Position numbers and translations under genes: made by a program | Shown here: positions 1 to 64,000 of the stretch, piece by piece | Layout of the letters: the number at the start of each line of letters is the position of its first letter | Numbering within the stretch: the first letter of the stretch is position 1 | Assembly (NCBI GenBank): GCA_050950165.1 | Contig: JBMNHC010000001.1 | Span: 657,073 to 721,072, forward strand | Length of the DNA stretch: 64,000 bases | Source of the DNA: Candidatus Dojkabacteria bacterium | Lineage (GTDB): Bacteria; Patescibacteriota; Dojkabacteria; SC72 | Reading direction: 5' to 3' | Notes under the pieces: generated by a model | Databases searched by the model: none | What the model saw: the letters and a program-made list of their open reading frames with translations, nothing else | What the model was told of the DNA's origin: nothing

Positions 1-1266
1 GTAGCAATGATATATAGCTTTGGTGTTAATGATGAAGATGTGGATGGAATGTTAGATGAAGATCCAGAGAATACAGATATGTTAGATAGTAATTCTAGAG
101 ATTTCTTAGACAGAGCAATTGAGGATTACAATAAAATGTTTGGGACATCATTTGATACATCATCGTATAAGTTTCAAAACTATTACAAAGATGTTAGTCG
201 AAGAGTGAAAGATCGAGAGGTAGACATTCTACTTGTTGTTAGTATGTTCTTAACAGGATTTGATGCTACAACTCTTAATACTCTTTGGGTTGATAAAAAT
301 TTAAGGTTACATGGTCTTCTTCAAGCATACTCAAGGACAAATCGTATATTAAATACAGTCAAGACATTTGGAAATATTGTATGTTTTAGGAATTTAGAAC
401 AAGCTACTAATGAATCTATTGCTCTATTTGGTGACAAAGAAGCTAGTGGTATTGTATTACTAAAATCTTACGAAGATTACTATCACGGATACCAAGATGG
501 TGATAAGGAGGTTAGGGGCTATGAGAGTTTAGTAAAAGAGCTTTTAGAGAAATTCCCTGTTGGAGACATCATTGTTGGCGAGCAAAATCAGAAAGATTTT
601 ATCAAACTGTATGGTGCAATATTAAGAGTGAGAAATATTTTAACAACATTTGATGAGTTTGAGGGGAATGAGATATTAACAGATAGAGATGTTCAAGATT
701 ACCATAGTATGTATATTGATTTGTACAATGAGTTTAAGAAGGCAGAAGATTCTGAGAAGGAAAATATTAATGATGATGTTGTATTTGAGATGGAGCTTAT
801 TAAGCAGGTTGATATAGATATTGATTATATTCTTGCATTAATTAAGAAATATCATGAAGATCATATTAAAAACAAGGAGATTTTGGTTGATATTAACAAG
901 GCGATTGATGCAAGTATGAAGTTAAGGAACAAGAAGGAATTAATTAACCAGTTTATTTCTTCTCTTGATATATCTTCATCGGTTGATGAGGATTGGACTA
1001 AGTTTGTTGAAAAGAAAAGGATAGAAGAGTTGGATAGGATTATTGAAGAAGAGAATCTTAATAGAGAAGAAGCATATAAATTTGTTAAAAATGCTTTCCG
1101 TGATGGTAGTGTTCCAGTAACTGGTACAGCTATTACTACAGTATTGCCTCCGACAAGAAAATTCGATAGAGACTCACAGAGAAGTAAGATTAAGGAGAAT
1201 GTTTTGAAGAAGTTAAAAGAGTTTTTTGATAGATTTTTTGATATTTCGGGTGGGGTGTTTAACTAA
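1..1266 (+). CDS. hsdR: Type I restriction enzyme R subunit (HsdR), C-terminal portion. The gene is 5'-truncated by the window edge; the frame is open from nt 1.
   Basis: Translation contains the HsdR C-terminal helicase motif block ILLVVSMFLTGFDATTLNTLWVDKNLRLHGLLQAYSRTNR. The reading frame continues upstream of the first Met to position 1 (V-A-M...). Confidence 0.8.
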   Translation, partial: VAMIYSFGVNDEDVDGMLDEDPENTDMLDSNSRDFLDRAIEDYNKMFGTSFDTSSYKFQNYYKDVSRRVKDREVDILLVVSMFLTGFDATTLNTLWVDKNLRLHGLLQAYSRTNRILNTVKTFGNIVCFRNLEQATNESIALFGDKEASGIVLLKSYEDYYHGYQDGDKEVRGYESLVKELLEKFPVGDIIVGEQNQKDFIKLYGAILRVRNILTTFDEFEGNEILTDRDVQDYHSMYIDLYNEFKKAEDSEKENINDDVVFEMELIKQVDIDIDYILALIKKYHEDHIKNKEILVDINKAIDASMKLRNKKELINQFISSLDISSSVDEDWTKFVEKKRIEELDRIIEEENLNREEAYKFVKNAFRDGSVPVTGTAITTVLPPTRKFDRDSQRSKIKENVLKKLKEFFDRFFDISGGVFN

Positions 1267-1333
1267 GCAGTATGAAATTAGCTGTAGAATAGTAAGTGCT
1301 ATAATAATACTAATAACTTAAAACCATAAATAT

Positions 1334-2257
1334 ATGAGAAACTATTACAGAATAATACTTGGATCTGGAAATATTTATGCTGAACAAATGTACGATGAGG
1401 GATATGTAGGTGTTAGTTTCCTCCCTGCAATAGATTTAAAAGGTAGGCTACATGAGAATTGGAGAGATTTTAATAAAGAATTCATACCCATTTATCTAGA
1501 AAAATTCCCTGAAAAATCAAGGGTAGCAGCAGGATTAGCCTGTGGTTCTATTTGGACTGTATCTAAAGGATTACAGATAGGGGATATTGTTCTAAGTCCA
1601 GATGGTGAAGGAGCATATTATATTGGCGAAGTAGAAGGAGATTATGAATATCATAAAGATACTGTATTACCACATAGAAGAAAGGTAAAATGGTATGAAA
1701 AGAAAATCCAAAGGAAAGAAATGAGTGAAAGTTTGCAGAATTCAACTGGATCAATAGGGACTGTATGTAATATATCTGGATATTCTGAAGAAATCGATAA
1801 TCTGCTAGAAGGTAATAATCAAAGGGTAGTTAGAGTACTTGATGAAACTGTTGAAGATGCTTCTAGTTTTGTTTTAGAAAAGCATTTAGAAGATTTCTTA
1901 GTAGAAAATTGGGATAAAACAGCATTAGGCAAAAATTATAATATCTATGAGGAAGAAGGAGAGCTAGTTGGACAACAATTTCCTACAGATACTGGTCCTA
2001 TTGATATTTTAGCTATTAGTAAAGATAAGAAGGTATTACTTGTTGTAGAGCTAAAGAAAGGAAGAATTAGTGATGTAGTTGTTGGGCAATTACAAAGATA
2101 CATGGGTTATGTTAAAGATGAATTAGCAGAGAAAGATCAAACAGTTAAAGGAGTGATAATAACATTAGAAGATGATATTAGACTTAGAAGAGCCTTATCT
2201 GTAACAAATAATATTGAGTTTTACAGATACGAGATTGATTTTAAGTTAAAAAATTGA
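1334..2257 (+). CDS. Two-domain protein: N-terminal EVE/PUA-like beta-barrel fused to a C-terminal NucS/RecB-like PD-(D/E)xK nuclease. Candidate modification-dependent (type IV-like) restriction endonuclease.
   Basis: The N-terminal half has a PUA/EVE-like pattern (IGDIVLSPDGEGAYYIGEVEGDYEY). The C-terminal half, GPIDILAISKDKKVLLVVELKKGRISDVVVGQLQRYMGYV, matches the NucS-type D...D...E-x-K motif. It lies directly downstream of hsdR. Confidence 0.55.
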   Translation: MRNYYRIILGSGNIYAEQMYDEGYVGVSFLPAIDLKGRLHENWRDFNKEFIPIYLEKFPEKSRVAAGLACGSIWTVSKGLQIGDIVLSPDGEGAYYIGEVEGDYEYHKDTVLPHRRKVKWYEKKIQRKEMSESLQNSTGSIGTVCNISGYSEEIDNLLEGNNQRVVRVLDETVEDASSFVLEKHLEDFLVENWDKTALGKNYNIYEEEGELVGQQFPTDTGPIDILAISKDKKVLLVVELKKGRISDVVVGQLQRYMGYVKDELAEKDQTVKGVIITLEDDIRLRRALSVTNNIEFYRYEIDFKLKN

Positions 2258-2295
2258 AAAACATCCCTAATTTTTGTATAATATATATAGAGAGG

Positions 2296-2346
2296 TGGAA
2301 GCCACCTGACCCCTTTGTGTCAGGTCTAAGCTTCCATCTTTTTTAT
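2296..2346 (+). terminator. Rho-independent terminator hairpin between convergent genes, with a T-tract on the + strand.
   Basis: Inverted repeat tggaagc-cacctgac ... gtcaggt-ctaagcttcca, followed by tcttttttatc. It overlaps the stop codon of the minus-strand gene 2326..2808. Confidence 0.5.
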
Positions 2347-2808
2347 CTCCAATACATCAATAATCTTCTTATTTTTTACAATAATAATATTTACATTACC
2401 CTTTTGATTACTAAGTAGATATCTCCTAGTTCTATGTATAGTTTCTTGTCTAATTTCCTTAATACTTTTCTTACTACCACTAATATCTAAAAATATTACA
2501 CCTTCTCCTTGTATCTGTTGTAGTCCTTTCCTTGTTTGACTATCTATACTGGATTTACCTTTGGCTGATTTAATTTCTAATTTAATACCAGACCATAAGG
2601 CGTCAGGGGTTTTTAGTCCAAGATCACCTTTACCAGCTAGGAACTGTATCTTCCCACCAAACTCTCTAATTACTACCTCTGCCATACTCATCTCATGTTT
2701 ACTTGGTTCTCTTTGTCTTTTATCTATCTTTCCAATACCAGGTGTTAATCTTTTTCTAAAAGTATTCTTAACACTTTTAACCTTAATTAGAATATCTATA
2801 TTACTCAT
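2326..2808 (-). CDS. Hypothetical 160-aa protein with a PD-(D/E)xK-like motif; possible small nuclease.
   Basis: The motif GKGDLGLKTPDALWSGIKLEIKSAKG has D...E-x-K spacing. No confident family match. Confidence 0.45.
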   Translation of the reverse strand: MSNIDILIKVKSVKNTFRKRLTPGIGKIDKRQREPSKHEMSMAEVVIREFGGKIQFLAGKGDLGLKTPDALWSGIKLEIKSAKGKSSIDSQTRKGLQQIQGEGVIFLDISGSKKSIKEIRQETIHRTRRYLLSNQKGNVNIIIVKNKKIIDVLEIKKMEA

Positions 2809-2959
2809 GTATGGATATATCTAAATATCTCCATACATATTTTAAATAGTGAAAATGAATAGAAGATTAATTAATTAGGTTCTATTTGACAGTGGGTAGA
2901 GTTTAGTATATGATACTTACCAGATGCAGGGGTTGACAGGGTCAGCCCCTCTTTCACTT

Positions 2960-3880
2960 TTATTTAGAAGGTATTGTATACACACAATCTATCTTAAAAT
3001 CTCTCTTTAGGGCATTTCCTTTCTTACAGAGAACACTCCATATATTTTTGTATGACTCTACTTCTTTGTTATTAAGCCTCTTATATTTCGAAAGATTATA
3101 CCCATATGAAATCATGTCTGCTAATTCCAACCCTAAATACTTAGCTCTCTTGTTTGGAAAAGAGATACTGTATATCGAATCTTTTAATGCCACTGCAAAG
3201 GAAGTTCTTGTTCTTTTATCACCCTTCTTTTTCTCATTGAAAAACTGTTCTGTATATCTAAGTATTCTTTCTCTATTAGGTGATGTTTCAAAACAGATCT
3301 CAAATTCCTTAATATCCATTTTCTTCTTTTTAACATAATCAGTTACATATTTCTTGAGAATTGTATAATATGCTATTTCCAATGGATATTGTTTGTTAAT
3401 ATCTTGAAACTTACTCTTCTTTATTACATCTAAAACCTCATTGATTGTTTTTTCTTTAAAATTTTCAATTGAAAGTCCACTTCTTTGCCAAATAGCTTTT
3501 GCTTCAGAGAATGTAGTATAGAAGGGGTTTTTAGGTGAAGTAGTAGGGACTGAAGATAGGAGGGCTCCTTTATCTACTATTACAGTAATATATCCAAAGT
3601 CTAGAGTTTCTAAATAGGGGGTAAGTTCTTGTATAAATCCTATTTCTTTCTTAGTAGGTTTCCAAAATAGTTCTTGTGAATGTATTGGTTCTTCATTTCC
3701 AAAATGTTTCAATTTTAATCGATAATAATATGTTGCTAGATTTTGAAACTCAATGTTTTTTGCAATTACACCAGTCAAAATAAAAAATGGTCTTTGATCG
3801 TTAAGGGAAGCAACACCACTCTCATCGAAATATATGGTATTTCTACTAATATTGTTTCCTTTGTTCTCTGCTTTTCCCAT
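2960..3880 (-). CDS. DUF3800 family protein.
   Basis: The N-terminus, IYFDESG, is the DUF3800 signature. The downstream hairpin ggggttgac-agg-gtcagcccc at about 2924..2945 is a likely terminator. Confidence 0.6.
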   Translation of the reverse strand: MGKAENKGNNISRNTIYFDESGVASLNDQRPFFILTGVIAKNIEFQNLATYYYRLKLKHFGNEEPIHSQELFWKPTKKEIGFIQELTPYLETLDFGYITVIVDKGALLSSVPTTSPKNPFYTTFSEAKAIWQRSGLSIENFKEKTINEVLDVIKKSKFQDINKQYPLEIAYYTILKKYVTDYVKKKKMDIKEFEICFETSPNRERILRYTEQFFNEKKKGDKRTRTSFAVALKDSIYSISFPNKRAKYLGLELADMISYGYNLSKYKRLNNKEVESYKNIWSVLCKKGNALKRDFKIDCVYTIPSK

Positions 3881-4003
3881 GGTGAAATTATATCATTTCT
3901 CTTAAGAATTGTTGTTTTAATCTTACTTTTTTTCTTCATCATGTAATGAATTTCAGATTAACTAATATAGTATAATAGAGGAATAATATAACTATATAAA
4001 AGT

Positions 4004-4780
4004 ATGTCTACCTTACAAAATTACTACAACAATATATATACAGAAGACGATAGACTCTTTAAAGACCAAAAACATAAAACAGAATTCATACTAACTACAG
4101 ACTACATAGACAAATATCTTAAAAAAGGTATGAAGATATTAGAACTAGGAGCAGGTACAGGAGCATACTCTCTTCTTTATGCATCTAAAGGATATGAAGT
4201 AGATGCATTGGAATATGTAAAGGAGAATTTAGATATCCTTAAATCTAAGATAACTGAGGATATGAATATTAATCCTGTACTAGGAGATGCAAGAGATCTA
4301 TCAATATATGAAGATAATACCTTTGATATGGTACTAAACCTAGGACCTCTCTATCACCTAGAAGGAGAGGATAGGGATAAGGTAATACAAGAAGCTAAGA
4401 GGGTATGTAAAAAGGGAGGATTAATATACTTTGCATATATATCTAACAACTTTACATTCGTAAAATGCATAAAGAAATTTGATAATTACATCATAGAATA
4501 CAAAGAAGAGATACTAGAAGGATATAGATTAAGAGATAGTCAAAATATATTTACATTCATGTATCCAAGTGAAATGGAAGAGTTAATGAAGAAGTATGAC
4601 CTATCTAAAGTACATCATCTAACAACAGATGGTATTAGTAGCCTTCTCATTGATCGAATAAATGAATTACCAGAAGATCAGTATGAAGTATGGATAGATT
4701 ACTTAAGAACAACAGCAGAGAGAGAAGACCAACTAGGATATGGAGAACATCTATTGTATATTGCTAGATGGGAATCATAG
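4004..4780 (+). CDS. Class I SAM-dependent methyltransferase.
   Basis: Glycine-rich SAM-binding motif ILELGAGTGAYS, followed by an acidic residue (EVDALE). Confidence 0.75.
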   Translation: MSTLQNYYNNIYTEDDRLFKDQKHKTEFILTTDYIDKYLKKGMKILELGAGTGAYSLLYASKGYEVDALEYVKENLDILKSKITEDMNINPVLGDARDLSIYEDNTFDMVLNLGPLYHLEGEDRDKVIQEAKRVCKKGGLIYFAYISNNFTFVKCIKKFDNYIIEYKEEILEGYRLRDSQNIFTFMYPSEMEELMKKYDLSKVHHLTTDGISSLLIDRINELPEDQYEVWIDYLRTTAEREDQLGYGEHLLYIARWES

Positions 4781-5247
4781 GTCTTGGTGATATTGGTAGT
4801 AGGGTTGCTGAATTAGGAAAGAATATGGGTATGGATGTGTACTATTGGTCTAGAAAAACAAGAGATGAAAAATATACATATTTAGAGTTAGAAGAATTGA
4901 TTAAAACCTCTGATTATCTCTTCTTAACTATTGCAGATGGTTCTGAGACTAAAGAATTTTTGAATAAAGAAAGAATAGATATGATGAAAAAGAATTCACA
5001 TATCATAAATACGACTGGTAATGAGGTTTGGGATTTTAATTATGCAGTAGAAAAAGTAAAAGATGGATCTATTGGTGGTATAGGGTTAGATGAAGATAAA
5101 GTGGAGATAAAAGATTATGGATGTAATGTTATGATTACTCCACATATAGCTTGGTTTACGAAAGAATCTTTTGAAGAGGATTATAGAATATGGGTTGAAT
5201 GTATTATCTCTGTGATTGATAATGATCCTATTAATATAGCTAATTAA
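4768..5247 (+). CDS. N-terminally truncated D-isomer-specific 2-hydroxyacid dehydrogenase: NAD-binding and catalytic C-terminal part only. Probable gene remnant.
   Basis: Starts exactly at the GIIGLGDIGSRVA Rossmann motif and contains the catalytic His context NVMITPHIAW. A TAG stop lies immediately upstream in frame (4765..4767). It overlaps the methyltransferase by 13 nt. Confidence 0.55.
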   Translation: MGIIGLGDIGSRVAELGKNMGMDVYYWSRKTRDEKYTYLELEELIKTSDYLFLTIADGSETKEFLNKERIDMMKKNSHIINTTGNEVWDFNYAVEKVKDGSIGGIGLDEDKVEIKDYGCNVMITPHIAWFTKESFEEDYRIWVECIISVIDNDPINIAN

Positions 5248-5293
5248 ATAGTTTCGAACAAATATAGAAAATGTTTTAGGTTGATATACTACC

Positions 5294-5752
5294 CTATTCC
5301 CAATGAGATAGTATCTTATCTGCAAGTACAATTAAAAAATCTTTATCAACAATCTTCTCTCTGTCATCATCATAGTGATGTGCAAAAAGCTCGTCTTTGA
5401 AAACCTCTCCATTAAATTCAACAACATCTCTATATCTAGGTAATATATGTATATGTAGTGGATCAGGATTATCTTTATTCTTCTCTTTGTAAGAATTATT
5501 CATTAAACATGTCCAATTAAAGTTTGTAGTATTAAATGCTTTTTTAAAAGCAATTTCATATCTTTTTATTAATGAAAATAGTTCTAATATATGCTCCTGT
5601 GATAGTTCAGAAAGATGTCTTTTTGATACATCTTTATACTCTATGGTGGCTCTTCCTAAGTAATATTGATTCTCCCAAAGAGTAATAAACCAATTTGCTG
5701 TTTCAAAAAGAATTACTTCATTGGGATATGCAGGGTGTGTTTTGTACTTCAT
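5294..5752 (-). CDS. HIT-like family protein with a degenerate histidine triad.
   Basis: Motif DPLHIHILPRY, i.e. H-x-H-x-L where the canonical triad is H-x-H-x-H. Confidence 0.55.
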   Translation of the reverse strand: MKYKTHPAYPNEVILFETANWFITLWENQYYLGRATIEYKDVSKRHLSELSQEHILELFSLIKRYEIAFKKAFNTTNFNWTCLMNNSYKEKNKDNPDPLHIHILPRYRDVVEFNGEVFKDELFAHHYDDDREKIVDKDFLIVLADKILSHWE

Positions 5753-6344
5753 AATAATTAGATAGTCTTCTCAAATAGATATTGATATCAATATTAGGAT
5801 ACTTAATTTTTAATTTAGATAGATTATCAAAATCTAAATCTTTATTAGGTTTTAGATATACCTGATTAACATCATAAATATCATTGTAGGAGCTATTAAT
5901 AATTGAACAATTCTTTAATTTTACTTTTTTAAGTAAATTCTTATCATTAGATTGTAATAGTATAATTGGTTTATATCCTAAGCTTATATGAAATGGAACT
6001 CCTTCATAAGTAGAGGATGCAAAGATATATTTTTTAATGTTGGAAAATTCTGTTAATTCTCTCTCAAACTTTTTAACTAGACTCTTACCTACTCCTTTTC
6101 TTCGATATTCTTTATCTACAGCGATTCCTCTCCCTATACATATATCATTATCAATATATCCTAGCTTTATCCCTATGATATTGTCTTTAGTATCTTTTGC
6201 AACTAAGAAGATACCTGAATTAGAGTTAAGTCTTTTAGTAAACTCTTTTTTGTTTATAAAGGGTCTTTTACCTAGATATTTATTATGGAAGTTTACAACG
6301 AGATTAATCTCATCTATTTGCATTTCGGATATTTTATATCCCAT
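5718..6344 (-). CDS. GNAT family N-acetyltransferase.
   Basis: Acetyl-CoA binding motif A: GIAVDKEYRRKGVGKSLV. Confidence 0.7.
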   Translation of the reverse strand: MGYKISEMQIDEINLVVNFHNKYLGKRPFINKKEFTKRLNSNSGIFLVAKDTKDNIIGIKLGYIDNDICIGRGIAVDKEYRRKGVGKSLVKKFERELTEFSNIKKYIFASSTYEGVPFHISLGYKPIILLQSNDKNLLKKVKLKNCSIINSSYNDIYDVNQVYLKPNKDLDFDNLSKLKIKYPNIDINIYLRRLSNYYEVQNTPCISQ

Positions 6345-6420
6345 ATTGTATTTTAATACCTTTCTATGACAGAGTGTCTAAACTAAGAGAAGACACTCTG
6401 TCAATTTTCTTTTACTAATC

Positions 6421-7893
6421 CTACTCTGCTTGTACAACTTCAGGTAATTGTAACTTCTCAAATGTATTATCTGGCAATATTCTGTAATACCCTGATCCCT
6501 CTGGTCCATATACACTCCAAGAGTTAACAGGAACATTGTATGTTTGTCCTGTACTTGGTGAAGTTACCATCTGATACCCTCTCATTCCCTCTAACCAATT
6601 ATCACCAACTGCATTTGCTAGAGACTGTGAATATGTACTACTTTGAGCAGTCATTGTAGCTCTTGTATTTTCAATAGGGTTAATTATTGGAAGTAATGTA
6701 TTCTTTCTCATCATCATATTCATATCAACGAAGTCAAAACTATCTTGTATCTTCTGTAAATCACCTTTTACATTTTCCCAATTCTCAGCTATTGTCATCT
6801 GCCCAAACCCATAAGCTGATGCATACTTAGTCTCACCAGCAGAGTATGGAGGCTGATATACTCCTACAGTTACTTTACCTAGGATAGGGATCCCTTGCAT
6901 TTTACCACTAAGATCGAATTCCTGTGCACTATATCCTAATATCTGAGATGGTAATACAGGACCGTCTGTTAATGTAATATTTGTTATTTCTTTAATCTGT
7001 GAGAACATCTCTTCTGCCCAAGTTCTAGGTGTATATTCACCTTTTAATTCTGTAGTGTGCATATAGCTAAGTACTGTTCTTTGATCAGATTTTATTATCT
7101 GAATGAAATCTTTTTGCTCGTTTTCAACAGCGTAATCAGAAGGTTTATCTAGCTGGAAGTACTTTCCCTTGTGTGTCTTAAAACCTTCAGGAACTTGCTT
7201 CTCATCAGGTTCTTGAGTTTGCTCTGCTAGTAAAATGTCGTCTGTAAGTACTCTTGTTCTTGCAAAACATCCAGAAATTTCCTTTAAGAGACTTTCTCTC
7301 TCTTCAAAGACCTCCGTTGGTGCCCAATATACTTTAAATGTAACAAAATCTTTTGATTTAGAAACAAGCATCTTTCCTTTTATATTGTATCCATTAATTG
7401 TTGCTGTAACATCTGCATAAGCTTCGTCCTCTGATTCTTCTAACTCTACAATATCCTGCATCTGAAAGGTCCCTTCTCCCTCTTCAGTTGTTTGTTGTAA
7501 AATTGTAGAAAATGTATTTAAGATATCTTGTTTAGTTAATTCCTGTTGTAATTTAGCAGTATAAATGAGTACTGCTGTTGTATTTGTTCCGTCCTCCATT
7601 ATAGAGACTGTTCCATTATCAAGAGCATAGAACCATCCATTTGGAACTCCAATACTAAAAGCACTCTCAGGATACTCTATCTTTGTTAATGTACAGTTTG
7701 GATTATCATTCTCTACAGTCTCAGCATAATTCTCTATTTTAGGCTTCCCTATTCCTAAATCTTTAACAAAATCCTTAACAGATTCTGTTCTAAGAAGAAA
7801 TACTAGGAGTATTAAGAGTACTAAAATTATGCAAGAGAGGATAATAGATTTCTTATGATTGGAAAAGAAATCTTTAAAAGAAAAATTATTCAT
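6421..7893 (-). CDS. Hypothetical membrane-anchored protein, paralog A: one N-terminal TM helix and a large extracytoplasmic domain.
   Basis: N-terminus MNNFSFKDFF plus a hydrophobic helix. Conserved blocks ENDNPNCTLTKIEYPESAFSIGVPNGW and a C-terminal TSPSTGQTY.VP.NSWS.YGPEG.GYYR. It is a tandem paralog of 8006..9457. Confidence 0.6.
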   Translation of the reverse strand: MNNFSFKDFFSNHKKSIILSCIILVLLILLVFLLRTESVKDFVKDLGIGKPKIENYAETVENDNPNCTLTKIEYPESAFSIGVPNGWFYALDNGTVSIMEDGTNTTAVLIYTAKLQQELTKQDILNTFSTILQQTTEEGEGTFQMQDIVELEESEDEAYADVTATINGYNIKGKMLVSKSKDFVTFKVYWAPTEVFEERESLLKEISGCFARTRVLTDDILLAEQTQEPDEKQVPEGFKTHKGKYFQLDKPSDYAVENEQKDFIQIIKSDQRTVLSYMHTTELKGEYTPRTWAEEMFSQIKEITNITLTDGPVLPSQILGYSAQEFDLSGKMQGIPILGKVTVGVYQPPYSAGETKYASAYGFGQMTIAENWENVKGDLQKIQDSFDFVDMNMMMRKNTLLPIINPIENTRATMTAQSSTYSQSLANAVGDNWLEGMRGYQMVTSPSTGQTYNVPVNSWSVYGPEGSGYYRILPDNTFEKLQLPEVVQAE

Positions 7894-8005
7894 ATCGTTT
7901 AAAGATATAAAATTAAGACATTAATTAATGATAGCAGATATTTGAGTCATGTAAAGCCTAATAAATTCTCCTGCTATCTTAAGGTTATTAAACATATTCA
8001 TATAA

Positions 8006-9457
8006 TTACTGTAACTTCTCTAACGAATTGTTTGGTAATTCTCTGTAGTATCCTGGTCCTTCTGGTCCATATGAACTCCAAGAGTTAAGTGGAACATCAT
8101 ATGTTTGTCCTGTACTTGGTGAAGTTACTGTCTCATACCCTCTCATACCCTCTGCCCAGTTCTCGCTAGACTCATCACTCATAGAAGATGAATAGGTACT
8201 ACCTTTAGATGTAACTGAAGACCTTGTACTCTCCATAGGTCGATTTGATGGTAGTAATGTATTCTTTCTTGTTGCACCAATATCAGTAATGGTAAAACTG
8301 TCTTGCATCTTTTGTAATGTAGCTTTTACACTTGTCCAATTTTCAGGCGTTGAAATCTGTATAGCCCAGAAAGCAGATGAATACTTAGTTCCAAATCCAA
8401 AGTATGGAGCTTGATACACTCCTACAGTAACTTTTCCTACAACGGAAATACCAGAGAGATTTCCAGTAAAGCTAAATTCTTGTACACTATGCCCTGATAT
8501 TTGAGAAGGTAGTTTAGCACCATTTGTTAATTTTAAATTTTGAATTTTTGCAAACTCAGGAAGTGCTTTCTGTGCCCAAGATCTAGGAGTATATGCACCT
8601 TCAAATCCAGTAGCATATGCATAGCTAAAACCTGCTTTACCATCAGTTCTAGTTAAATCAATACCGCTATCTGTCTCTCCTGTAACTTGGAAATTAGATG
8701 GCTTATCTAACCTAAAATATTTTCCTTTGTATGTTTGAAAACCTGCAGGCGTTTGTTCTCTCTTTGAATCTTTGTTTTTTGCTGCAAGTAAAACGTCATC
8801 GGTAAGAACCCTAGTTCTTGCAAAGCACCCACAGATATCCTTTAAGAGACCTTCTTTCTCTGCATAGACTTTAACTGGTGCCCAATATGATTTAAATGTA
8901 ACAAATTCTCCAGATTGAGATACAGACATTCTCCCTTTTATATCATATCCATCAATTTTAGATACAATATCAGCATTTGCTTCATTCTCTGATTCTTGTA
9001 TATTTTGTATATCAAAAGTACCATTTGAAGCTTCAATTGTTCGTTTAAAAATTGTAGAAAATGCTGTTAAAAATTCTTTCTTTGTTAAATCTTTCTTTAA
9101 TTTCGCAGTATACAAGAATACTGCAGTAGTATTTGTTTGATCTTCCATTATGGAAACAGTCCCGTTATTAACCTCATACAACCATCCATTTGGAACTCCA
9201 ATACTAAATGCACTCTCAGGATACTCTATCTTTGTTAATGTACAGTTTGGATTATCATTTTCTACAGTAGCAGAGTAGTATCTATTCTCAGAACTTTCTT
9301 TTTCTGGATTACTACCACTGTTTTTTATAACACCCTTAAAAGAATCAGTTAAAAAAAAGGTAAGTAAGAGTACAATGGTAAGGATTAATATTGTTGAGAT
9401 AATGATTATAACTTTTTTATATTTTGTAAAGAAATCTTTAAAAGAGAAATTGTTCAT
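8006..9457 (-). CDS. Hypothetical membrane-anchored protein, paralog B.
   Basis: Same N-terminus and conserved blocks as 6421..7893. Stretches of about 70 to 90 nt are near-identical at the DNA level (e.g. 7650..7720 vs 9200..9270; 6505..6595 vs 8068..8158). Confidence 0.6.
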   Translation of the reverse strand: MNNFSFKDFFTKYKKVIIIISTILILTIVLLLTFFLTDSFKGVIKNSGSNPEKESSENRYYSATVENDNPNCTLTKIEYPESAFSIGVPNGWLYEVNNGTVSIMEDQTNTTAVFLYTAKLKKDLTKKEFLTAFSTIFKRTIEASNGTFDIQNIQESENEANADIVSKIDGYDIKGRMSVSQSGEFVTFKSYWAPVKVYAEKEGLLKDICGCFARTRVLTDDVLLAAKNKDSKREQTPAGFQTYKGKYFRLDKPSNFQVTGETDSGIDLTRTDGKAGFSYAYATGFEGAYTPRSWAQKALPEFAKIQNLKLTNGAKLPSQISGHSVQEFSFTGNLSGISVVGKVTVGVYQAPYFGFGTKYSSAFWAIQISTPENWTSVKATLQKMQDSFTITDIGATRKNTLLPSNRPMESTRSSVTSKGSTYSSSMSDESSENWAEGMRGYETVTSPSTGQTYDVPLNSWSSYGPEGPGYYRELPNNSLEKLQ

Positions 9458-9535
9458 ATTATTTAGAACATAAAATTAGGGGTTTTAAAATAATAGCAGA
9501 TATTCATATAATGTAAAACTACTGTTTGAAAACTT

Positions 9536-11179
9536 TTAACTCTTTGCTACTAAAGCAAATCTCTCTATCATATCCCTATTCATATTCAATGAATTTGGAA
9601 GTTGCTCCCCTATTCTGTCAACCCATCTACCTTCTAAAAGATGAATGTTCTTAATCTCACTTACACTCTCTCCAACACTCATATACAGGTTATCTAGAAT
9701 ATCTCTACCTTCTCTTGCAGATTTTAAAATAGTTTCCTGCATAGATTTACTAACAGAATATTTACCAAAATCACCAATGAATGTATTTGATAAAAATTCT
9801 TTTAAGTATGACGTTGTGATAGAGGTAGTAGGTAATATACCGTCATTAGTCCTTATACCACTTAATACAACTTTCGGTTTAACAGTTCTATCAAAGCCTG
9901 CAGAGAGTCTAAGATAGTCTAAAGTATTACTGTCAATATTTATTGTTTTTAAATATTCCAATACATTATCTACCTTACTCTCAAATGAAAATACCTCTTC
10001 TAGACTACTACCGTTTCTTACTTGTGGATATTTGAATATATCACTAATCTTTCTAGAAATATCGTTATGGATATTTCTCTCTCCTACAATCTCCTTTATA
10101 CCATCCTCTGGAAAAATCCTATCTATATCTTCAGCTGTATACTCCTTCTTAACCTCATACTCTAGATTGTAGTCATACTTAAGGAGATACTTTATCTCAT
10201 TGTACAAAACTATTCCTAATATCGGTTCATCTTTAGCAAACTCTCCAATCCATATTCTAAGATTTCTCCCTATTCTGTTCTGTTCCTTTGTGCTTTGTGT
10301 ATTCATTCTCTCTTTAAGAGCGTTAGCCATCTCTCTAGCTATCTCTGTATGTACTAGCTTCTCAGGCTCATATTGACCAGGGAGAGTGATAACTTCGTTA
10401 GTAGAGAGAACAAAATCATATTTCGATGATTTCATACCCTCTTGGTGTTTTTTCTGACCTAACTCTATTTTATAAAACGAGGAGGTAGAAAATTTGTCTT
10501 CAATGAGAAGTTTTAAAGCCAAAATACTATCAAAAGAGTGCTTCTGAATAGAATGCCCATCATATGATATCCTCTCAGGATTATCTAAATATCTCTGGAA
10601 ATAGTTTTGCATCTTTGATATCTCTCCTCTCTCTTCGGATAGTCTAAGAGCATATTCTAACTTCTTAGAGCGATATATCGGTATTTCAAATCCATTCTCT
10701 TGTAAGATAGGGGTACCATCTGCATATCTATATATCTTTTTTCTTTTTGCATCTGGTCCTTTCTCATACTGTAAGTATCTAGCTTCCTCTTCAGTACTAT
10801 TTATGTGAGAAAGGTCAGGTTTAAGTATTCCATATGATAGATCATTTTTTCTTACAAATATCATATCTCCATCAAATTTAACACCTTTTGTATATCTGAG
10901 GTACTCTTCTGTAACGATAGTGACACCACGAGATCTGTATATGTGTGTATTTACGAGAGCTTTACTAACTTCATTACTATCTATACCCTCTATTCTATTA
11001 ATATCTATACTCTCTGTTTGATATGTTTGGGCTCCTAAAACTAAGGGTAGAGGGAGATTTTCTGAAATAATTTGGTTAAATTGATCAACTTCTAAAGAGT
11101 CAGAGCCAGGTGTTACCAATGATATTGTAGTATCAAGTTTTTCTTCTGTTTGTGTTAAAGAGTCAACATCTACATCCAT
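9536..11179 (-). CDS. Hypothetical 547-aa protein with no TM segment and no recognisable domain; first gene of the cluster with the two paralogs.
   Basis: Long uninterrupted ORF, co-directional with and 78 nt upstream of paralog B. Confidence 0.55.
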   Translation of the reverse strand: MDVDVDSLTQTEEKLDTTISLVTPGSDSLEVDQFNQIISENLPLPLVLGAQTYQTESIDINRIEGIDSNEVSKALVNTHIYRSRGVTIVTEEYLRYTKGVKFDGDMIFVRKNDLSYGILKPDLSHINSTEEEARYLQYEKGPDAKRKKIYRYADGTPILQENGFEIPIYRSKKLEYALRLSEERGEISKMQNYFQRYLDNPERISYDGHSIQKHSFDSILALKLLIEDKFSTSSFYKIELGQKKHQEGMKSSKYDFVLSTNEVITLPGQYEPEKLVHTEIAREMANALKERMNTQSTKEQNRIGRNLRIWIGEFAKDEPILGIVLYNEIKYLLKYDYNLEYEVKKEYTAEDIDRIFPEDGIKEIVGERNIHNDISRKISDIFKYPQVRNGSSLEEVFSFESKVDNVLEYLKTINIDSNTLDYLRLSAGFDRTVKPKVVLSGIRTNDGILPTTSITTSYLKEFLSNTFIGDFGKYSVSKSMQETILKSAREGRDILDNLYMSVGESVSEIKNIHLLEGRWVDRIGEQLPNSLNMNRDMIERFALVAKS

Positions 11180-11238
11180 ATTTCATATTAGCAGAACTAA
11201 ATGGATATTAGTAGAAGAAGGTGATATAATACTATGGG

Positions 11239-11559
11239 TTGAGATCTTTAAAAGGAGGTAATTTGGAAAGATTGGAAAGAATTGTTGTTTGGATTGTGGG
11301 ACACCAATACCTTGGTATTGGTGATGAATTTGGGTTAATATATATAAACTTAACACCAAATGATGTCATAATATCAAGAAAAAGGTGTCCATCTGTTTAT
11401 GAGGAAATAGAAATTCCACAATCTGGACATATTGCTTATGTCATAGGAAGTAAAATTGTGGGACTTCCTCCAAAAACAGATAATATTTGTTTAGTTGTAA
11501 AACATGAGGTATTCTCCTTACTAAAACGAGATGATTTATTATATCTCTCTGGAGAATAA
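11239..11559 (+). CDS. Hypothetical small protein (106 aa).
   Basis: ORF followed by a strong terminator hairpin. Confidence 0.4.
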   Translation: MRSLKGGNLERLERIVVWIVGHQYLGIGDEFGLIYINLTPNDVIISRKRCPSVYEEIEIPQSGHIAYVIGSKIVGLPPKTDNICLVVKHEVFSLLKRDDLLYLSGE

Positions 11560-11573
11560 AACTCGACCTAATT

Positions 11574-11620
11574 GGTAGGTATCTTAATTTTTAAATAAGA
11601 AGATACCTACCTTTTCTTTT
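11574..11620 (+). terminator. Rho-independent terminator.
   Basis: Perfect 12-bp inverted repeat ggtaggtatctt / aagatacctacc, followed by a ttttcttttcg T-tract. Confidence 0.55.
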
Positions 11621-11925
11621 CGTTTCTTCAAAAAAAAACAATTATTTATAAAGAAAAAGCCTGAAGATTTATGAGATAGATGGTAGTATTACTACACAAT
11701 AATCCCTACTTCAGGCAAACTATTCAACTAATATTTACTCTTTAAATCCATATAGACGATATGGGTATGGATCTACACCTGCAATTATATGGATTAATTG
11801 TAGGCTAGGAGAAAGAGTGAATGCTATAGGATAATAAAGTTAGAAAATGGAAAGAAAATATTTTTTAATAACAAATATCATAGAATACAATTATAAGAGA
11901 GACTGTAGGTGTATATTGCATATTT

Positions 11926-12264
11926 CTATGCAATTTTATTCTCTTCTTGTTTTGCAATGGTAAAAAGTAACCCCGATACAAAAGGGGAAATAAAAATTGT
12001 GATAATCATAGCCATAGTTATAGCTATGACTGGTTCCCCTTCGAATAAGAAAGGAATTGAACATAATGAGGCTATAACCAACCCCATGCTATTCCACTTC
12101 TTTTTCAGAAGAACAATCAGGTCTAATACCAAAACGGTAAGACCTATAAAAAAAACAATTAATTGCTTTCCCCCTATGGAGAAATCTGTTGCAAAAGCTT
12201 GCAACATTGTCAGTAGGAGAAAAAAGCCCGCAGTGCGAGCAGAAAAATATAAAGTTTGGTCCAT
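11926..12264 (-). CDS. Small hydrophobic membrane protein (112 aa, 3 to 4 predicted TM segments).
   Basis: Hydrophobic helices (LIVFFIGLTVLVLDLIVLL, VIAITMAMIITIFISPFVSGLLF). Preferred over the overlapping plus-strand ORF 11909..12283, which lacks a coherent composition. Confidence 0.35.
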   Translation of the reverse strand: MDQTLYFSARTAGFFLLLTMLQAFATDFSIGGKQLIVFFIGLTVLVLDLIVLLKKKWNSMGLVIASLCSIPFLFEGEPVIAITMAMIITIFISPFVSGLLFTIAKQEENKIA

Positions 12265-12468
12265 GTTAGCTCCTTTTTTTTAATTACAACAAGAAGAGTT
12301 AAAAGACGATTAAAATCATCTTCTAATCACTTCTTGTATCTATGAAGTTATTTGTTTATTAAAGGGCAATTTAACAGTAATACACTACAATTATACCAAT
12401 TTAACAAAGGGATTACAAGACTATAGGTTTGGTAGGATAACTTAACTCTTTCTATTAGACTCTGATAT

Positions 12469-12804
12469 TTGTTGTATACAATCTTTATGATACAATTTAT
12501 ATGTAACCTATTTATGCTTATGAAAAAGACTGGTATATATATATTAATAATCTCTTTAATATGTTTAATTGGAAGTTTTGTTCTTTTGTTCTTTGAATAT
12601 ACTCACTATTCAGATGCAGATAATAGGCTTGTTATTTTACAAAAAGAAGTAAATAAAAATTCTGATAGATTAAATATTCTTTCTGATGAAATAACGAGAT
12701 TAAAATTAGAAGAAGAAACAATAAGTAGTGAAAAAAATATTCAAATTGAACAGTATAAAAAATGGGTAAGACAGAATCAAATACTAAAAGATTTAATAAA
12801 GTAA
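12469..12804 (+). CDS. Small membrane-anchored coiled-coil protein.
   Basis: N-terminal TM helix followed by a charged, heptad-like region. Confidence 0.45.
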   Translation: MLYTIFMIQFICNLFMLMKKTGIYILIISLICLIGSFVLLFFEYTHYSDADNRLVILQKEVNKNSDRLNILSDEITRLKLEEETISSEKNIQIEQYKKWVRQNQILKDLIK

Positions 12805-13694
12805 TAATATTTGGTCTCTCATTCTTTTTTCTAATCCTTCTATTAGTTAATCTTGTAATAATTATAAAATTAAATCAATCTAGGAAACAGATAGAATCTG
12901 AAATATATACTACTAAAAATGTATTATCTGAACAAAAGAAAGAATATATTACTAAGTTAGGAGAGAGAAAACTTCTTTTGGAGAATATAGATACCATTAA
13001 GAATGTAGAGAGTTCTCTTGAAGATATTAGAAAAGAGTTTTTTGAAAATGCACAGGAGTATGAAAAGATGGTATCTCAAGGTAAAGGTAGTAAGAAAATT
13101 GCTTATATAACGATAGATGATGGTCCGTATAGCTATACACCTGCTTTTTTAGATGTTCTTGATAAATATGATATATTAGCTACTTTCTTTTTACTTGGAA
13201 AACCTAAAGAAGAATTCGATCCTGTATATAAAAGGATTTATAATAGTGGGCATACTATAGCTAATCATACCTATTCACACGCTATATGGGGTGGTCTCTA
13301 TGCTAGTGTAGATTCTTTTGTTAATGATGTACTAAAACAAGAAAGATTTTTGTATAAAAAGCTTGGAGTTAAAACAAATATTTTAAGATTTCCTGGTGGT
13401 AGTAGTTCAGCTATACCTCCTTTTAGAGCTAAAATAATAGAACGTTTAAGGGCACATAATTATGGATATGTAGATTGGAATGTATCATCTGGTGATGCTG
13501 GTAAGAGTCCTTCAAAAGAAAAGTCGTATAATAATATAATTAATGGATCTAAAAATAAGAATATAATTGTAATATTGATGCATGATTTTAGTAAGGCTTC
13601 ACTATCTGCATTGCCTTCAGTTATTGAGGAGCTTAAAGCAAGGGATTATATATTTTTACCCTTGTTTTATGAAAGTTCTATGATTAGGAAATGA
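12762..13694 (+). CDS. Polysaccharide deacetylase (NodB/CE4 domain), membrane anchored.
   Basis: NodB motifs ITIDDGPYSYT and HTIANHTYSHA, plus an N-terminal TM helix. Confidence 0.75.
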   Translation: MGKTESNTKRFNKVIIFGLSFFFLILLLVNLVIIIKLNQSRKQIESEIYTTKNVLSEQKKEYITKLGERKLLLENIDTIKNVESSLEDIRKEFFENAQEYEKMVSQGKGSKKIAYITIDDGPYSYTPAFLDVLDKYDILATFFLLGKPKEEFDPVYKRIYNSGHTIANHTYSHAIWGGLYASVDSFVNDVLKQERFLYKKLGVKTNILRFPGGSSSAIPPFRAKIIERLRAHNYGYVDWNVSSGDAGKSPSKEKSYNNIINGSKNKNIIVILMHDFSKASLSALPSVIEELKARDYIFLPLFYESSMIRK

Positions 13695-13818
13695 GGAGGG
13701 GTATGGAAGTATAGGATGGGTGGTTAATGGATATATAACAAAAAAGCCTGAAAGAAAATAAAAATGAGAAGTAGAATATATCTACCTACTCTAGATTCTA
13801 ACAGGCCTTCTTGCACTT

Positions 13819-14133
13819 CTAAAGAAATAATTGAATTACCCACCCAAGCCCCAAGATGATTAGGGGATAAAAAATGACATAAACCAAAGATCCCAAAAAT
13901 TTTTCTATTAATTTTTTATTATCATCCTTTTCTTCGTGTCTTTGATATGTCAGGAAATCCACTATAATTGCAATCCCGGTTGCTTGGGGAATGCTTAGTG
14001 GGGGTAATGAGAATATCGGTATTATAAACCATCTCCATAATACCGATAAAACAAATCCGGTAATAACAGCACTTATTACCAGCAGTATCGAGAAAACAAT
14101 TAACCCTAATAAATTCTCTGTTTCTTTTTCCAT
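13819..14133 (-). CDS. Small hypothetical membrane protein.
   Basis: Three hydrophobic segments in 104 aa. Confidence 0.4.
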   Translation of the reverse strand: MEKETENLLGLIVFSILLVISAVITGFVLSVLWRWFIIPIFSLPPLSIPQATGIAIIVDFLTYQRHEEKDDNKKLIEKFLGSLVYVIFYPLIILGLGWVIQLFL

Positions 14134-14271
14134 AATAAATAACTCCTTTTCTGTTTTTCTGTTTTTAGCAAATCCAAAATGGATAGCTTTTAAGGTATTA
14201 GATAATTAATACCATAGAAGCTATCCACTCTTTTTAAAAATCAAAAACCAGAAGGGATTACTATGGGTTGG

Positions 14272-14349
14272 TGGGGTGGATGATGGGACTTGAACCCACA
14301 ACCCTCGGTTCCACAAACCGATGCTCTAACCAGTTGAGCTACATCCACC
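14272..14349 (-). tRNA. tRNA-His (anticodon GUG), with the extra 5' G-1 and CCA encoded.
   Basis: Folded by eye into a cloverleaf: acceptor stem gtggatg/catccac, anticodon stem tcggt/accga with loop ttGTGga, T-arm gtggg-ttcaagt-cccat, and G-1 opposite discriminator C. Confidence 0.85.
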
Positions 14350-14402
14350 ATAAAATATCTAATATCATTATACCCTACTTTGTATAAGTAGTAAAAGCTA
14401 AT

Positions 14403-15767
14403 TTACTTTTTAAATTCCTTAGCAAAAGAACTCTGTTGTATAATATCTTCCATCTCTTTCTTTTTCATATCTGCCTCTATCCATATATGAGGTGGAGTAT
14501 TAATTCTTTTTGTAAGATACTGTTCAATATCTGCTATCTTTATCTTCTTTCCCTCTTCTACTGCAATATTAGCATTATATATCTCTGCATCTTCAAGTAG
14601 AGAAGAAGCTGCATTCTCTGCTAACTCTTCATTAAATTTCGTACTTCTTGGAAATATGTATGTACTAATTACATCATTAAACCACTCTCTACCCCTCTTA
14701 GACTTAAGAAAAAGGAAAGAAGTAGTATGTAGGAGTGTATATAGCTCTTCAAGCATCTCCGATATCTTAGAAGCCTCTGTAGTGAATCTAAAACCATCCA
14801 TACTAGATCCATATGAGAGATTTTCATTCCTAAATGTAGAGAAATCATATATTAGACTCCTCTTCTCTCTCAATATATCAAAAGTAAGCCATCTAAGTAA
14901 TTGATAATAGATATACTCTATTGCATATCTTCTGTAATCTATCTTTTTATCTAACTTATTAAAATATATGAAAGAAATATTAATACCACTTACTTTCTCT
15001 TCCTTAAAAGTACCTACTCTCCATCTATTCTTAATTAGTACTTCTCTTGGGATATCTGTCTTTCCCTCAGGTATCTGCTTAGTCATCTGCTCAATCTCTC
15101 TCTCTACTCTCTTTTTTAATACTCCCCTACTTTGTATTGCAATTGTACAATTACCTGTATTAAACCTAGAAACAAAATATTTTTCTAAATGATCAATATC
15201 TATCTCTTTAATATCTTTTTCTTCTCCTAATACATCATATGCAAATTCATCCTGTATACCCTTAAAGAGAAACTCTAAACTCATTAAGTAATTATCTTTC
15301 TCTCTCTTTGGCTTTCTACTCTTCTCTGCTAGAATAATGCCTCTCTCTTTCTCTATCTGATTAGCAAATTTCTTTTTAGAAAATGTTAATATACTGCTCA
15401 TTCTCTCTAGTATTCTCATATCTGCTTTCTCATTTGCATGACATGTAAAGTAGATATTCTTTCTTGTTGTATATCCATTTGTATATATTGAAGGTCTCTT
15501 TTTATCTCCCTGTTCAAACCTATCAATTTGTATTTTAGATTTAAATATGGAGTTGGGATTAAGTAACATATGTTCTAGAAAGTGTGCAGTACCGTGAGGT
15601 ACTCTCTCTCTATCTTCAAAACTACAACCTGCTTTAAATATGATAGCGAAATCAAAATCTATTGTAGCAGGGTTATCTAAGTGTAAGATTTTAATACCAT
15701 TATCAGAGATATATTCTCTATATGTAATATTGTTATATTTATTATGAAACTGAGATATTAATTTCAT
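14403..15767 (-). CDS. M16 (pitrilysin/insulinase) family zinc peptidase.
   Basis: Inverted zinc-binding motif HxxEH in HGTAHFLEHMLL. Confidence 0.75.
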   Translation of the reverse strand: MKLISQFHNKYNNITYREYISDNGIKILHLDNPATIDFDFAIIFKAGCSFEDRERVPHGTAHFLEHMLLNPNSIFKSKIQIDRFEQGDKKRPSIYTNGYTTRKNIYFTCHANEKADMRILERMSSILTFSKKKFANQIEKERGIILAEKSRKPKREKDNYLMSLEFLFKGIQDEFAYDVLGEEKDIKEIDIDHLEKYFVSRFNTGNCTIAIQSRGVLKKRVEREIEQMTKQIPEGKTDIPREVLIKNRWRVGTFKEEKVSGINISFIYFNKLDKKIDYRRYAIEYIYYQLLRWLTFDILREKRSLIYDFSTFRNENLSYGSSMDGFRFTTEASKISEMLEELYTLLHTTSFLFLKSKRGREWFNDVISTYIFPRSTKFNEELAENAASSLLEDAEIYNANIAVEEGKKIKIADIEQYLTKRINTPPHIWIEADMKKKEMEDIIQQSSFAKEFKK

Positions 15768-15884
15768 ATCTGTATCTTTAAGCTTATATTACCTGTATTA
15801 TTACATATGAAGATATTTAAAGAAACAGGAGAAAATATTTAATTTCTGCTTATATTATACTAAGAAAAAAGAGTGTATACAATA

Positions 15885-15914
15885 TTGACTCAAAATATGT
15901 TTGGTTGCTAAAAT
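15885..15914 (+). promoter_or_regulatory. Candidate sigma70-like promoter for the ABC transporter gene.
   Basis: ttgact, then 18 nt, then taaaat, about 30 nt upstream of the start at 15943. Weak evidence in an AT-rich genome. Confidence 0.3.
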
Positions 15915-15942
15915 ATGCTTATTAAATTAGCAATATGGGGGT

Positions 15943-17754
15943 ATGTCTAAAAAGAAGCCTTTAACATTCAAAGAGTATATCTCTATCTCTGTATGGGCTT
16001 TAAAATTTAACTGGAGTATGTCTCGGTTCATTACAATAGGGATGTTTTTTACAACTATATACAAGAATCTTTCTGGGTTAATAAATATGTATGTTGTAGC
16101 TAAAATAATTGACTCTTTAATTGCGTTAGTAGGGACCGAGAATGCCAACTTTAAAGGTGTATTACCACTGGTTTTTCTTTTAGGGTTAATACAGCTAATT
16201 TCTATAATATCTACTAGTGTAGAAGGCTATGTTAACAGATTAAGAAGGAGACTTTCTCAATCACATCTTGCACAAGCAGAATATGAAAAGATTGCAGAAT
16301 TAGGGGTCCAGACCAATCAATTACCTGATGTAGCTAACAAAAGGCAGATAACACACGATTGGTTACTTAACATTGTAGATGTGAACCAGAATATTGTTAG
16401 AATAGTGGCAGCATTTATACAAAGCGTTGTAGGAGGATTAATAATATTTAATTTTTCCTTTTGGATAGGTCTTGCCGTTGTATTTGTTGCTTTACTTTCT
16501 TACATACGGGGTAGATTTTACTTTAGGAAGGATTTTGATTGGCAAACTTCTGATAAACATATACAGGAAAGGAGAAAGGCTTGGTTTGTTCATTCTAGAC
16601 TTACAGATGCAGAATCTTTAGATGAAATTACTTTAGTTGGTGCATATGGATATTTAGATAGAAAATTTAGAGAATTTTTTAACTATTACAATGAGGGATA
16701 CAAGAGGATATTAAAAGCAGATACTTTTACTAATTTTTTACTGGATTTACTTAATCTTTTTATTGTATTAGGCGGTTCTCTTTATGTATATCTTATGGCA
16801 TTTCAGAAGGTTATCACTATTGGTCAAACATCCTTCTATATCAGTGCAATTAATAACTTTTATGGTGGTATAGGTTGGTTCTCTACAGAATTAGTATTAT
16901 TTGTGGATTTATTAATGAAAGAGAGAGAAGTATATGAATTTTTTCAATTAAAACCCGCTGTAGCAGATGGTAATATTAAAATGGAGAGGTTACTAAAACC
17001 TCCTTCTGTTGAATTTAAAAATGTATCTTTTCACTATCCTAATTCAAAAAGAAATATATTAAAGAATTTCTCTTTAAAGATATCTAGGGGTGAGAAAATT
17101 GCTATCGTAGGAGAGAATGGAGCTGGAAAAACTACATTGGTTAAACTCCTTTGTCGTATATATGATCCTCAAAAAGGAGAGATTTTAGTTAACGGTATTA
17201 ATCTAAAAGAGTTAAGTCTAAATGATTGGTACAAGAATGTAGGAGTTCTTTTTCAAGATTTTAACTTTTACGGTAATCTAACTGTAGAAGAAAATATATA
17301 TATAGGGAAATCTATTAAAGAGATAGATAGGGAAAGAGTTATAGAAGCTGCTAAGAGTGCAGATGCTCATGATTTTATTATGAAGTACGACAAAAAATAT
17401 CAAACTATTATGAATGAAAGATTTGAGGGAGGTATTAATCCAAGTAAAGGACAAAAACAGAAGATTGCAATTGCTAGATTCTTTTATAGAGATGCACCAT
17501 TTGCTATCTTTGATGAGCCTACTAGTGCAATTGATGCAGATGCTGAGTATAGGATATTTAACAAGATATATAATTTCTTTGATAATAAGACAGTAATAAT
17601 TATTTCTCATAGATTCTCTACTGTTAGAAATGCAGATAAAATATTAGTAATAAAGGAGGGGGATATAATTGAAGAGGGATCTCATAAAGAATTAATGGAA
17701 ATGAATAAGGTATATGCAGATAATTTTAGAAAACAAGCAGAGGGGTATAATTAA
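15943..17754 (+). CDS. ABC transporter, fused permease plus ATP-binding protein (exporter type).
   Basis: N-terminal multi-TM domain, Walker A GENGAGKTT, ABC signature SKGQKQKIAIARFFY, Walker B IFDEPTSAID. Confidence 0.85.
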   Translation: MSKKKPLTFKEYISISVWALKFNWSMSRFITIGMFFTTIYKNLSGLINMYVVAKIIDSLIALVGTENANFKGVLPLVFLLGLIQLISIISTSVEGYVNRLRRRLSQSHLAQAEYEKIAELGVQTNQLPDVANKRQITHDWLLNIVDVNQNIVRIVAAFIQSVVGGLIIFNFSFWIGLAVVFVALLSYIRGRFYFRKDFDWQTSDKHIQERRKAWFVHSRLTDAESLDEITLVGAYGYLDRKFREFFNYYNEGYKRILKADTFTNFLLDLLNLFIVLGGSLYVYLMAFQKVITIGQTSFYISAINNFYGGIGWFSTELVLFVDLLMKEREVYEFFQLKPAVADGNIKMERLLKPPSVEFKNVSFHYPNSKRNILKNFSLKISRGEKIAIVGENGAGKTTLVKLLCRIYDPQKGEILVNGINLKELSLNDWYKNVGVLFQDFNFYGNLTVEENIYIGKSIKEIDRERVIEAAKSADAHDFIMKYDKKYQTIMNERFEGGINPSKGQKQKIAIARFFYRDAPFAIFDEPTSAIDADAEYRIFNKIYNFFDNKTVIIISHRFSTVRNADKILVIKEGDIIEEGSHKELMEMNKVYADNFRKQAEGYN

Positions 17755-17828
17755 AACTACTCCTTTTGTTTTTTGTATTAAGATTTCCCTTTATAAGATA
17801 CAGATATTTATAAATATATTTGAAAATT

Positions 17829-17870
17829 TATTCTCAATTTCATATACTTAAATATATTAAATTGAGAATA
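17829..17870. promoter_or_regulatory. Perfect 12-bp inverted repeat (tattctcaattt ... aaattgagaata, 18-nt spacer) ending 8 nt upstream of the lemA start. Candidate operator or 5'-UTR hairpin.
   Basis: Read directly from the sequence. Confidence 0.4.
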
Positions 17871-17877
17871 TAAAAAT

Positions 17878-18426
17878 ATGCTCTGGAGTATTATTCTAGG
17901 TGTCTTAGTAGTTTTAATAATAGCTGTAGTATTTCTCTACAACGGTTTAGTTAAACTAAAGCTAACAGTAGATGAGGCTTCAGCAGATATTGAGACTTTC
18001 TTAAAGCAAAGATATGATATGATTCCTAACCTTGTTGAGATTGTTAAAGGCTATGCTAAACACGAAAAGGAGCTTTTTGAGAATGTTGCACAGTTAAGAA
18101 GTAAGGCTATGAGTGCTGATAGTTTAGATGAAAAGATTGCTCTTGAAGGGGAGCTAACTAAGGGTATTGCAAAAATCTTCGCTATTGCAGAGGCATATCC
18201 AGAGTTAAAAGCAAATGAGAACTTTATACAACTACAAGGTAATCTAAAAGAGTTAGAGGATAATATTCAGAAGTCTAGAAGGTTTTACAACGGTACAGTT
18301 AAAGAGTTTAATACAAAGATTGCAGTATTTCCTAACAACCTACTTGCTGGTATTTTAGGTTTTAAGAAATTGGCATTTTTTGAAGCTAGTGAGGAAGAGA
18401 AGAAGAATGTAGAGATTAAGTTTTAA
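17878..18426 (+). CDS. lemA: LemA family protein.
   Basis: N-terminal TM helix plus the LemA-type helical body (DMIPNLVEIVKGYAKHEKELFENVAQLR). Confidence 0.8.
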   Translation: MLWSIILGVLVVLIIAVVFLYNGLVKLKLTVDEASADIETFLKQRYDMIPNLVEIVKGYAKHEKELFENVAQLRSKAMSADSLDEKIALEGELTKGIAKIFAIAEAYPELKANENFIQLQGNLKELEDNIQKSRRFYNGTVKEFNTKIAVFPNNLLAGILGFKKLAFFEASEEEKKNVEIKF

Positions 18427-18436
18427 CTCTATCTCA

Positions 18437-20173
18437 ATGAGAAGATTTAAACTTTTTGTATTACTGCTTACACTCTTTTTAGTTTTAGGTTCTTCTCACT
18501 CTGTCTTTGCAGATGAATCTGAAAAGATATTAGAGTTTAAGAGTGATATTGTTGTAAACAAGGATGCTACCATTGATATTGAAGAAAACATCATTTATCA
18601 ACCAGGAATCAGTGATACAAGACATGGGCTTCTGTGGCAAATACCATTTCAATATTTAGTAAAGGGATTTAAAAGACCAACGAAGGTAGATATTAAGAGT
18701 GTTGAGTATCATCCTCTCTCTGATTCAGATGATGTCATATTGAATAGATATTCTAGATCTGTAGAGAATGGTTGGTTAATGTTGAAGATAGGGGATGCTG
18801 AAAAATATATTAATGAACCTCATCAATACACTATTAAATATACATTGAAATATTCAGGTATCTCCTATTTCGATGAACATGATGAAATATATCTTAATGT
18901 CATTGGTCCAGGATGGAATATCCCTATAGAGAATCCATCTGCTACTGTTAAGTTCCCTGGCAAAGTCTTAGATACTGTCTGCTATATCGGTCCAGATGGT
19001 TCTACTGTACAAGAGGGTTGTGTATTAACTACAGATAGCGAGAGTAGTATTAGTATAGGGTTGGATAAGCGTCTTGAGCCTTTTGAGGGTTATACATTTG
19101 CTACTAAGCTTCCAAAGGGTAGTATTGAAAATACTCTAAATGAACAGTTTAAATTGGTAATACTCTCTAATATTGGAATACTTCTCCCTATTCCTCTAGG
19201 TATATACCTATTCTTTTTCTTAAGAAGAAGATACAGTAACAAGAAACTAACAGTTATACCCTACTATGAACCAGAGAAAGATATGGATGTACTAGTTAGT
19301 GGTATCTTACTAAAACAGAGATACAATCCTAAATATATAACAGCTACTTTAATAGAGTTAGCTGTTAATGGATATCTGAAGATTAGAGAGTATAAAAAGA
19401 AAAAATATGAGATAGTTAAAAGAGAGAAGGATAGTGATGATTTACCTACATATTTTAAATCTCTGTATGATGCAATTTTTGCACATGGTGATGTTGTTCC
19501 ACTAAATAAATTAACTAGCTTCTTTACTACTGCTAACAAGGTATATTTGGAAGGATTTAGTTCTCTTAAAGAGAGAGGTTTACTTTCAACAAAAAAGATA
19601 AATGTAAAACAGACATTCATTATCCTTTCATCTATTTTTACAATCCTTCCTACCTTCTTAGGAGAGATCTTCTTTATTAACGCTGCACTTGGGTGGCTTT
19701 TCGGTATTGTAATCTCTGCAATTTTGCTCGCCATATTTTCATTTACAATTGATACCCGCTCTGAAACTGGTAACAAAAAATATCACTATCTTTTAGGACT
19801 AAAGATGTATATTAATACTGCAGAGAAGAAAAGGATAGAGTTTCATAATGATCCTAAAAAGTATGTTGGTATATTTGAGAAATTACTACCTTACGCAATG
19901 ATATTCAATCTAGAGAAGAAATGGGCTAATGAATTTAAAGAGATATATACAGAGATCCCAGATTGGTATGAAGGAGACTTTACTACCTTTAATGCTTACT
20001 ACTTAGCAAACTCTTTGTCTTCATTTAACTCTTCAGTTACAAAGAGTTCTACTACCTCTTCCTATGATAGCTCTGGAGGGTATAGATCTGGTGGATGGAG
20101 TTCTGGAGGTGGAGGGTTTAGTGGTGGTAGTTCAGGAGGAGGTGGTGGTGGCTCTGGTGGTGGAGGATGGTAA
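18437..20173 (+). CDS. DUF2207-like membrane protein with a Gly/Ser-rich C-terminal tail; typical LemA partner.
   Basis: Signal peptide, large ecto-domain, multiple TM segments and the terminal stretch SGGGGFSGGSSGGGGGGSGGGGW. Positioned directly after lemA. Confidence 0.7.
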   Translation: MRRFKLFVLLLTLFLVLGSSHSVFADESEKILEFKSDIVVNKDATIDIEENIIYQPGISDTRHGLLWQIPFQYLVKGFKRPTKVDIKSVEYHPLSDSDDVILNRYSRSVENGWLMLKIGDAEKYINEPHQYTIKYTLKYSGISYFDEHDEIYLNVIGPGWNIPIENPSATVKFPGKVLDTVCYIGPDGSTVQEGCVLTTDSESSISIGLDKRLEPFEGYTFATKLPKGSIENTLNEQFKLVILSNIGILLPIPLGIYLFFFLRRRYSNKKLTVIPYYEPEKDMDVLVSGILLKQRYNPKYITATLIELAVNGYLKIREYKKKKYEIVKREKDSDDLPTYFKSLYDAIFAHGDVVPLNKLTSFFTTANKVYLEGFSSLKERGLLSTKKINVKQTFIILSSIFTILPTFLGEIFFINAALGWLFGIVISAILLAIFSFTIDTRSETGNKKYHYLLGLKMYINTAEKKRIEFHNDPKKYVGIFEKLLPYAMIFNLEKKWANEFKEIYTEIPDWYEGDFTTFNAYYLANSLSSFNSSVTKSSTTSSYDSSGGYRSGGWSSGGGGFSGGSSGGGGGGSGGGGW

Positions 20174-20191
20174 ATTGTAATATCTTAATAT

Positions 20192-20908
20192 ATGGGTATA
20201 TTAGATTTTCTTTTTGGTCCTAAGGTTAGTACTACCTCTTTTCTTGAATTAAGGAAAAAGATTGTAAATCTTAGAGCTTCTAATCTCTATCCATATCCAT
20301 ACAATCTTCCTCAGGCTGTACAGTTTCCTCCAGATTTTTGGAAAGATTTAATAAATATATACAAAAAGACATACAAAGATGGATTAGAGAGAGCTTTTTC
20401 TGTTTTTTGGGCAGATGGTGAAGTAGTATTAACTGAAGTAAATACAGGTACTGAAAAGATGGTCAAAAGTGGAGGTAGTATACAGGTTAAATATTCACAC
20501 CATCCAACTAAGAAAGAGTATGCAAGAAAAGAACTTTACTTAGATGGCAAACTATTAAAAAGAAGAGATATATATCACAAGAGTGTACCTAAGACCTTAG
20601 AAGTACAATATCTTTTTAATATTCATACTCATCCTAAACATACTAGAGAAGATGGAAGTATATATTACAACTTCTTCTCTGCTCAAGATATTAAAGCTTT
20701 ACTTTCCTCTAATGCAATTATGACTGGATTAGTTACAGACAAACTGTGGCTTCTGATTAGAACAGACAAAACCCCTAGTAGGGTAGATAGCCTTGTAGAT
20801 TCTGATGTTACACCAAAGTATTTAGAAGAAACTTTAAATATCGGATTGTACAAAGGAGAGTTTAATAAAAAGTTGTATAGATACTCCCTAGTAAAAGAAA
20901 CTAATTAG
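20192..20908 (+). CDS. Hypothetical protein with an HTHP...SAQD motif; possible JAMM/MPN-like metal site.
   Basis: NIHTHPKHTREDGSIYYNFFSAQD resembles H-x-H...S-x-x-D, but the spacing is non-canonical. Confidence 0.45.
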   Translation: MGILDFLFGPKVSTTSFLELRKKIVNLRASNLYPYPYNLPQAVQFPPDFWKDLINIYKKTYKDGLERAFSVFWADGEVVLTEVNTGTEKMVKSGGSIQVKYSHHPTKKEYARKELYLDGKLLKRRDIYHKSVPKTLEVQYLFNIHTHPKHTREDGSIYYNFFSAQDIKALLSSNAIMTGLVTDKLWLLIRTDKTPSRVDSLVDSDVTPKYLEETLNIGLYKGEFNKKLYRYSLVKETN

Positions 20909-21579
20909 TCTCTTCTTCTAATTAGTGATGCATAGTAGAGAATATTAAGCAGAGAAGCTAGTAAAGCTGCAACATATGTCGTTGCTGCTGCTAAAAGAAT
21001 ATCTCTAGCTCTTCCCATTCTACTTTTATCTATCAGGTTATACTTCTTTATAAATCTCATTGCTCTCTTACTAGCATCTATCTCTATTGGTATGGTAATT
21101 AAGGCAAATACTGTAGTAAGAGCAAAGAGCATTAACCCTATCTCTGCTAAATTAAGCATATTTAATATTAGCCCTACAATTATTAATATATATCCTAATC
21201 TAGACCCAATATTTACAATTGGAACTAAGCCTAATCTCATATTAAAAAAAAGAGAGTTTGAAAATTTCTGCTCTACATGACCGAACTCATGAGCAACAAC
21301 AGCTACAGAAGCTACAGAGTCCTCTTTTGAAAGTGAAGATATATGAACAAGATCTTTGGTTGGATCAAAGTGATCAGTAAGAGCAGCTCCCCCTACTTCT
21401 ACATCTACACTAAATGATTCACCATCTTTAATTATCTGTGCAACCTCTACACCTGTAATATTTTTACCTGTAGGAATGGATCTATTCCTGTTAAATGAAG
21501 TAGTAATCCATAACTGAGCAATTAGAGCAAGTAAAATTCCAGGAATTATATAAATGTAATATATTGGATCAAAATACAT
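20905..21579 (-). CDS. YugP-like putative neutral zinc metallopeptidase (membrane).
   Basis: HEFGH zinc motif (VAVVAHEFGHVEQ) plus the conserved N-terminal block ...AQLWITTSF...TDHFDPTKD. Confidence 0.7.
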   Translation of the reverse strand: MYFDPIYYIYIIPGILLALIAQLWITTSFNRNRSIPTGKNITGVEVAQIIKDGESFSVDVEVGGAALTDHFDPTKDLVHISSLSKEDSVASVAVVAHEFGHVEQKFSNSLFFNMRLGLVPIVNIGSRLGYILIIVGLILNMLNLAEIGLMLFALTTVFALITIPIEIDASKRAMRFIKKYNLIDKSRMGRARDILLAAATTYVAALLASLLNILYYASLIRRRD

Positions 21580-21683
21580 TGATAGAAAGTACTAAATTGT
21601 TTGGTAATTAAGTGTATCACAAAATTTGAAATTAGAAGAAGTAAAGATTAATATTAAATGTATAACTTTGTACAATTAAATAT

Positions 21684-22526
21684 ATGAAGTTTAAAAAAGG
21701 AAAGAAGTATCTATGTATGTTAGCTCCTTCATTTGTTTCAGTATATGAATACCCAGATATTGTGTACAGATTAAGGGCATTAGGATTTGATAAAGTAGTA
21801 GAAGTAACATTTGGTGCTAAAATGACTAATCTCTCTTACTACCAAATATTAAAAGAGAAAAATGATAGAACCTGGATCTCTTCTCCTTGCCCTACCCTTG
21901 TCAATGTAATTAGAGCTAAATATCCTCATCTGCTTCCTAATCTAGTTCCTGTTCACTCCCCTATGGGTAGTATGGGCTTAATATGCAGAAAGTTTTTCCC
22001 AGGATATGTAAACATATTTGTAGGTCCCTGCTTAACTAAAAAGATAGAGGCTAAGGAGTTGGATAGTATAGATGAGGTATTAACATTTAAAGAGTTAGAT
22101 GACCTCTTTATCAAACACAATATTCCTGAAAAAATAGAGGACTCTAAGTATTGTGCTACTTTCGATAAGTTCTACAACGACTACACCAAGATATATCCTC
22201 TCTCAGGAGGTCTCTCTGATACACTTGCATATCACCATATCTTAAAAAAGAAGGATATACTGGTTATGGAAGGTATGGATAACATCATTAAAATCTTAGA
22301 TGGATTTAAAGATGGATATTACAAGAATTATAAATTTTTAGATATCCTTACCTGTAAGGGTGGTTGTATCAATGGTCCTAGTATTAACTATCGACACTCT
22401 ATTAACGAGAGAATTAAGCGAGTTAGAAAGTATAGAAACTTTGCAGCTAGGTATGAGAAAGACTTAGGCAAGAGTGGTAAAAAAGCAGATGCAGAAGGTA
22501 TAGATTTTGGAAGAGAATTTGTGTAA
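21684..22526 (+). CDS. [FeFe]-hydrogenase large-subunit H-cluster domain-like protein. It is domain-only and lacks the proton-relay Cys.
   Basis: Three H-cluster motifs in order: SSPCP (cf. TSCCP), VGPCLTKKIEAKE (cf. MPCxxKxxE) and TCKGGCINGPS (cf. ACxGGCxxGGGQ). The N-terminus LAPSFVSV...ALGFDKVVEVTFGA matches the start of the H-domain. Confidence 0.6.
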   Translation: MKFKKGKKYLCMLAPSFVSVYEYPDIVYRLRALGFDKVVEVTFGAKMTNLSYYQILKEKNDRTWISSPCPTLVNVIRAKYPHLLPNLVPVHSPMGSMGLICRKFFPGYVNIFVGPCLTKKIEAKELDSIDEVLTFKELDDLFIKHNIPEKIEDSKYCATFDKFYNDYTKIYPLSGGLSDTLAYHHILKKKDILVMEGMDNIIKILDGFKDGYYKNYKFLDILTCKGGCINGPSINYRHSINERIKRVRKYRNFAARYEKDLGKSGKKADAEGIDFGREFV

Positions 22527-22551
22527 GCTAGTTCTGTTTTAAATTAATATT

Positions 22552-23001
22552 TTGTTGTACATGAATGATTTTATGAAAGTAGCACTTGATGAAGCTAGAA
22601 AAGGAATGAAAAGAGGACACGGTGGTCCATTTGGTGCAGTTATTGTTAAAGATGGAAAGATAATTGCAAAAGGCCATAGCAGAGTATTAAAAGAAAAGGA
22701 TGCTACATCTCATGCTGAAATTAATGTGATAAGGAAGGCTAATAAGAAACTTAAATCATATGACCTTTCTTCCTGTGAGATATATACTACTGGCCAACCA
22801 TGCAAAATGTGTGAAGCAGCTATTAACTGGGCAAAAATTAAAAAAGTATACTTTGGAAATACATATAGAGATGCACTAAATATGGGATTTAATGACCAAA
22901 CAGGTAATAATGATAAAGTAAAATATACTAGATTAGATAGTACAGAGACAGTAAAATTAGTTGAGGAGTGGAATTCATTGCATAAGAAGAAGCTTTATTA
23001 A
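22552..23001 (+). CDS. CDA-fold zinc deaminase, closest in pattern to guanine deaminase GuaD / TadA-like enzymes.
   Basis: GGPFGAVIVKDG, HAE zinc/catalytic motif and PCKMCEAAI. Confidence 0.75.
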   Translation: MLYMNDFMKVALDEARKGMKRGHGGPFGAVIVKDGKIIAKGHSRVLKEKDATSHAEINVIRKANKKLKSYDLSSCEIYTTGQPCKMCEAAINWAKIKKVYFGNTYRDALNMGFNDQTGNNDKVKYTRLDSTETVKLVEEWNSLHKKKLY

Positions 23002-23062
23002 CCATATTGACTTTTTCTTCTCTGACCTATAATCTATCTAATAACCTCAAAATATTAGTTAT

Positions 23063-24694
23063 ATGTCTAAATACATTTTTGTATCTGGAGGAGTAATTTC
23101 TGGAATCGGTAAAGGAATTTCTGCAGCTTCCATTGGTGTTTTGCTTAAATCATATGGGTATAAGATTACCATGTTAAAAGCAGATCCATATCTAAATGTA
23201 GATGCTGGTACTATGAACCCTTCTGAACATGGTGAAACTTTTGTATTAGAAGATGGTTTTGAAACAGATATGGATATCGGTAGTTATGAAAGGTTTGTTA
23301 ATGAATCTTTCTCTCGTCCCAACTCTATGACATGTGGTGCGGTACTTGAGAAAGTAATTAAGGATGAGAGATCTTTAGCATATGATGGTAAATGGGTTAG
23401 TCTTGATTACCATGTTCCAAATGAAGCTATCTCATGGATTAAGAGTGTTGCTAAAAGCAGTAAAGCAGAAATTACCATTGTAGAGATAGGGGGTACAGTA
23501 GGAGAGATTGCTAATGGACTGTTTTTGGAAGTGAATAAGATTATGAAAATTGAAGCTCCTAATGATGTTATACATGTTCATCTCTCATATCTTCCAGTAC
23601 CAAATACTTTAGGAGAAATGAAAAGTAAGCCTGTTCAAGTTTCAACACAACTTCTTAATACACACGGAATACATCCAGATTTTCTAATAGCAAGATCAGA
23701 GTATGAATTAGATCGCATTAGAATAGAAAAACTTTCTAGATACTGCTATGTTCCTGTTAACCATATTGTCTCTGCAGTTGATACAGATTGTATATATGAT
23801 GTTCCCGTTAACTTTAAGAGAGCAAATTTAGGAATAAATATTCTTAAGAAACTTAATCTAAAGCCTAAGAAAACATCTATTATAGATAAATGGGTTAAGA
23901 AAACAGAGAGGATGAAAAAGATTAAAAAAGAGATAAATATAGGGATAATTGGAAGAAGTCCTAAAAGTGGTAAATTTGATTTAAAAGACTCGTATGTTTC
24001 TGTTTTAGAAGCTATTAATCATGCTAGCTGGGAGAAGATGTCCAAACCAAATATTCACTGGATTGAAGCAGAAGGGTTTAGATCGAAAGAGAAATTAAGA
24101 GAAAAACTTTTAGAGATGGATGCTATAGTAGTTCTCCAAGGCATTGGAAAAGAAGATATGGAAGGTAAGATAAGAGCAGTAGAGATTGCAAGAGAGAGTA
24201 AACTCCCTTTCTTAGGTCTTGGATACGGTTTTCAAATTGCAGTAGTAGAATATGCTAGAAATGTATGTAAGATAAAAGATGCTACTACACAAGAGATAGA
24301 CAGTAAGGGAAGTTTAATAATGTATAGAAGAGATACTACAGATGGGAGAAGGTTAGGGAGTTATCCTTGTAAAGTAAAGAGTGGGTCTGTTTTAGAATCT
24401 CTGTATAAAAAGTATAAGAGTTCTCTTTTTAATACCCAGCCTACAGTATTAGAAAGGCACAGAAACAGTTATGAGTTTAATAATGAATATAAAAATATTT
24501 TGGAAGATAAGGGCTTGATATTCTCCTCTATAAGTACAGATAGAAAGTTAGTAGAGGCTGTAGAGATTCCTAAAGAGAAACACCCTTTCTTTATTGCTAC
24601 TCTCTATCATCCTGAGCTTAAAACTAGATTTATTCTACCTCATCCAATATTTATGGGTTTTATAGAGGCAGCCATTAAGAGATCTAAGAGATAA
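23063..24694 (+). CDS. pyrG: CTP synthase. The glutamine amidotransferase nucleophile Cys is substituted.
   Basis: Canonical N-terminus MSKYIFVSGGVISGIGKGI and synthetase domain. The GATase motif reads GLGYGFQ instead of G-x-C-x-G-x-Q; the His/Glu pair (YHPEL) is retained. Confidence 0.9.
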   Translation: MSKYIFVSGGVISGIGKGISAASIGVLLKSYGYKITMLKADPYLNVDAGTMNPSEHGETFVLEDGFETDMDIGSYERFVNESFSRPNSMTCGAVLEKVIKDERSLAYDGKWVSLDYHVPNEAISWIKSVAKSSKAEITIVEIGGTVGEIANGLFLEVNKIMKIEAPNDVIHVHLSYLPVPNTLGEMKSKPVQVSTQLLNTHGIHPDFLIARSEYELDRIRIEKLSRYCYVPVNHIVSAVDTDCIYDVPVNFKRANLGINILKKLNLKPKKTSIIDKWVKKTERMKKIKKEINIGIIGRSPKSGKFDLKDSYVSVLEAINHASWEKMSKPNIHWIEAEGFRSKEKLREKLLEMDAIVVLQGIGKEDMEGKIRAVEIARESKLPFLGLGYGFQIAVVEYARNVCKIKDATTQEIDSKGSLIMYRRDTTDGRRLGSYPCKVKSGSVLESLYKKYKSSLFNTQPTVLERHRNSYEFNNEYKNILEDKGLIFSSISTDRKLVEAVEIPKEKHPFFIATLYHPELKTRFILPHPIFMGFIEAAIKRSKR

Positions 24695-24697
24695 ATA

Positions 24698-26806
24698 CTA
24701 CTTTTTAATATACGCTTTTATATCAACAACAACTGCTCTACTCTCAGTTATCATTACTGGGTTCATATCTAGTGTAAATATCTCTGGATATGTGGTTAAC
24801 ATTTTTTGTACCTTCTCAATACACTCTATTAGAGCTTCTCTGGCTAGTGCTGGTTTACCTCTGTATCCTGCTATCAGTTTCGATATTTTAGTTTTATCCA
24901 ATATCCTACCTATATTTTCTATACTCTCTGGTAGTAAAAATTTCTCAATATCACTATGTATCTCTGTATATATACCCCCTTGCCCTATTGCAATGAGATG
25001 CCCAAATCCCTCTCCTGTCTCTTCATATACCTGACTATCTCCGTCTCTGTTAGTTCCAATAAAGAATTCTGCTTTTGAGTCTATCATCTCCTGTATTAAT
25101 ATATTAGGAGAGGTAGTTCTTGTAATCTTTGATATATTTCCAACTAATTCTTCAAATTTAGCCTGAAATTCAGATACAGTTCTAATATCTAAGAAAAGGG
25201 CTTTGTAATCTGTTTTATGTGCTAAATCCTTAGATGTTGCTTTTATAGCAACAGGGAAGTTTTTAGTAGCAAACTCGACTGCTTCCTCATAGTTAGCAGT
25301 AATTAATTGATTAGGCATATCAAGATGAAACTCTTTAGATATCTTCTCTACAATATCATCTGGTAGTACCTGTAGCTCATCTGTTAATAACTCCTCTATC
25401 TCTTTTCCATATTTTCTTCTCTTCTTTAATTCAGAGATATCTCTTAATACAAAACTTTTTCTCTTACTTTGGTACTCTGTAAGTTTTGAGATTAGTTTAA
25501 CAGTATCCTCAATATTGTTAGAGAAATACAAACCGTATGCTCTTAGTATCTTGTTACCATCTTCTATCTCTTTTCCTCCTAAAAAGCACGCAAATATAGG
25601 CTTAGAACTTTGATTCTGTAAATCTACAATTACTTTTGCTACACCAGTAATATCTGAAACAAGCTGTGGTGTTAAGATTAGAAGTAAAGTGTCTACATTC
25701 GTGTCATCTAGAAGTATTTTCATCGCCATCTCATATCTATCAAGAAGAGCATCTCCTAGTATATCGATAGGGTTTTTTACACTGGCAAAGGGAGGTAAAT
25801 TTTTAAGAAGTTTCTCCTTACTCTTCTCCCCTATTTCGGCAACTTCTAGATTAAAAGCTTCTACAAAATCTACAGCCATTATTCCTGGACCACCTGCATT
25901 AGTAAGTATTGCTACTTTTTTACCTTTAGGTAATTTTTTTTTAGAGAGAACTTTTAGAGTATCAAACATCTCTTCTGAGCTCTCTACTTTTATTAAATTG
26001 GCTTTCCTGATTGCAGCTAAAGTAGTATCGTAGGATGAGGTAAGAGACCCAGTATGTGAAATTATTGCTTCAGAGGCCCTCTGAGAGCTTCCTGGAGCTA
26101 TTATTACAATCGGTTTATCTACCTTACTAACAATCTCAATGAAGTCTTTTCCATCACTAAACTCTTCTAAGTAAAGAGCAATGGAATCTGTATTTTTATC
26201 TCTCTGTAGATACTCTATTAATTCATTTTCGATGATATCAGCCTTATTTCCAATGGATATTACTTTTGAGAAACCTACATTGTCCTTAGATGCCATATCT
26301 AAAATAGCTGTAATGAAAGCTCCCGACTGAGAGATGAATGCAGTAGTACCATCACCAGGATTAGATCTTGCAAATGAGAGATTAATATTTTCACTATTGT
26401 TTATAAATCCAAGAGTATTCGGTCCTATTAATCTAATACCTGCACTCTTTAGTTTCTTTGCAATATCTTCCTCTAACTCTTTACCCTCTTGACCTGTCTC
26501 TTTAAATCCTGCAGATATGATTATTACACTACCTACTTTCTTTTCAATACACTCATCTATTACTGAACTAACAAACTGAGAAGGTATTACAATACATACC
26601 ATATCTATACTATCTTTAATATCTAGTACTGACTTAAAACACTCCTTACCTTCTATATCACTATACTTAGGATTAACAGGATATATTTTACCTGTATATC
26701 CTCCTTCCATTAGGTTATGAAATATTACAGAACCTATTTTCTCTTTCTCTTTAGATACACCTACTATGGCTATACTCTTTGGTGAAAACAGATTATCTCT
26801 TATCAT
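24698..26806 (-). CDS. acd: Acetyl-CoA synthetase (ADP-forming), fused alpha/beta (acetate--CoA ligase, NDP-forming).
   Basis: N-terminal CoA-binding domain (KSIAIVGVSKEKEKIG...YPVNPKY), succinyl-CoA-synthetase-like fold and a C-terminal ATP-grasp. Confidence 0.85.
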   Translation of the reverse strand: MIRDNLFSPKSIAIVGVSKEKEKIGSVIFHNLMEGGYTGKIYPVNPKYSDIEGKECFKSVLDIKDSIDMVCIVIPSQFVSSVIDECIEKKVGSVIIISAGFKETGQEGKELEEDIAKKLKSAGIRLIGPNTLGFINNSENINLSFARSNPGDGTTAFISQSGAFITAILDMASKDNVGFSKVISIGNKADIIENELIEYLQRDKNTDSIALYLEEFSDGKDFIEIVSKVDKPIVIIAPGSSQRASEAIISHTGSLTSSYDTTLAAIRKANLIKVESSEEMFDTLKVLSKKKLPKGKKVAILTNAGGPGIMAVDFVEAFNLEVAEIGEKSKEKLLKNLPPFASVKNPIDILGDALLDRYEMAMKILLDDTNVDTLLLILTPQLVSDITGVAKVIVDLQNQSSKPIFACFLGGKEIEDGNKILRAYGLYFSNNIEDTVKLISKLTEYQSKRKSFVLRDISELKKRRKYGKEIEELLTDELQVLPDDIVEKISKEFHLDMPNQLITANYEEAVEFATKNFPVAIKATSKDLAHKTDYKALFLDIRTVSEFQAKFEELVGNISKITRTTSPNILIQEMIDSKAEFFIGTNRDGDSQVYEETGEGFGHLIAIGQGGIYTEIHSDIEKFLLPESIENIGRILDKTKISKLIAGYRGKPALAREALIECIEKVQKMLTTYPEIFTLDMNPVMITESRAVVVDIKAYIKK

Positions 26807-26808
26807 TG

Positions 26809-27660
26809 CTATTGAAATCTAGATAAAATATTTTTAATATCGTAATTCTTAACCTCATCAACTAGTTCTGTTTTTTTCTTCTTCCTATTCTCCAAACTAT
26901 TCAGAAAGTCTGGTCTATTCCTGTTCTGGTATATAACGCCGGTATATATCTTCTCTGTGTCTTTAACAACTGCTACAGCCTCACTAATGGTTTGTTTAGC
27001 GGTAGTATGTGCAATTCTACTACTAAACCACTCAGAATTTGCTTCTTTATTAAATGTTGGACATATCTGCATAATCTCTACTACACTTAAACCTTTATGT
27101 ACTATCGCCTCCTTCATTATCTCAGTTAACTGTTTAGGATCTCCACTGTATCCTCTTGCAAAGAATGTAGGGTTAAGGCTTAATACTAGCTCTCCAATAT
27201 TAATACTTCCTTCTGGTTTACCATCAGGAAAAGCATATATCGGTTTCTTCTCTCTTGTAGTTGCTGTAGCTTGTCCAGTAGTTAATGCAAAATTTTGATT
27301 ATTATGTATTAAAACCATAATATCATAGTTAGATCTAATTGCATGAATTAGATGATCTATTCCCTCATGTAAAACTCCCCCATCTCCAATATCTGCAACT
27401 ACCTTCATTTTACTGTTTGCTAAGTATGCACCTGATGCTAAAGCAATGGACCTTCCATGAAGACCTTTAATTCTAAATCCTTCAATATCATCAGCACCGT
27501 TACCGTTACAACCGATATCAAAGACTAAAACAACTTCGCTAGGAGATAGGTTAAGGTCCACAAATGCCTGTTTGAGAGAGTGATGAATAGCGAAATTACC
27601 ACATCCAGGACACCATGTATTTTTCTCTTTTGTATTAAAATCTTCTACCTTAACTTTCAT
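26809..27660 (-). CDS. korB: 2-oxoacid:ferredoxin oxidoreductase, beta (TPP-binding) subunit.
   Basis: CPGCGNFAI, GCNG and the TPP-binding GDG region. Two nt downstream of the alpha-subunit gene. Confidence 0.85.
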   Translation of the reverse strand: MKVKVEDFNTKEKNTWCPGCGNFAIHHSLKQAFVDLNLSPSEVVLVFDIGCNGNGADDIEGFRIKGLHGRSIALASGAYLANSKMKVVADIGDGGVLHEGIDHLIHAIRSNYDIMVLIHNNQNFALTTGQATATTREKKPIYAFPDGKPEGSINIGELVLSLNPTFFARGYSGDPKQLTEIMKEAIVHKGLSVVEIMQICPTFNKEANSEWFSSRIAHTTAKQTISEAVAVVKDTEKIYTGVIYQNRNRPDFLNSLENRKKKKTELVDEVKNYDIKNILSRFQ

Positions 27661-27661
27661 C

Positions 27662-29359
27662 TTAGTTTTTTAAAAAATCTAAAATATCTTCAACAAAGAA
27701 AGGTCTAGCATCAAACTTTAGTAATTTTTTCTTAAACTCATATCCACTCTCTTTTCTAATTAACTCTCCAAACTGTCCACCCTGATTATTCTCAATCAGT
27801 ATGAGATCTTTTTTGTTTGAATCTAACTCTAATATCTTTTCATATCGTAGAGGGAAGAGATATTGATAGTAGAGGAAAGCGATATCTTCTCTCTCTTTCA
27901 TAGCATCTAGTACTGCATTTTTAGCTGTACCAAATCCAACAAAAACACTCTTTGCATCTTTCGAACCGTAGTATATTGGCTGAGGTATATCTCTCTGTAA
28001 CCCTACTAGCTTTCTCATTCGCTTCTCTGACATTGCAGCGATATCTTCTGCTACCTCTGTAGTAGCTCCATCAGGTGTGTGCTCATCACTATTCGCTAAG
28101 AATGTTTTCTTTCCCTTTTGAGGTATCCATCTAGGAGATATTCCACTCTCAGTTATCTCATATCTCTCTTTCCCTTCTTTAAGATGTCTCTCTACTTTTA
28201 GAGCTTTAGGTAGTTGTTTAATATTAAAGAGTGCTTCTGCAGACTGTTTCTCTGTTAGAAGAATTACAGGTAGTTGATATTTTTCAGATATATTGAATGC
28301 TTCTTGTATTAACTCATATGCATCATATGCAGTAGAACAACTAAGAACAACTCTTGGAAAATCTCCATGACCAGAGTAGAGAGCTGCATCTAGGTTGTCT
28401 GTTCCACTCCAAGTAGGAACTCCTGTTGCTGGTCCAGCTCTCTGTCCTAGCACTACAACCAAGGGAGTTTCAGTCATACCAGCACACGATATTGTCTCTG
28501 TCATTAAATCAAAACCACCTCCAGAGGTTGCAGTAAATGCTCTTGTTCCCATATACATAGCTCCCATTACTAACTGAATTGCAGTAATTTCACTCTCTGC
28601 CTGCTTAACCACAATACCTGTTTCCATATATGTTTTACCAAAAGTATCTAGGATAGATGTAGAAGGTGTCATTGGATATGCAAAATATGCTCTACAACCT
28701 GCAGAGATTGCACCTAGGACAATAGCGTCATTTGCTGTAAGTAATTTACTCTTACTCCAACTTTTTTCTTTATCAATCTTGCTAATCTCTTCTCCATATT
28801 TTTTCTCTTTCTCAAATGAATACCCTGCTTTTAAGCATCGTATCTCTGCATCCATATCTATATTTTTCTTCTCAAACGTCTTCTTAACAACCCTCTCTAA
28901 CTCTTTAAGATCAAACTCCGCTATTGACCAAAGATATGCAAGTAATACAGCACTAGCCATGATTGGAGGAGCATTGTTTTCCTTCGCTATACTAAGTGTA
29001 TCTAAGTAAACAACAGTTATTTTCTTCTTGTATATATATTCTCTTTCTTCATCTGTGAAATCAAAATCCAAGATATTGTGAACAATTAATCCTCCCTTTT
29101 TAACACCAAAAAGATATTGATGTAGAGGCTCTGAAGAGAGAGAGGCTAAGATATTGTAGTTTTTGGATGAAGAGAGAATCTCTTTGTCACTAAAATCTAT
29201 CTGATATGACGCAAACCCTCCTTTTATAACGGAAGGATACTCTCTGTATGCAAAGACATGGTATCCAATATTTTTAATAGATTTAGCAAGAATTTCACCT
29301 AGGGTATTAATTCCTTGACCTGACTCTCCTGCGAATTTAATTGCAAATCGATGAGCCAT
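27662..29359 (-). CDS. korA: 2-oxoacid:ferredoxin oxidoreductase, alpha subunit with fused gamma-like N-terminal domain.
   Basis: Domain order and size (565 aa). Tight operon: korA, 1 nt, korB, 2 nt, acd. Confidence 0.85.
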   Translation of the reverse strand: MAHRFAIKFAGESGQGINTLGEILAKSIKNIGYHVFAYREYPSVIKGGFASYQIDFSDKEILSSSKNYNILASLSSEPLHQYLFGVKKGGLIVHNILDFDFTDEEREYIYKKKITVVYLDTLSIAKENNAPPIMASAVLLAYLWSIAEFDLKELERVVKKTFEKKNIDMDAEIRCLKAGYSFEKEKKYGEEISKIDKEKSWSKSKLLTANDAIVLGAISAGCRAYFAYPMTPSTSILDTFGKTYMETGIVVKQAESEITAIQLVMGAMYMGTRAFTATSGGGFDLMTETISCAGMTETPLVVVLGQRAGPATGVPTWSGTDNLDAALYSGHGDFPRVVLSCSTAYDAYELIQEAFNISEKYQLPVILLTEKQSAEALFNIKQLPKALKVERHLKEGKERYEITESGISPRWIPQKGKKTFLANSDEHTPDGATTEVAEDIAAMSEKRMRKLVGLQRDIPQPIYYGSKDAKSVFVGFGTAKNAVLDAMKEREDIAFLYYQYLFPLRYEKILELDSNKKDLILIENNQGGQFGELIRKESGYEFKKKLLKFDARPFFVEDILDFLKN

Positions 29360-29462
29360 ATCTTAATTAGAAACTAGAAGATTAACTCCTTAAGAGTATC
29401 ACTACCGATATATATTGTCAAAATGCTTACAAAAGAAAAAGGGGTGATGTAAAATACAGTAT

Positions 29463-30428
29463 ATGAAAGATCTAATAGATATTACAGTTGAGGCAGGAAG
29501 TGGAGGTGAGGGATTAATATCCTTTGATAGTTGGCAAAAGCCAACAGGTGGTAATGGTGGTAAGGGAGGTGATATATATTTTGTTGGTAGTAGAAACTAT
29601 TTAGATTTTTCCCATTTAGAAAAACAACCATATTTAAAAGCAGAGAGTGGTAAAAGAGGTGAAAGAAACAGAAGAGATGGTAAAAATGGTAAGGATTTAA
29701 TTGTGCATCTACCTCTTGTAACAAGAATTTTTAATCCTGATGGTAGTGAGGTTATTACAATTACCAAAGATGAACAAAAAGTAAGAATTCTTAAAGGCGC
29801 TACTGGTGGATTAGGAAACTTTGCTCTTAGATCTAAGGGGTGGGATAGCAAGTTTGCAAGAGAGAGAGGAGTTAAAGGTGAGGTTAGGAAATTTAAATTA
29901 GAGCTTAACTTAAAAGCAGATGCCATATTTTTAGGGTTTCCTAATGCAGGTAAATCTAGCTTAATTAATGCTCTTACTAATGCTAAGTACAAGGTAGCAC
30001 CTTACGAGTTTACTACTTTAGAGCCTCAGTTAGCTGTAATGGATGGATATATATTAATGGATTTACCAGGGTTAATAGAGGGGGCTTACAGAGGTAAAGG
30101 GTTAGGTACAAACTTTCTAAAACATACTAAATATTCTAGATTGCTTGTTCACTGTATTAGTTTAGAGGATATGAATTTGAAAGAGAGCTATACAAAGATG
30201 AGAGATGAATTTAACAATATCTCTAAAGATCTATCTTCGTTAGATGAATTAGTACTTTTTACAAAAGCAGATATATTATCTACTGAACAAGAGAGAAAGA
30301 TTCTCAAAGAGCTATCTAAGGATTTCAAAGATTTTTTAATAGTATCTACATTTAGAAAGGAGGATGTAGATATGTTAAAAGAGACACTAAAAAAGAGATT
30401 GGGTTCTAGCTCTCATTCCATCATCTAG
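29463..30428 (+). CDS. obg: GTPase Obg/CgtA, short form without the C-terminal domain.
   Basis: Gly-rich Obg fold (GGNGGKGGDIYF), then G1 GFPNAGKSS, then DLPGLIEGA. Confidence 0.85.
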   Translation: MKDLIDITVEAGSGGEGLISFDSWQKPTGGNGGKGGDIYFVGSRNYLDFSHLEKQPYLKAESGKRGERNRRDGKNGKDLIVHLPLVTRIFNPDGSEVITITKDEQKVRILKGATGGLGNFALRSKGWDSKFARERGVKGEVRKFKLELNLKADAIFLGFPNAGKSSLINALTNAKYKVAPYEFTTLEPQLAVMDGYILMDLPGLIEGAYRGKGLGTNFLKHTKYSRLLVHCISLEDMNLKESYTKMRDEFNNISKDLSSLDELVLFTKADILSTEQERKILKELSKDFKDFLIVSTFRKEDVDMLKETLKKRLGSSSHSII

Positions 30429-31166
30429 TGCTCTTTGTGCATTCCACTGTAGGTCAGGTTTGTCATACATACTCTTTACTAACCACTCTAGGTACTCCCT
30501 GTCCTCCCTCTCTATCTCTTCAAAGGTTTTACCCATATATTTACCAAAGCTCATCTCTCTAATGATCTGGGGTTGTTTTGTAATTAACTGCATATGTTCT
30601 ACAGTTAGTTTAGAATTTTGTACAAGGTAGTGATAGAGGTTTTTTAGAAAATATACATCACTTAGTGCATTGTGAGCTTCTCGAAACTCTCTATCCTCAC
30701 TCTTATACAATCCTAGATAATATCTAAGATATTGTAACTTGTAACTCTCTAAGTCTCTTCCATCATCTGTAGTTAAAAGATTTCTTGCAACTTTAAGTGT
30801 ACATATTGAGTCTTCTACCTTTACTCCTTTCTTCTCTAGAGCTTCTGAATCAAAGGCCATATTATGAGCAACCCATATATATTTCTTTGAGAGGAATTCT
30901 AAATATTCTTTTAGGGAACTAGTATTAGATTCTAAATCTTTTCCTTCTTCAGATACTGTAGCGTCTTCAAAATATTTACACTTTTCAACCATCTCTGGAG
31001 TAATATTGTGTACCGCCATTGATCCAAAAGATATCTCTTGTTTAGGTTTAATGTATATATTCATCCAGATATCTGGATTTTCTGTTATAAATGCTATCTG
31101 AAGCAGATCTTTACTCTGTACATCTGTTGTTTCAGTATCAATGAAAAGGAGTTCCTTCTTGGACAT
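30387..31166 (-). CDS. DEDDh 3'-5' exonuclease (DnaQ/ExoX-like) with an ExoX-type C-terminal domain.
   Basis: Exo I FIDTETTD, Exo II AHNMAFD, Exo III HNALSDV, and a C-terminal FGKYMGKTFEEI...EYLEWL. Confidence 0.7.
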   Translation of the reverse strand: MSKKELLFIDTETTDVQSKDLLQIAFITENPDIWMNIYIKPKQEISFGSMAVHNITPEMVEKCKYFEDATVSEEGKDLESNTSSLKEYLEFLSKKYIWVAHNMAFDSEALEKKGVKVEDSICTLKVARNLLTTDDGRDLESYKLQYLRYYLGLYKSEDREFREAHNALSDVYFLKNLYHYLVQNSKLTVEHMQLITKQPQIIREMSFGKYMGKTFEEIEREDREYLEWLVKSMYDKPDLQWNAQRALDDGMRARTQSLF

Positions 31167-31327
31167 CTTTCTATTAGAAGTATTTCAATTTAATATTTTC
31201 ATGAAGTTAGAAAAGGGGCATTAAAATATATGAGATTTTAGCATATGGATATTTGATAAACAAACTGTTGTTGAATGATATCTTTTAAGCTGATATATTA
31301 AACTATTAATTTCTTTTACAGTGATAT

Positions 31328-31825
31328 ATGAAAATTTCTAAGAGTACTCTCATTGGTTTAGTTTCTGTAATAGCGGTGATTGCTGTTGTAGTAGGAATAT
31401 TTCTTTTTTTAGATAAAGGGATGAGTTTTACGGATAAAATGGGTAGGACTCAAGAGAATAGCACAGGGGGAAAGGAGGTAGAGGACTCAAGTATGAAAGA
31501 TTTTGAGAGTTTAGAGATTGAAACTTTAAAAGAGGGAAGTGGTGCTGAAGCAGTAGATGGAAATACTGTTGTAGTACATTATGAAGGTACATTAAGAGAT
31601 GGTACCAAGTTTGATAGTTCTTTTGATAGAGATGTTCCTTTTGAATTTATACTAGGTAATGGAGAGGTTATCCAAGGGTGGGAGCAAGGTATAAAGGGGA
31701 TGAAGGTTGGAGAAGAGAGAGAGCTACATATTCCTTCTAAATTAGCATATGGACAGGATGATCTAGGTACTATTCCTGCTGGTTCAGGTTTAATATTTAA
31801 AGTAGTACTTTTGGAGATAAAGTAG
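31328..31825 (+). CDS. FKBP-type peptidyl-prolyl cis-trans isomerase, membrane anchored.
   Basis: VVVHYEGTLRDGTKFDSS...LAYG FKBP core and an N-terminal TM helix. Confidence 0.85.
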   Translation: MKISKSTLIGLVSVIAVIAVVVGIFLFLDKGMSFTDKMGRTQENSTGGKEVEDSSMKDFESLEIETLKEGSGAEAVDGNTVVVHYEGTLRDGTKFDSSFDRDVPFEFILGNGEVIQGWEQGIKGMKVGEERELHIPSKLAYGQDDLGTIPAGSGLIFKVVLLEIK

Positions 31826-33238
31826 CTAAAATATCCCTAATGTCATAAGGATACCTATTAACAACATTAATATACCCGCTATTAAGTGCATCTTTCTTAC
31901 ATTCTTATCCTTCCAATCCTTAACCTCTTCTGCTCTTTTAGAACCGACAAATACCAGTATTACAACTATGACCATTGGAAGTACAAAGATGATGTTGTAA
32001 AGAAGAAGCATAGGGATGGCATTTATAAAACCTTGGTCAGCAACAAGTCCCCCTAATATTATATATGGACCAATTGTACAAGGAAGCAAGAATACTGTAA
32101 CAAAAAGTCCTAAACTAAACGCTCCAAAAGGAGATGTAATCTTACTAATAACCTTTTGTACTTTGGGTCTTAAAAAGAGAGGCATCTCTGTTGTAACACC
32201 CCCTGGTTTGTATTTAAAGTAATCCTTAAGCTCTAAAAGACCTAACAGTATTGCCCCTATTCCCAAAGCTTTGTAAATGTATAGCTTAATGGAGGCAATA
32301 GATTGAATAACTTGAAATGCTGTAATTATCAGATACCCATAGAATAGATACATTATCACTACTGCAAGGGTAAACGCTAAACCTGAGTACAACACCTGTT
32401 TCCTATCCCTTGGATTGTACGTAACTATTGAAATTAGCATAAGAGCAAGTACAGATATTGCACAAGGATTAACTGAGTCTGCAAGTCCTAGCATTACTGT
32501 TTTTCCAATTGATACCCCGTATCTCTGTTCAATACTATCTGTATTAACAATATCTTCCTTTTTCTCTTCTTTAGATGCACCATTCCACTGTAATAGCCAT
32601 CCATTTATTTCCATTGCGTTATCAAACTTCAAACTACCTCCTGAATATTCTACTTTCACACTCTTAGCCTTTTTACCTTCTAAATTAGCTATTGCTTCTT
32701 CAATGCTATTTGCAGAGATAAAGGTTTTAATCTGGTTATTCTGGTTCTCATTTAACTTTGTTAAGCTCCTTTTAATAGCTACACGATCTTTAGAGTAAAA
32801 TGTTGGATATCTTTTTAAATCATTTAGATTTAACTCATCAAAAGACAGAGAGTTTCCATCTGCTAAAAATACAGTATCCCTGGGAGAATTTGATAGCATT
32901 CTATCTAAATTATCCAAAATTGGTTTATCTCCACTCTCACTTTGTTCACTACTAAAAAGAACTAGAGGAATACCTAAATTAAGGTTATACGATTCTACAT
33001 ACTCCAAAAGAGATTGAGAATTTCCTAAATTCTTGTACGTTTCATATTCAATCATAACTATATTACCCTGTTCAATCTTTTCTATTAACTTTGGATTCAC
33101 TTTTGCACAATGAGGACACCCTATTCCACCAAAATATATGAAGTATGTATTAGTTTGTTGAGCATCTACTTTACTACTTGGTAAAAACATAAATATTGAA
33201 AGAATGAGAAGTAGAACAATTGAAAGAAATCTTTTCAT
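31826..33238 (-). CDS. Thiol:disulfide interchange protein: periplasmic thioredoxin-fold domain (CPHC) fused to a DsbD/CcdA-type transmembrane electron-transfer domain.
   Basis: Signal peptide; GIGCPHCAKV; TM region with the two conserved Cys (NPCAISVL and LLPCTIGPY). Confidence 0.7.
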   Translation of the reverse strand: MKRFLSIVLLLILSIFMFLPSSKVDAQQTNTYFIYFGGIGCPHCAKVNPKLIEKIEQGNIVMIEYETYKNLGNSQSLLEYVESYNLNLGIPLVLFSSEQSESGDKPILDNLDRMLSNSPRDTVFLADGNSLSFDELNLNDLKRYPTFYSKDRVAIKRSLTKLNENQNNQIKTFISANSIEEAIANLEGKKAKSVKVEYSGGSLKFDNAMEINGWLLQWNGASKEEKKEDIVNTDSIEQRYGVSIGKTVMLGLADSVNPCAISVLALMLISIVTYNPRDRKQVLYSGLAFTLAVVIMYLFYGYLIITAFQVIQSIASIKLYIYKALGIGAILLGLLELKDYFKYKPGGVTTEMPLFLRPKVQKVISKITSPFGAFSLGLFVTVFLLPCTIGPYIILGGLVADQGFINAIPMLLLYNIIFVLPMVIVVILVFVGSKRAEEVKDWKDKNVRKMHLIAGILMLLIGILMTLGIF

Positions 33239-33269
33239 TAATCCTAATATTGTAATATTATATACAACT

Positions 33270-34433
33270 ATGAAGACTCCTAAACTTTCTAAAAGCCAAC
33301 AACATATATTAGATGCTATTTTAGACTGGTTTAAAGTATCTAAATCTCAGTATATCACATTAGGAGGTTATGCTGGTACAGGGAAAACAACTCTGTTGGG
33401 ATATCTAAGTAAATATCTTTCTAAAGAGCACAAGAGATTAAAAATTGCATTTTGTAGTTATACAGGTAAAGCATCAAGAGTGCTTTTTAGAAAGTTACAT
33501 GAGGTAGGCTTCTCTCAAAACCCCCACTATATCGGAACAATACATCGTTTGATATACAGAGCGATTGTAAATTCTGAGGGTGAAATTATTGGTTGGGAGA
33601 AAATTCCTGTTGAAGATTTTAAATATGACTTAATCATTATAGATGAAGCCTCTATGATTAGCGAGGATATATGGATTGATCTTTTAAGTTTTAACAAGCC
33701 TATACTCGCTGTAGGAGATCACGGACAACTTCCTCCAATTAAAGAGAGTTTTAATTTAATGCAAAATCCTGATCTTAAATTAGAGGAGATATATAGGCAG
33801 GAGCGAGATAATCCCATCATTGCACTTTCAGAGATTGCTAGAAAGTATGGCTCTGTTCCTTTTCAAAAGTATTCGAAGTATGTAAGAAAGGTTAATAAAC
33901 ATGACATGCAAACAGAAGAGTTAGTTACAGATATCTTTAGGTCTTTTGATGAAGATACTATGGTTTTGTGTGGATACAACAGAACTAGGATTAATTTAAA
34001 CAGAGCCATTAGAAGTCTACATTTTGATTCACCTCTTCCTCAATCTGGTGATAGGGTAATATGTTTAAAAAACAACAGAGAGGCTGAGATATTCAATGGT
34101 ATGACTGGTACAATATTAGATATTTCAAAGGAAAACATTGGTAAAGATGAGTACTACTTTGCTGAAATATCTCTTGATTGTGAAGAGTATCCGTTTGTAG
34201 GAAGAATTAGTATTGATCAGTTTAATTCTACTGATTTAGTTATAAATGATATGGAAGATATTAATTACTTTGATTTTGGGTATGCACTTACTGTTCATAA
34301 GGCACAGGGTAGTCAAGCTAAAAGGGTTGTTCTTTTTGAAGAGCGTTTTTCCAAAATGACAGATGATAATTTTAGAAGATGGCTTTATACAGGTATTACA
34401 CGAGCGGAGCAGGAGTTATATATAGTAGCGTAA
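33270..34433 (+). CDS. RecD-like SF1 DNA helicase (AAA_30/UvrD_C_2 type), short form.
   Basis: Walker A GYAGTGKTT, Walker B IIIDEASMI, motif VI VHKAQGSQ. The start is moved to MKTPKL because the ORF-track start at 33204 overlaps the convergent upstream gene. Confidence 0.75.
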   Translation: MKTPKLSKSQQHILDAILDWFKVSKSQYITLGGYAGTGKTTLLGYLSKYLSKEHKRLKIAFCSYTGKASRVLFRKLHEVGFSQNPHYIGTIHRLIYRAIVNSEGEIIGWEKIPVEDFKYDLIIIDEASMISEDIWIDLLSFNKPILAVGDHGQLPPIKESFNLMQNPDLKLEEIYRQERDNPIIALSEIARKYGSVPFQKYSKYVRKVNKHDMQTEELVTDIFRSFDEDTMVLCGYNRTRINLNRAIRSLHFDSPLPQSGDRVICLKNNREAEIFNGMTGTILDISKENIGKDEYYFAEISLDCEEYPFVGRISIDQFNSTDLVINDMEDINYFDFGYALTVHKAQGSQAKRVVLFEERFSKMTDDNFRRWLYTGITRAEQELYIVA

Positions 34434-34463
34434 TATTATTTTTTTGGTTGTATAATATATCGT

Positions 34464-35228
34464 ATGATTATTCAAAACAGAGAAGAAGAAAAATTACTAA
34501 AGGAGGCTTCTGCAATATCAGTAAAGATATTAGATACTCTTGGAAAGCAGTTGAGAGAAGGAGTTACTCCATTAGATATAGATACTTTAGCGGGACATCT
34601 ATGTAAAGAGTATGGTGTAGTTCCTTCTTTTAAAACAGTACAGGGGTATAATTTTAATACATGTATATCAGTAAATGATGTAGCTGTTCATGGTATTCCT
34701 AAAGATATTCCTCTTAAGAAGGGAGATTTGATATCTATAGATTTTGGTATTGTTTACAAGGGATTTTTTACTGATCACTGTTGGACTTGGAGTATAGGTG
34801 AGCCTAACAAAGAGAATGAGAGGCTTCTTAAGGCTGGTAGAGAGGCTGTAGAGAGTGCAATGGAATTAGCAGTTGTAGGAAATCATACAGGAGATTTAGG
34901 GTTTGAGATGGAGAGTGTAGCAAAGAGATATGGTTTTAATGTACTAAAGATGTTTATTGGTCACGGTATTGGAAAAGGCTTACATGAAGCTCCAGATATT
35001 CCTGCTTTTGGAAAGAGAGATACAGGAACTGTTCTTGAAGATGGTATGGTGTTGTGTGTAGAGTGTCAGGTTGTAGATGATAGTGGAGAGGTGGTAATAG
35101 ATAGGGATGGTTGGTCTGCAAAGACTAAAAATGGTGGTAATTCCGTTATGTTTGAGTATATGGTCATAGTTAGAGATAGTAAACCAGAGATTTTAACAGA
35201 CACAAAGAATTGGAACACAGTAGTTTAA
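34464..35228 (+). CDS. map: Methionine aminopeptidase, type I.
   Basis: Metal ligand blocks DFGIVYKGFFTDH, FIGHGIG and VLCVE. Confidence 0.9.
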   Translation: MIIQNREEEKLLKEASAISVKILDTLGKQLREGVTPLDIDTLAGHLCKEYGVVPSFKTVQGYNFNTCISVNDVAVHGIPKDIPLKKGDLISIDFGIVYKGFFTDHCWTWSIGEPNKENERLLKAGREAVESAMELAVVGNHTGDLGFEMESVAKRYGFNVLKMFIGHGIGKGLHEAPDIPAFGKRDTGTVLEDGMVLCVECQVVDDSGEVVIDRDGWSAKTKNGGNSVMFEYMVIVRDSKPEILTDTKNWNTVV

Positions 35229-35276
35229 CATAGTTTATAATCCTATAGTAATGTGATATAATATAAATATAGGCAA

Positions 35277-35717
35277 ATGCCTATGTTCTTTAAAAACCTA
35301 TTCAAAAATTCAATACCTAAGAAAGGAGAAGTAGCAATGAAAAAGAAAGAAATAGTCTCTACTGGTATAGGAGTTGTACTACTCCTTCTATTTCTAGTAA
35401 TTGGTTCTGTTTATCTACAAAAAATATTCGCAGAAAATGGCTATATCAGTAAAGCTAAGGGGATAGAGATAGCTAACAGTATGGGCCAGGTAGGAGAATT
35501 ACCATGGGCAGTGGACGAGTACGACCTCGTTGCTGTACTCTTTTGTGAAAGTCCTGACGACTCTAACCAAGACGGGAAGACCTTTGTGCACAAGAAGAGT
35601 GTTTTCCACGAATCAGGAGGATGGATGACAGGCTGTCAATACATGGCTGCCAAAAATTTGACCATCATCCCTGAGGGAAATATTTGGACAAATCAGACAA
35701 AAATCAAATTTGAATAG
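35277..35717 (+). CDS. Hypothetical membrane-anchored protein.
   Basis: N-terminal TM helix; no recognisable domain. Confidence 0.4.
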   Translation: MPMFFKNLFKNSIPKKGEVAMKKKEIVSTGIGVVLLLLFLVIGSVYLQKIFAENGYISKAKGIEIANSMGQVGELPWAVDEYDLVAVLFCESPDDSNQDGKTFVHKKSVFHESGGWMTGCQYMAAKNLTIIPEGNIWTNQTKIKFE

Positions 35718-35847
35718 GTTTAGAAGAGTCTTCTATCTGCTAGATATTAGCTTTACCAAAGATAGAAGACTCTTTTTCCTCTGTATTAATAGATATACAT
35801 CCATCTGTGATAGAATATTAAGAAGGATAACTTTTTACTATCAATAT

Positions 35848-36777
35848 ATGCCAGATAGAACATATGACATCGCTATTGTAGGTAGTGGACCTGCAGCTTT
35901 CTCTGCAAGTATATATGCAAGTAGGTATAAACTAAGTAATATTGTATTTGGAAAAGTATTGGGTGGAACAATCTCTGAAGCTCACAAAGTCTGTAACTAT
36001 CCTGGTATAGATGAAATCTCTGGATATGACTTAGGTATGAAATTTTTTGAACAAGCTAAAAGATTGGGTGGAGAACATCTTGCAGAGAGTGTTATTGAAG
36101 TTAAGAAAGAAGAAGATCTTTTTAGAATAACTACTGATACATCAAAAGAGTTTGTTGCTAAATCTGTAATACTTGCTACTGGAAGTAATAGGAATAGGCT
36201 TAATCTACCTGATGAAAATCGTTTTTTAGGTAAAGGCCTCTCGTACTGTGCAACCTGTGATGGTATGTTTTTTAAAGATAAGGTTGTTGGAGTTGTTGGA
36301 GGAAGTAGTGCTGCTGTAATGAGTGCTGTTATGCTTGCTGATATAGCTAAGAAGGTATATATCATCTACAGAGGTACAGAGCTTAGAGGAGAGCCTATGT
36401 GGGTAGATCAGGCAATGGAGAGAGAGAATATTAAGATAATATATACTACATTGGTTCTTGGTTTGGAAGGTAAGCAGGTTCTTGAAAGAGTAAAACTTTC
36501 TAAGGTATACAACGGTTCACAATATCTTAGTCTAGATGGACTTTTTGTTGAAATTGGTTCTACTCCTAATCTAGATTTAGCAAATCAATTAGGAATAGAG
36601 TTGGCTGATGAGGGATACATTAAGGTTGCAAGCAATCAGAGTACCTCCTTAGAGGGAGTATGGGCTGCTGGAGATGGTACAGACGGATCTAATAAGTTTA
36701 GACAGGTAATTACTGCTGCATCAGAGGGCTCCATTGCAGCTAATTCAATATTTAAATATCTTAGAAAGAGTAATTAA
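35848..36777 (+). CDS. trxB: Thioredoxin-disulfide reductase.
   Basis: FAD motif DIAIVGSGPAAFSA, redox-active CATCDG, NADPH GGG/GGSSAA motif. The ATG at 35848 gives the canonical N-terminus; the track ORF from a TTG at 35710 is probably an artefactual extension. Confidence 0.85.
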   Translation: MPDRTYDIAIVGSGPAAFSASIYASRYKLSNIVFGKVLGGTISEAHKVCNYPGIDEISGYDLGMKFFEQAKRLGGEHLAESVIEVKKEEDLFRITTDTSKEFVAKSVILATGSNRNRLNLPDENRFLGKGLSYCATCDGMFFKDKVVGVVGGSSAAVMSAVMLADIAKKVYIIYRGTELRGEPMWVDQAMERENIKIIYTTLVLGLEGKQVLERVKLSKVYNGSQYLSLDGLFVEIGSTPNLDLANQLGIELADEGYIKVASNQSTSLEGVWAAGDGTDGSNKFRQVITAASEGSIAANSIFKYLRKSN

Positions 36778-37283
36778 GATTTTGAATTAACAAAATCTAC
36801 CCACTCTTGTAAGTAGTTAGAGCTAGACCACACTTTATCCTTACCTACTCCATATTCAATTCGTCCTCCATATGATTCAATTAGATCTGCTTCTGCTTTT
36901 AACCCACTGTTAGGATTGTTTCTATCTTTGTCATTTCTATCTCCACCTTTTGTAAATATATCAGGTTTGATAATTGCAAGTGCTTCTGAACAGTTAGTAG
37001 CTTCTGGGTTTTCGTGTATGACTACATAGTCAACTCCCTTAATTGCATCAACTATATCTGCTCTATCTACTGCAGGTATGAAAGGTTTGCCTTTTTTATT
37101 AATCGCTCTGCTATCTCCATCTACAATAATTACCAAAATATCACCAAATTTCTTTGATTCTAATATACAAGAGACATGTCCTGGATGGATAGGGTCAAAA
37201 TATCCCGATGTAGCAACTATACTCTTACCTTCTTCTTTTAACTCATCCCTTATCTTCCCAAACTCTTCAAGTTTTACTACCAT
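36774..37283 (-). CDS. Cytidylyl/adenylyltransferase family protein, RfaE domain II (heptose-1-phosphate adenylyltransferase)-like.
   Basis: HxGH nucleotidyltransferase motif in TSGYFDPIHPGHV; overall similarity pattern to the HldE C-terminal domain. Confidence 0.7.
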   Translation of the reverse strand: MVVKLEEFGKIRDELKEEGKSIVATSGYFDPIHPGHVSCILESKKFGDILVIIVDGDSRAINKKGKPFIPAVDRADIVDAIKGVDYVVIHENPEATNCSEALAIIKPDIFTKGGDRNDKDRNNPNSGLKAEADLIESYGGRIEYGVGKDKVWSSSNYLQEWVDFVNSKS

Positions 37284-37491
37284 AGTATTTTTCTATTCAA
37301 TTTATTCTACATTAAAACAGGTATATATTTTGATTGCAACCCTCTTAATTCATAACCCATATTGTAGATAACACAACCCCTAGTATTTACTACAAACTGA
37401 AGATACTGCATATTGTAGCCAATAACTAAAATTTGGATTACTACAAGTCTTTGACGAACACAATGGGTTGCGATAGCCTAGATTACTAAGT

Positions 37492-37505
37492 ACAACATAT
37501 TGTGT
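37492..37505. promoter_or_regulatory. Candidate NrdR box directly abutting the nrdR start codon.
   Basis: acaACATATTGTGt resembles the NrdR operator consensus acaCwAtATaTwGtgt. CATATTGT half-site-like copies also occur at 37358 and 37409. Confidence 0.4.
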
Positions 37506-37506
37506 A

Positions 37507-37950
37507 ATGAGGTGTCCATACTGTGCATGTACAACTTCTAAAGTTGTAGACAAAAGAGATAATAGTGAGGACTTTTCTACTAGAAGAAGAAGGCAGTGTT
37601 TAAGGTGCGGTAGAAGATATACAACATACGAGAGGATTGAAAGGATAGATGTTGTAGTGATTAAAAGAGATGGTTCTTTAGAAAATTTTGACTGTGAGAA
37701 GTTAAGAAAAGGGATTAAGAAAGCTGTTGATTTGGATAAGATTACTGAGTCGGATATTGAGCTGTTTTGTGAGGAGGTAGAGAGAAAGGTAATGGTTAGT
37801 CCAAATCCACTAACTACAGCAGATATTGGAAATATGGTGTTGGAGTGGTTAAGGACTCAAGATCCACTAGCATATATGAGGTTTGCTAGTGTGTATAAAA
37901 AATTTGAAACTTTAAAAGATTTAAAAGAAGAATTAGAGAAATTAATTTAA
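37507..37950 (+). CDS. nrdR: Transcriptional repressor NrdR.
   Basis: Zinc ribbon CPYC...CLRC plus an ATP-cone. Confidence 0.9.
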   Translation: MRCPYCACTTSKVVDKRDNSEDFSTRRRRQCLRCGRRYTTYERIERIDVVVIKRDGSLENFDCEKLRKGIKKAVDLDKITESDIELFCEEVERKVMVSPNPLTTADIGNMVLEWLRTQDPLAYMRFASVYKKFETLKDLKEELEKLI

Positions 37951-37960
37951 TAATACTGCC

Positions 37961-40900
37961 GTGAAAACTGTTCATTTCAAGGTTAAAAAAAGAGATGGAA
38001 GGTTAGTACCGTTTGAGATAGAAAGAATTGAGACAGGGATATTTAAAGCTGCCGAAAGTGTTGGAGGTGATGATAGAGAGAGAGCAAAAGAGGTAGCAAG
38101 TGAGGTACTTAAGAGATTAACTAAGAAGCATAAGAAAGAGCTTTTCATTACAACTTCTGATATTGCTAAGTGCGTTAAAGAGACTCTAAAGGATATGGGG
38201 CATGGTAAGACTGCTACTGCTTTTGAGTTGTTTGTGGATCTTAACAACAAGGTAAAGAATATTAAATCGTTAATAGATGCTGAATCCTTAATTAAGGGAT
38301 ATATTAGAGAAGAGGATTGGAGAGTTAAAGAGAACAGTAATATGGCATACTCTTGGCAAGGGTTAAATAACCATATCTCTACTTCAGTTCAGGCTAATTA
38401 CTGGCTCTATACCATATATCCTAAGGTTGTTTCTAATGCTCATATAAATGCAGATTTACATATTCATGATTTAGGTATGATTGCAACATATTGCTGTGGA
38501 TGGGATTTACAGGATCTTTTGCTTAGAGGTTTTACAGGGGTACCAGGAAAGATCTCTTCTAGTCCTCCTAAGCACTTCTCTGCTGCATTGGGACAGTGTG
38601 TTAACTACTTGTATACCCTTCAGCATGAAGCAGCAGGGGCACAGGCTTTTTCTAGTTTTGATACTCTACTTGCTCCATTCATACGATATGACAAATTAAG
38701 CTACAAAGAGGTAAAACAGAAGATACAGGAGTTTCTTTTCAATATGAATGTTCCTACTAGGGTAGGATGTCAGACTCCTTTTACTAATATCACCATGGAT
38801 CTAGTACCTCACGGTATGTTAGCTAAAGAAAATGTCATCATTGGTGGTAAGCCACAGAAAGAGAAATATGGAGATTTTCAAAAAGAGATGGATATGCTAA
38901 ACAGAGCGTTTTGTGAGGTGATGATGGAGGGAGATGCACAAGGCAGACTCTTTTCATATCCCATTCCTACATACAATTTAACTAAAGATTTTGATTGGGA
39001 GAGTGATAAATACAAATCTTTGTGGGAGATGACAGCTAAATATGGTATCCCCTACTTCTCTAACTTCATTAATTCCGATATGAATCCTGATGATGCTAGA
39101 TCTATGTGTCCTTTAGCAGGAGATGAGAGGGTGTTAGTTAGGTCATCAAGAGCAAGAGGTTTAGAATTTTCTACTCTCAAAGGGATATATGAAGGAGACT
39201 TAAAAGAGCAAGAGTATGAGATATTTAGTAATGGGGGTTTCGTAAAAGGGAAGTTTGCTAAATTCAAAAACCAGAAGATGATAGAGGTTGTTCTTTTAAA
39301 TAACCATAGTATTAAGATGTCGGTTAATCATTTGAATTTTGTTTTAGAAAACAAGAAATCAGATATTAAAGAATTAACTGGTTCAGAACTTACTAAGGGT
39401 ATGTATCTTCCATATTCACTTAATCAGTATGAAGGGAGAGGTGGAGATGAAGAGTTAGGATATTTTGTAGGAGCGTTTGCAGGTAATGGGTCTTTTAATG
39501 AGGAAAGCTCTGTACTCTTTTCTCTCCCTATTAATCAAAAAAAGAGTGTTGCAGAGAAACTAATTAAGATATCTGAGAGATACTTTGGTGCTAGTTATAC
39601 AATTAAAGAGAACAAGAAGAGTAAACTTCTCATATTGGAAATATTCTCAAGAGCTGCTGTAGGTTTGTGTAAAGATTTTGTAAGTGGCAAAGGAAGAGAG
39701 AGAGTCTACACTTCTAAATTGTATGAGATGTCTAAAGAGTTTAGATTGGCAGTAATTGAAGGTCATTTAGATATAAATGGTGGGAGGAAGAATAGGATAT
39801 ATACGTCTTCATTCAAGATGGTTGAGTCTTTAAATATGTTAACAGCTACTTTAGGTACTTCAACTGCAATATATGAAGAAAGGGGGAAGAAAGGATTAGA
39901 CTTTTCTGTTTTGATATATGGGTTATGCAGAGAGAAGTATGGGGATTTCTGGTTTAAAAAAGATGGTATGTTGTGGATGAAGATTAAAGATATTAAAAAG
40001 ATTCCTAACTCTACTGCTTACTGTTTTGAGGTAAAAAACAATATTCCCATGTTTACAGTTGGTGGGAGTGGTATTCTAACTCACAACTGTAGGCTTAGAT
40101 TGGATAATAGAGAGCTAAGAAAGAGAGGTGGGGGTTTGTTTGGTGCAAATCCACTAACAGGAAGTATTGGGGTTGTAACTATTAACATGCCTAGGATTGG
40201 GTATCTAGCAAAAAATAGAAGGGATCTCTTTAAGAGGATTAATAATTTGATGGATATTGCTAAAAGGAGTTTGATGATTAAACGGTCCGCTATAGAGAAA
40301 TATATGGAGATGGGACTCTATCCATACTCTAAGTTCTACCTTAATAATATTAAAAAGAGATTTGGTGAATATTTTAAGAATCACTTTAATACAATTGGGA
40401 TATTAGGTTTGAATGAGGCGTTAATAAATTTCTTAGGTAAGGATATTACTACTAAGGAAGGAAGAGAGCTTGGCTTAGAGATTATGGACCATATGAGAGA
40501 GAGATTAATGACATATCAGATTGAGACTAATCAGCTATTCAATCTAGAGGCTACTCCAGGAGAGAGTACAACTTATAGATTTGCTAAGGCAGATAAGGCT
40601 AAATATGGAGATAAGATCATTGCGGCTTCTGATTTTGGCAAAAATCACTGTTCTGCTCCATACTACACTAACTCTTCTCAGCTTCCTGTAGGCTTCACAG
40701 ATGATGTATTTGAGGCTTTAGATATGCAGGATGACTTCCAGTGTAAATATACAGGAGGAACGGTTCTACACATCTTCTTAGGTGAGAGAATGCCATCAGC
40801 TAGGAGTGTAAGAAATTTTGTTAGAAAGGTTGCAGAAAACTACAAATTACCCTACTTCTCCATCACACCTACTTTTAGTGTATGTCCCAAACATGGATAT

Positions 40901-40984
40901 ATGTCTGGTGAACATACATATTGTCCTAAGTGTGATGCAGAGTCAGGGTATATTGATGGTATGCAATTTGAAGAAATTAAATAA
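37961..40984 (+). CDS. nrdD: Anaerobic ribonucleoside-triphosphate reductase (class III) catalytic subunit. It contains an in-frame intein and ends after its Zn-ribbon, before the glycyl-radical motif.
   Basis: N-terminal ATP-cone, the NrdD core and a C-terminal CPKH...CPKC zinc ribbon. The intein lies between ...DDARSM and CRLRLDN. Confidence 0.9.
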   Translation: MKTVHFKVKKRDGRLVPFEIERIETGIFKAAESVGGDDRERAKEVASEVLKRLTKKHKKELFITTSDIAKCVKETLKDMGHGKTATAFELFVDLNNKVKNIKSLIDAESLIKGYIREEDWRVKENSNMAYSWQGLNNHISTSVQANYWLYTIYPKVVSNAHINADLHIHDLGMIATYCCGWDLQDLLLRGFTGVPGKISSSPPKHFSAALGQCVNYLYTLQHEAAGAQAFSSFDTLLAPFIRYDKLSYKEVKQKIQEFLFNMNVPTRVGCQTPFTNITMDLVPHGMLAKENVIIGGKPQKEKYGDFQKEMDMLNRAFCEVMMEGDAQGRLFSYPIPTYNLTKDFDWESDKYKSLWEMTAKYGIPYFSNFINSDMNPDDARSMCPLAGDERVLVRSSRARGLEFSTLKGIYEGDLKEQEYEIFSNGGFVKGKFAKFKNQKMIEVVLLNNHSIKMSVNHLNFVLENKKSDIKELTGSELTKGMYLPYSLNQYEGRGGDEELGYFVGAFAGNGSFNEESSVLFSLPINQKKSVAEKLIKISERYFGASYTIKENKKSKLLILEIFSRAAVGLCKDFVSGKGRERVYTSKLYEMSKEFRLAVIEGHLDINGGRKNRIYTSSFKMVESLNMLTATLGTSTAIYEERGKKGLDFSVLIYGLCREKYGDFWFKKDGMLWMKIKDIKKIPNSTAYCFEVKNNIPMFTVGGSGILTHNCRLRLDNRELRKRGGGLFGANPLTGSIGVVTINMPRIGYLAKNRRDLFKRINNLMDIAKRSLMIKRSAIEKYMEMGLYPYSKFYLNNIKKRFGEYFKNHFNTIGILGLNEALINFLGKDITTKEGRELGLEIMDHMRERLMTYQIETNQLFNLEATPGESTTYRFAKADKAKYGDKIIAASDFGKNHCSAPYYTNSSQLPVGFTDDVFEALDMQDDFQCKYTGGTVLHIFLGERMPSARSVRNFVRKVAENYKLPYFSITPTFSVCPKHGYMSGEHTYCPKCDAESGYIDGMQFEEIK
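39107..40087 (+). mobile_element. Intein (327 aa) with a LAGLIDADG homing-endonuclease domain, inserted in nrdD.
   Basis: Block A CPLAGDERVLV, block B SVNHLNF, LAGLIDADG-like LGYFVGAFAGNGS and AVIEGHLDINGG, and terminal blocks F/G AYCFEVKNN...GGSGILTHN followed by the +1 Cys. Confidence 0.8.
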
Positions 40985-41004
40985 TTTTTTACTGCTCATT
41001 TAAT

Positions 41005-41142
41005 ATGACAAAGAAACCAAAAGTAGTACAGAGACAAAGGTGCGAGGTTTACTCAAGGGTTGTAGGTTACATTAGACCTGTTACACAGTGGAACCCTGGT
41101 AAACAGTCAGAGTTCTCTGATAGGAAAACATTTATAGCCTAA
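41005..41142 (+). CDS. Stand-alone 45-aa ORF encoding the NrdD glycyl-radical domain (RVVGY motif). It is in a different frame from nrdD and 20 nt downstream of its stop.
   Basis: MTKKPKVVQRQRCEVYSRVVGYIRPVTQWNPGKQSEFSDRKTF contains the class III RNR glycyl-radical signature R-V-x-G-Y and the following WN.GK..EF.DR block. Confidence 0.55.
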   Translation: MTKKPKVVQRQRCEVYSRVVGYIRPVTQWNPGKQSEFSDRKTFIA

Positions 41143-41143
41143 G

Positions 41144-41824
41144 ATGTTAATTGCTGGTTTTCAAAAATCTACACTACTAGACTATCCTGGAAAGGTAGCG
41201 GCTATTCTTTTTACATATGGGTGTAACCTTAGGTGTGAATATTGTCATAATCCTGAATTAGTAATATTGCCTTGTAAAAAAGAAACCATTATTACAGAAG
41301 AAGAGATATTCTCTTTTTTAAAAGAACGAAGGTCTCTTTTAGATGCAGTTGTAATTACAGGTGGAGAACCTACTTTACAAAAAGACTTAATTCCATTTAT
41401 TAAAAAGATTAAAAGTATGGGATATCTTGTTAAACTAGATACCAATGGTACTAACTCAAAGATTGTTAAAAAGATACTAGATTTAGATATTGTAGATTAC
41501 TGGGCAATGGATGTTAAGTACGAAAAAGAGATGTACAAACAGAATCTATACAAAGAGATTCAAAAGAGTATTAAAATGATAATGGAGAGAGCAAAAGACT
41601 ATGAATTTAGAACAACATATGTAAAAGGAATACATACAAAAGAATCAGCAGAGAGTATAGGGGGTTTAATTAAGGGAGCAAAAAGATACTATATCCAAAA
41701 CTTTAGACCAGGAAAAACCATCAACTCTACTTTAAATATGACCAACTCCTTCTCTCCCAAAGAGCTAAAGGAGATAAAAAGGATAGTTTCTAAATATGTA
41801 AAAAATACAGAGATCCGAGAATAG
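41144..41824 (+). CDS. nrdG: Anaerobic ribonucleotide reductase activating protein (radical SAM).
   Basis: CNLRCEYCHN radical-SAM cluster motif. Starts 1 nt after the glycyl-radical mini-ORF. Confidence 0.85.
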   Translation: MLIAGFQKSTLLDYPGKVAAILFTYGCNLRCEYCHNPELVILPCKKETIITEEEIFSFLKERRSLLDAVVITGGEPTLQKDLIPFIKKIKSMGYLVKLDTNGTNSKIVKKILDLDIVDYWAMDVKYEKEMYKQNLYKEIQKSIKMIMERAKDYEFRTTYVKGIHTKESAESIGGLIKGAKRYYIQNFRPGKTINSTLNMTNSFSPKELKEIKRIVSKYVKNTEIRE

Positions 41825-41825
41825 C

Positions 41826-42476
41826 CTAATTAGGATTATCCAATACCATAACGACCTTCCCATTAATTAAAGAATCACTATTCACATCTAAATATATCGG
41901 CTTATGAACAGGATTACTAGACTTCGGGTAAAGAATAGTCATATTCTTTTCTCTCTTAATATTTTTAACAGTTGCACAACCATCTATAATAGCTAATACA
42001 ACGTCCCCATCCTCAATCTCAGCATCCTTTTGAATAATGACATACTGCCCATCTTCAATATTTTTTCCATTAACCTCTCTCATATTCATAGAATCCCCTT
42101 TAACTATTAAAGAGAAAAGATTACCCCGATTCTTTACAAGAGACTTCTCCAACTGTAGTATACCTATATTCTCCTCCTCTGCTAAAACCAGAGGATCCCC
42201 ACCATTAGCATATCCTAAAATAGGTATACCAACTAAATATTCATACAACAAATCCTCCTCAGTCTCATTAACTATATGTATACCCCTCGGTTCACTAGTT
42301 CTAATGATAAAACCCTTCCTCTCCAATGCCTCCAAATGACTTACTACTCCTCTCTTAGTAGATATATGCAACATCCTCTGTAGTTCAGTAAGAGAAGGTG
42401 CACTTCCGTTCTCTAAGTAAAAATCTCTGATTACTCTTAGAACTTTACTCTGTTTCTTTGTAAGATTTATATCCAT
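41826..42476 (-). CDS. lexA: LexA repressor.
   Basis: N-terminal winged HTH (LTELQRMLHISTKRGVVSHLEALERKGFI) and a C-terminal S24 peptidase with Ser (VKGDSMN) and Lys. Confidence 0.85.
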   Translation of the reverse strand: MDINLTKKQSKVLRVIRDFYLENGSAPSLTELQRMLHISTKRGVVSHLEALERKGFIIRTSEPRGIHIVNETEEDLLYEYLVGIPILGYANGGDPLVLAEEENIGILQLEKSLVKNRGNLFSLIVKGDSMNMREVNGKNIEDGQYVIIQKDAEIEDGDVVLAIIDGCATVKNIKREKNMTILYPKSSNPVHKPIYLDVNSDSLINGKVVMVLDNPN

Positions 42477-42505
42477 ATTTTTAGGTATACCAATTTATTA
42501 CTACT

Positions 42506-42549
42506 AGTATACTCCTTGTGGTATACTACACAAGTACTTATAGTATACT
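42506..42549. promoter_or_regulatory. Candidate SOS operator(s) in the lexA / DUF4870 divergent intergenic region.
   Basis: Three copies of the perfect 8-bp palindrome AGTATACT / GGTATACT (42506, 42520, 42542). The middle copy is embedded in the dyad CTTGTG-N8-CACAAG (42515..42534). Confidence 0.35.
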
Positions 42550-42612
42550 ATTGACTCCACCTCTCTATGATATATATACTTGTAATATATAACTTTTGTA
42601 TTAATTAATATA

Positions 42613-42954
42613 ATGGCAGAGGCTAAAAAGATCTACTCTCTAAATGAGATCAAATACAATGAGAAGAACAAGGCTTTAGCTATGGTTTCTTGTATCCCTC
42701 TTGTAGGTTTAATTATGCTTTTTGTAGAAAAGAAAGATCTGTTTGTCAGATACCATGCTGCACAGTTTGCTTTCTTTAACCTTATCCTCTTAGTAGGCAT
42801 TATCCCAATAATTGGTTGGATACTTTCTCCTATCTTAGGAATCATGTCCTTCATTGCATTTATAATAGGTTTAGTTAAGATAAGTGGGGGAAACAGATTT
42901 GATATACCAGTACTTTCAGGATGGGGATTAAAGTTAATGAGTGCTACTGAATAA
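42613..42954 (+). CDS. Small multi-TM membrane protein, DUF4870-like; divergent from lexA.
   Basis: VRYHAAQFAFFN motif plus 3 TM helices. Confidence 0.55.
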   Translation: MAEAKKIYSLNEIKYNEKNKALAMVSCIPLVGLIMLFVEKKDLFVRYHAAQFAFFNLILLVGIIPIIGWILSPILGIMSFIAFIIGLVKISGGNRFDIPVLSGWGLKLMSATE

Positions 42955-42980
42955 ACTTCACTAACCTATCGAATTAAAAA

Positions 42981-43012
42981 AGGAGAGTGTAATTACTCTC
43001 CTTTCTTTTTTT
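42981..43012. terminator. Bidirectional rho-independent terminator between convergent genes.
   Basis: 8-bp stem aggagagt/actctcct with a 6-nt loop, flanked by an A-tract (5') and a T-tract (3'). Confidence 0.5.
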
Positions 43013-43031
43013 CTACCTTCTCTCTCTTAAC

Positions 43032-45971
43032 CTACTTAATTTCAGGTTGCCAGTTTCCTCTACCCTCCAATACTCTTACAAAGTATGACTGTAAGCTATT
43101 GATTGGGAAGTCAAAACCGTACTCCATATCTATACCGTTCTCTACTGTTAGTTGATATCCATCATATCTTTGCATATCTGATTCCCATCTACTTACATTG
43201 TCTGCTGTAAAGTCTACTGGTTCATATTTATTTATACCCTTTATCAATGACTTAGCAGTATATTGTGCTACATTAGATCCATATGTACCAATTAGATTCC
43301 ATCCAGGATAGAGAGTTATTGGAGCTCTATCTTCAGAAGATTCTAATTTTACTGGTTGTCCAACAATTGAGATAGAGATATCTCTATTAGCTTTAATAAT
43401 GTATCCTTGTCCAGGTATTAACTGAAAGTCATTATTATCATATACCTCTACATTCTGACCTACTACAGACCATTTACCATCATATTTAGAGATGGAGTAG
43501 AAGACATTACCGTATACAGAATTGAGCTTTTTTAACAGTCCTGCAGCTGTTCTACTATCAGTATAGTCGATTAAGAATGGGAATGTTACGAAGTTAAAAC
43601 CTTCTGCAAGATTGTAGTCATATGTTCTAACAACATTGGTTAATTCAATCTTAGAGGCTAAATCAGATACATTTTTGTCTACTCCTTTATCATATGCACC
43701 ATTTTTATTTACATCTATATACACCATTATATTTCCATCTTTTACTTGCAAATCTTTTTTAGACACACTAAATGCATAGAATTCTCCTTCATATGTAAAT
43801 GTGTACATACCTTCTGTTAAATTAGTAAACATTCCTGTTTGAGTATCAAGAATAAATTCACTTGTCTCTTGTGCAATACTTTTATTTGATACTCCTTTTA
43901 TATTGTTGTAGAAAGACAGAGGAGAAGAGACACATCGTTTATTTTGACACACAGCTCCGTTTGTATTACAAGTTTTATTATCATCCGATGCATTACGACA
44001 AGAAGCAACCTCTGGGCAAATCTGATCTTGAGTAATAGCTCCTCCTTTGTATCCTCCACTTTCACAATAGCAATTATCAGAATCAGGACATGGCTCGTTT
44101 ATTCCTAATATCTTAAGATTTACCGCAGATTTAATTTCACTCCCTCCTTGAGGGACTTCTTTAACCTTGAACCAGCTACAATGATACATTTTACCTACAA
44201 TATTACCACCAGAATCCTCAGTCTCAACATAGCACCTACTCCCCAACTGACATTTGGCATCTTCCCCACAATTATACACTGGTCCTGAGTATGGAGCAGT
44301 TGTTCCCCCATATCCCTCCATCTGTCCTGAACTAATCTGAATCCAACTGCCATTATGACATATATACTCCTGCCCTCTTTCATTACGTTTATAAAGATTG
44401 TTGTTTGTCCTCTCGTAACATTCCCTTACATCTTCTGGTGGAGAACTATTAGGGCCTCCATTCTGATTAGAGCTATCATCTCCATTAGGACTTACATCCC
44501 CCCCATCAGACCCCCCACTATGTCCAGAGCCCTGTCCAGTACCTGTATCACATGAACGATACGTTGTTACCTTTCCTTTTTTTCCGTTTACACAGCACTC
44601 GTCACCAGTTCTAAGAGAATGGAAAACATCCTGGGAAGTGTCAACACATCCATTAGAATCATTTGTTTTCTTTTCCTCTGATTGTTTTGGAGGCTGGATT
44701 TTCCCACCAAGATATGATTTATCATTACAAGTATTGCTATCTATAGTCTTCCATACAAAAAACCCTTTATCCCCCTTGGCACATATTTTACAATCATTAC
44801 CATACTTTACTGTAGAACCTTCTACTCCTCCACCAGAGCATTCTGGTTTTGATGTTTTAGCAAGTTCCTGTAGCCCTTGTTCCAAATTTTGTCCTCCTCC
44901 ACAACCTCTTCTTTCTAGAACTGCTGAATCACATGCACACTCTTGTCTTGTACCCCCAACACTCTCCACACACCCTCCGCAGTATGCTACAAATTGACAA
45001 CCCGATGCACTTGCACCTTTAACAACCTTACCCTTTGTACTATCTACCCTAATTAAAACATCAGGATCCTCTTTTTCTTCTGTATATCCAGATATATTAA
45101 TAACCATTGTTTCTGCAGGAGAAGACTCGCTCATACTTATTCTCTTTTTCCACTGTCCTAAAGGCCCTAAATCTAGATATACCTCTCCATATATATTAGC
45201 TATTGTTTGAGAATATTTTTCAAAGAAAAGCTCCCCTTTACTATCTACAGCCGTTGAAATATCAATATACCAAGCACCCTCCTCATTTAGAGAACTAGAA
45301 TATGTATTACTTCTCTCTCCTGAAAGCTCCTCTAGGTAGTTAAAGTAAATTACACCATCAGAGACACCAAGTAATTCCTCTATAATTAAATCCTTATTAT
45401 CCGCATTCTTAACAAAACCATACGTAGGAATTGGTGTCTCAATAGATTTTGCTACCTCTAATGTCTTAACTGTTGAATCCTTTTTAAAAAGATTAGAGTT
45501 AATAAACAGAAGACCATCTCCTACCATTACACCATACTCACTCTCTGGACTAACACCCCTTACCTCAATATGATGAGTATAGTAGGAACCCTTCTTTGTA
45601 ACAGATTTCTCTACTACAATATCATCTAAAGATACTGACAGAGAACTACTACCCCATATCTTCTCATTAGATCTTTCTGTTGCATCTAGCTCTGAGTATC
45701 TAATATCCCTAGTATCAAACCCCAATGTCTTACCAAGTGATGTAAAAGATATCGGTAATCTATTCTTCCCATCTATTACTGAAACTACTCCCTTCGTAGG
45801 AAACCTAGTAGTCCAACTAACAGTAAAAGAATTAGATGAAATATTTGTATATTTAATATCCTTAGGTAATATCCTTACAAAACCTACTATTAATATCAAA
45901 AGAAGTAAAACTCCTAAAGATATTAAAGAAATATTTAATACCTTTCTTAGTTTAAAAGATTTAATATCCAT
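43032..45971 (-). CDS. Very large (979 aa) membrane-anchored, secreted cysteine-rich protein with an FN3-like N-terminal domain.
   Basis: N-terminal TM helix; FTVSWTT FN3-like strand; a central region with more than 40 Cys and Gly-rich stretches; no enzymatic motif recognised. Confidence 0.6.
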   Translation of the reverse strand: MDIKSFKLRKVLNISLISLGVLLLLILIVGFVRILPKDIKYTNISSNSFTVSWTTRFPTKGVVSVIDGKNRLPISFTSLGKTLGFDTRDIRYSELDATERSNEKIWGSSSLSVSLDDIVVEKSVTKKGSYYTHHIEVRGVSPESEYGVMVGDGLLFINSNLFKKDSTVKTLEVAKSIETPIPTYGFVKNADNKDLIIEELLGVSDGVIYFNYLEELSGERSNTYSSSLNEEGAWYIDISTAVDSKGELFFEKYSQTIANIYGEVYLDLGPLGQWKKRISMSESSPAETMVINISGYTEEKEDPDVLIRVDSTKGKVVKGASASGCQFVAYCGGCVESVGGTRQECACDSAVLERRGCGGGQNLEQGLQELAKTSKPECSGGGVEGSTVKYGNDCKICAKGDKGFFVWKTIDSNTCNDKSYLGGKIQPPKQSEEKKTNDSNGCVDTSQDVFHSLRTGDECCVNGKKGKVTTYRSCDTGTGQGSGHSGGSDGGDVSPNGDDSSNQNGGPNSSPPEDVRECYERTNNNLYKRNERGQEYICHNGSWIQISSGQMEGYGGTTAPYSGPVYNCGEDAKCQLGSRCYVETEDSGGNIVGKMYHCSWFKVKEVPQGGSEIKSAVNLKILGINEPCPDSDNCYCESGGYKGGAITQDQICPEVASCRNASDDNKTCNTNGAVCQNKRCVSSPLSFYNNIKGVSNKSIAQETSEFILDTQTGMFTNLTEGMYTFTYEGEFYAFSVSKKDLQVKDGNIMVYIDVNKNGAYDKGVDKNVSDLASKIELTNVVRTYDYNLAEGFNFVTFPFLIDYTDSRTAAGLLKKLNSVYGNVFYSISKYDGKWSVVGQNVEVYDNNDFQLIPGQGYIIKANRDISISIVGQPVKLESSEDRAPITLYPGWNLIGTYGSNVAQYTAKSLIKGINKYEPVDFTADNVSRWESDMQRYDGYQLTVENGIDMEYGFDFPINSLQSYFVRVLEGRGNWQPEIK

Positions 45972-46096
45972 CTATTAAGAATTAAAATGTTACTTAATAT
46001 ATATAGTACACAGTAAAAAGAAGCAGTGCAATACTCATTTGACAATATATCCTAAACCTTTAAAATTAAACATAATTAGATAACAGAAGCATATTT

Positions 46097-46666
46097 ATGA
46101 AAAAAACAGTTAAATATCTAACCATACTACTTCTCTTTGTAATACCCTTCTGTACAAAAACATTTGGGGAAGAACTACTCTATACCCCTCATCCTAATTT
46201 TGACTATGTTGCTGTTAATAACATATTAGCTTCGAAAGAAGAAGAAGGATTTTTAAAAATATATAGAGACGATGTAATTAAAATTGCTGGTATTGGGGAA
46301 GTAGGTAAGAAAATTGTAATATCTTTGGACAAGGAGAAATATGAAACTACTGTAGATCAATATGGTAACTGGTTTGTGATCTTCTCTGTACAAGATTTAG
46401 ATATGGGCTCATATCCTGTTACAATTGAAATAGGTAATTCTAAAAAGAAAGAGCATTTAATTACACTCATTGTTGAGAAGGGAGATAGAGTGGAGATGAA
46501 TAACAGTTTAAATCAAGAAAATGAACAGAATTCTGGAGTAGTAAGAGTAGGAGAGATTGAAATAGATTCAAAAACTAAGAATATACTATGTATAATATTA
46601 CTACCTACTCTTTTTGTAATAGGGGTTGTAGTTGGAATATATATTGGTAAAAGGATTAAGAAATAG
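46097..46666 (+). CDS. Hypothetical secreted protein with a C-terminal TM anchor.
   Basis: Signal peptide plus the C-terminal hydrophobic helix ILCIILLPTLFVIGVVVGIYIGKRIKK. Start-stop overlap with the next gene. Confidence 0.5.
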   Translation: MKKTVKYLTILLLFVIPFCTKTFGEELLYTPHPNFDYVAVNNILASKEEEGFLKIYRDDVIKIAGIGEVGKKIVISLDKEKYETTVDQYGNWFVIFSVQDLDMGSYPVTIEIGNSKKKEHLITLIVEKGDRVEMNNSLNQENEQNSGVVRVGEIEIDSKTKNILCIILLPTLFVIGVVVGIYIGKRIKK

Positions 46667-49090
46667 ATGAAAAGAATAATTACTTTTAAAAAATACTTTT
46701 TCTATCCACTTCTCGCTATATTTTTCTTAATCATCTCTTTTTTCATTATCAACTTAAATGGTTCTGTAGAAAAAGTATCTGCACAAACATGTCCTCCAGG
46801 TTGCTATTGGAATTCAGGATTTCAAACGTGTACTGGTCCTGGAGGTTGTAGACCAAAAGGAAGTGGTTGCTACAGTGGCGAAGAGGATTGGGGAGCCTAT
46901 TGTTGTGATCCATGCACAGCTAGTTGTGGAACCTGTGGAAACTGTGACCCATATACAAACCCAGGATGTCCTGCCAACTACGGTAGTACTAATACTGGTT
47001 GTTCTTCTACTTCTATCTCCTGTACTAGATATGATGATTGTGGTGCCTGTGGTACTACATCTGGAACATGTTGGCTATTTAAATATACTCTAGCGTATGC
47101 AGCATCTACTGGTGGAAGTCTTTCTGGGACAACATCTCAAAGTGTTTGTAGAGGAAGTAATGGTACTGCGGTTACTGCAAATCCAAGTTCAGGATACTAC
47201 TTTAGAATTTGGAGTGACAATGTAACCTCTAACCCAAGAACAGATACCAATGTTACTGCGAATAAGAGTGTAACTGCTTACTTCAATGGATATCCAACAG
47301 CACCCACATCACTACTTGCTGAAGGAGCTGCCAACCCCACCAGAGTAACAGATACTACACCTGAGTTTAGTGCAATATACAATGACCCTGCTCCTGCTAC
47401 AAACGCTACACACTACAGAATACAGGTAAATACCAACTCATCATTTTCTGGAACAATGATGTGGGATTCTGGACAAACCTCTGTTTCAGCAATCGCTAAT
47501 GGTACTAGATCTCCAGATATATCATACGCTGGTACTGCACTCTCGCTAAATGGTGCAACATATTACTGGAGAATACACTTCTGGGATAGTTATGGAGCTA
47601 TGGGAGCTTGGTCTGCTACTGCACAATTTACTATGAATACTCCACCTTCTAGTCCTACATCACTTCAAGCAGAAGGAGCAACTAATCCTACAGGTGTAAC
47701 AGATACAAGACCAGAGTTTAGAGCAATATTCCAAGATCCAAATACAGGAGATACAGGAAATTACTATGAAATTAATGTAAATACTAACTCATCATTTACT
47801 GGTACTGTAATGTGGAACAGTGGACAGGTAGCAATGACAGCAACAAATATTGGTTCGTACAGTCCATATATTGAATATGCTGGAACAAATCCTTTAGCTT
47901 TAAATGGTACAACATACTACTGGAGAATTAGATTTACAGACAACAATGGAACAGTAGGAGCTTGGTCTGCTACTGCACAATTTACTATGAATACTCCACC
48001 TTCCGCAAACGATCCGAAGGTTAATAACCTAGTTAATCCTACTGGAGTTATCACATTAACACCTAGTTTTACAGCAGCCTTTCAAGATACAGATACAGGA
48101 GATACAGGAAATTACTATGAAATTAATGTAAATACTAACTCATCATTTACTGGTACTGTAATGTGGAATAGTGGGCAACAATCTGTTTCTCCCATAGCTA
48201 TAGGGGCAACATCACCAGCAATAACGTATGGTGGTACTGCACTCTCTTACAATGGAGCTACTTACTACTGGAGAATTAGATTTACAGATAACAATGGAAC
48301 TGTAGGTTCATGGTCTGCTACTGCACAGTTTACTATGAATTCCAATCCATCGTCACCTACTAACTTACTCACAGAGGGTCTAACTAATCCACAAAATGTT
48401 TCAGATATGACACCAGAATTTAGTGCAATATTCCAAGACAGTGATAGTGGGAATACTGGTATATACTATCAAATACATGTAAATACTAACTCTTCATTTA
48501 CTGGAACTAGTATGTGGGATAGTGGAAAAACAAGTATGAGCCCAACAGCCATAGGAGCAAGATCTCCAGACATATCATATGCTGGTACTACACTTACACA
48601 AAGTGGAGAGATATATTACTGGAGAATTAAATTCTGGGATAACTTAAATGTAGAAGGAGAATGGTCTGCAGTAGCTAACTTTAGAGTACAGAGAGCACCC
48701 AATGCACCAACCTCATTGCAGGTAGATGGGTTAACTAATCCTGGATATGTACTCACTTTAACTCCCAATTTCTCTGCAAGATACAACGATGTAAATGGAC
48801 ATGCTGCTACTGCATATGAAATTAATGTTAATACTGCTAATGATTTTTCAGGTACTGTTATGTGGAACTCAGGCAAACAAACTACATCAGTAACAGAAGG
48901 CTCAAGATCTCCAAACTATACATATGCAGGAACGGCTCTACAATCAGATGACACTACATATTACTGGAGGATTAGATTCTGGGATAGTGATGATTTACAG
49001 GGAGATTGGAGTGCTACAAATACTTTTGTTTCTAGATTAAATAGACAACTATTAAAAGGGCTACAGTTAAAAGGATTGAGAGTCAACTAA
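46667..49090 (+). CDS. Large secreted protein: Cys-rich N-terminal module followed by five tandem FN3-like (rhamnosidase-N-like) repeats.
   Basis: N-terminal TM/signal; 30 Cys in the first 120 residues after it; five repeats of about 117 aa carrying YYWRIRF...G.WSA...F. Confidence 0.65.
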   Translation: MKRIITFKKYFFYPLLAIFFLIISFFIINLNGSVEKVSAQTCPPGCYWNSGFQTCTGPGGCRPKGSGCYSGEEDWGAYCCDPCTASCGTCGNCDPYTNPGCPANYGSTNTGCSSTSISCTRYDDCGACGTTSGTCWLFKYTLAYAASTGGSLSGTTSQSVCRGSNGTAVTANPSSGYYFRIWSDNVTSNPRTDTNVTANKSVTAYFNGYPTAPTSLLAEGAANPTRVTDTTPEFSAIYNDPAPATNATHYRIQVNTNSSFSGTMMWDSGQTSVSAIANGTRSPDISYAGTALSLNGATYYWRIHFWDSYGAMGAWSATAQFTMNTPPSSPTSLQAEGATNPTGVTDTRPEFRAIFQDPNTGDTGNYYEINVNTNSSFTGTVMWNSGQVAMTATNIGSYSPYIEYAGTNPLALNGTTYYWRIRFTDNNGTVGAWSATAQFTMNTPPSANDPKVNNLVNPTGVITLTPSFTAAFQDTDTGDTGNYYEINVNTNSSFTGTVMWNSGQQSVSPIAIGATSPAITYGGTALSYNGATYYWRIRFTDNNGTVGSWSATAQFTMNSNPSSPTNLLTEGLTNPQNVSDMTPEFSAIFQDSDSGNTGIYYQIHVNTNSSFTGTSMWDSGKTSMSPTAIGARSPDISYAGTTLTQSGEIYYWRIKFWDNLNVEGEWSAVANFRVQRAPNAPTSLQVDGLTNPGYVLTLTPNFSARYNDVNGHAATAYEINVNTANDFSGTVMWNSGKQTTSVTEGSRSPNYTYAGTALQSDDTTYYWRIRFWDSDDLQGDWSATNTFVSRLNRQLLKGLQLKGLRVN
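47290..49035 (+). repeat. Five tandem coding repeats, period about 351 bp (117 aa). Repeats 2 and 3 are near-identical at the DNA level.
   Basis: Exact DNA repeats, e.g. 47607..47649 = 47958..48000 and 47741..47811 = 48093..48163. Confidence 0.7.
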
Positions 49091-49114
49091 TCATATGGTA
49101 AAATCAACAGATTT

Positions 49115-49188
49115 CGGGGAGTAGTTCAGTTGGCTAGAACGCTGCGTTTGGGACGCAGAGGCCGCAGGTTCAAGTCCTGTCTCCCCGA
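49115..49188 (+). tRNA. tRNA-Pro (anticodon UGG); CCA not encoded.
   Basis: Acceptor cggggag/ctccccg, anticodon stem ctgcg/cgcag with loop ttTGGga, T-arm gcagg-ttcaagt-cctgt. Confidence 0.85.
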
Positions 49189-49275
49189 TCCCGCTAGCTT
49201 ATAGTGGGAGAAGATTATCTTGTAGTTAAAGATTCGATACTTCTAAAAAGATAACATTATTTTATAATAACTAAT

Positions 49276-49680
49276 ATGGCGATAATTTATTACAAATTTA
49301 AAAGACCAATAAATATAGATAACATCTCGGAAACAGAATTAGAAACATGCCTACTTTTTGCTACTCCCCAAAATATTCCTCCTGGCTTCTTAATCAATAT
49401 TACTCCAGAAGGATGCGAGGAAGAGCATATGCTTGAAACCAAAAGCGACCCTTACAGCACTCGTGAGGACACTATTGCAAAAGTTACAATTGTAAGAAAA
49501 TTAGGAGGAGCAGACTCTAGTCCTGAAGCACGCGAGCAATTACCAGTTGCAACAGAAGCTGAACAGACCTCTTTTACCATTGATGCTAGCAATACACTTC
49601 TTCTTCTTTCGAGATCTTATACCCTAGAAGGAAGAGAGGAAAATTTTGTAGATGGTGTTGTACGATACAAACCTAGTTAA
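49276..49680 (+). CDS. Hypothetical 134-aa ORF with locally elevated GC, immediately downstream of tRNA-Pro.
   Basis: ORF only. Composition differs from the flanks (visibly more G/C in 49380..49620). Confidence 0.3.
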   Translation: MAIIYYKFKRPINIDNISETELETCLLFATPQNIPPGFLINITPEGCEEEHMLETKSDPYSTREDTIAKVTIVRKLGGADSSPEAREQLPVATEAEQTSFTIDASNTLLLLSRSYTLEGREENFVDGVVRYKPS

Positions 49681-49714
49681 TAACTCCCCTGTTAACAAGA
49701 TTCTCTTCATCTAA

Positions 49715-51844
49715 CTACTTTCTGATAAATATTCCTTGTGCACTCTGCAAAGTAAAATCTTCACCATATATACTCTCATTACTCTCTTCTCTTCTGTACT
49801 GGAATCTGCCTAACTCATATGACCATGTCGCTACTGTATCAATATCTATACTACTTTTTTCTAATTTAGAAATTAGACCAGACGCACTACGAGCATTAGT
49901 ATAAAGAGAACCACCAACTAAATTCCATCCCTGGGAAGGCTGTGCATATGTACTACTTGAATCTCTCCAGCCATCTACCTCTAAAACAATATCTGCACTA
50001 GAGACAATTAGATATCCTTTGGATTGAACTAAGCTAAAGTCATTTCCAGCAAAAGGTAAATCTGCTGATCGTTTAACTAAACTCTTCCAATCATACGCTT
50101 CGAAATCTCCAACAAGCTCTATTGAACTATTTTTAGAAAGAAGTACCGATGCTAGCATAGGGGAAGTTTGATGGAGAGGAGAGAAATCAAACCCTACAAA
50201 ATTTACACCCTTTTTAAGAACAATCTTGTATACAGAGATACTATTTCTAGCTTCACAAGCACTCTGAGTATTTACATCTTTTAGAAAATCCTCCCCTATA
50301 CTCTTAGAAAGCCACTGATATTTAGCATCTCTAAAAAAACAAGCCTTGTTATCTACTAACTCCTTACACTCCTGAAATGTAGATGCCGATGGAATAGGGG
50401 ATTGGCAAGACTCTTTAGGATACCATTTTATATCACTGGGTAGTTGGCAACAAACCCCTTCATACTCTACTTCACAAGCATTCTCTACTCGCCCCTTTAT
50501 CTCAACAGAGTACTCTAGTACTCCTCCGAAAAGAGGCCTACCACTTTGCCACACTTCAGAACAACTTTTACCTTGTGCATTATTCTCATAGTCTCCTCTG
50601 AACTTCTCTTGATTAGATATCTTTAATGCACAGCACAGTGGTCCAGATGGAGCACTCCACTGACCTCCAGAAGTATCTTGATTCCCTTCTTGGGATTTGG
50701 GTAACCCTACTACTTGAGAAGGAAGTTTCCTACCATTTGTTACTAATCCGTAAACAGACTCTATCGCTTTGTAATAGTCAATTCCTACCTGTCGTTTAAC
50801 AGGATCATCTGTATTGCAACTTCCCCACCTATACATATTTCCCCACGCTTCCCAGAATGAAAGACCTGGACAGTTATACTCAAACTTTAATTTTAGAAAA
50901 TACTCTATCTGTGCATTAAAATCCTGTGGAGGTGCAGATCCCTGCCCATGTATACCGAAATCTTCAATCATACCCATCAGTGAAGAGTTATGAGTATAGT
51001 TACTAGCTCCAGATTCATTAAGCCAAATCGTTAATGCAAAAGCAGGATCTACCCCTTCTCTCTTTGCTCGATATATTACATCATTAAAACACTCTAATGC
51101 ATGATGCTTACCCCTTGAGGCTGTCCACCTAGTTGCTAAATCTGCAAACTGTTCTTTTGTTAAACCATCAATAGATTGAGCAGGAACTTTCTGATTACAA
51201 TTAATATCACTAGCAAAAACAGAGTTGTTAGACACACTTGATAGATTGCTTAAATATTTAATATCCTCTACCTCAAAGCTATCTCCCTGCTCTACAATAC
51301 CTCCCAAATCTATAACTCCTCCACCAAACCTATTCGTTAAAACACTCCTTATCTCCCTCTTACCATCTCCTTGTACAACAACATACACTATCTCATTGGG
51401 TAAACCCTTTACCTCCTCAGCCAATGGCAAGGCTATCTCTTCTTCCTCTTCTTTTGTGTTAAAAACAAAATCTTCTACTAGGTATTGCTCTAAATTGCTA
51501 CTATTTTTAATCAAAACCTCTTCCCATACCCTACCTTCTCCATCTGATATCTTAAAAGTATACCTGCTTTGAGGCTTCAATCCTCTTAACACCACCCTAT
51601 GAAACCTCTCTAGATTTTCACTACCCCACTCTTTCTCACTCTCTCCAATTCTAAGGTAAGAGGGAAGTTCTTTTTTTGTTTTCCATGATACTGTTGCTGA
51701 ATCAGATTTTATATCTGAAAGAATTACATCATACGGAGAGTTATTTACATACTCCCTATACTTAAAATATCTAAATCCTGCAAATGAAAGAAGTAGTAAA
51801 GAAAAAAGTATTCCTAAAGATATGGTTACTGTTTTTTTCTTCAT
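49715..51844 (-). CDS. Large (709 aa) secreted protein with an FN3-like N-terminal domain and a possible lysozyme-like/SLT-like central domain.
   Basis: Signal/TM; SATVSWKTK...YTFKI FN3-like; ALTIWLNESGASNYTHNSSLMGM resembles the lytic transglycosylase E-S...GLMQ motif. Confidence 0.55.
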   Translation of the reverse strand: MKKKTVTISLGILFSLLLLSFAGFRYFKYREYVNNSPYDVILSDIKSDSATVSWKTKKELPSYLRIGESEKEWGSENLERFHRVVLRGLKPQSRYTFKISDGEGRVWEEVLIKNSSNLEQYLVEDFVFNTKEEEEEIALPLAEEVKGLPNEIVYVVVQGDGKREIRSVLTNRFGGGVIDLGGIVEQGDSFEVEDIKYLSNLSSVSNNSVFASDINCNQKVPAQSIDGLTKEQFADLATRWTASRGKHHALECFNDVIYRAKREGVDPAFALTIWLNESGASNYTHNSSLMGMIEDFGIHGQGSAPPQDFNAQIEYFLKLKFEYNCPGLSFWEAWGNMYRWGSCNTDDPVKRQVGIDYYKAIESVYGLVTNGRKLPSQVVGLPKSQEGNQDTSGGQWSAPSGPLCCALKISNQEKFRGDYENNAQGKSCSEVWQSGRPLFGGVLEYSVEIKGRVENACEVEYEGVCCQLPSDIKWYPKESCQSPIPSASTFQECKELVDNKACFFRDAKYQWLSKSIGEDFLKDVNTQSACEARNSISVYKIVLKKGVNFVGFDFSPLHQTSPMLASVLLSKNSSIELVGDFEAYDWKSLVKRSADLPFAGNDFSLVQSKGYLIVSSADIVLEVDGWRDSSSTYAQPSQGWNLVGGSLYTNARSASGLISKLEKSSIDIDTVATWSYELGRFQYRREESNESIYGEDFTLQSAQGIFIRK

Positions 51845-52557
51845 TATCTCTCAGCTAATATTAAATAGATGGTAGGTAAATCTAATATATTTATATCCTT
51901 TCTCTTTTTCCACTCCCCTATCTTATCAGTTTTAATACTCTCTTGCTCCCCTGTTATATCTCTTGCTACACAAAGAAGAGTACCACTATTACAAACAGCT
52001 AGAATATCATTAAAAAGAACCCTATTCCTATACGGAGCCTCTATGAATATCTGAGTCATATTCTTTCTTGCAGACTCTCTCTCTAACCTCTTTATTCTCC
52101 CCCTTCTTCTCTCTGCTTCTTTAGGAAGATATCCTGAGAATGAGAAAGACTGACCATTTAAACCAGAGGCTGAAAGAGCAAGCACTATTGAAGAGGGTCC
52201 TACAAGAGGAACTACTTCAATCCCCACCCTGTGACACTCTCTAACCAGTAGCGCACCTGGATCTGCAATACCAGGAGTACCTGCATCACTCATTAATCCT
52301 ACATTAAATCCCTCTACAAGTGGCGTAAGTAAGGTTTGAATATCCTTTTTTCTAGTATGCTCATCTAATATCTGCATATTTAACTCTTGTAGTACAATAC
52401 CCATTCCAGAGAGTGCAAATCTAGCACTCTTAGGTGTTTCCACTATGAAGTGTTTTAATCTCTTCACTATCTCCAAATCTCTCTCTCTTAGTTCATCTTT
52501 CAATATTCTTTTGCTTAGAGATGTTGGTATTAAGTAAAGAGTACCAAAATTTTTCAT
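51844..52557 (-). CDS. Tetrapyrrole-methylase-fold SAM-dependent methyltransferase, RsmI-like.
   Basis: GTLYLIPTSL N-terminus and SDAGTPGIADPG motif. Confidence 0.7.
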   Translation of the reverse strand: MKNFGTLYLIPTSLSKRILKDELRERDLEIVKRLKHFIVETPKSARFALSGMGIVLQELNMQILDEHTRKKDIQTLLTPLVEGFNVGLMSDAGTPGIADPGALLVRECHRVGIEVVPLVGPSSIVLALSASGLNGQSFSFSGYLPKEAERRRGRIKRLERESARKNMTQIFIEAPYRNRVLFNDILAVCNSGTLLCVARDITGEQESIKTDKIGEWKKRKDINILDLPTIYLILAER

Positions 52558-54345
52558 TTAATATGTTCTATCAAAATTCATATCAATATCACTCAAGCTC
52601 ATTTTCCACACAACAGGTCTTCCGTGTGGACAGCTATACGGATTTTTACACTCAACTAAACTGTTGTATATATCTAGCATCTCTTCTCTCCTTAACTTCT
52701 GTCCACTTCTTACACTAGTATGACAAGCCATAGTTGCATAGATATCTTCTCTAAGTCTCTCTAATTCATTAGATATATTCTCAATATCATCAGTAAGGGC
52801 AAATACCTCTTCAAAGAGTTTCTTAAAATCTGCATCTAAAAACTCTACAGGAGTAGAACTAACTAAAACTTTACTTCCCTTCAGTTCATACTCAAAACCT
52901 AACTCATTAAAAAATTCCTTTGTTTGCTTCATTCCCTCTATCTCTAAAGTAGAGAGTGTAATCTCAAACGGAACTAAAAACTTCTGCCTCTCTATCCCTG
53001 TTCTGTTTTTTAGTTTCTCAAACGTAATCCTCTCTGCAGCTGCATGCTGATCTATAACCCAGAGAGTATCTTCGCTAAATTCTACTACAATATATTTATT
53101 AAATATCTGAAAAATATCTCTTACAGACAATTTCTCTTCTTTCTGAGGAATATATTCTTCTAAACCCTTACTACTAAAAGAAGGAGCTAGTGCTTCCTTA
53201 GTAAAAAGTAAACTGTCTTGTACTGAATCTTTACCTCTTTTGCCTACATATATGTCCATGGGGGCATACTGCTTTGGTAAAGGCATTACAGGCTCTCTAC
53301 TAGCTTCTTTTCTGTATGAGGTAGCACTCTCTAAAGATTTCTTAACTGCTTGTTCTACAGCAATGTATACCCTAAAGGGATTAAGAAATCTTACTTCCTC
53401 TTTCCTAGGATGAACATTTACATCTACTAACTTAGAATCTATATCTAAAAGGAGTATGAAAGGGACTCTTTGGCCTGAAGGAATATATCTTGCAAACCCT
53501 TGATATATTGCTCTGTTAACTCCGCTATCTCTAACAGGTCTTCTATTAACAAAAAGATACTGATTAGCAGATCCTTTCTGATGCAAAGAGGGATGTCCTA
53601 CAAACCCAGTAATCTTTAGTCCTGCTCCATCGGAGTAAACCTTTAGCATATTCTTTACAAACTCACCACTTAATACCTCTTTAACTCTTCTCTCATCAAT
53701 ATCTCCTTCCTTACTTGAGGGAATCTCTTTCAAATCAAAGATCTTTTTACCATCCTTAATTAAAACAAAATGAATATTTGGATATATTAAAAAGTATGGA
53801 ATTAGAACCTCTAATATCTTCTTGTACTCTGTATCTGCACTCTTAAGAAATTTCTTTCTAGCAGGAACCCTCTCAAACAGATTCTCTACAACAACTACTG
53901 TACCTTGCTCTTTAGCACTACTCTTTACTACCTTCTCATTCTTACTTGTAAGCGATACAGAAGCCCCAATCTCTTCATTAATATATTTAGATGATATCTC
54001 TACAGTAGAAACAGAAGATATTGTAGAGAGTGCCTCACCTCTAAAACCCATTGTTAAGAGTGAGTTTAAATCTTCAAAAGTAGATATTTTAGAAGTAGTA
54101 TGTGAATCAAAAATATACTCTAAATTCTCCTTAGGAATTCCTATACCGTTATCTCCTACCCTAATCTTTTTCATTCCACCCATTTCAATCTCTACCTCTA
54201 TTCTAGTTGCCTTTGCATCAATACAGTTGTCTACAAGCTCTTTAACTACAGATGCAGGTCTCTCTACAACCTCACCAGCAGCTATCTTGTTAACTAACTC
54301 TTGAGGTAATCTTTTTAATACAACTTTATCTTCCATACAAAACAT
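52558..54345 (-). CDS. mutL: DNA mismatch repair protein MutL.
   Basis: GHKL ATPase motifs NKIAAGEVVERPASVVKELVDNCIDA and GDNGIGI. Confidence 0.9.
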   Translation of the reverse strand: MFCMEDKVVLKRLPQELVNKIAAGEVVERPASVVKELVDNCIDAKATRIEVEIEMGGMKKIRVGDNGIGIPKENLEYIFDSHTTSKISTFEDLNSLLTMGFRGEALSTISSVSTVEISSKYINEEIGASVSLTSKNEKVVKSSAKEQGTVVVVENLFERVPARKKFLKSADTEYKKILEVLIPYFLIYPNIHFVLIKDGKKIFDLKEIPSSKEGDIDERRVKEVLSGEFVKNMLKVYSDGAGLKITGFVGHPSLHQKGSANQYLFVNRRPVRDSGVNRAIYQGFARYIPSGQRVPFILLLDIDSKLVDVNVHPRKEEVRFLNPFRVYIAVEQAVKKSLESATSYRKEASREPVMPLPKQYAPMDIYVGKRGKDSVQDSLLFTKEALAPSFSSKGLEEYIPQKEEKLSVRDIFQIFNKYIVVEFSEDTLWVIDQHAAAERITFEKLKNRTGIERQKFLVPFEITLSTLEIEGMKQTKEFFNELGFEYELKGSKVLVSSTPVEFLDADFKKLFEEVFALTDDIENISNELERLREDIYATMACHTSVRSGQKLRREEMLDIYNSLVECKNPYSCPHGRPVVWKMSLSDIDMNFDRTY

Positions 54346-54383
54346 TTTAACACAGAAAGGATATATTCTGTTAAAATCTATGC

Positions 54384-56351
54384 ATGATTGAAGAAAAGTT
54401 CAAATTAGAAAGCAAATTTACTCCATCAAAGGACCAGAGTTTAGCTATTAACTCACTAGTACAAAATTTAAAAGAAGGAAGTAAAAGACAGGTATTACTA
54501 GGAACAACAGGCTCAGGTAAAACCTTTGTAATGGCTCACGTTATTCAAAATTTGCAGAGACCTACACTAGTACTCTCTCATAACAAGACATTAGCAGCAC
54601 AACTCTATGAAGAGTTTAAGGAATTTTTTCCTAACAATGCAGTAAAATATTTCGTCTCCTACTATGATTACTACTTACCAGAATCATATATCCCTGCAAG
54701 AGATCTGTATATAGAGAAGGAATCGGAAGTTAACAAAGAGATTGAAAAACTAAGATACAGTGCTATGAATGCTGCTAGAACAAGAAGAGATACCATTGTA
54801 GTAGCTTCTGTATCTTGTATTTACAATATTGGGAGTCCAGATAACTATGAAAACAGAAGTATGGAGATACGTATTGGTCAAAATATCGATATCTCTACAT
54901 TAACTAATCAACTTACATTCCTTAGATATGAAAGAGAGAGTACTGACTTGATATCTGGAACTTTCATCATACGAGGTGATACTGTAGATATATATATGCC
55001 GTATGAAGAATTTCCCATTCGTATTGAGTTTTGGGGTAACGAGATAGAGAATATTGCGTATATAGATGGTATATCCAAACAGGAAATTGCTAAGGTAGAC
55101 AACCTAGATATATTTCCTGCTACACCACTTGTATATGATGCAGACACTATGGCCAAAGCTATCGAGGGTATTGAGAGAGATTTAGAAAAGAGAGTATCTT
55201 TTCTTAAAAATATTAAAAAGGATTTAGAAGCGCATAGGTTAGAGCAGAAAACTAAATATGATATTGAGATGATGAAAGAGATAGGGTACTGCAAGAGTAT
55301 GGAGAACTACTCAATATATTTCGATGGCAGAAGACCTGGCGAGCCTCCGTATACCCTACTGGATTACTTTCCAAAGAATTACATGCTCTTTGTTGATGAA
55401 TCACATATCACAGTTCCACAATTAGAGGGTATGTACAATGGAGATAGGGCAAGAAAAACCAATTTAATTGAATATGGATTTAGATTACCTACAGCATATG
55501 ACAACAGACCTCTGAACTTTAGTGAGTTTAGAAAGAAACAAACAGACACAATATATTACTCTGCTACACCTAGTGAGTGGGAGATTAGGGATAGCTCTAA
55601 CAAGGTAGTAGAGCTTCTAACTAGGCCAACAGGTCTTTTAGATCCCTCTGTAGAGATAAGGGAGACTAAAAATCAGATAGATGATCTAATTAAAGAGGTA
55701 AGAGAGAATGTAGAGAGAAAAGAAAGAGTATTAATTACTACATTAACTAAGAGAATGGCAGAAGACTTAACAGAATATCTTAAGGATTACGACCTTAAGG
55801 TAGCATATCTTCACTCAGAGATAGATACAATTGAAAGAGTAGAGATACTCAGAGATTTAAGATTAGGAGAATACGATGTTCTAGTAGGTATTAACTTACT
55901 AAGAGAGGGTATTGATCTTCCAGAAGTTTCTTTAGTAATCATTTTAGATGCAGACAAGGAAGGTTTTTTAAGATCTAAAACTAGCTTAATTCAAACCATC
56001 GGTAGAGCAGCTAGACATGTGAATGGAAGAGTTATTATGTACGCAGACAAAGAAACAGAAAGTATGAAGTATGCAATTGAAGAAACTAACAGGAGAAGAG
56101 CTTATCAAGAGAAGTATAACAGAGAGAATAATATTATACCTAAATCAATTAAAAAAGAGATTAGAGACCCACTTGTAGAAAAAGAGATTATGGAGAAAAA
56201 AGCTTTAGATATTGAAGTAGAAAAGCTATCTGAAAGACAGAGAACATTAATGAAGAAAGATCTTAAAGAGAAAATGCTTCTTGCAGCAGAGAATCTACAG
56301 TTTGAGAAAGCAGCAGAGATTAGAGATAAAATAAAAGAGCTGAGTATTTAG
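54384..56351 (+). CDS. uvrB: Excinuclease ABC subunit B.
   Basis: GTTGSGKTF Walker A, beta-hairpin region, DESH box, and a C-terminal UVR domain (QFEKAAEIRDKI). Confidence 0.95.
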   Translation: MIEEKFKLESKFTPSKDQSLAINSLVQNLKEGSKRQVLLGTTGSGKTFVMAHVIQNLQRPTLVLSHNKTLAAQLYEEFKEFFPNNAVKYFVSYYDYYLPESYIPARDLYIEKESEVNKEIEKLRYSAMNAARTRRDTIVVASVSCIYNIGSPDNYENRSMEIRIGQNIDISTLTNQLTFLRYERESTDLISGTFIIRGDTVDIYMPYEEFPIRIEFWGNEIENIAYIDGISKQEIAKVDNLDIFPATPLVYDADTMAKAIEGIERDLEKRVSFLKNIKKDLEAHRLEQKTKYDIEMMKEIGYCKSMENYSIYFDGRRPGEPPYTLLDYFPKNYMLFVDESHITVPQLEGMYNGDRARKTNLIEYGFRLPTAYDNRPLNFSEFRKKQTDTIYYSATPSEWEIRDSSNKVVELLTRPTGLLDPSVEIRETKNQIDDLIKEVRENVERKERVLITTLTKRMAEDLTEYLKDYDLKVAYLHSEIDTIERVEILRDLRLGEYDVLVGINLLREGIDLPEVSLVIILDADKEGFLRSKTSLIQTIGRAARHVNGRVIMYADKETESMKYAIEETNRRRAYQEKYNRENNIIPKSIKKEIRDPLVEKEIMEKKALDIEVEKLSERQRTLMKKDLKEKMLLAAENLQFEKAAEIRDKIKELSI

Positions 56352-56386
56352 CTCAGCCCTTCTAATTTCAATATTTTTAATACTGA

Positions 56387-56680
56387 TTACCTGTAGAAAT
56401 CATCCTTTCTACCTTCTCTATCGTTATGCTCTCGAGGAGGCCTTGCAATAGAGACATTGATAGCTCTTCCGTCAACCTCTTTACCATTTAACTGGTCGAT
56501 AGCTGCTTGTGCTAACTCTTCAGTAGCCATAGTGACAAAACCAAATCCTTTGGATCTGTTCTTGAACTTGTCTACTATAACCTTTGCTTCAGTCACTTCT
56601 CCTACTTCAGAGAAGATCTCTAACAAAGATTGATCTGTTGTAGACCATGGAAGGTTTCCAACAAACAATTTGTTCTCCAT
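56387..56680 (-). CDS. RRM-type RNA-binding protein.
   Basis: RNP2 LFVGNL and RNP1 KGFGFVTM. Confidence 0.8.
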   Translation of the reverse strand: MENKLFVGNLPWSTTDQSLLEIFSEVGEVTEAKVIVDKFKNRSKGFGFVTMATEELAQAAIDQLNGKEVDGRAINVSIARPPREHNDREGRKDDFYR

Positions 56681-56793
56681 TTATATATAAATAAAAAATA
56701 AAAAGACTACGGATAAGCACTACCTAAAGGTAACCTACACAGGGTATTATGACTAATACCTTTCTTAACATAGACATTTATATTATACCACAT

Positions 56794-58014
56794 CTATTCC
56801 ATAATCTCTATCAGACTCTGCTCTATTAAAGTATTGAAACCAGAAAAAGCCCTATCTCCAGCAAATATTATCGGATAGTAAGCAAACTCTTCAGAGACTC
56901 CTTCGCTTGATGTAAAACCTTCCCTATACTCAGTAAATTTACTCACAAACTCCTCATCTCCTACTTTGTACTCCACATACTCATAGCCTTTCTCTTCTAA
57001 AAAGTTAAGAGCATCCAAACACATAGCTCCTATTCCATTATGAAATATTACGATTTTATCTACATCTTTCTCTCCTACATCCTGCACAGAAGATTGAGTA
57101 AGATCTTGAACTGCACAAGGATTAGATACATCTTCCTCATCTTCTATAGGGATTGCTGGATGAGGAGTATCGTACTGTACTTCTCGATTATTCGGAATCT
57201 CTGCATAACTACTAGTTATATCTACCTTCCCAAATTCATCCAACTTGACCCAATCTACATTCGCTTTATCAAAAAATTTTAAATATGTATCATTCCACTC
57301 TCTTTTTAACCCACCAATATATGTATGCGAGACTGGTGAAATTTTTTCATACTTAAGAGCTCCAAACAACTCTTTCTCAAAATCCTCAGGTCTTCCCTCT
57401 CTTGCCCAATAGCTGTAGTCACAGAGACTACCTGTTCCCCACTTCTGTGAATCTACATTGGATACTGAAAATATTTTTACCTCATACTCCTTAGGTTTGT
57501 ACACAGTTGCCTTTGCTCCAGTAGTACCTCTTGCAAATACATACTCAATACCTAACTCTTGTGCTGCTTTAATAGTATTTTCATCATATCCAAAATATTT
57601 AGACCCAAATACCCTTATCTCCTTGCCTGTACACGCCTCTATCTTCTCTTTTGTTTCTTTCATAACAGAGAGCTGTTCCTCATACGGAATATCCCAATAC
57701 GGCCTAGAAGCATCTACCCCTGCTATTTCAATATCATGATATGAAAGTATTGCATTAATGGTATTACAGTTCTCAGTTACAAAACCTGAACTTACAACAA
57801 GCAGAGCAGGAATATCTCTCTCTTTAATATTATCTACAAAATTAACTAAACCCTCTGTTCCTTCAAACTCAATTAAAAGCATCAACCCTTTTGTTTTACT
57901 CTCTACATCAGGTTGTGTACCTCTCCCCTTATTCTTAAGAAATATGAGAAGAGAAAAAAGAATAAGAAGTAAAAACAGAACAATACTGGAAATAATGAAT
58001 ATCCACTTCTTCAT
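56794..58014 (-). CDS. Hypothetical membrane-anchored protein with a C-terminal glutaredoxin-like fold lacking CxxC.
   Basis: N-terminal TM; the C-terminal KIVIFHNGIGAMCLDALNFLEEKGYEYVEY...YYPIIFAGD is patterned like Grx/NrdH. Confidence 0.5.
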   Translation of the reverse strand: MKKWIFIISSIVLFLLLILFSLLIFLKNKGRGTQPDVESKTKGLMLLIEFEGTEGLVNFVDNIKERDIPALLVVSSGFVTENCNTINAILSYHDIEIAGVDASRPYWDIPYEEQLSVMKETKEKIEACTGKEIRVFGSKYFGYDENTIKAAQELGIEYVFARGTTGAKATVYKPKEYEVKIFSVSNVDSQKWGTGSLCDYSYWAREGRPEDFEKELFGALKYEKISPVSHTYIGGLKREWNDTYLKFFDKANVDWVKLDEFGKVDITSSYAEIPNNREVQYDTPHPAIPIEDEEDVSNPCAVQDLTQSSVQDVGEKDVDKIVIFHNGIGAMCLDALNFLEEKGYEYVEYKVGDEEFVSKFTEYREGFTSSEGVSEEFAYYPIIFAGDRAFSGFNTLIEQSLIEIME

Positions 58015-58067
58015 AGATACCTCTTTTAAAAGTAAAATGTCAAAAATAGTATAACAGAAAATTGAGA

Positions 58068-58141
58068 TGGTTGCGGGACATAGATTCGAACTATGATTCT
58101 CGGCTTCAAAGGCCGGTGTCCTACCATTAGACGATCCCGCA
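58068..58141 (-). tRNA. tRNA-Gln (anticodon UUG), with U1-A72 and CCA encoded.
   Basis: Acceptor tgcggga/tcccgca, D-arm gtct...ggac, anticodon loop ctTTGaa, T-arm catag-ttcgaat-ctatg, then A-CCA. Confidence 0.75.
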
Positions 58142-58212
58142 AAGACTAGTAATTATACTATACTGTATTCGTAATTGAAATTTCTTCATATTCTAAGTAA
58201 TCTATAATATCT

Positions 58213-59289
58213 ATGAAAAGACCTAAAAGTAGTGGTAAAAAAGCTAGTCCTATTAAAATGCCAAAAGGTAGTAAGACACAGATAGTAAGAAGAAGAAAAG
58301 CTTTTAAACTTTCTAACATATTCAAAAGAAACAAGTATGAGAGAAGAAGAGGAATAAACAGGAAGTATATATTCTTTCCTCTAATGGTAATACTTCCTAT
58401 CGTTATAATATTTTTCTCTATAAAATATGTATCCTTCCTAAGAGAAGATCCTGATATTAAAGATTATCAGATAGGGGATGTATTAGGTCTAGAGGGAATC
58501 CCTGAATATCCTAATTCATATTTTCTTTTTCAGAATAACTTAAATGATTCAATAGTTAAAGAGTTTCTCTTTACTGGAAACTCTGCATACAGGTTAGATG
58601 AAGATAAAGGTAGTGAAGAGATTGAGCAATATTACAAAGAAGTACTACCAAAATCTGGTTGGGAGTTAGTTGAAGAGGTTGCTTTAGGTACAGAGGATAA
58701 AAAATATGGACAGTATTGGATTAAAGAAGGTAAGGGATTAAGAATATACAAAAAATTTAAAGATATATGGTACGAAAGTATTACAGAAGAGGAAGCAAAA
58801 AATGCTCTCTCTAACAGAGTAAAAGATGCTATAGAGAGAGAGATGTTAATGGCTAGTAGTGAAAAACAGAGCCTTTTACCTGACTATCCTTGGAGAATAG
58901 AGATACCTAAAGAATATATAATTAAGTATAGTGCAACTGGCATTAAAGACTTTAGAGCTGTATCATTTCAGAAGCTTGGAAGTAGTGATATTGTAGAGAT
59001 ATTTCCTGTTTCAAAAATAGGTAAAGAATTAGACTTCGTTTTAGAAGACTACTGTAAACTTAAAAGTACAGAAGATACTAAATATTCGATAGTAAATACT
59101 GTTCCCATTAGCTTTAGAGAATATTTAGCATTAAAAGGAACTGTATCATATCCTACAGGTATTTTAGAGATAGCGGTTGTACCTAATAGTTATAACTCTA
59201 TGGTTTATGTTATCTCTTCTACTAAACAGAACGACCCTCTCTTTGGATATATTCTAGAAAATATCACGCCTATGGATAATGCTAATTAA
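58213..59289 (+). CDS. Hypothetical basic N-terminus plus TM-anchored protein.
   Basis: Lys/Arg-rich N-terminus, one TM helix, no recognisable domain. Confidence 0.5.
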   Translation: MKRPKSSGKKASPIKMPKGSKTQIVRRRKAFKLSNIFKRNKYERRRGINRKYIFFPLMVILPIVIIFFSIKYVSFLREDPDIKDYQIGDVLGLEGIPEYPNSYFLFQNNLNDSIVKEFLFTGNSAYRLDEDKGSEEIEQYYKEVLPKSGWELVEEVALGTEDKKYGQYWIKEGKGLRIYKKFKDIWYESITEEEAKNALSNRVKDAIEREMLMASSEKQSLLPDYPWRIEIPKEYIIKYSATGIKDFRAVSFQKLGSSDIVEIFPVSKIGKELDFVLEDYCKLKSTEDTKYSIVNTVPISFREYLALKGTVSYPTGILEIAVVPNSYNSMVYVISSTKQNDPLFGYILENITPMDNAN

Positions 59290-60761
59290 GAGAGAGTCTT
59301 TTTAATACTCTCAGATACTTTTCTATTCTTTACTACACTATCTATCTGTTCTACTGTTGCCTTCTTTATACCATCTATACTCTTAAATTTTTTAATTAGC
59401 TTCTCTCTTCTTTTTTTACCTACTCCAACGATAGTATCTAGAATAGATTTTTTGGCTTCAACAATACTTCTTCTTCTGTAGTAAGAGATAGCAAATCTAT
59501 GTGCTTCGTTTCTTAAATCTATTAATATCTCAGGACTGCTAAGCTCCATACTATATACCTTTCCATCTCTAACAATCCAAAACTCATCTCTTTTCATTCC
59601 CCCACTTCTTGCTATCCTCTTGCCCTTTGAAATACCAATAACCAGTATATTGGAAGGAACAGTATCAGCAAGAGCGAAGAGTTGAGACTTACCCCCATCT
59701 ATTAAAACTATCTCTGGTCTTCTACTTAAACTCTTGTCCTTTTCTTTCCCAATATGACTAACTCTTCTTGTTAATACTTCTTTTAACATAGCTGGGTCAT
59801 CTGGAGTATCTTTACCTCTAATCTTAAATATTCTATATGCGGATCTATCCAATTTTCCGTCAGTAGCTACAACCATAGAACCGTACGCATGTTTTCCTTG
59901 AATATTAGAGATATCATAGCATTCAATACGATTAAGTCTTTCTAATCCAAGCTCTAATTGTAAAATATCAAAACTACTCTTCCTTGTAATCTCTCTTCTA
60001 CTTTTGTAATTTTCTAAATCATCGTAATATGTAAACTCAATATTCTCTCCAATATATCTAAGATCTTTAATTCTATCTCTTAGCTGAGCTGCCTTTTCAA
60101 AATTTTCATCTTTAGAATAACTAGCCATCTCTCTTTCTAACCTCTTAATATGGTTCTCTTTCTTACCACTAAGGAATTTAATAATATTGTTTATATTCTC
60201 TCTGTAATCTTTTTTGGATATTGCTCCAACATATGGACCAGGACAGAGCCCTATATGGAAATCTAAAGAGTTTTTACAGTTCTTTCTCTTACAAGTACAG
60301 AATGGATATATCTTTCTAAGATATGAATATACTCTTTTAATCGTATATCCACTTGGATAAGGACCAAACATTCTACCTCTTTTATACTCTCCCTTTTTAA
60401 TACTTCTTACAACTTTAACAGTAGGAAATTCATCCTTAGTAGTAATGTATATCCAAGCGTAGGACTTATCATCTCTCAAATCTGAGTTAAAAGGAGGCTT
60501 TAATTTTCTAATCAGAGCAGACTCTAATACCAGTGCCTCTATCTCATTGTTAGTTTCCTGTATCTCTATATCCACTACAAGAGGCATCATATGTTTGACC
60601 TTTGGTCTCTCGTACAGATCCTCTCTAAAATATGAAGATACTCTCGCCCTTAGATCTGCAGCTTTACCAATATACAAAATATTCCTATCTTTATCTAAAA
60701 ACTTATACACACCAGTAGTATGAGGGAGTGTATCTATTTTAACTTTAAGGTTATTTCTCAT
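59286..60761 (-). CDS. uvrC: Excinuclease ABC subunit C (short, 491 aa).
   Basis: GIY-YIG GVYKFLDKDRNILYIGKA, UVR domain, RNase H-like endonuclease domain, and a C-terminal HhH (VGVGKKRREKLIKKF). Confidence 0.85.
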   Translation of the reverse strand: MRNNLKVKIDTLPHTTGVYKFLDKDRNILYIGKAADLRARVSSYFREDLYERPKVKHMMPLVVDIEIQETNNEIEALVLESALIRKLKPPFNSDLRDDKSYAWIYITTKDEFPTVKVVRSIKKGEYKRGRMFGPYPSGYTIKRVYSYLRKIYPFCTCKRKNCKNSLDFHIGLCPGPYVGAISKKDYRENINNIIKFLSGKKENHIKRLEREMASYSKDENFEKAAQLRDRIKDLRYIGENIEFTYYDDLENYKSRREITRKSSFDILQLELGLERLNRIECYDISNIQGKHAYGSMVVATDGKLDRSAYRIFKIRGKDTPDDPAMLKEVLTRRVSHIGKEKDKSLSRRPEIVLIDGGKSQLFALADTVPSNILVIGISKGKRIARSGGMKRDEFWIVRDGKVYSMELSSPEILIDLRNEAHRFAISYYRRRSIVEAKKSILDTIVGVGKKRREKLIKKFKSIDGIKKATVEQIDSVVKNRKVSESIKKTLS

Positions 60762-60774
60762 CCCATATTATACC

Positions 60775-63700
60775 TTAGAATCGCCTTAACCATCGTTTAG
60801 TCTCACTATCCAACAAAATTTTCTTCTCTAGTACAACGGACTTTGTCTTCTTACCATCATTTACTATTATCTTAACAGCGGTATCTCCATCACTACTAGC
60901 AATATATTCTTTTAGCTCTTTTATCTCCTCACGGGTATGAGTGGGTCTAATTCTAAATGCTACTCCATCAAACTTGCTTCCATGAGTATCTTCATCTATA
61001 TACGTTATAGTATCTACAATGATACTTTTTTCTTCATCTCTAATATTAATATTACCTTTCAAAAGAGCAGGCTTTCCTTCTACTAGAGTATTTTTAACTA
61101 ATTGGTAGGTTCTAGGAAAAAGAATTGATGGTGCTGTTGCAGATTTATCTTCTATTGTTAAGAAAGCCATAATTTCACCCTTTTTAGTAGTAATCTTTCT
61201 AATTTTGTTAATCATAACGCCAAGTAAAACAGAGACCCTGTTCTTCTTCTCAAGCGCATCTCTAACAGATATTACTGATTCAGATTCAAAATATTCTTGG
61301 AAACTATCAAGAGGATGACTAGAGAAATATAGCCCTAGGAGATCTTTCTCCCACTGTAGTATCTGATACTTAGCAACTTTCTCTACATCTGGAAGTACAG
61401 TAGCCTCTACAGACAGGGTATCTTTGCTCATACTGAAAATATCTATCTGTCCAACACTCTGTGCTGAACTACTCTTTTTTACTCTATCAAATATTGTTGG
61501 TAAGACATACAACAGAGCACCTCTCTCTCCAAACTCATCCATTGTTCCAGACATAATGAGATACTCTATCGCTCTTTTCTGTACACCCTTCTTAACAGTT
61601 CTCTCTACAAAATCGTCCAAGTTCTTATACTCCCCTCTCTCCTTTCTCTCTTCCACTATTGCTTTAACTATATCCTCCCCTATATTCTTTATTCCACCTA
61701 AACCAAATCTAATACTACTATCTCCTTCAATATTAAAATGTACTTTACTTTTGTTAATAGTTGGAGGCAAAACATCTATACCTAATCTCTCACACTCTCC
61801 CAAATCTATAATTACCCTATCAAAGTTATCCAAGTCTCCTTCAAGAAGTGCAGCCATATATTCAAGAGGATAGTGGGCTTTAAGATATGCAGTCCAGTAT
61901 GCAATAGTGGCATACGATGCACTATGTGCTTTATTAAATCCATAGTTTGCAAACTGTAATAGCTTCTCCCACAGCCTCTCTGTCTTCTCCTTGGGAAATC
62001 CTTTTTTAAGAGCACCTTCTATAAATTTTGGCTTCTCCTGTTCCATAACATGCATTAACTTTTTACCCATTGCACGCCTCAATATATCTGCAGCACCTAG
62101 GGTATACCCTCCCACTATCTCTGCAATTTTCATTACCTGCTCTTGGTATGTAATTACTCCGTTAGTAATCTTTAAAACACTCTCTAGCTCTGGGAAGATA
62201 TAGCTGGGCTCTTGCTCTCCTCTCTTTACTGCTACATACTCAGAAATATATTGCATAGGACCAGGACGATATGCAGCAAGTAGATAGCATATATCTTCAA
62301 GATTCTCTGGTTGCAGTGCTTTTATACTTCTCTTCATACCATCACTTTCCAACTGAAATACTCCCACAGTATGCCCACTTCTAATTAACTCAAATGTCTT
62401 CTTATCATTATGATCTATTTTAAACAGGTCAACATCTTCTTGTCTATTTACCCTGATTTTAATCAATGCCTCACCAATGACATTTAGGTTCCTAAGACCA
62501 AGAAAATCTAATTTTAATAGCCCAACATACTCTAAATCTGTCATTTCAAACTGCGTCATACCTATCCCACCACCATGAGAATCTCTTTGTATTGGACAGT
62601 AATTTACAACAGGCTCGGGAGTGACAATGATGCCACAAGCGTGAGTAGAGATACCTCTACAGATTCCAGATACCTTTCTTACAATATTTACAAGCTCTAA
62701 CATTTTTTCAGATGAGTTAATTATCTCTGCAAACTCAGGATTATTCTCGATCATGTAGTCTATACCCTTCGCTTTTCCAAACACTATCTGTACCATCTTT
62801 GCCAACCTATCTGTTACAGCTAACTCAATACCCAAAACCCTTCCAACATCTTTAATGGCTTGACGAGTTTGCAACCTACTAAATGTCCCTATCTGTTTTA
62901 CATTATCCAAACCATACTTCTCTATTGTGTAGTTAAGAACCTCATCTCTTCTTTTATCTGCAATATCCAGATCAAAGTCAGGAGGAGAGTCTCTCTCAGG
63001 ATTAAGGAATCTTTCAAAGTACAATTCCCAACCCATCGGCTCAATATCTGTAATATCTACACAGTATGCTACTAAAGATCCACAACCAGAACCTCTCATT
63101 CCGATTACAATATTGTTCTTTCTACAAAATATTACAAAATCTCTAACAACGAGAAAGTAATCATTATATGCTTTGTCATCTATAACTCTCAGCTCATACT
63201 CTAGTCTCTCTTTAAGATCCTTTGTTAGTTTTCCATATTTCTTCTTAGCTCCCTTTACAGCTAACTCTTTTAGATATGAAGCAGGAGTATATCCATCTGG
63301 AAGATCTAAATAGTGGGGCTCCACTCTACCAAAGGTGATATCAAAACTCTCAATACTATCTGTAATCTTCTGTGTATTCTCTATAGCCTCTGGTAGATCT
63401 TTAAAAAGCTCTTTCATCTGCTCAGGAGTCTTAACATAGAATTCGTTAGTCTCCATCTTTCGTCTAGTAGGATCATCCCAGACCTTACCATCATTAATTG
63501 CCCAAAGTATCTCTTGAATATATGCATCCTCTTTATCTAAATAGTGTGCATCACATGTAGCAACTAGAGGAAGATTTAACTCTCTTGCCACCTTTATTAA
63601 AGAAGGATTAATCTCTTCCTGCTCTTTCATTCCATTTCTCTGTATCTCAATGTAAAAAGAATCTTTAAAAAGCTCAGCATATCTCTTAGCCTCCTCAATT

Positions 63701-64000
63701 GCTTTTTCATAGTTACCTTCAAGCAGAGGCTTAGCAACTGGACCAGCTAAACAACCAGAAAGAACTATTAATCCCTTGTTATACTTACTTAGAGTCTCAA
63801 AATCTATCCTAGGTTTGTAGTAGAAACCCTCCATATGTGCCAAAGATACAATCTTTATTAAATTCTTGTACCCTTCTAAATTCTTAGCTAACACAGTAAT
63901 ATGGTTATACTTATTATCTATCCCATACTCTTTCTTTGACATCTCTCTTGGAGCAACATATATCTCACACCCAATTATCGGTTTAAGATTTGCACCTTCC
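60775..64000 (-). CDS. dnaE: DNA polymerase III alpha subunit. The N-terminus runs off the window end: the frame is open through nt 64000 and the PHP motif KPIIGCEIYV lies upstream of the track's Met.
   Basis: PHP, palm, fingers and OB-fold order. Translating 63943..64000 on the minus strand in frame gives ...EGANLKPIIGCEIYVAPRE before MSKKEY. Confidence 0.9.
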   Translation of the reverse strand, partial: EGANLKPIIGCEIYVAPREMSKKEYGIDNKYNHITVLAKNLEGYKNLIKIVSLAHMEGFYYKPRIDFETLSKYNKGLIVLSGCLAGPVAKPLLEGNYEKAIEEAKRYAELFKDSFYIEIQRNGMKEQEEINPSLIKVARELNLPLVATCDAHYLDKEDAYIQEILWAINDGKVWDDPTRRKMETNEFYVKTPEQMKELFKDLPEAIENTQKITDSIESFDITFGRVEPHYLDLPDGYTPASYLKELAVKGAKKKYGKLTKDLKERLEYELRVIDDKAYNDYFLVVRDFVIFCRKNNIVIGMRGSGCGSLVAYCVDITDIEPMGWELYFERFLNPERDSPPDFDLDIADKRRDEVLNYTIEKYGLDNVKQIGTFSRLQTRQAIKDVGRVLGIELAVTDRLAKMVQIVFGKAKGIDYMIENNPEFAEIINSSEKMLELVNIVRKVSGICRGISTHACGIIVTPEPVVNYCPIQRDSHGGGIGMTQFEMTDLEYVGLLKLDFLGLRNLNVIGEALIKIRVNRQEDVDLFKIDHNDKKTFELIRSGHTVGVFQLESDGMKRSIKALQPENLEDICYLLAAYRPGPMQYISEYVAVKRGEQEPSYIFPELESVLKITNGVITYQEQVMKIAEIVGGYTLGAADILRRAMGKKLMHVMEQEKPKFIEGALKKGFPKEKTERLWEKLLQFANYGFNKAHSASYATIAYWTAYLKAHYPLEYMAALLEGDLDNFDRVIIDLGECERLGIDVLPPTINKSKVHFNIEGDSSIRFGLGGIKNIGEDIVKAIVEERKERGEYKNLDDFVERTVKKGVQKRAIEYLIMSGTMDEFGERGALLYVLPTIFDRVKKSSSAQSVGQIDIFSMSKDTLSVEATVLPDVEKVAKYQILQWEKDLLGLYFSSHPLDSFQEYFESESVISVRDALEKKNRVSVLLGVMINKIRKITTKKGEIMAFLTIEDKSATAPSILFPRTYQLVKNTLVEGKPALLKGNINIRDEEKSIIVDTITYIDEDTHGSKFDGVAFRIRPTHTREEIKELKEYIASSDGDTAVKIIVNDGKKTKSVVLEKKILLDSETKRWLRRF

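Follow-up and report, generated by a model that had tools for sequence, protein, structure and literature searches.

What kind of protein is encoded directly downstream of a type I restriction gene in Candidatus Dojkabacteria, and could it act against foreign DNA? The gene in question lies at the beginning of the 64,000 nucleotide stretch of DNA analyzed here (the window; Table 1). A first-pass annotation, made from the sequence alone, had described its product as an EVE/PUA-like reader fused to a NucS/RecB-type nuclease and as a candidate type IV restriction enzyme. According to the ORF listing, it is an ATG-to-stop frame of 307 aa. An identical protein (P0001), which NCBI names "endonuclease NucS domain-containing protein," comes from an NCBI Candidatus Dojkabacteria MAG. 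Homologs form at least 8000 clusters at 90% identity, the top E-values lying near 1e-200; it is therefore confirmed that the ORF is a genuine gene and not a chance reading frame. The identical protein is also encoded on one other contig of 3.5 kb.

The position directly after a type I hsdR gene, as first described, is borne out by a gap of 67 nt between the hsdR stop codon (1264-1266) and the start of the gene, and by the matches of the hsdR product. These comprise EcoR124_C (E = 1.6e-67) and T1R_D3-like (E = 3.6e-46) of Pfam, both C-terminal parts, the PADLOC model REase_I (E = 7.9e-127, model positions 540-972 of 976) and TIGR00348 hsdR, for which the match is confined to the 3′ end of the model. 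On contig L001 the same hsdR ORF reaches 658 aa upstream. An exact-match metagenome scan with the first 43 bases of the window, aimed at hsdM and hsdS farther upstream, yielded no match. Downstream of the gene, the RNA fold of positions 2255-2350 reached -28.4 kcal/mol (z = -4.59, equaled by 0 of 200 shuffles), and the stem-loop contained therein is probably an intrinsic terminator ending the transcription unit of hsdR and the gene.

Table 1. Coordinates of the gene, its predicted domains and the flanking features in the window.
Feature	Position	Strand	Basis or remark
hsdR 3′ part, type I R subunit	1..1266	+	Start upstream of window; last 419 codons readable
DUF8426 (PUA-like) + NucS_C nuclease gene, PDC-S02 member	1334..2257	+	ORF, PADLOC PDLC04799, Pfam PF28530 + PF01939 on close homologs
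N-terminal domain, aa 1-160, DUF8426, PUA-like (YTH/EVE-type) beta-barrel	1334..1813	+	Structure model, Foldseek
Flexible linker, about aa 161-175	1814..1858	+	pLDDT < 50 at residues 161-173, full-length model
NucS_C/RecB-like PD-(D/E)xK nuclease domain, aa ~176-307	1859..2254	+	Pfam NucS_C, Foldseek, family profile
Catalytic core: D224 (codon 2003-2005), E239-L240-K241 (codons 2048-2056)	2003..2056	+	PD-(D/E)xK motif
Stem-loop, then U-run	2292..2350	+	Between convergent genes; RNA fold

In the AlphaFold model of the full-length protein, two folded halves are connected by a disordered linker (residues 161-173). Sequence and structure comparisons identify the C-terminal half as a NucS/RecB-type PD-(D/E)xK domain, in agreement with the initial description. 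Pfam NucS_C (PF01939) was found on residues 200-279 with an E-value of 4.8e-8, above the Pfam cut-off, next to weaker matches to YhcG_C and PDDEXK_4. Foldseek of this half identified EndoMS (5gke) and NucS (2vld) at E = 1e-5, and the family profile searched against the PDB sequences matched 2vld at E = 3.3e-4. D224, E239, L240 and K241 are invariant across 61 homologs, and D224...E239-L240-K241 aligned with VDV...LELK in NucS of P. abyssi; the motif D224...E239-x-K241 is intact, and nuclease activity is predicted. With NucS/EndoMS (2vld, 5gke), the protein has in common the C-terminal PD-(D/E)xK domain, the D...E-x-K motif and a downstream QxxY, and also the overall logic of an N-terminal base-capturing domain followed by a nuclease. 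It differs in its N-terminal domain, in scores below the cut-offs for NucS, and in its location in defense islands instead of a housekeeping setting.

The N-terminal half is termed DUF8426 (PF28530) in newer Pfam. A model of residues 1-160 (pLDDT 92.9, pTM 0.86) was compared with the PDB by Foldseek, and the best matches were the YTH proteins YTHDF2 (4rdn), YTHDF1 (7yz8) and YTHDC2 (9h35) and the EVE domain of VcaM4I (6yex), with E-values of 2e-3 to 6e-3, probabilities of 0.97-1.00 and TM-scores of 0.42-0.57. As YTH domains and the VcaM4I EVE domain are also its only significant solved-structure matches, the modeled fold is PUA-like, the match to YTH/EVE being moderate; the PUA-like character proposed earlier was thus retained in the Foldseek search, which did not point to another fold. 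At E ≤ 10, 66 N-domains contained none of the Pfam families EVE, YTH, ASCH, SRA and DCD. Against PDB sequences, the N-domain profile gave nothing meaningful (best E 0.19), and the N-domain alone, searched against a set of 5.8 billion proteins, retrieved only fragments of its own family. Several aromatic or basic residues, namely W43, F46, Y95, Y104, H114, R116 and W120, are invariant. The domain is predicted to be a sensor of a modified base or a nucleotide.

Further indications come from the proteins in which DUF8426 is found. The N-domain profile matched 2826 representative proteins, and most of the 20 longer DUF8426 proteins that were scanned bear other effectors. The partners in these 20 proteins are AAA_5, GmrSD_N, HNH, Mrr_cat, an HSDR_N nuclease, NucS_C, an ABC ATPase and HEPN. 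McrB-like AAA_5 was found in six proteins, with one of the matches weak and partial and one protein also containing MrcB_N and DUF4357; the HEPN partner is HEPN_Swt1, present in one relative. Such effectors are those usually found with the modified-DNA readers of type IV systems. A fusion to calcineurin or HAD was not found among the 20 longer proteins scanned. Some distant relatives of the N-domain bear the annotation "type II restriction endonuclease."

The 307-aa protein is a member of PADLOC PDC-S02, hence already catalogued, and represents an ordinary new copy in Candidatus Dojkabacteria. It matched PDLC04799 (PDC-S02; E = 2.8e-153) and PDLC04824 (E = 5.9e-152), each covering 1-306 of 308, and the precomputed Pfam architecture PF28530 + PF01939 is found on P0001 and all 120 homologs listed. 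PDC systems were discovered through embedding in type I R-M operons, and PDC-S02 was flagged independently as a defense candidate by this guilt-by-embedding (Payne et al., 2024). Compared with PDC-S02, the match is full-length, with the same two domains, the same type I R-M embedding and no structural difference. A location within or next to type I R-M, BREX or DISARM loci, characteristic of PDC-S02, is shared by the window copy, which follows hsdR. The family is found in at least 336 species genomes (strict peptide pattern), its members being approximately 65% identical (60-70%) across bacterial phyla and archaea, and its spread is patchy and horizontally transferred. One homolog from a cultivable species is WP_058952590.1 of Acinetobacter pittii pAP2044-1. 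In one environmental survey, PDC-S02 was among the most abundant candidate system types. A phage-borne origin of the gene was rejected, as the phage collection gave two weak N-domain matches only; one virome Myoviridae protein has the same fold. No papers emerged from literature searches on DUF8426 or on NucS in connection with PUA-like domains and restriction, and a search on DUF91 and type IV restriction returned a 2012 survey of the PD-(D/E)XK superfamily.

The genomic contexts of the family were surveyed up to 10 kb on each side of the gene, less on short contigs. Type I R-M (Hsd) genes were present at 35 of 79 genome loci, directly adjacent at 28 of those 35, and absent from the surveyed stretch at the other 44. 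In type I loci the usual order is hsdM-hsdS-gene-hsdR, with 4-nt overlaps of stop and start codons within these operons at many loci; unlike in this commoner slot between hsdS and hsdR, the copy in the window sits after hsdR. Further contexts include BREX-like, type IIG and GmrSD islands, and the contexts of the family are defense loci. A cognate methylase was not apparent at the 43 loci without type I genes considered for this purpose, since DNA methylases accounted for 2 of the 121 neighbors within two genes, and among the same 121 neighbors no recurrent partner was found. At one locus (L009), the order HTH - gene - EcoRI_methylase with gaps of 2-4 nt resembles a C-R-M cassette. Embedded copies are 55-90% identical to each other (median 65%), compared with a median of 27% for the flanking HsdR proteins (Spearman rho 0.12), which belong to different HsdR families. 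By these sequence comparisons, the PDC-S02 gene is autonomous and evolves independently of the flanking HsdR.

We favor the view that the protein is a self-contained, single-protein modification-dependent restriction endonuclease (type IV or IIM-like), a reading to which we assign roughly an even chance of being correct. The PUA-like DUF8426 domain would capture a modified base of foreign DNA, probably after this base has flipped out, and the invariant aromatic and basic residues may form the walls of the receiving pocket. The NucS-type PD-(D/E)xK domain, attached through the flexible linker and, like NucS, probably active as a dimer, would then cut the DNA nearby. A cognate methylase would not be needed because the host would simply lack the recognized mark. 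The cassette is envisaged to move horizontally and to settle preferentially within or next to type I R-M operons. There, as a complement to the type I system, it would attack phage DNA that evades this system through its modifications. The analysis establishes the ORF, both folds, the intact catalytic motif, the distribution and contexts of the family and the fusion partners of the N-domain. We infer DNA as the ligand, as well as the modification dependence, the identity of the mark, the dimerization and the anti-phage activity.

This type IV-like reading is supported by the invariant D224, E239 and K241 in the nuclease half, by the match of the N-terminal half (pLDDT 93) to m6A-binding YTH domains and the VcaM4I EVE domain, and by effector partners of DUF8426 like those of type IV modified-DNA readers. 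The absence of both a cognate methylase and a recurrent partner, the defense-locus contexts, the autonomy of the gene from the flanking Hsd and the independent flagging of PDC-S02 as a defense candidate are in line with it, as is the fact that PUA-superfamily-nuclease fusions are proven modification-dependent enzymes (PMC6765204). The type IV candidacy put forward in the first-pass annotation, which is fitted by the other fusions of the N-domain and the missing methylase, is supported but is still that of a candidate. Neither of the refuting outcomes named in that annotation, a different N-terminal fold or a housekeeping NucS ortholog, was observed. Several observations argue against the type IV-like reading. 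A PDC-S02 representative of unspecified subfamily, expressed in E. coli B, did not figure among the candidates protective against T7, T5 and T4, the fold match is moderate (E about 1e-3) and lacks a profile link to EVE, YTH or ASCH, and restriction enzymes are not usually conserved so strongly across phyla. Moreover, the translational coupling could instead link the protein functionally to the type I system or its m6A methylome, and RNA and free nucleotides are further ligands that PUA-like domains can have, with a HEPN RNase fused to one relative.

With regard to known enzymes, the closest parallels are VcaM4I and TspA15I (EVE-HNH), MspJI and YenY4I, which likewise join, within a single polypeptide, an N-terminal PUA-like reader to a C-terminal nuclease (Lutz et al., 2019, PMC6765204; PMC7897488); VcaM4I is a characterized 5mC/5hmC-dependent EVE-HNH enzyme (PMC7897488). 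Neither these PUA-superfamily-nuclease enzymes nor the 307-aa protein contain an NTPase or have a cognate methylase. Unlike in these enzymes, however, the reader of the 307-aa protein belongs to a separate sequence family, DUF8426, with no EVE, YTH, SRA or ASCH profile match, and its nuclease is NucS/RecB-like and not of the HNH or MspJI type.

A different ligand is assumed in the first of the alternative explanations, in which a free modified nucleotide is the ligand of the PUA-like domain and its binding unleashes the nuclease on cellular and phage DNA, leading to abortive infection. The signal might be, for example, N6-methyl-dAMP released from the m6A-methylated host chromosome upon its degradation by a phage, with the neighboring HsdM as the writer. 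This idea draws on PUA-Cal-HAD of E. coli ECOR28, whose PUA-like domain is a sensor of free m6-dAMP, originating from Dam-methylated host DNA, and whose PUA family reportedly has HEPN, HNH and McrB fusions and occurs inside R-M operons that contain N6-adenine methylases (preprint PMC12871103). A PUA-like sensor fused to an effector is common to PUA-Cal-HAD and, by prediction, to the 307-aa protein; the effector of PUA-Cal-HAD is a calcineurin-like phosphoesterase with a HAD partner. DUF8426 has the same partners HEPN_Swt1, HNH and AAA_5, and its genes likewise neighbor N6_Mtase HsdM genes, the stop codon of one gene often overlapping the start codon of the next. On the other hand, the calcineurin and HAD fusions are absent from the 20 longer DUF8426 proteins scanned, type I genes are missing within the surveyed stretch of up to 10 kb on each side at 44 of 79 loci, and the partners Mrr_cat, GmrSD_N and McrB belong to the classical type IV modules that act on DNA. 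We regard an abortive-infection nuclease of this kind as rather unlikely, and the more specific notion that DUF8426 senses a danger signal from the host methylome, such as free m6-dAMP, instead of phage DNA and so triggers an abortive NucS-type nuclease as slightly more doubtful still. If the latter were true, the translationally coupled embedding in type I operons would represent a functional coupling of writer and alarm.

The recurrent slot between hsdS and hsdR with its 4-nt overlaps is also reminiscent of prrC in EcoprrI (hsdM-hsdS-prrC-hsdR), which occupies the same operon position as the gene does at many PDC-S02 family loci and is the cited precedent for an embedded back-up defense. By analogy, the protein could be a guard held inactive by the Hsd complex, which fires when an Ocr- or Stp-like anti-restriction protein disables this complex. 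Yet the gene is about 65% identical across loci and HsdR only about 27%, with different HsdR families involved, and a specific protein-protein fit is therefore disfavored. PrrC consists of an ABC ATPase and a tRNA nuclease, domains unrelated to those of the PDC-S02 protein, in which Pfam, NCBIfam and PADLOC scans found no ABC ATPase or anticodon-nuclease module. The PDC-S02 gene evolves independently of the flanking Hsd and has no adjacent type I genes at more than half of the loci. Since such a guard would, in addition, leave a reader-type domain with McrB, GmrSD and HNH fusions unexplained, we consider it improbable. Even less probable is an accessory specificity module that works together with HsdR, HsdM and HsdS and extends type I restriction to modified DNA. 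EVE, ASCH and DCD domains are associated with type I R-M, and such a role was predicted for stand-alone EVE/ASCH proteins beside type I systems (Bell et al., 2020), to which the operon embedding would correspond; the protein, however, has a complete nuclease of its own with intact catalytic residues, is without type I neighbors at 44 of 79 loci and does not co-evolve with HsdR.

A classical type II endonuclease, which modification would block and to which a cognate methylase would belong, would be suggested by the gene order at L009 and by the type II annotation of some distant N-domain relatives, but was rejected as very improbable on account of the scarcity of methylases (2 of 121 neighbors, none recurrent) and the 60-70% identity across phyla, which is unlike rapidly diverging type II REases. 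A housekeeping NucS/EndoMS mismatch-repair endonuclease, to which the NCBI name and the C-terminal match would point, is hardly credible and was rejected, as the protein scored 42 bits against an equivalog cut-off of 216 for NF003270 and 29.4 against 252 for NF002876, confined to residues 166-302, NucS was absent from the top 50 PDB matches of the N-domain, which alone matches YTH and EVE, and the spread is patchy, horizontally transferred and set in defense islands.

PDC-S02 is a widespread candidate anti-phage family that is unusually conserved across bacteria and archaea. Knowing the ligand of DUF8426 would assign a function to many proteins currently annotated as "NucS domain-containing" or "restriction system," and would extend the PUA superfamily by a further clade of readers; epigenetic mapping might gain a new modification-specific nuclease as well. 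Finally, with its tight embedding in type I operons, the family lends itself to testing whether embedded genes merely hitch-hike or are functionally coupled to the surrounding system.

The gene adds one more copy to a catalogued family, the phage defence candidate system PDC-S02 of PADLOC (DUF8426 plus NucS_C); its product matches the family profile PDLC04799 over the full length (E 2.8e-153, positions 1-306 of 308). Fusions of a PUA-like reader to a nuclease are themselves a known type of system. The first-pass annotation had placed it immediately after a type I R subunit gene, and both its exact position and this location were borne out, with a gap of 67 nt between the hsdR stop and the start of the gene. 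The product of the upstream open reading frame (ORF) matches EcoR124_C (E 1.6e-67) and T1R_D3-like (E 3.6e-46) of Pfam as well as the PADLOC profile REase_I (E 7.9e-127, model positions 540-972 of 976). A strong stem-loop (-28.4 kcal/mol, z = -4.6, equalled by 0 of 200 shuffles) lies between the gene and a convergent ORF, and the gene, together with hsdR, thus appears to close a single transcription unit. The G+C content around the gene (about 32%) is like that of the rest of the window, and an identical protein, named 'endonuclease NucS domain-containing protein', is encoded on a 724-kb contig of an NCBI 'Candidatus Dojkabacteria' MAG.

Features in the window around the PDC-S02 gene
Feature	Position	Strand	Remarks
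hsdR, 3' part	enters from left edge	+	product matches C-terminal modules of a type I R subunit
PDC-S02 gene	1334-2257	+	ATG start, 307 aa
Stem-loop with U-run	2292-2350		3' of the gene; RNA folding
160-aa ORF	2326-2808	-	convergent to the gene
DUF3800 protein, 306 aa	2960-3880	-	two genes downstream of the gene
SAM-methyltransferase gene	4004-4780		end overlapped by the next ORF
159-aa ORF	4768-5247	+	dehydrogenase domain, C-terminal part only
Three consecutive large ORFs (490, 483, 547 aa)	6421-11179	-	no Pfam match at E <= 1e-3

Several of these neighbours deserve mention in their own right. The 160-aa ORF, whose stop codon lies within the probable terminator hairpin, is conserved on contig L001 and shows a weak match to the CdiA_C toxin domain (E 6.4e-4; 20.3 bits, cut-off 26.6). 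The DUF3800 protein (Pfam E 4.8e-10) yielded no PADLOC match; further Dojkabacteria MAGs (L002, L003) have a homologue (E 1e-56) within a type I restriction-modification operon, where it is located between hsdM and hsdS and adjoins a PDC-S02 member, and the protein may be another defence-associated passenger. The 159-aa ORF, which covers profile positions 39-178 of a D-2-hydroxyacid dehydrogenase NAD-binding domain, looks like a truncated gene remnant, and the first of the three large ORFs carries a hydrophobic stretch at its N-terminus.

The gene product had been proposed to combine a PUA-like reader with a NucS/RecB-type nuclease, and both halves could be substantiated. NucS_C of Pfam covers residues 200-279 (E 4.8e-8, 33.5 bits against a cut-off of 24), with weaker matches of YhcG_C and PDDEXK_4 in the same C-terminal half. 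The AlphaFold model of the full-length protein (mean pLDDT 79, disordered linker at residues 161-173) has EndoMS (5gke) and NucS (2vld) as its top solved structures (E 1e-5), and residues 205-277 were aligned to P. abyssi NucS by the family profile (E 3.3e-4). The aligned segments comprise D224 (IDIL against VDV), E239-L-K241 (VELK against LELK) and a subsequent QxxRY motif, and D224, E239, L240, K241, Q252, Q254 and Y256 are all invariant in 61 homologues. Judged from these invariant residues and the match to NucS, the nuclease looks catalytically competent.

The N-terminal half corresponds to DUF8426 (PF28530) in the precomputed annotation of a newer Pfam. Modelled alone from 66 sequences, residues 1-165 reached a pLDDT of 92.9 and a pTM of 0.86, with the secondary-structure order beta-alpha-beta-alpha-alpha-beta-beta-beta-alpha-beta-alpha, which we take to resemble a PUA-like fold. 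In the PDB the model matched YTH domains (YTHDF2 4rdn, YTHDF1 7yz8, YTHDC2 9h35 and 9h36) and the modification-dependent EVE-HNH enzyme VcaM4I (6yex) at probabilities of 0.97-1.00 (E 2e-3 to 2e-2, TM 0.42-0.57), the remaining, lower-ranked matches having probabilities of at most 0.30. A profile search with this domain against PDB sequences yielded no match, and EVE, YTH, ASCH and DCD were matched by none of the 66 family members at E <= 10; at the sequence level the domain stands alone, without a link to these four families. Its invariant residues include W43, F46, Y95, Y104, H114, R116 and W120, aromatics and basics such as a putative base-binding pocket would need. A virome protein (BFVD A0A8S5NVT7, Myoviridae sp. 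ctEBR14, 336 aa) matches the model far better than any solved structure (TM 0.73, E 5e-10), so that the fold is present on phage- or prophage-derived contigs too.

At E <= 1e-3, the profile of the N-terminal domain retrieved 2826 representative proteins, and a domain scan of 20 of the longer hits revealed a different effector in most of them: McrB-like AAA_5 in six proteins (P0252, P0277, P0312, P0354, P0378 and, as a weak partial match, P0279), GmrSD_N (P0260), HNH (P0283), Mrr_cat (P0251), an HSDR_N-type nuclease (P0243), NucS_C (P0281), an ABC ATPase (P0323), HEPN_Swt1 (P0379), a DUF900 hydrolase (P0349) and CBS (P0247). McrB, GmrSD, Mrr and HNH partners are a hallmark of modified-DNA readers in type IV restriction. 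For fusions of PUA-superfamily domains to nucleases, modification dependence has been demonstrated experimentally (PMC6765204; PMC7897488), and EVE, ASCH and DCD domains were described both beside type I restriction-modification (R-M) genes and fused to PD-(D/E)xK and McrB-like modules (Bell et al.). In the McrB-like P0312 (1096 aa), DUF4357, DUF8426 and MrcB_N are strung before one AAA_5 motor, an architecture that suggests a putative multi-specificity type IV enzyme. On the Lactococcus cremoris plasmid pF27A (L091:5866-8447) and some 20 related dairy plasmids, part of a 211-aa ORF with the annotation 'type II restriction endonuclease' or 'hypothetical' resembles DUF8426 (30% identity across query residues 49-162), and a P-loop NTPase gene lies directly 3' of this ORF; the two may represent a reader and an NTPase split into separate genes on phage-resistance plasmids.

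With both halves as guessed, the candidate type IV restriction enzyme of the first-pass annotation is the best available reading, and we see about an even chance that the gene encodes a one-protein, NTP-independent, modification-dependent endonuclease directed against phage. Incoming DNA would be recognized through a modified base captured in the PUA-like domain, and the tethered NucS-type domain would cut nearby, possibly as a dimer by analogy to dimeric NucS; host DNA would be spared because it does not carry the mark. The two folds, the catalytic motif, the solitary state of the gene, its defence contexts and the modular reuse of the reader are observations, while DNA as the ligand, modification dependence, the mark, oligomerization and anti-phage activity are inferred. 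Since many copies adjoin HsdM, which writes m6A, generic m6A in DNA seems an unlikely target of the reader, and modified cytosines or hypermodified bases are our guess for the recognized mark. The strongest rival, which we consider rather improbable, is a nucleotide-gated nuclease causing abortive infection. In the PUA-Cal-HAD system of E. coli ECOR28, a PUA-like domain senses free m6-dAMP from Dam-methylated host DNA, and the authors describe that PUA family as joined to HEPN, HNH and McrB modules and as occurring inside R-M operons alongside N6-adenine methylases (2026 preprint, PMC12871103). Compared by published description, DUF8426 has these partners and this embedding in common with that family, which makes nucleotide gating a live possibility; however, no calcineurin fusion occurred among the 20 scanned longer DUF8426 proteins.

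For a survey of genomic context, ORFs were called in 79 usable genome loci and Hsd proteins were labelled via Pfam-checked seeds. HsdM, HsdS or HsdR was present in 35 of the 79 loci and directly adjacent in 28 of these. The commonest order was HTH - hsdM - hsdS - gene - hsdR - YgjP/SprT-like peptidase, frequently with 4-nt stop/start overlaps; other slots were ahead of hsdM or, as in the window, directly after hsdR (L014, L034, L049, L071, L080), Acinetobacter plasmids showed the order hsdM - hsdS - gene - Abi - hsdR - SprT, and further copies were found in BREX-like or type IIG, GmrSD and prophage-like islands. The YgjP/SprT-like metallopeptidase gene after hsdR (L016, L084 and related loci) occurs in 14 family-bearing type I operons and, in addition, in the Acinetobacter plasmids, and is a conserved fifth gene of these operons.

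This operon slot would suit a PrrC-like guard or a type I accessory subunit. Nevertheless, the embedded proteins of 28 loci are 55-90% identical (median 65%), whereas their co-located HsdR proteins have a median identity of 27%, with 253 of 378 pairs below 35% or without a hit; the two identities correlate weakly (rho 0.12) and the flanking HsdR belong to at least two families. A gene far more conserved than its hosts, next to differing HsdR families, is better explained by what would be an autonomous cassette that has repeatedly entered type I operons than by a subunit co-evolving with them. Given this independence from HsdR evolution and the many stand-alone loci, both alternatives fit poorly, the guard being improbable and the accessory subunit even more so. 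Where type I genes were lacking (43 loci), no recurrent family was found among the 121 neighbours within two genes, and DNA methylases made up 2 of these 121; the gene thus has neither a cognate methylase nor an obligate partner. The same statistics speak against a classical type II enzyme, a very improbable reading in favour of which stands one metagenomic array (L009:307-3834; HTH of 69 aa - gene - EcoRI_methylase - small ORF - GmrSD/HNH, gaps of 2-4 nt) that looks like a controller-R-M cassette, the sole such case seen. A conserved housekeeping NucS orthologue, named beforehand as the result that would overturn the restriction reading, can be discarded for practical purposes, as the product's scores against the two NucS equivalogs of NCBIfam are 42 and 29 bits (cut-offs 216 and 252), its match to them is confined to the C-terminal half, and NucS is absent from the top 50 PDB structure matches of the N-terminal domain alone.

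A protein search returned at least 8000 candidates, all significant, the best 120 of which are 62-100% identical to the query. A strict two-peptide pattern identified 336 relatives among 185,579 species genomes, and the best 80 of these (60-66% identical) come from Patescibacteria, Bacteroidota, Proteobacteria, Planctomycetota, Firmicutes, Omnitrophota, Methanosarcinales and Nitrosopumilus. That identity is nearly uniform across domains of life suggests horizontal spread of the family under strong constraint. Four candidates protected E. coli B against T7, T5 or T4, and the PDC-S02 representative expressed there, whose subfamily is not stated, was none of them; other papers list PDC-S02 in surveys only. 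The family would be of greater interest if its ligand were a methylome-derived nucleotide.

Follow-up and report, generated by a model that had tools for sequence, protein, structure and literature searches.

The gene hyd (21684..22526, + strand) of the window, which is the whole 64-kb stretch of Dojkabacteria DNA analysed here, encodes an H-cluster domain and nothing else. [quoted passage not shown] The gene was characterised by its open reading frame, Pfam searches, an AF2 model, Foldseek comparison and dN/dS ratios.

The protein, its fold and its cluster pocket

The reading frame starts with ATG and specifies a protein of 280 aa (32.3 kDa, pI 9.2, 7 Cys). In the Pfam search, residues 24-232 were aligned with positions 28-245 of the 245-position Fe_hyd_lg_C profile (PF02906; E=1.3e-39, 136.8 bits against a cutoff of 22.1). 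A preliminary description, made from the sequence alone, had proposed an H-cluster-domain-only [FeFe]-hydrogenase-like protein, to be given up if no significant match to this profile was obtained; the score is far above chance, and the proposal stands. No second domain was found by Pfam, and the ferredoxin-type motif CxxCxxCxxxCP is absent both from the protein and from the entire 64-kb window, in agreement with the earlier claim that accessory ferredoxin-like domains are missing. The AF2 model (mean pLDDT 94.9, pTM 0.92) was compared with the PDB by Foldseek, which returned 73 matches with E<=1e-3; each of the 50 listed is an [FeFe] hydrogenase, CpI, HydABC, CbA5H and DdH among them, and their query-normalised TM values are 0.72-0.79. 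Model and matches together give the protein the H-domain fold.

Residues were numbered according to CpI, the register being taken from a phmmer alignment to PDB 8cjy (E=3.5e-17). Close to the N terminus, the APS motif A14-P15-S16 (21723..21731, + strand) is assigned to the environment of the CN ligands of the [2Fe] subsite on the basis of conservation counts; it lies in a stretch outside the phmmer alignment, and we take it to be CpI A230-P231-S232. In an alignment of 28 sequences A14 and P15 are invariant and S16 is kept in at least 90%, and each of the three residues is kept in 64/64 WS6 and 16/16 DPANN orthologs. Within the L1 motif SSPCP (21879..21893, + strand), C69 corresponds to C300, a ligand of [4Fe-4S]H, and P68 to the proton-relay residue C299, CpI TSCCPGW being aligned on SSPCPTL; the substitution of the relay Cys by Pro had been recognised in the preliminary description, and Pro occupies this position in all 64 Dojkabacteria orthologs. 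The L2 motif PCLTKKIE (22026..22049, + strand) supplies C116, K119 and E122 for C355, K358 and E361, and G114, two residues before C116, replaces M353. The L3 motif CKGGCING (22353..22376, + strand) contributes C224 for C499 and C228 for the bridging C503; L222 takes the place of M497. The three signature motifs are thus present as they had been described.

The four Cys ligands of the H-cluster (C69, C116, C224 and C228 for CpI C300, C355, C499 and C503) are in register and invariant in the clade. The alignment and the fold match together suggest that they would superimpose on those of HydA; of the structural comparison proposed at the outset, the fold is given by the AF2 model, and the Cys register comes from the sequence alignment. 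The equivalents of A230/P231/S232, C300, S323/P324, C355, K358, E361, C499 and C503 are invariant among the 64 Dojkabacteria and 16 DPANN orthologs, and the same pocket residues are also kept in the other minimal lineages and in the sensory relatives. Across the 28 sequences, 15 columns are invariant at a mean column identity of 41%, and most of these, when mapped onto CpI, are cluster-pocket positions. Comparison of hyd with its Dojkabacteria orthologs gave dN/dS values of 0.04-0.08; the gene is under strong purifying selection.

The proton pathway of group A is replaced throughout (C299 by P68, E279 by Y52, S319 by V88, E282 by I55, with R286 deleted). Since all five positions are changed, the Cys299-Glu279-Ser319-Glu282-Arg286 relay should be unusable in this protein. 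In group A, variants of CpI and CrHydA1 with Cys299 exchanged for Ala or Ser are nearly inactive; the structures 6gly and 6glz are among the Foldseek matches of the hyd protein. The sensory-type pocket (Pro/Ala 299, Gly 353, Leu 497, Met 325), together with the loss of the whole group-A pathway, is an observation that speaks against the H2-evolving reading.

Relatives and gene neighbourhood

About 30 proteins, 250-316 aa long, came out nearest among 1.84 billion representatives, and multidomain sensory proteins came next. In a taxon-labelled genome scan, matches with 55-84% identity came from Dojkabacteria and those with 41-51% identity from Pacearchaeota, Woesearchaeota and Nanoarchaeota; related minimal forms are present in SR1/Absconditabacteria as well. 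More than 60 Dojkabacteria genomes at species level, and hundreds of metagenome clusters, contain full-length intact orthologs. One relative (P0289, 286 aa, 41% identical to the hyd protein) is very probably Fm, the group E enzyme of Ca. Forterrea multitransposorum, and its gene is adjoined by SufBCD/NifU genes.

In NJ trees, minimal and sensory forms were separated from group A with a bootstrap value of 100 and the WS6 clade received 96-100, whereas monophyly of all minimal forms reached 55% only. The hyd protein clusters with the minimal proteins of Nanoarchaeota, Pacearchaeota and Woesearchaeota and with the probable Fm. The WS6 subclade stands apart from the Nanoarchaeota and the Fm/SR1 subclades (100% bootstrap), and the subclade with the L1 motif CxNCP, which contains Fm, has 99%; a grouping of WS6 with CxNCP has only 5%. 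By sequence, the hyd protein probably belongs with DPANN group E to a clade of stand-alone H-domains of ~260-310 aa that is sister to the multidomain sensory hydrogenases, a placement drawn from NJ trees in which group E is represented by the archaeal minimal proteins found here and by P0289, whose identification as Fm is circumstantial. Within the minimal forms, WS6 has the L1 class xSPCP, and the other classes are CxNCP (Fm-like) and SS[A/V/T]CP; in 65/66 sequences of the CxNCP class, a Cys at -3 is paired with Asn at 299. Loss of the relay Cys is accordingly, as far as the aligned sequences indicate, a trait of the whole clade and not of the single gene in the window. Asn49 likewise marks the minimal clade (53/56, versus 3/51 in sensory proteins). 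Fm, the sole group E enzyme with described activity, has a different L1 class and lies in a separate subclade, which counts against carrying its function over to the H2-evolving reading of hyd.

Downstream of hyd, genes for a TadA-like deaminase (22552-23001, + strand) and a CTP synthase (23063-24694, + strand) were annotated. The three genes probably form one transcription unit, because no terminator-like site was detected by sequence scan between hyd and these co-directional genes; promoter-like sites were no commoner in the scan than in shuffled sequence. Deaminase and CTP synthase are variably present at orthologous loci and are missing between hyd and ACD at several of them (e.g., L034-L036), so they are not regarded as a functional part of the module. 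The unit converges with the gene of a 702-aa ACD with fused alpha and beta parts (24698..26806, - strand; CoA_binding/Succ_CoA_lig/ATP-grasp_5 in Pfam; 509 bits with TIGR02717, slightly under the 567-bit cutoff), which provides the ATP-yielding step. Next along the window lie the genes of the OFOR beta subunit, the TPP and [4Fe-4S] subunit (26809..27660, - strand; TPP_enzyme_C/PFO_beta_C; 230 bits with NF008820 and 228 bits with TIGR02177, both under cutoff), and of the 2-oxoacid:acceptor oxidoreductase alpha subunit, a gamma-alpha fusion of 565 aa (27662..29359, - strand; POR/POR_N; 498 bits with TIGR03710, above the 483-bit cutoff). The module, about 2 kb downstream of hyd, holds no gene for a ferredoxin-like delta subunit; its OFOR is a two-subunit enzyme.

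The arrangement of hyd followed by convergent ACD-PORb-PORa recurs, with varying intervening genes, in nearly all Dojkabacteria loci that have enough flanking sequence. In Nanoarchaeota the genes form a porA-porB-hyd operon with overlaps of 4 and 13-17 nt, porB being directly upstream of hyd. No OFOR gene was found within 8-10 kb of hyd in a deep Dojkabacteria branch (L059-L062) and in several other minimal lineages, a ferredoxin gene lies near hyd/OFOR at only 1/86 loci, and no regulator gene conserved next to hyd was seen at the loci compared. The window also encodes NrdD/NrdG, and the host organism is therefore considered to be an anaerobe.

With regard to maturation, HMM annotation detected no hydE, hydF or hydG in the 64-kb window, as had been stated in the preliminary description: radical-SAM proteins are represented by NrdG alone (TIGR02495, 190 bits), candidate GTPases by Obg alone (26 bits with the HydF model, cutoff 325). 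Beyond the window, 1.2 Mb of flanking sequence from 90 hyd loci contained no HydE or HydG. A literature search on [FeFe] maturases in CPR returned nothing relevant. Lack of HydE/F/G in the window, a nearby ferredoxin gene in 1/86 loci and missing OFOR linkage in some lineages are observations that weigh against the H2-evolving reading.

Proposed function and competing readings

According to the preferred reading, pyruvate or another 2-oxoacid would be oxidised by OFOR to acyl-CoA and CO2, and the acyl-CoA would be converted by ACD into the acid with formation of ATP. The low-potential electrons would be carried by a ferredoxin encoded elsewhere to the surface-exposed [4Fe-4S]H of the hyd protein and discharged as H2 at its [2Fe] subsite, so that a very small fermentative metabolism would have its redox vent in this protein. 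The protons would reach the site via water or an exposed pocket, probably at lower turnover. The option of a minimal or non-canonical hydrogenase, one of those offered at the outset, is thus the one that the evidence favours.

A bolder version, considered rather unlikely, omits the ferredoxin: OFOR and hyd would form a direct 2-oxoacid:proton oxidoreductase (a minimal pyruvate hydrogen-lyase) that receives its protons with no relay Cys and whose H-cluster is assembled independently of HydEFG, and the module would have passed as a unit between CPR bacteria and DPANN archaea. Electrons would hop from the [4Fe-4S] cluster of the OFOR beta subunit to [4Fe-4S]H of hyd. The gene overlaps in Nanoarchaeota, the linkage in Dojkabacteria, the lack of ferredoxin and maturase genes nearby and the pI of 9.2 of the hyd protein are compatible with such a complex.

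It is unlikely that the protein binds a complete H-cluster and acts as a slow, H2-responsive sensor or regulator, e.g., by modulating OFOR/ACD through contact; a stand-alone H-domain of the sensory type would in this case inform a partner about redox state or the partial pressure of H2. In favour of this, the pocket has the same signature as in the multidomain sensory clade, down to the Tyr that both show at the E279 position; the sister group is formed by the sensory proteins, and there is no group-A proton pathway. The earlier suggestion of a HydS-like protein holds to this extent (Pro/Ala 299, Gly 353, Leu 497), but a Fer4, PAS, GGDEF, kinase or sigma-54 module is lacking; a fused sensor is ruled out because Fe_hyd_lg_C is the sole domain. 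The protein has no output or signalling domain, no conserved regulator gene adjoins it, and translational coupling in the porA-porB-hyd operon points to a stoichiometric link in metabolism. Many DPANN hosts have no hydrogenase besides one of group A1 or group E (Greening et al., PMC11216029), which leaves no catalytic hydrogenase to be regulated, and Fm is a competent bidirectional catalyst (PMC11216029).

Similarly improbable is a protein that never receives [2Fe] in vivo and works with [4Fe-4S] only, either as acceptor and carrier for the delta-less OFOR or as a Nar1-like factor for Fe-S handling. The pocket would be empty because the host would have no HydEFG: maturases are missing from the window, HydE and HydG from the 1.2 Mb of flanks, and HydEFG from closed DPANN genomes with group E (PMC11216029). 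The two-subunit OFOR without a ferredoxin-like delta, the lack of a ferredoxin gene near hyd/OFOR in 85/86 loci and the position of the probable Fm gene beside SufBCD/NifU point in the same direction. However, the equivalents of K358, S232/P231, S323/P324 and C503, which have no known role other than holding [2Fe], do not vary between bacteria and archaea at an overall identity of ~40%; such strict retention is hard to reconcile with an empty pocket. Furthermore, Fm binds [2Fe]adt in a well-defined environment (PMC11216029), and a separate ferredoxin is encoded in the Forterrea genome.

An uptake enzyme that oxidises H2 from the community, reduces ferredoxin and drives OFOR toward pyruvate synthesis is very unlikely. 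[FeFe] hydrogenases are reversible, Fm oxidises H2 at high potential and group C TmHydS prefers H2 oxidation, but Fm is biased to H+ reduction (PMC11216029); moreover, hyd is linked to the ADP-forming ACD, an ATP-yielding catabolic enzyme, and fermentative nucleoside/pyruvate-to-acetate catabolism is given in the papers on Dojkabacteria and Forterrea. That hyd is what remains of a larger hydrogenase, decaying or without function, as the short protein and the loss of the catalytic Cys and accessory domains might suggest, is effectively refuted by the dN/dS ratios (0.04-0.08), the invariant pocket residues, the confident fold prediction and the intact orthologs in more than 60 Dojkabacteria species genomes and hundreds of metagenome clusters.

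Significance and comparison with known systems

Group E was presented in 2024 as archaeal and as comprising the smallest hydrogenases known (PMC11216029); an [FeFe] hydrogenase of the ultraminimal type would now be fixed in a whole CPR bacterial phylum, Dojkabacteria, beyond the DPANN archaea. With members in Dojkabacteria and SR1/Absconditabacteria, the family and its OFOR partner would be common to both great radiations of prokaryotes that are ultra-small and depend on hosts. The metabolism of Dojkabacteria is known to be extremely reduced, and if the preferred reading is true, hyd supplies the missing electron sink of their ATP-yielding pyruvate-to-acetate branch and makes them H2 producers in anoxic communities. 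The clade also offers natural variants at the relay-Cys position (Pro, Ala/Val or the Cys/Asn pair) and poses an enzymological puzzle, namely how an H-cluster is assembled when HydEFG is missing from a closed genome of less than 800 kb. The known categories of hydrogenases are left unchanged. For CPR/Patescibacteria, a literature search on ultraminimal (group E) hydrogenases found nothing relevant, the CPR papers dealing with [NiFe] enzymes or mentioning an "Fe-Fe hydrogenase" in generic terms only.

The group A enzymes (CpI, CrHydA1, DdH) share with the hyd protein the H-domain fold (TM ~0.78, normalised to the query), the Cys ligands and the Lys358/Glu361/Ser232/Pro324 surroundings, at an identity of 22%. 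Compared with a group-A H-domain, the hyd protein is about 80 residues short (280 aa versus 356-364 Foldseek alignment columns), with a deletion of ~30 residues between CpI 425 and 465. In L1, group A has TSCCP with the relay Cys and hyd has SSPCP; the replacements relative to group A comprise C299P, E279Y, S319V, E282I, M353G and M497L as well as the deletion of R286. The NCBIfam group A, A6 and Clostridial models all scored under cutoff (78 versus 406, 78 versus 765 and 69 versus 900 bits). The group B model TIGR04105 reached 130.7 bits against a cutoff of 450, covering only profile positions 217-458, and hyd has no Fer4.

Nar1/NARF proteins, which take part in cytosolic Fe-S assembly, belong to the same Pfam family. 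They are eukaryotic, carry an extra N-terminal Cys cluster, are H-domain-like and are not known to bind a [2Fe] subsite. The hyd protein, in contrast, has a single Cys (C11) before the H-domain, a bacterial host and strictly conserved [2Fe]-pocket residues. The Narf-like identity considered in the preliminary description is ruled out by the missing N-terminal Cys cluster, the prokaryotic hosts and the nearest relatives, which are prokaryotic minimal and sensory forms.

The nearest non-minimal relatives are the sensory groups C/D (HydS, e.g., that of Thermotoga maritima). They share with hyd Ala/Pro 299, Gly 353, Leu 497, Met 325 and Tyr at E279 and likewise have no group-A proton pathway; of 51 sequences of the sensory clade, 17 have Pro and 23 have Ala at position 299, all 51 have Gly at 353, and 43 have Leu at 497. 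Unlike hyd, which has none of these parts, the sensory proteins possess Fer4 at the N terminus, a PF04060 FeS domain at the C terminus and outputs of the GGDEF, sigma-54 activator, His-kinase or PAS kind.

The closest counterpart is group E, introduced for DPANN archaea by Greening et al. (Cell 2024, PMC11216029) in a survey that covered archaea only and gave archaeal group E as a monophyletic clade, sister to sensory group C. Its members were described as stand-alone H-domains, ~286 aa long, in which the loops are condensed and F-clusters are missing, and which keep the cluster-ligand Cys and differ in the proton-transfer residues; OFOR genes adjoining the group E genes were also noted (PMC11216029). 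Fm was reported to bind one [4Fe-4S] and [2Fe]adt, to show Hox/HoxH/Hred' states and to be bidirectional with a bias to H+ reduction, and activity was described for Fm only and none for the Nanoarchaeota enzyme Na (PMC11216029). The hyd protein resembles group E in being an H-domain only (280 versus ~286 aa) with trimmed loops and no extra Fe-S clusters, in keeping the cluster-ligand Cys at 41-51% identity to the Nanoarchaeota members, and in the ultra-small, genome-reduced anaerobic hosts, the lack of HydEFG nearby and the adjoining OFOR. The two differ in L1 (CxNCP in Fm, xSPCP in hyd), in gene order (the porA-porB-hyd operon of Nanoarchaeota versus hyd convergent to ACD-porB-porA in Dojkabacteria) and in what is known of them, Fm being catalytically characterised and the Dojkabacteria protein known from its sequence. 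The archaeal (DPANN) host of group E, as opposed to the bacterial (Dojkabacteria, CPR) host of hyd, is a property of sampling and not a mechanistic criterion.

The hyd gene, its product, and the predicted fold

The hyd open reading frame (21684-22526, + strand) has an ATG start and codes for a 280-residue protein (32.3 kDa, pI 9.2, seven Cys). It was confirmed as real by coordinates: the motifs read in the preliminary description lie at the expected codons, with APS at 21723-21731, SSPCP (the L1 motif, around C299-C300 of the group A reference hydrogenase CpI) at 21879-21893, PCLTKKIE at 22026-22049, and CKGGCING at 22353-22376, all on the + strand. The view of the product as an H-domain free of accessory ferredoxin-like domains was borne out by the Pfam scan, in which Fe_hyd_lg_C was the sole domain (E=1.3e-39, 136.8 bits against a cutoff of 22.1, residues 24-232). 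NCBIfam hydrogenase models gave partial matches far below their cutoffs, the best being that of group B1 (131 versus 450 bits).

When PDB sequences were searched with phmmer, CpI was the top match (E=3.5e-17). TSCCPGW, VMPC, and MACHGGCVNG of CpI align with SSPCPTL, VGPC, and LTCKGGCING; C300, C355, C499, and C503 are thus retained as C69, C116, C224, and C228, and the relay residue C299 is replaced by Pro68, as had been claimed. An AlphaFold2 model prepared from a 28-sequence alignment was highly confident (pLDDT 94.9, pTM 0.92). Foldseek returned 73 PDB matches at E≤1e-3, and the 50 listed were all [FeFe] hydrogenases, including CpI, HydABC HydA, CbA5H, and DdH (TM 0.72-0.79, query-normalised) as well as structures of C299A/S variants. 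The Pfam, CpI alignment, AlphaFold2, and Foldseek results thus leave neither of the two objections foreseen in the preliminary description standing: the Fe_hyd_lg_C match is significant, and the Cys ligands, judged from alignment and fold, would superimpose on those of HydA.

Relatives and the active-site pocket

The closest proteins (63-84% identity) all comprise 268-299 residues, and some are named as candidate division WS6. In a taxon-labelled scan of species-representative genomes, all relatives with at least 55% identity were from Dojkabacteria, followed by a tier from Pacearchaeota, Woesearchaeota, and Nanoarchaeota (275-298 aa, 41-51% identity). The 84% match is found in HGW-Dojkabacteria-1 (733,750-bp contig), whose genome, according to its source paper, is closed and smaller than 800 kb; the exact protein is encoded on a 28-kb Logan contig that matches the hyd part of the window without difference. 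When 1.84 billion cluster representatives were scanned exhaustively with phmmer, 2,353 matched. The best 30 or so are stand-alone proteins (250-316 aa, 34-56% identity), and those ranked next (450-1,000 aa) have their H-domain from about residue 70. All ten multidomain relatives scanned carry N-terminal Fer4 ahead of the H-domain, eight a PF04060 FeS domain, and seven a GGDEF, sigma-54 activator, His-kinase, or PAS output, as in the putative sensory groups C/D. With a profile built from the other minimal lineages, 2,001 proteins were collected at E≤1e-20, with Absconditabacteria/SR1, Patescibacteria, Dojkabacteria, Nanoarchaeota, and unnamed archaea among the source names. One protein, P0132 (4122 aa), contains at least seven tandem group-A-type H-domains (the first six 444 aa apart) with TSCCA, MPC, and MCEGGC motifs; by appearance it is a eukaryotic polyprotein-type transcript, with no relation to the window.

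The placement among HydA, HydS, and Narf types that had been proposed was answered in part: neighbour-joining (NJ) trees separate the protein from group A with 100% bootstraps and group it with minimal and sensory proteins together. The Dojkabacteria clade is monophyletic (96-100% bootstraps); all minimal forms together make up one clade in the NJ tree from the full data, but in only 55% of replicates.

Among 346 minimal proteins, three L1 classes were distinguished: xSPCP (222, mostly Dojkabacteria), CxNCP (65), and SS[A/V/T]CP (Nanoarchaeota). Asn occupies position 299 in 65 of the 66 proteins that have a further Cys at the third residue ahead of the ligand Cys, and this Cys/Asn pair, which has no counterpart in Dojkabacteria and Nanoarchaeota, could be a displaced, alternative proton relay. 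The I-C-x-N-C-P subclade comprises P0289, P0125, P0128, P0276, P0279, and 61 others, SR1/Absconditabacteria proteins included. P0289 (286 aa, in 99 sample blocks, archaeal context with a proteasome subunit and RadA, 41% identity to the window protein over 276 residues) is very probably Fm, the enzyme of Ca. Forterrea multitransposorum. Its L1 motif is ICGNCP, and it groups with SR1/Absconditabacteria at 99% support; a sister position of this clade to Dojkabacteria has 5% support only.

Cys at the C299 position is absent from every minimal protein compared. The motifs xSPCP and [V/I]GPC occur in all of the 120 closest homologs, and Pro stands at the relay position in 64/64 Dojkabacteria orthologs from genomes; on this sequence evidence, the clade as a whole has lost the relay Cys. 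Further group A proton-path residues are replaced in the CpI alignment (E279 by Y52, S319 by V88, E282 by I55, with R286 within a deletion), by which the whole group A pathway is gone from the window protein. M353, M497, and Q325 are exchanged for G114, L222, and M94. In sensory proteins the C299 position is mostly Ala or Pro, and Gly353, Leu497, Met325, and a Tyr at the E279 position are shared with the minimal clade; Tyr52 (21837-21839) is the residue concerned, Tyr occurring there in both clades alike. Asn49 (21828-21830) is particular to the minimal clade (53/56 proteins versus 3/51 sensory relatives), and His91 is invariant in Dojkabacteria only, with Asp in Nanoarchaeota.

Genomic neighbourhood

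Downstream of hyd, on the same strand, lie genes for a TadA-like deaminase and then CTP synthase; a scan for terminator-like sites detected none separating the three. Convergent to this unit are genes for ADP-forming acetyl-CoA synthetase (ACD, 702 aa) and for the beta and gamma-alpha-fused alpha subunits of a 2-oxoacid:ferredoxin oxidoreductase (OFOR; alpha 565 aa, TIGR03710, 498 bits, above cutoff); no delta subunit was found in the window gene set. CTP synthase (+) ends at 24694 and ACD (-) at 24698, leaving three bases, and no terminator-like hairpin was detected between these ends.

Linkage was surveyed by tblastn of the window neighbour proteins against 85 loci. Among Dojkabacteria loci whose downstream flank is long enough, almost all have ACD, PORb, and PORa (the OFOR genes) following hyd within 1.5-10 kb, and this holds though deaminase and CTP synthase come and go and upstream genes differ. 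In eight DPANN loci, PORa and PORb stand immediately upstream of hyd (same strand in 7/8); at loci L076 and L082, the overlaps are 4 nt for porA/porB and 13-17 nt for porB/hyd. Because the linkage occurs in two domains with different gene orders, it argues for a functional tie between hyd and OFOR, as opposed to inherited synteny. Exceptions exist: L059-L062, which form a deep branch of Dojkabacteria, the lineages of P0128 and P0129, and the locus of the probable Fm.

The deep branch (labelled Dojkabacteria or Patescibacteria, 55-59% identity) keeps the SPCP motif; where flank exists, neither OFOR nor ACD lies in the 10 kb to either side of hyd, which sets this branch apart from the other members of the phylum. 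The probable Fm gene (L088/L089, 6001-6861) follows a TYW1 radical-SAM gene and has NifU-like and SufB/SufD/SufC genes as direct neighbours; no OFOR is present within 6 kb. The P0128 gene (L087, 7713-8600) has a bacterial context (Mur ligase, ribosomal protein L9), and its product clusters with SR1 proteins; the table 11 translation differs from the recorded protein, consistent with a UGA-recoded CPR host.

As had been noted for the maturases, neither HydE, HydF, HydG, nor a ferredoxin-type motif was found in the 64-kb window. A small ferredoxin-like ORF lies near hyd in 1/86 loci only, and 1.2 Mb of flanks contained only two radical-SAM ORFs of HydE/G size (TYW1 and a generic SPASM-type enzyme). 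A ferredoxin-free OFOR-hydrogenase complex with HydEFG-independent maturation seems rather improbable.

The window (G+C 29-38%) also contains genes for NrdR/NrdD/NrdG, thioredoxin reductase, LexA, MutL, and UvrB. NrdD (37961-40984, +, 1007 aa), flanked by NrdR (37507-37950) and NrdG (41144-41824), is matched by NrdD models at residues 7-392 and 707-994 separately, which implies an insertion of ~310 aa, possibly an intein or inserted domain. The protein encoded at 46667-49090 (+) has 807 aa and is signal-like at its N-terminus; one stretch is very rich in Cys, and there are also an InlB B-repeat-like domain and five Ig domains of the Rha78A-like type. Its probable role is at the cell surface or in adhesion. 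A defence-related corner may lie at 7-3880, where a type I restriction R subunit (a C-terminal fragment only, truncated by the start of the window) is accompanied by a NucS/PDDEXK-like nuclease and by a DUF3800 protein. Four large ORFs (490, 483, 547, and 979 aa; 6421-11179 and 43032-45971, both -) gave no Pfam match at E≤1e-4.

Proposed function and comparison with group E

With a probability of roughly 0.6, the window protein is the H2-releasing electron outlet of OFOR/ACD 2-oxoacid fermentation in its anaerobic host. OFOR would convert a 2-oxoacid into acyl-CoA and CO2, ACD would turn acyl-CoA into acid and ATP, and electrons would pass via a ferredoxin encoded elsewhere to the exposed [4Fe-4S]H, with H2 released at the [2Fe] subsite. 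Proton supply would have to be Cys-independent: because C299A/S variants of group A enzymes are almost dead, either water in the exposed pocket would substitute or turnover would be low.

A slow, sensor-like H-cluster protein would fit the pocket residues shared with the sensory relatives; set against the single-domain architecture and the OFOR linkage, we consider it unlikely. Just as unlikely is an OFOR partner carrying [4Fe-4S] only in a host without maturases: in its favour, group E hosts mostly do without HydEFG, the closed Forterrea genome included; against it, Fm (33 kDa) binds one [4Fe-4S] and [2Fe]adt (PMC11216029). An uptake role is less probable still, since Fm, which shows Hox, HoxH, and Hred' states, is biased to proton reduction, though bidirectional (PMC11216029). 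A decayed remnant can be dismissed almost entirely, since A14-P15-S16 (which we take to be CpI A230-P231-S232), S92-P93 (S323-P324), K119 (K358), E122 (E361), and the four Cys that hold the cluster are invariant in Dojkabacteria (64), DPANN (16), other minimal lineages, and sensory relatives, and dN/dS against orthologs is 0.04-0.08 (dS saturated); the pocket, on these comparisons, is maintained and functional.

The window protein belongs to a kind already known, the 'ultraminimal' group E defined in DPANN archaea (Greening et al., Cell 2024; PMC11216029), and proteins of this kind are routinely annotated as '[Fe-Fe] hydrogenase large subunit C-terminal domain-containing protein'. Group E, sister to group C, consists of the H-domain only (mean 286 residues) with condensed loops, a solvent-exposed H-cluster, retained ligating Cys, and different proton-transfer residues; OFOR genes often adjoin its genes (PMC11216029), and the Forterrea genome encodes a ferredoxin (Forterrea paper). 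The text of PMC11216029 describes activity for Fm only and Na (Nanoarchaeota) only for expression; since Fm has another L1 class and subclade, we infer the competence of the Pro-type pocket from it by extrapolation. That screen covered archaea only, with CPR solely in its reference list. New relative to the literature searched are a large monophyletic bacterial subclade in Dojkabacteria with more CPR members in SR1/Absconditabacteria, the proton-relay position as a fixed Pro throughout the Dojkabacteria subclade, the span of the OFOR/ACD linkage over two domains, and the intermixing of bacterial and archaeal subclades within the minimal clade, a pattern suggestive of exchange across the CPR and DPANN radiations.

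Follow-up and report, generated by a model that had tools for sequence, protein, structure and literature searches.

A Pro1 intein at the radical cysteine loop of a Dojkabacteria anaerobic ribonucleotide reductase: putative class-3-like splicing and an apparently dead homing endonuclease

Introduction

Class 3 inteins, which have been described as one lineage of phage origin, are recognised by a Trp-Cys-Thr triplet; the +1 residue is usually Ser or Thr, and most of them reside in helicase-like genes. Conversion of a class 1 intein to class 3 was reportedly attempted without success, and a separate origin was suggested as a result. Phylogenetically, class 3 inteins are reported to be monophyletic and to form a phage/helicase clade (PMC4031507). 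The prototype, the 341-aa DnaB intein of mycobacteriophage Bethlehem (MP-Be), interrupts the P-loop of its host helicase; it carries Pro1, Trp B:12, Cys F:4, Thr G:5, a terminal His-Asn pair and Thr+1 (PMC2807308). The MP-Be DnaB intein requires Cys F:4 but not the residue at B:7, and its Trp-to-Asn and Trp-to-Gln mutants splice only at 15 C (PMC2807308). Departures from this pattern are documented, including: (i) the mini-intein of Burkholderia vietnamiensis (Bvi) IcmO, which has no N-terminal nucleophile and retains the full triplet with Cys F:4, yet is a known exception to the Ser/Thr+1 rule in carrying Cys+1 (PMC5222942); and (ii) the AceL NrdHF split intein (PDB 6ZGQ; gene named NrdHF by its authors), for which a class 3 mechanism was demonstrated experimentally despite Met at B:12 (PMC7891396). 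A residue other than Trp at B:12 is found in 6.1% of class 3 inteins, and three 'NCT' triplets were recorded among the 1702 class 3 inteins of the same survey (PMC7891396).

In the anaerobic ribonucleotide reductase (RNR) NrdD, an insert of Clostridium phage c-st / D-1873 has been noted as a putative intein (PMC3653736). A literature search with the phrase 'NrdD intein' returned no match, NrdD is not mentioned in Novikova 2016, and the WS6 NrdD intein KUK77604 is absent from the accession list of the class 3 survey, which holds 1701 inteins (PMC7891396). Here we describe an in-frame insertion in nrdD, the gene of an essential enzyme of DNA-precursor synthesis, in a Candidatus Dojkabacteria (CPR) genome, located in a 64,000-nt window (the whole stretch of DNA that was analysed), and compare it with these systems.

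Results

The insertion was found in the nrdD precursor ORF (37961..40984, + strand, as are all features below), which encodes a 1007-aa protein with an ATP-cone, a class III RNR barrel (the part that holds the intein) and a Zn ribbon (PF13597, PF03477, NF006126). PF13597 matched this ORF in two stretches (E = 7e-175) and NF006126 scored 984 bits, both above cut-off, while the NRDD / PRK08270 profile aligned as two separate pieces flanking the insert. The Logan contig SRR31061296_11124 was 100% identical to the nrdD ORF. NrdD is completed by a separate 45-aa ORF (41005..41142), whose translation contains the glycyl-radical loop (CEVYSRVVGYIRP...) and the remaining, fourth Cys of the Zn ribbon; this ORF is gene-called with a PF13597 match in an intein-free syntenic contig, and the split into a separate glycyl-radical ORF recurs in many related loci. 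Directly upstream of nrdD is nrdR (37507..37950), encoding a Zn ribbon and ATP-cone repressor (PF22811 and PF03477 on the Logan contig), and downstream is the operon partner nrdG (41144..41824), encoding the radical-SAM activase (PF04055 and PF13353 on the Logan contig); the order nrdR-nrdD-glycyl-radical ORF-nrdG is intact. The hallmarks of a class III NrdD were all identified: the barrel, the finger-loop Cys, the Zn ribbon, the glycyl-radical loop (on its separate ORF) and the adjacent nrdG. Within the 64,000-nt window, neither a further copy of the NrdD intein family nor an rRNA was detected.

The insertion is a real intein. Homologous inserts were retrieved by sequence search at E = 1e-117, far beyond chance, and locus scans revealed a patchy presence of the intein at this same site among archaea, viral contigs and distantly related phyla. 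A sequence-only reading of this DNA had proposed that the NrdD catalytic core holds an intein of the LAGLIDADG endonuclease type, an assignment borne out by the fold and by intein-free alleles, and the strings on which it relied were confirmed, as 39107-40087 translates to CPLAGDERVLV...ILTHN followed by CRLRLD and includes LGYFVGAFAGNGS and AVIEGHLDINGG. Its boundaries, however, required revision by one codon. Intein-free alleles, which that reading had suggested be sought in related bins, were recovered, including the syntenic allele L043. When the junction DNA was compared, L043 was found to read ATG TGT|TGT AGG and the window ATG TGT|CCT...AAC|TGT AGG; the insert thus measures 978 nt (326 codons, against the 327 first counted) and lies between two TGT codons. 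By this difference the intein proper occupies 39110..40087 (326 aa, Pro1...Asn326). The N-extein (37961..39109) ends in TGT (39107-39109), which encodes Cys(-1), the first of the two cysteines in the MCCR finger loop, and the C-extein (40088..40984) begins with TGT (40088-40090), encoding Cys+1, the Cys preceding Arg. The insert separates the two MCCR cysteines of the radical loop (SMC|CRLRLD) and is not at SM|CRLRLD, as initially placed. Among close intein-free NrdDs, 104/104 read S-MCC-RLR and lacked the insert, and the junction MC|PL... was observed in 15/15 intein alleles.

[quoted passage not shown] The register is supported by the TIGR01445 (intein_Nterm) model, in which position 2 aligned to Leu, the third residue of CPLAG, leaving Pro at position 1, and by the alignment columns of same-site relatives of the form C|CFDG..., which have a Cys in the Pro column and the same host Cys before it. 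Excision of C...N (327 aa) would yield SM-CRLRL, one Cys short of MCCR, whereas excision of P...N (326 aa) regains MCCR. Based on the correspondence of SCCR and MGCR motifs between NrdDs (PMC4493059), Cys+1 falls at the position of radical Cys290 in T4 NrdD (MGCR) and of the later of the two cysteines in T. maritima SCCR.

Splicing blocks A, B, F and G were all present, as had been reported, together with two LAGLIDADG-like motifs, although both of the latter have Asn in place of the catalytic Asp. Block A (PLAGDERVLVRSS; 39110..39148) has Pro at A:1 and is without an N-terminal nucleophile. Block B (NNHSIKMSVNHLNFVL; 39299..39346) includes Ser71 (B:7), His74 (B:10) and Asn76 (B:12, the position of Trp in class 3), as read from a column table. 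Block F (STAYCFEVKNNIPMF; 40010..40054) includes Cys305 (F:4, codon 40022-40024), the proposed first nucleophile, and block G (GSGILTHN; 40064..40087) includes Thr324 (G:5), His325 (G:6) and Asn326 (G:7). The general requirements of an intein are represented by the block B His74, the terminal His325-Asn326, the nucleophile Cys+1 and the Hint fold. When examined by class, (i) the Cys, Ser or Thr that defines residue 1 of class 1 inteins is replaced by Pro; (ii) the class 3 features of a non-nucleophilic residue 1, Cys at F:4 and Thr at G:5 are present, but Trp at B:12 and Ser/Thr at +1 are not; and (iii) the class 2 (KlbA-type) residues Ala1, Asp F:4 and Ser G:6 are replaced by Pro1, Cys F:4 and His G:6.

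This residue pattern is a property of the family. The 66 Pro1 relatives in the database are uniform at F:4 (Cys), G:5 (Thr), G:6 (His) and G:7 (Asn); these columns are equally constant in the 38 genomic and viral loci that cover them (from bacteria, archaea and viruses), and Cys-1 and Cys+1 were found in each of the 66 relatives and of the 39 Pro1 loci. The block B His (B:10) is invariant in the family, and THN is near-invariant. Position B:12 of the 66 Pro1 inteins is Asn (44) or Gln (22) and never Trp. Among the Cys1 same-site relatives, F:4 is more variable (C 57, D 7 and S 1). The Thr/Ser at B:7 that class 1 inteins require was detected in 64/65 Cys1 inteins vs 42/66 Pro1 inteins. The co-variation of Pro1 with Cys F:4 (66/66) is weak as statistics, since the sequences are related and most Cys1 relatives carry Cys F:4 as well.

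When compared with the MP-Be DnaB intein, the NrdD intein is of similar size, shares its Pro1, Cys F:4, Thr G:5 and C-terminal His-Asn, and belongs to a Pro1 family in which B:7 is likewise relaxed (PMC2807308); it differs in having Asn at B:12, Cys at +1 and an RNR radical loop as its site. The Bvi IcmO intein resembles it in lacking an N-terminal nucleophile and in combining Cys F:4 with Cys+1, such that both branched intermediates would be thioesters in either case, but is a mini-intein with the Trp, in another host protein (PMC5222942). AceL NrdHF is naturally split, without an endonuclease, and located in another host gene and site (PMC7891396). The c-st / D-1873 intein is homologous (27% identity over the full length), interrupts NrdD at the same site C|C-R-L, and also has Cys F:4, a C-terminal THN and a LAGLIDADG endonuclease, the latter with D/D; it begins, however, with Cys1 (ASC|CFDG...), which makes the standard class 1 first step possible, unlike the Pro1 of the window intein.

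The intein was modeled by AF2 from an 81-row alignment at a pLDDT of 91.4 (an earlier 20-sequence alignment gave only 61 and was discarded), revealing a Hint + LAGLIDADG architecture. Foldseek matched this model to TliVMA, PhoVMA, PI-PfuI and PI-SceI at TM 0.63-0.77, with the VMA inteins, PI-PfuI and PI-SceI as the closest structural likeness. These solved class 1 inteins and PI-PkoII likewise have a LAGLIDADG endonuclease set into a Hint domain, but differ in their Cys1, Asp F:4 and active endonucleases and are only 11-18% identical to the window intein. Searched as a single sequence against PDB sequences, the intein gave noise only, and the matches came from family profiles. The family Hint profile matched the class 1 mini-inteins TFIIB (7e-10), CDC21, RadA and gp41-1 at much better E-values than the class 3 DnaB intein 6bs8 (E = 1.6), for which no specific affinity was found. 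PF14890 scored 32.8 bits, under its gathering cut-off of 35.8, and PF14527 and PF14528 matched weakly. The locus scans were performed with a closer five-sequence alignment (A5), as a diverse alignment (A2) was nowhere sufficiently conserved for this use. The Pro1 form was found in large phages as well as in bacteria (CPR and others) and archaea (DPANN and others). In a neighbor-joining tree of the family with the three diagnostic columns masked, Pro1 inteins fell into only ~3 clades; the deep branches were 0.002-0.04, and single and multiple origins of Pro1 were not separated.

The LAGLIDADG homing-endonuclease domain spans about intein residues 99-272 (39404..39925), as delimited by AF2 and by fold/profile matches to I-DmoI, PI-PfuI and WhiA (Foldseek matches of the domain fold: I-DmoI, I-SceI and WhiA), and is degenerate in the window copy. 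Both LAGLIDADG helices of the alpha-beta-beta-alpha-beta-beta-alpha fold were modeled (residues 114-126 and 209-223), but neither has its acidic metal-binding residue: motif 1 (LGYFVGAFAGNGS; 39455..39493) has Asn126 (codon 39485-39487) and motif 2 (FRLAVIEGHLDINGG; 39740..39784) has Asn223 (codon 39776-39778) for the catalytic Asp. The motifs read GNGS and INGG here, compared with GAxAGDGS and GHYATDGGN in relatives. The motif 1 Asp is retained in 98% of close relatives and 38/39 loci and the motif 2 Asp in 100% and 39/39; the catalytic columns are N/N in the window copy vs D/D in 127 database relatives and 38/39 loci. In a profile alignment, the acidic GDG/AEG motifs of PI-PfuI lined up with the family D/D columns; the PI-PfuI acidic residues in question we take to be D149/E250. 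Of the positions conserved in at least 90% of relatives, 15/81 were changed in the endonuclease domain vs 4/61 in the Hint parts, with all four of the latter changes conservative. An invariant Arg is also lost and the endonuclease domain has a 4-aa deletion, while the splicing residues are all intact and the insert is free of stops and frameshifts. Asp-to-Asn at the LAGLIDADG catalytic position is the exchange commonly used to inactivate I-CreI, I-MsoI and I-SceI. With both Asp residues replaced, loss of cleavage is suggested, and the homing endonuclease of the window copy appears to be dead, counter to the earlier view that it may still be active; residual nicking through Asn, a weak metal binder, may persist.

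Discussion

We consider it probable, judging from the residues and their conservation, that the nrdD insert is an immobilised, splicing-competent, class-3-like Pro1 intein with a dead endonuclease. A Pro1 start does not permit the class 1 N-S acyl shift, and splicing probably proceeds through the internal cysteine, Cys305; the order of the chemical steps is one that we infer by analogy with the class 3 route. Cys305 (F:4) would attack the Cys(-1)-Pro1 bond, aided by His74 (B:10) and Thr324 (G:5), to form a thioester-branched intermediate; the N-extein would then be transferred to Cys+1, the later radical cysteine; cyclization of Asn326 would free the intein; and an S-N shift would regain ...S-M-C-C-R-L-R.... 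Counter to this assignment, (i) the Trp at B:12 is missing; (ii) Cys+1 is atypical for class 3 and would also permit a direct attack of the class 2 type; and (iii) the association of Pro1 with Cys F:4 is diluted by shared ancestry, by the small number of Pro1 clades and by the frequency of Cys F:4 in Cys1 relatives.

The intein, with unchanged Pro1...Asn326 boundaries, might splice by another route, in which Cys+1 is the nucleophile for a direct attack on the Cys(-1)-Pro1 amide and Cys305 only assists or is structural. The invariance of Cys+1, the use of exactly this nucleophile by KlbA inteins (PMC4031507), the absence of the class 3 Trp and the possibility that Cys F:4 is mere inheritance from Cys1-type relatives are in line with such a class 2 type route; nonetheless, we regard it as fairly unlikely, given that the class 2 signature residues are missing and that Cys F:4 is constant in ~100 Pro1 sequences while varying in the Cys1 relatives. 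A class 1 intein of 327 aa, starting at the Cys of 39107, inserted at SM|CRLRLD, using a Cys1 N-S acyl shift and possibly retaining an active endonuclease, as proposed in the sequence-only reading, is the delimitation that automated annotation would choose, with a Cys right before PLAG and a His-Asn end followed by Cys as the commonest intein pattern. This reading is quite improbable: its spliced product would lose one residue of an MCCR motif that is invariant in the intein-free relatives and would place Met directly before the radical Cys (at -1 instead of -2), the insert is a codon too short, the block A register and the Cys1 homologs set Pro at position 1, and both catalytic Asp residues are Asn.

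The decay of the endonuclease, with its 15 changed conserved positions and its deletion, could also be viewed as part of a remnant that no longer splices and leaves nrdD disrupted. We find this highly improbable, as the reading frame is uninterrupted, the splice-site and Hint catalytic residues are intact with only a few conservative Hint changes, the exteins share 88% identity with intein-free alleles, and nrdR, nrdG and the glycyl-radical ORF are likewise intact. That the insert is instead a lineage-specific host domain of NrdD and not a mobile element, for which only the in-frame placement speaks, was rejected as having a negligible chance of being correct: the intein-free alleles refute it, the same residues being absent from each of the 104 close homologs and from the syntenic allele, and both its patchy occurrence among archaea, viral contigs and distantly related phyla and its intein + LAGLIDADG fold speak against it.

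We tentatively suggest, as an idea that we do not ourselves hold to be probable, that the block-F-cysteine mechanism of the NrdD-site family arose independently of the phage/helicase class 3 clade. Three states are found at this one NrdD site, namely Cys1 with Asp F:4, Cys1 with Cys F:4, and Pro1 with Cys F:4 without the Trp, and the second is possibly a dual or intermediate state. A large family shared between domains of life is placed at the radical cysteine of the anaerobic RNR, with Pro1, Cys F:4, Thr G:5, no Trp and Cys+1. If the mechanism holds true, this family would be a natural series for studying a switch in splicing mechanism, and Cys-Cys insertion sites would widen the choice for intein engineering. 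Splicing could furthermore be redox-gated through the cysteines at -1, F:4 and +1 in an oxygen-sensitive enzyme. For annotation, a host Cys at -1 would lead Pro1 inteins to be routinely mis-delimited as class 1, and the boundary and class of an intein at such sites may be off by one residue.

For the genome, the intein appears to be fixed with its homing lost. The window copy may represent an immobile, still-splicing relic in a late phase of the homing cycle, in which the endonuclease would once have mobilised the element and has since lost D126 and D223 (D126N and D223N) and several family-invariant residues. Since the intein splits the catalytic loop, NrdD would work only after splicing, and selection would be expected to maintain the splicing residues; the supply of dNTPs via NrdD in this organism would thus depend on continued splicing.

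Host gene and insertion

The nrdD ORF (1007 aa; 37961-40984, + strand) was matched by class III ribonucleotide reductase (RNR) profiles, with PF13597 (E=7e-175) and NF006126 (984 bits) on its ends and an ATP-cone at its N-terminus; the NrdD match was split in two by a block of about 326 residues that it did not cover. The gene is directly preceded by nrdR and followed by nrdG, its closest named relatives are from Candidatus Dojkabacteria/candidate division WS6, a CPR lineage, and a Logan contig from run SRR31061296 was 100% identical to the window across 7.3 kb. The main ORF stops at 40984, right past the CPKC of the zinc ribbon and without the glycyl-radical motif, and a 45-aa ORF (MTKKPKVVQRQRCEVYSRVVGYIRPVTQWNPGKQSEFSDRKTF...; 41005-41142, + strand) carries the fourth zinc Cys and the RVVGY radical loop. 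The intein-free syntenic allele is divided in the same way, its small gene being called with a PF13597 match, and so are most related loci of CPR and DPANN, with varying reading frames; in a few relatives (loci L022, L026, L027, and L038) NrdD is continuous. A LexA-like repressor gene (LexA_DNA_bind and Peptidase_S24; 41826-42476, - strand) converges on the nrdG 3′ end, an arrangement kept in the intein-free relative. The mechanical ORF of the thioredoxin-reductase-like gene (35710-36777, + strand) begins at a TTG far upstream; the gene is called at 309 aa on the identical contig and probably starts near MPDRTYDIAIVGSG, the longer ORF being an artefact of ORF listing.

Translation of 39107-40087 returned the strings quoted in the sequence-only reading, CPLAGDERVLV...ILTHN, next to CRLRLD; LGYFVGAFAGNGS and AVIEGHLDINGG lie within the translation. 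Full-length homologues of the block reached E=1e-117 and were all located inside NrdD. When the joined exteins were used as query and the best 120 NrdD matches examined, the block was present in 15 (junction ...S-M-C|P-L-x-G...) and absent from 104, the latter at most 88% identical and reading S-M-C-C-R-L-R at the site. Intein-free alleles, which the same reading proposed to look for in related bins, were found; one of them, P0012 (locus L043), is syntenic and shares the gene order trxB-like, cytidylyltransferase-like, nrdR, nrdD, 45-aa ORF, nrdG, and lexA. Close relatives, with 46-68% identity to the insert, were located at the same site in two viral contigs (one of them 203 kb long) and in 37 species-representative genomes with bacterial (Dojkabacteria, Saccharibacteria, Falkowbacteria, Paceibacterota, Magasanikbacteria, Anaerolineae, Gammaproteobacteria, and Lishizhenia) and archaeal labels (Woese-, Nano-, Micr-, and Iainarchaeota, Methanomicrobia, and Thermoplasmatota). 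The insert is real and mobile: this patchy, cross-domain, single-site distribution is what homing inteins produce, and it rules out a host domain.

In the viral contigs, L039 (IMGVR_UViG_3300033747_000022; 203 kb, huge-phage size) and L038 (19.7 kb), the encoded NrdD holds this Pro1 intein at an identical position, and phages are therefore plausible vectors of its cross-domain spread. Many NrdD homologues (P0131, P0138, P0139, P0144, P0145, P0160, P0168, and P0184) hold 2-4 inteins at further sites, one after VGFQ/RWGQ and another after the YC of the HDL...YC motif, some of these inteins containing endonuclease inserts of HNH-like or other types; in uncultured anaerobes, NrdD therefore seems to be a hot spot for inteins. 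P0141 (335 aa) stands alone as an ORF and is homologous to the intein as a whole; its position 1 is Leu and its F:4 is Thr, its LAGLIDADG motifs are D/D, and its C-terminus (...GILTLI) lacks His-Asn. Either a decayed fragment or a stand-alone endonuclease derived from an intein could account for it.

Boundaries of the intein

The intein-free allele reads TCT ATG TGT TGT AGG TTA at the site, and the window reads TCT ATG TGT CCT TTA ... CAC AAC TGT AGG CTT. The window is thus longer at this site by 978 nt, a run of 326 codons from Pro to Asn (39110-40087, + strand), so that the earlier proposal of a 327-codon intein starting with Cys was off by one codon. Its insertion point, SM|CRLRLD, is not supported either: excising Cys...Asn (327 aa) leaves M-C-R instead of M-C-C-R, and removal of Pro...Asn alone gives both an end at the required Asn and a restored M-C-C-R, with Met kept at position -2 only in the latter. 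Three independent observations agree with the DNA-level boundary: (i) the NCBIfam model intein_Nterm aligns the Leu following Pro to its position 2; (ii) PLAGDE fits the typical block A motif (C-[LIV]-x-G-D-[ST]) with Pro in register at position 1; and (iii) more distant same-site inteins, including that of Clostridium phage c-st NrdD, read ...S-C|C-F-D-G..., with Cys in the Pro column and the host Cys still ahead. T. maritima 328-SCCR-331 has been aligned with T4 288-MGCR-291, in which Cys290 is the radical cysteine (PMC4493059); Cys+1 of the intein is therefore the catalytic thiyl-radical cysteine.

Residue pattern and splicing route

Diagnostic columns (block positions such as A:1 and F:4; flanking host residues -1 and +1) were scored in the 132 family members with sufficiently complete splice regions. 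All 66 inteins with Pro at A:1 had Cys F:4, Thr-His-Asn at G:5-7, and Cys at -1, and Cys+1 was present in 65 of the 65 that include this column; B:12 was Asn (44) or Gln (22) and never Trp. Among 65 inteins with Cys at A:1, F:4 was Cys in 57, Asp in 7, and Ser in 1. Thr/Ser occupied B:7 in 64/65 Cys1 inteins compared with 42/66 Pro1 inteins, the other 24 having Gly, Asp, Ala, or Leu. Cys(-1)|Pro1 was seen in 39/39 genomic and viral loci and the H.N...C...THN|CR pattern in all 38 that span the whole intein (L036 is cut short). Host sequence tracked subtype: Pro1 inteins were mostly in ...S-M-C|C-R... hosts (55/66) and Cys1 inteins in ...S-S-C|C-R... hosts (47/65).

Class 3 inteins are defined by a non-nucleophilic first residue co-varying with Trp B:12, Cys F:4, and Thr G:5, and their prototype, MP-Be DnaB, starts with Pro1, absolutely needs Cys F:4, and can dispense with B:7 (PMC2807308). 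In its working definition, a later survey required Cys at F:4 and no N-terminal Cys; it found 6% non-Trp exceptions and demonstrated the class 3 mechanism for an intein with Met B:12 (PMC7891396). Given this definition and these precedents, the residue pattern of the Pro1 group suggests a class-3-like route for the window intein, in which Cys305 would attack the Cys(-1)-Pro1 bond, the N-extein would then be transferred to Cys+1, Asn326 would cyclise, and an S-N shift would restore MCCR. The main rival is a class 2 type route with direct attack by Cys+1; however, Cys F:4 is invariant across the Pro1 group, the class 2 signature is missing from the window intein, and Cys+1 of the Bvi IcmO intein was unable to replace Cys F:4 (PMC5222942).

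The class-3-like reading concerns four features (Pro1, Cys F:4, Thr G:5, and relaxed B:7), whereas Trp B:12 and Ser/Thr+1 are missing, though published exceptions exist for both. Hint-only and full family profiles and structure comparison gave no sign of a specific link to the canonical class 3 clade, which reviews describe as monophyletic, phage-born, and in helicase genes (PMC4031507). The Hint-only profile matched class 1 mini-inteins (TFIIB, 7e-10; CDC21-1; RadA; gp41-1) and even class 2 KlbA (0.003), compared with only E=1.6 for the class 3 DnaB intein 6bs8; nearest by full profile and structure were PI-PkoII, PI-PfuI, PI-SceI, and VMA inteins. In a neighbour-joining tree of 161 family members, Pro1 groups fell among Cys1 groups, with deep branches too short to trust. 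Based on the lack of canonical class 3 affinity and this weakly resolved tree, it is possible that the class-3-like NrdD-site inteins arose independently of that clade.

Endonuclease decay

The AlphaFold2 model (81-sequence alignment; mean pLDDT 91.4) showed a Hint beta-fold broken by a domain whose two long helices lie at intein residues 114-126 and 209-223. In Foldseek searches the whole model was matched to TliVMA (TM 0.77), PhoVMA, PI-PfuI, PI-SceI, and PI-PkoII, and the inner domain to I-DmoI, I-Tsp061I, I-SceI, and WhiA. The relatives' LAGLIDADG motifs are GAxAGDGS and GHYATDGGN, and their two acidic columns align by profile with the GDG/AEG acidic motifs of PI-PfuI (D149 and E250). In the window intein the motifs read GAFAGNGS and GHLDINGG. 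Asn replaces both acidic residues. A D/D pair was seen in 127 relatives from the database and at 38 of the 39 loci, viral L038 alone being N/D (Asn in the first motif). This difference argues against the suggestion that the endonuclease may still be active. Conservation was scored in 56 relatives sharing at least 50% identity; where at least 90% of them agree, the window intein deviated at 15/81 positions in the endonuclease domain, including an invariant Arg lost in a 4-aa deletion, versus only 4/61 in the Hint parts, all conservative (K/R, I/V, I/L, and T/S; Fisher p=0.047). Asp-to-Asn here is the standard kill for I-CreI (D20N), I-MsoI (D22N), and I-SceI (D44N) (PMC2655683, PMC3258161).

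The G+C content of the intein (0.34) equals that of the window, and its best match elsewhere is 68% identical, versus 86-88% between the exteins and their neighbours. Together with the Asn/Asn motifs and the endonuclease-biased changes, these values suggest that the copy is fixed and has long been resident, its homing function having decayed while splicing is still under selection. In the established homing-cycle model, a fixed copy with decayed homing is a late stage.

Relation to known inteins

Inteins are commonplace in RNR genes, and Clostridium phage c-st was earlier noted to carry a Cys1 intein at the same NrdD site (PMC3653736). The literature searched yielded no account of the Pro1/(Asn or Gln)-Cys-Thr/Cys+1 form. 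The published class 3 list does not include the WS6 protein KUK77604, public since 2016, possibly because the host Cys at -1 gives it the appearance of a class 1 intein. That list holds three 'NCT' class 3 inteins without comment (PMC7891396), and the variant may therefore already have been glimpsed. For intein specialists, these sequence-derived results offer a useful boundary correction and a testable mechanistic lead.
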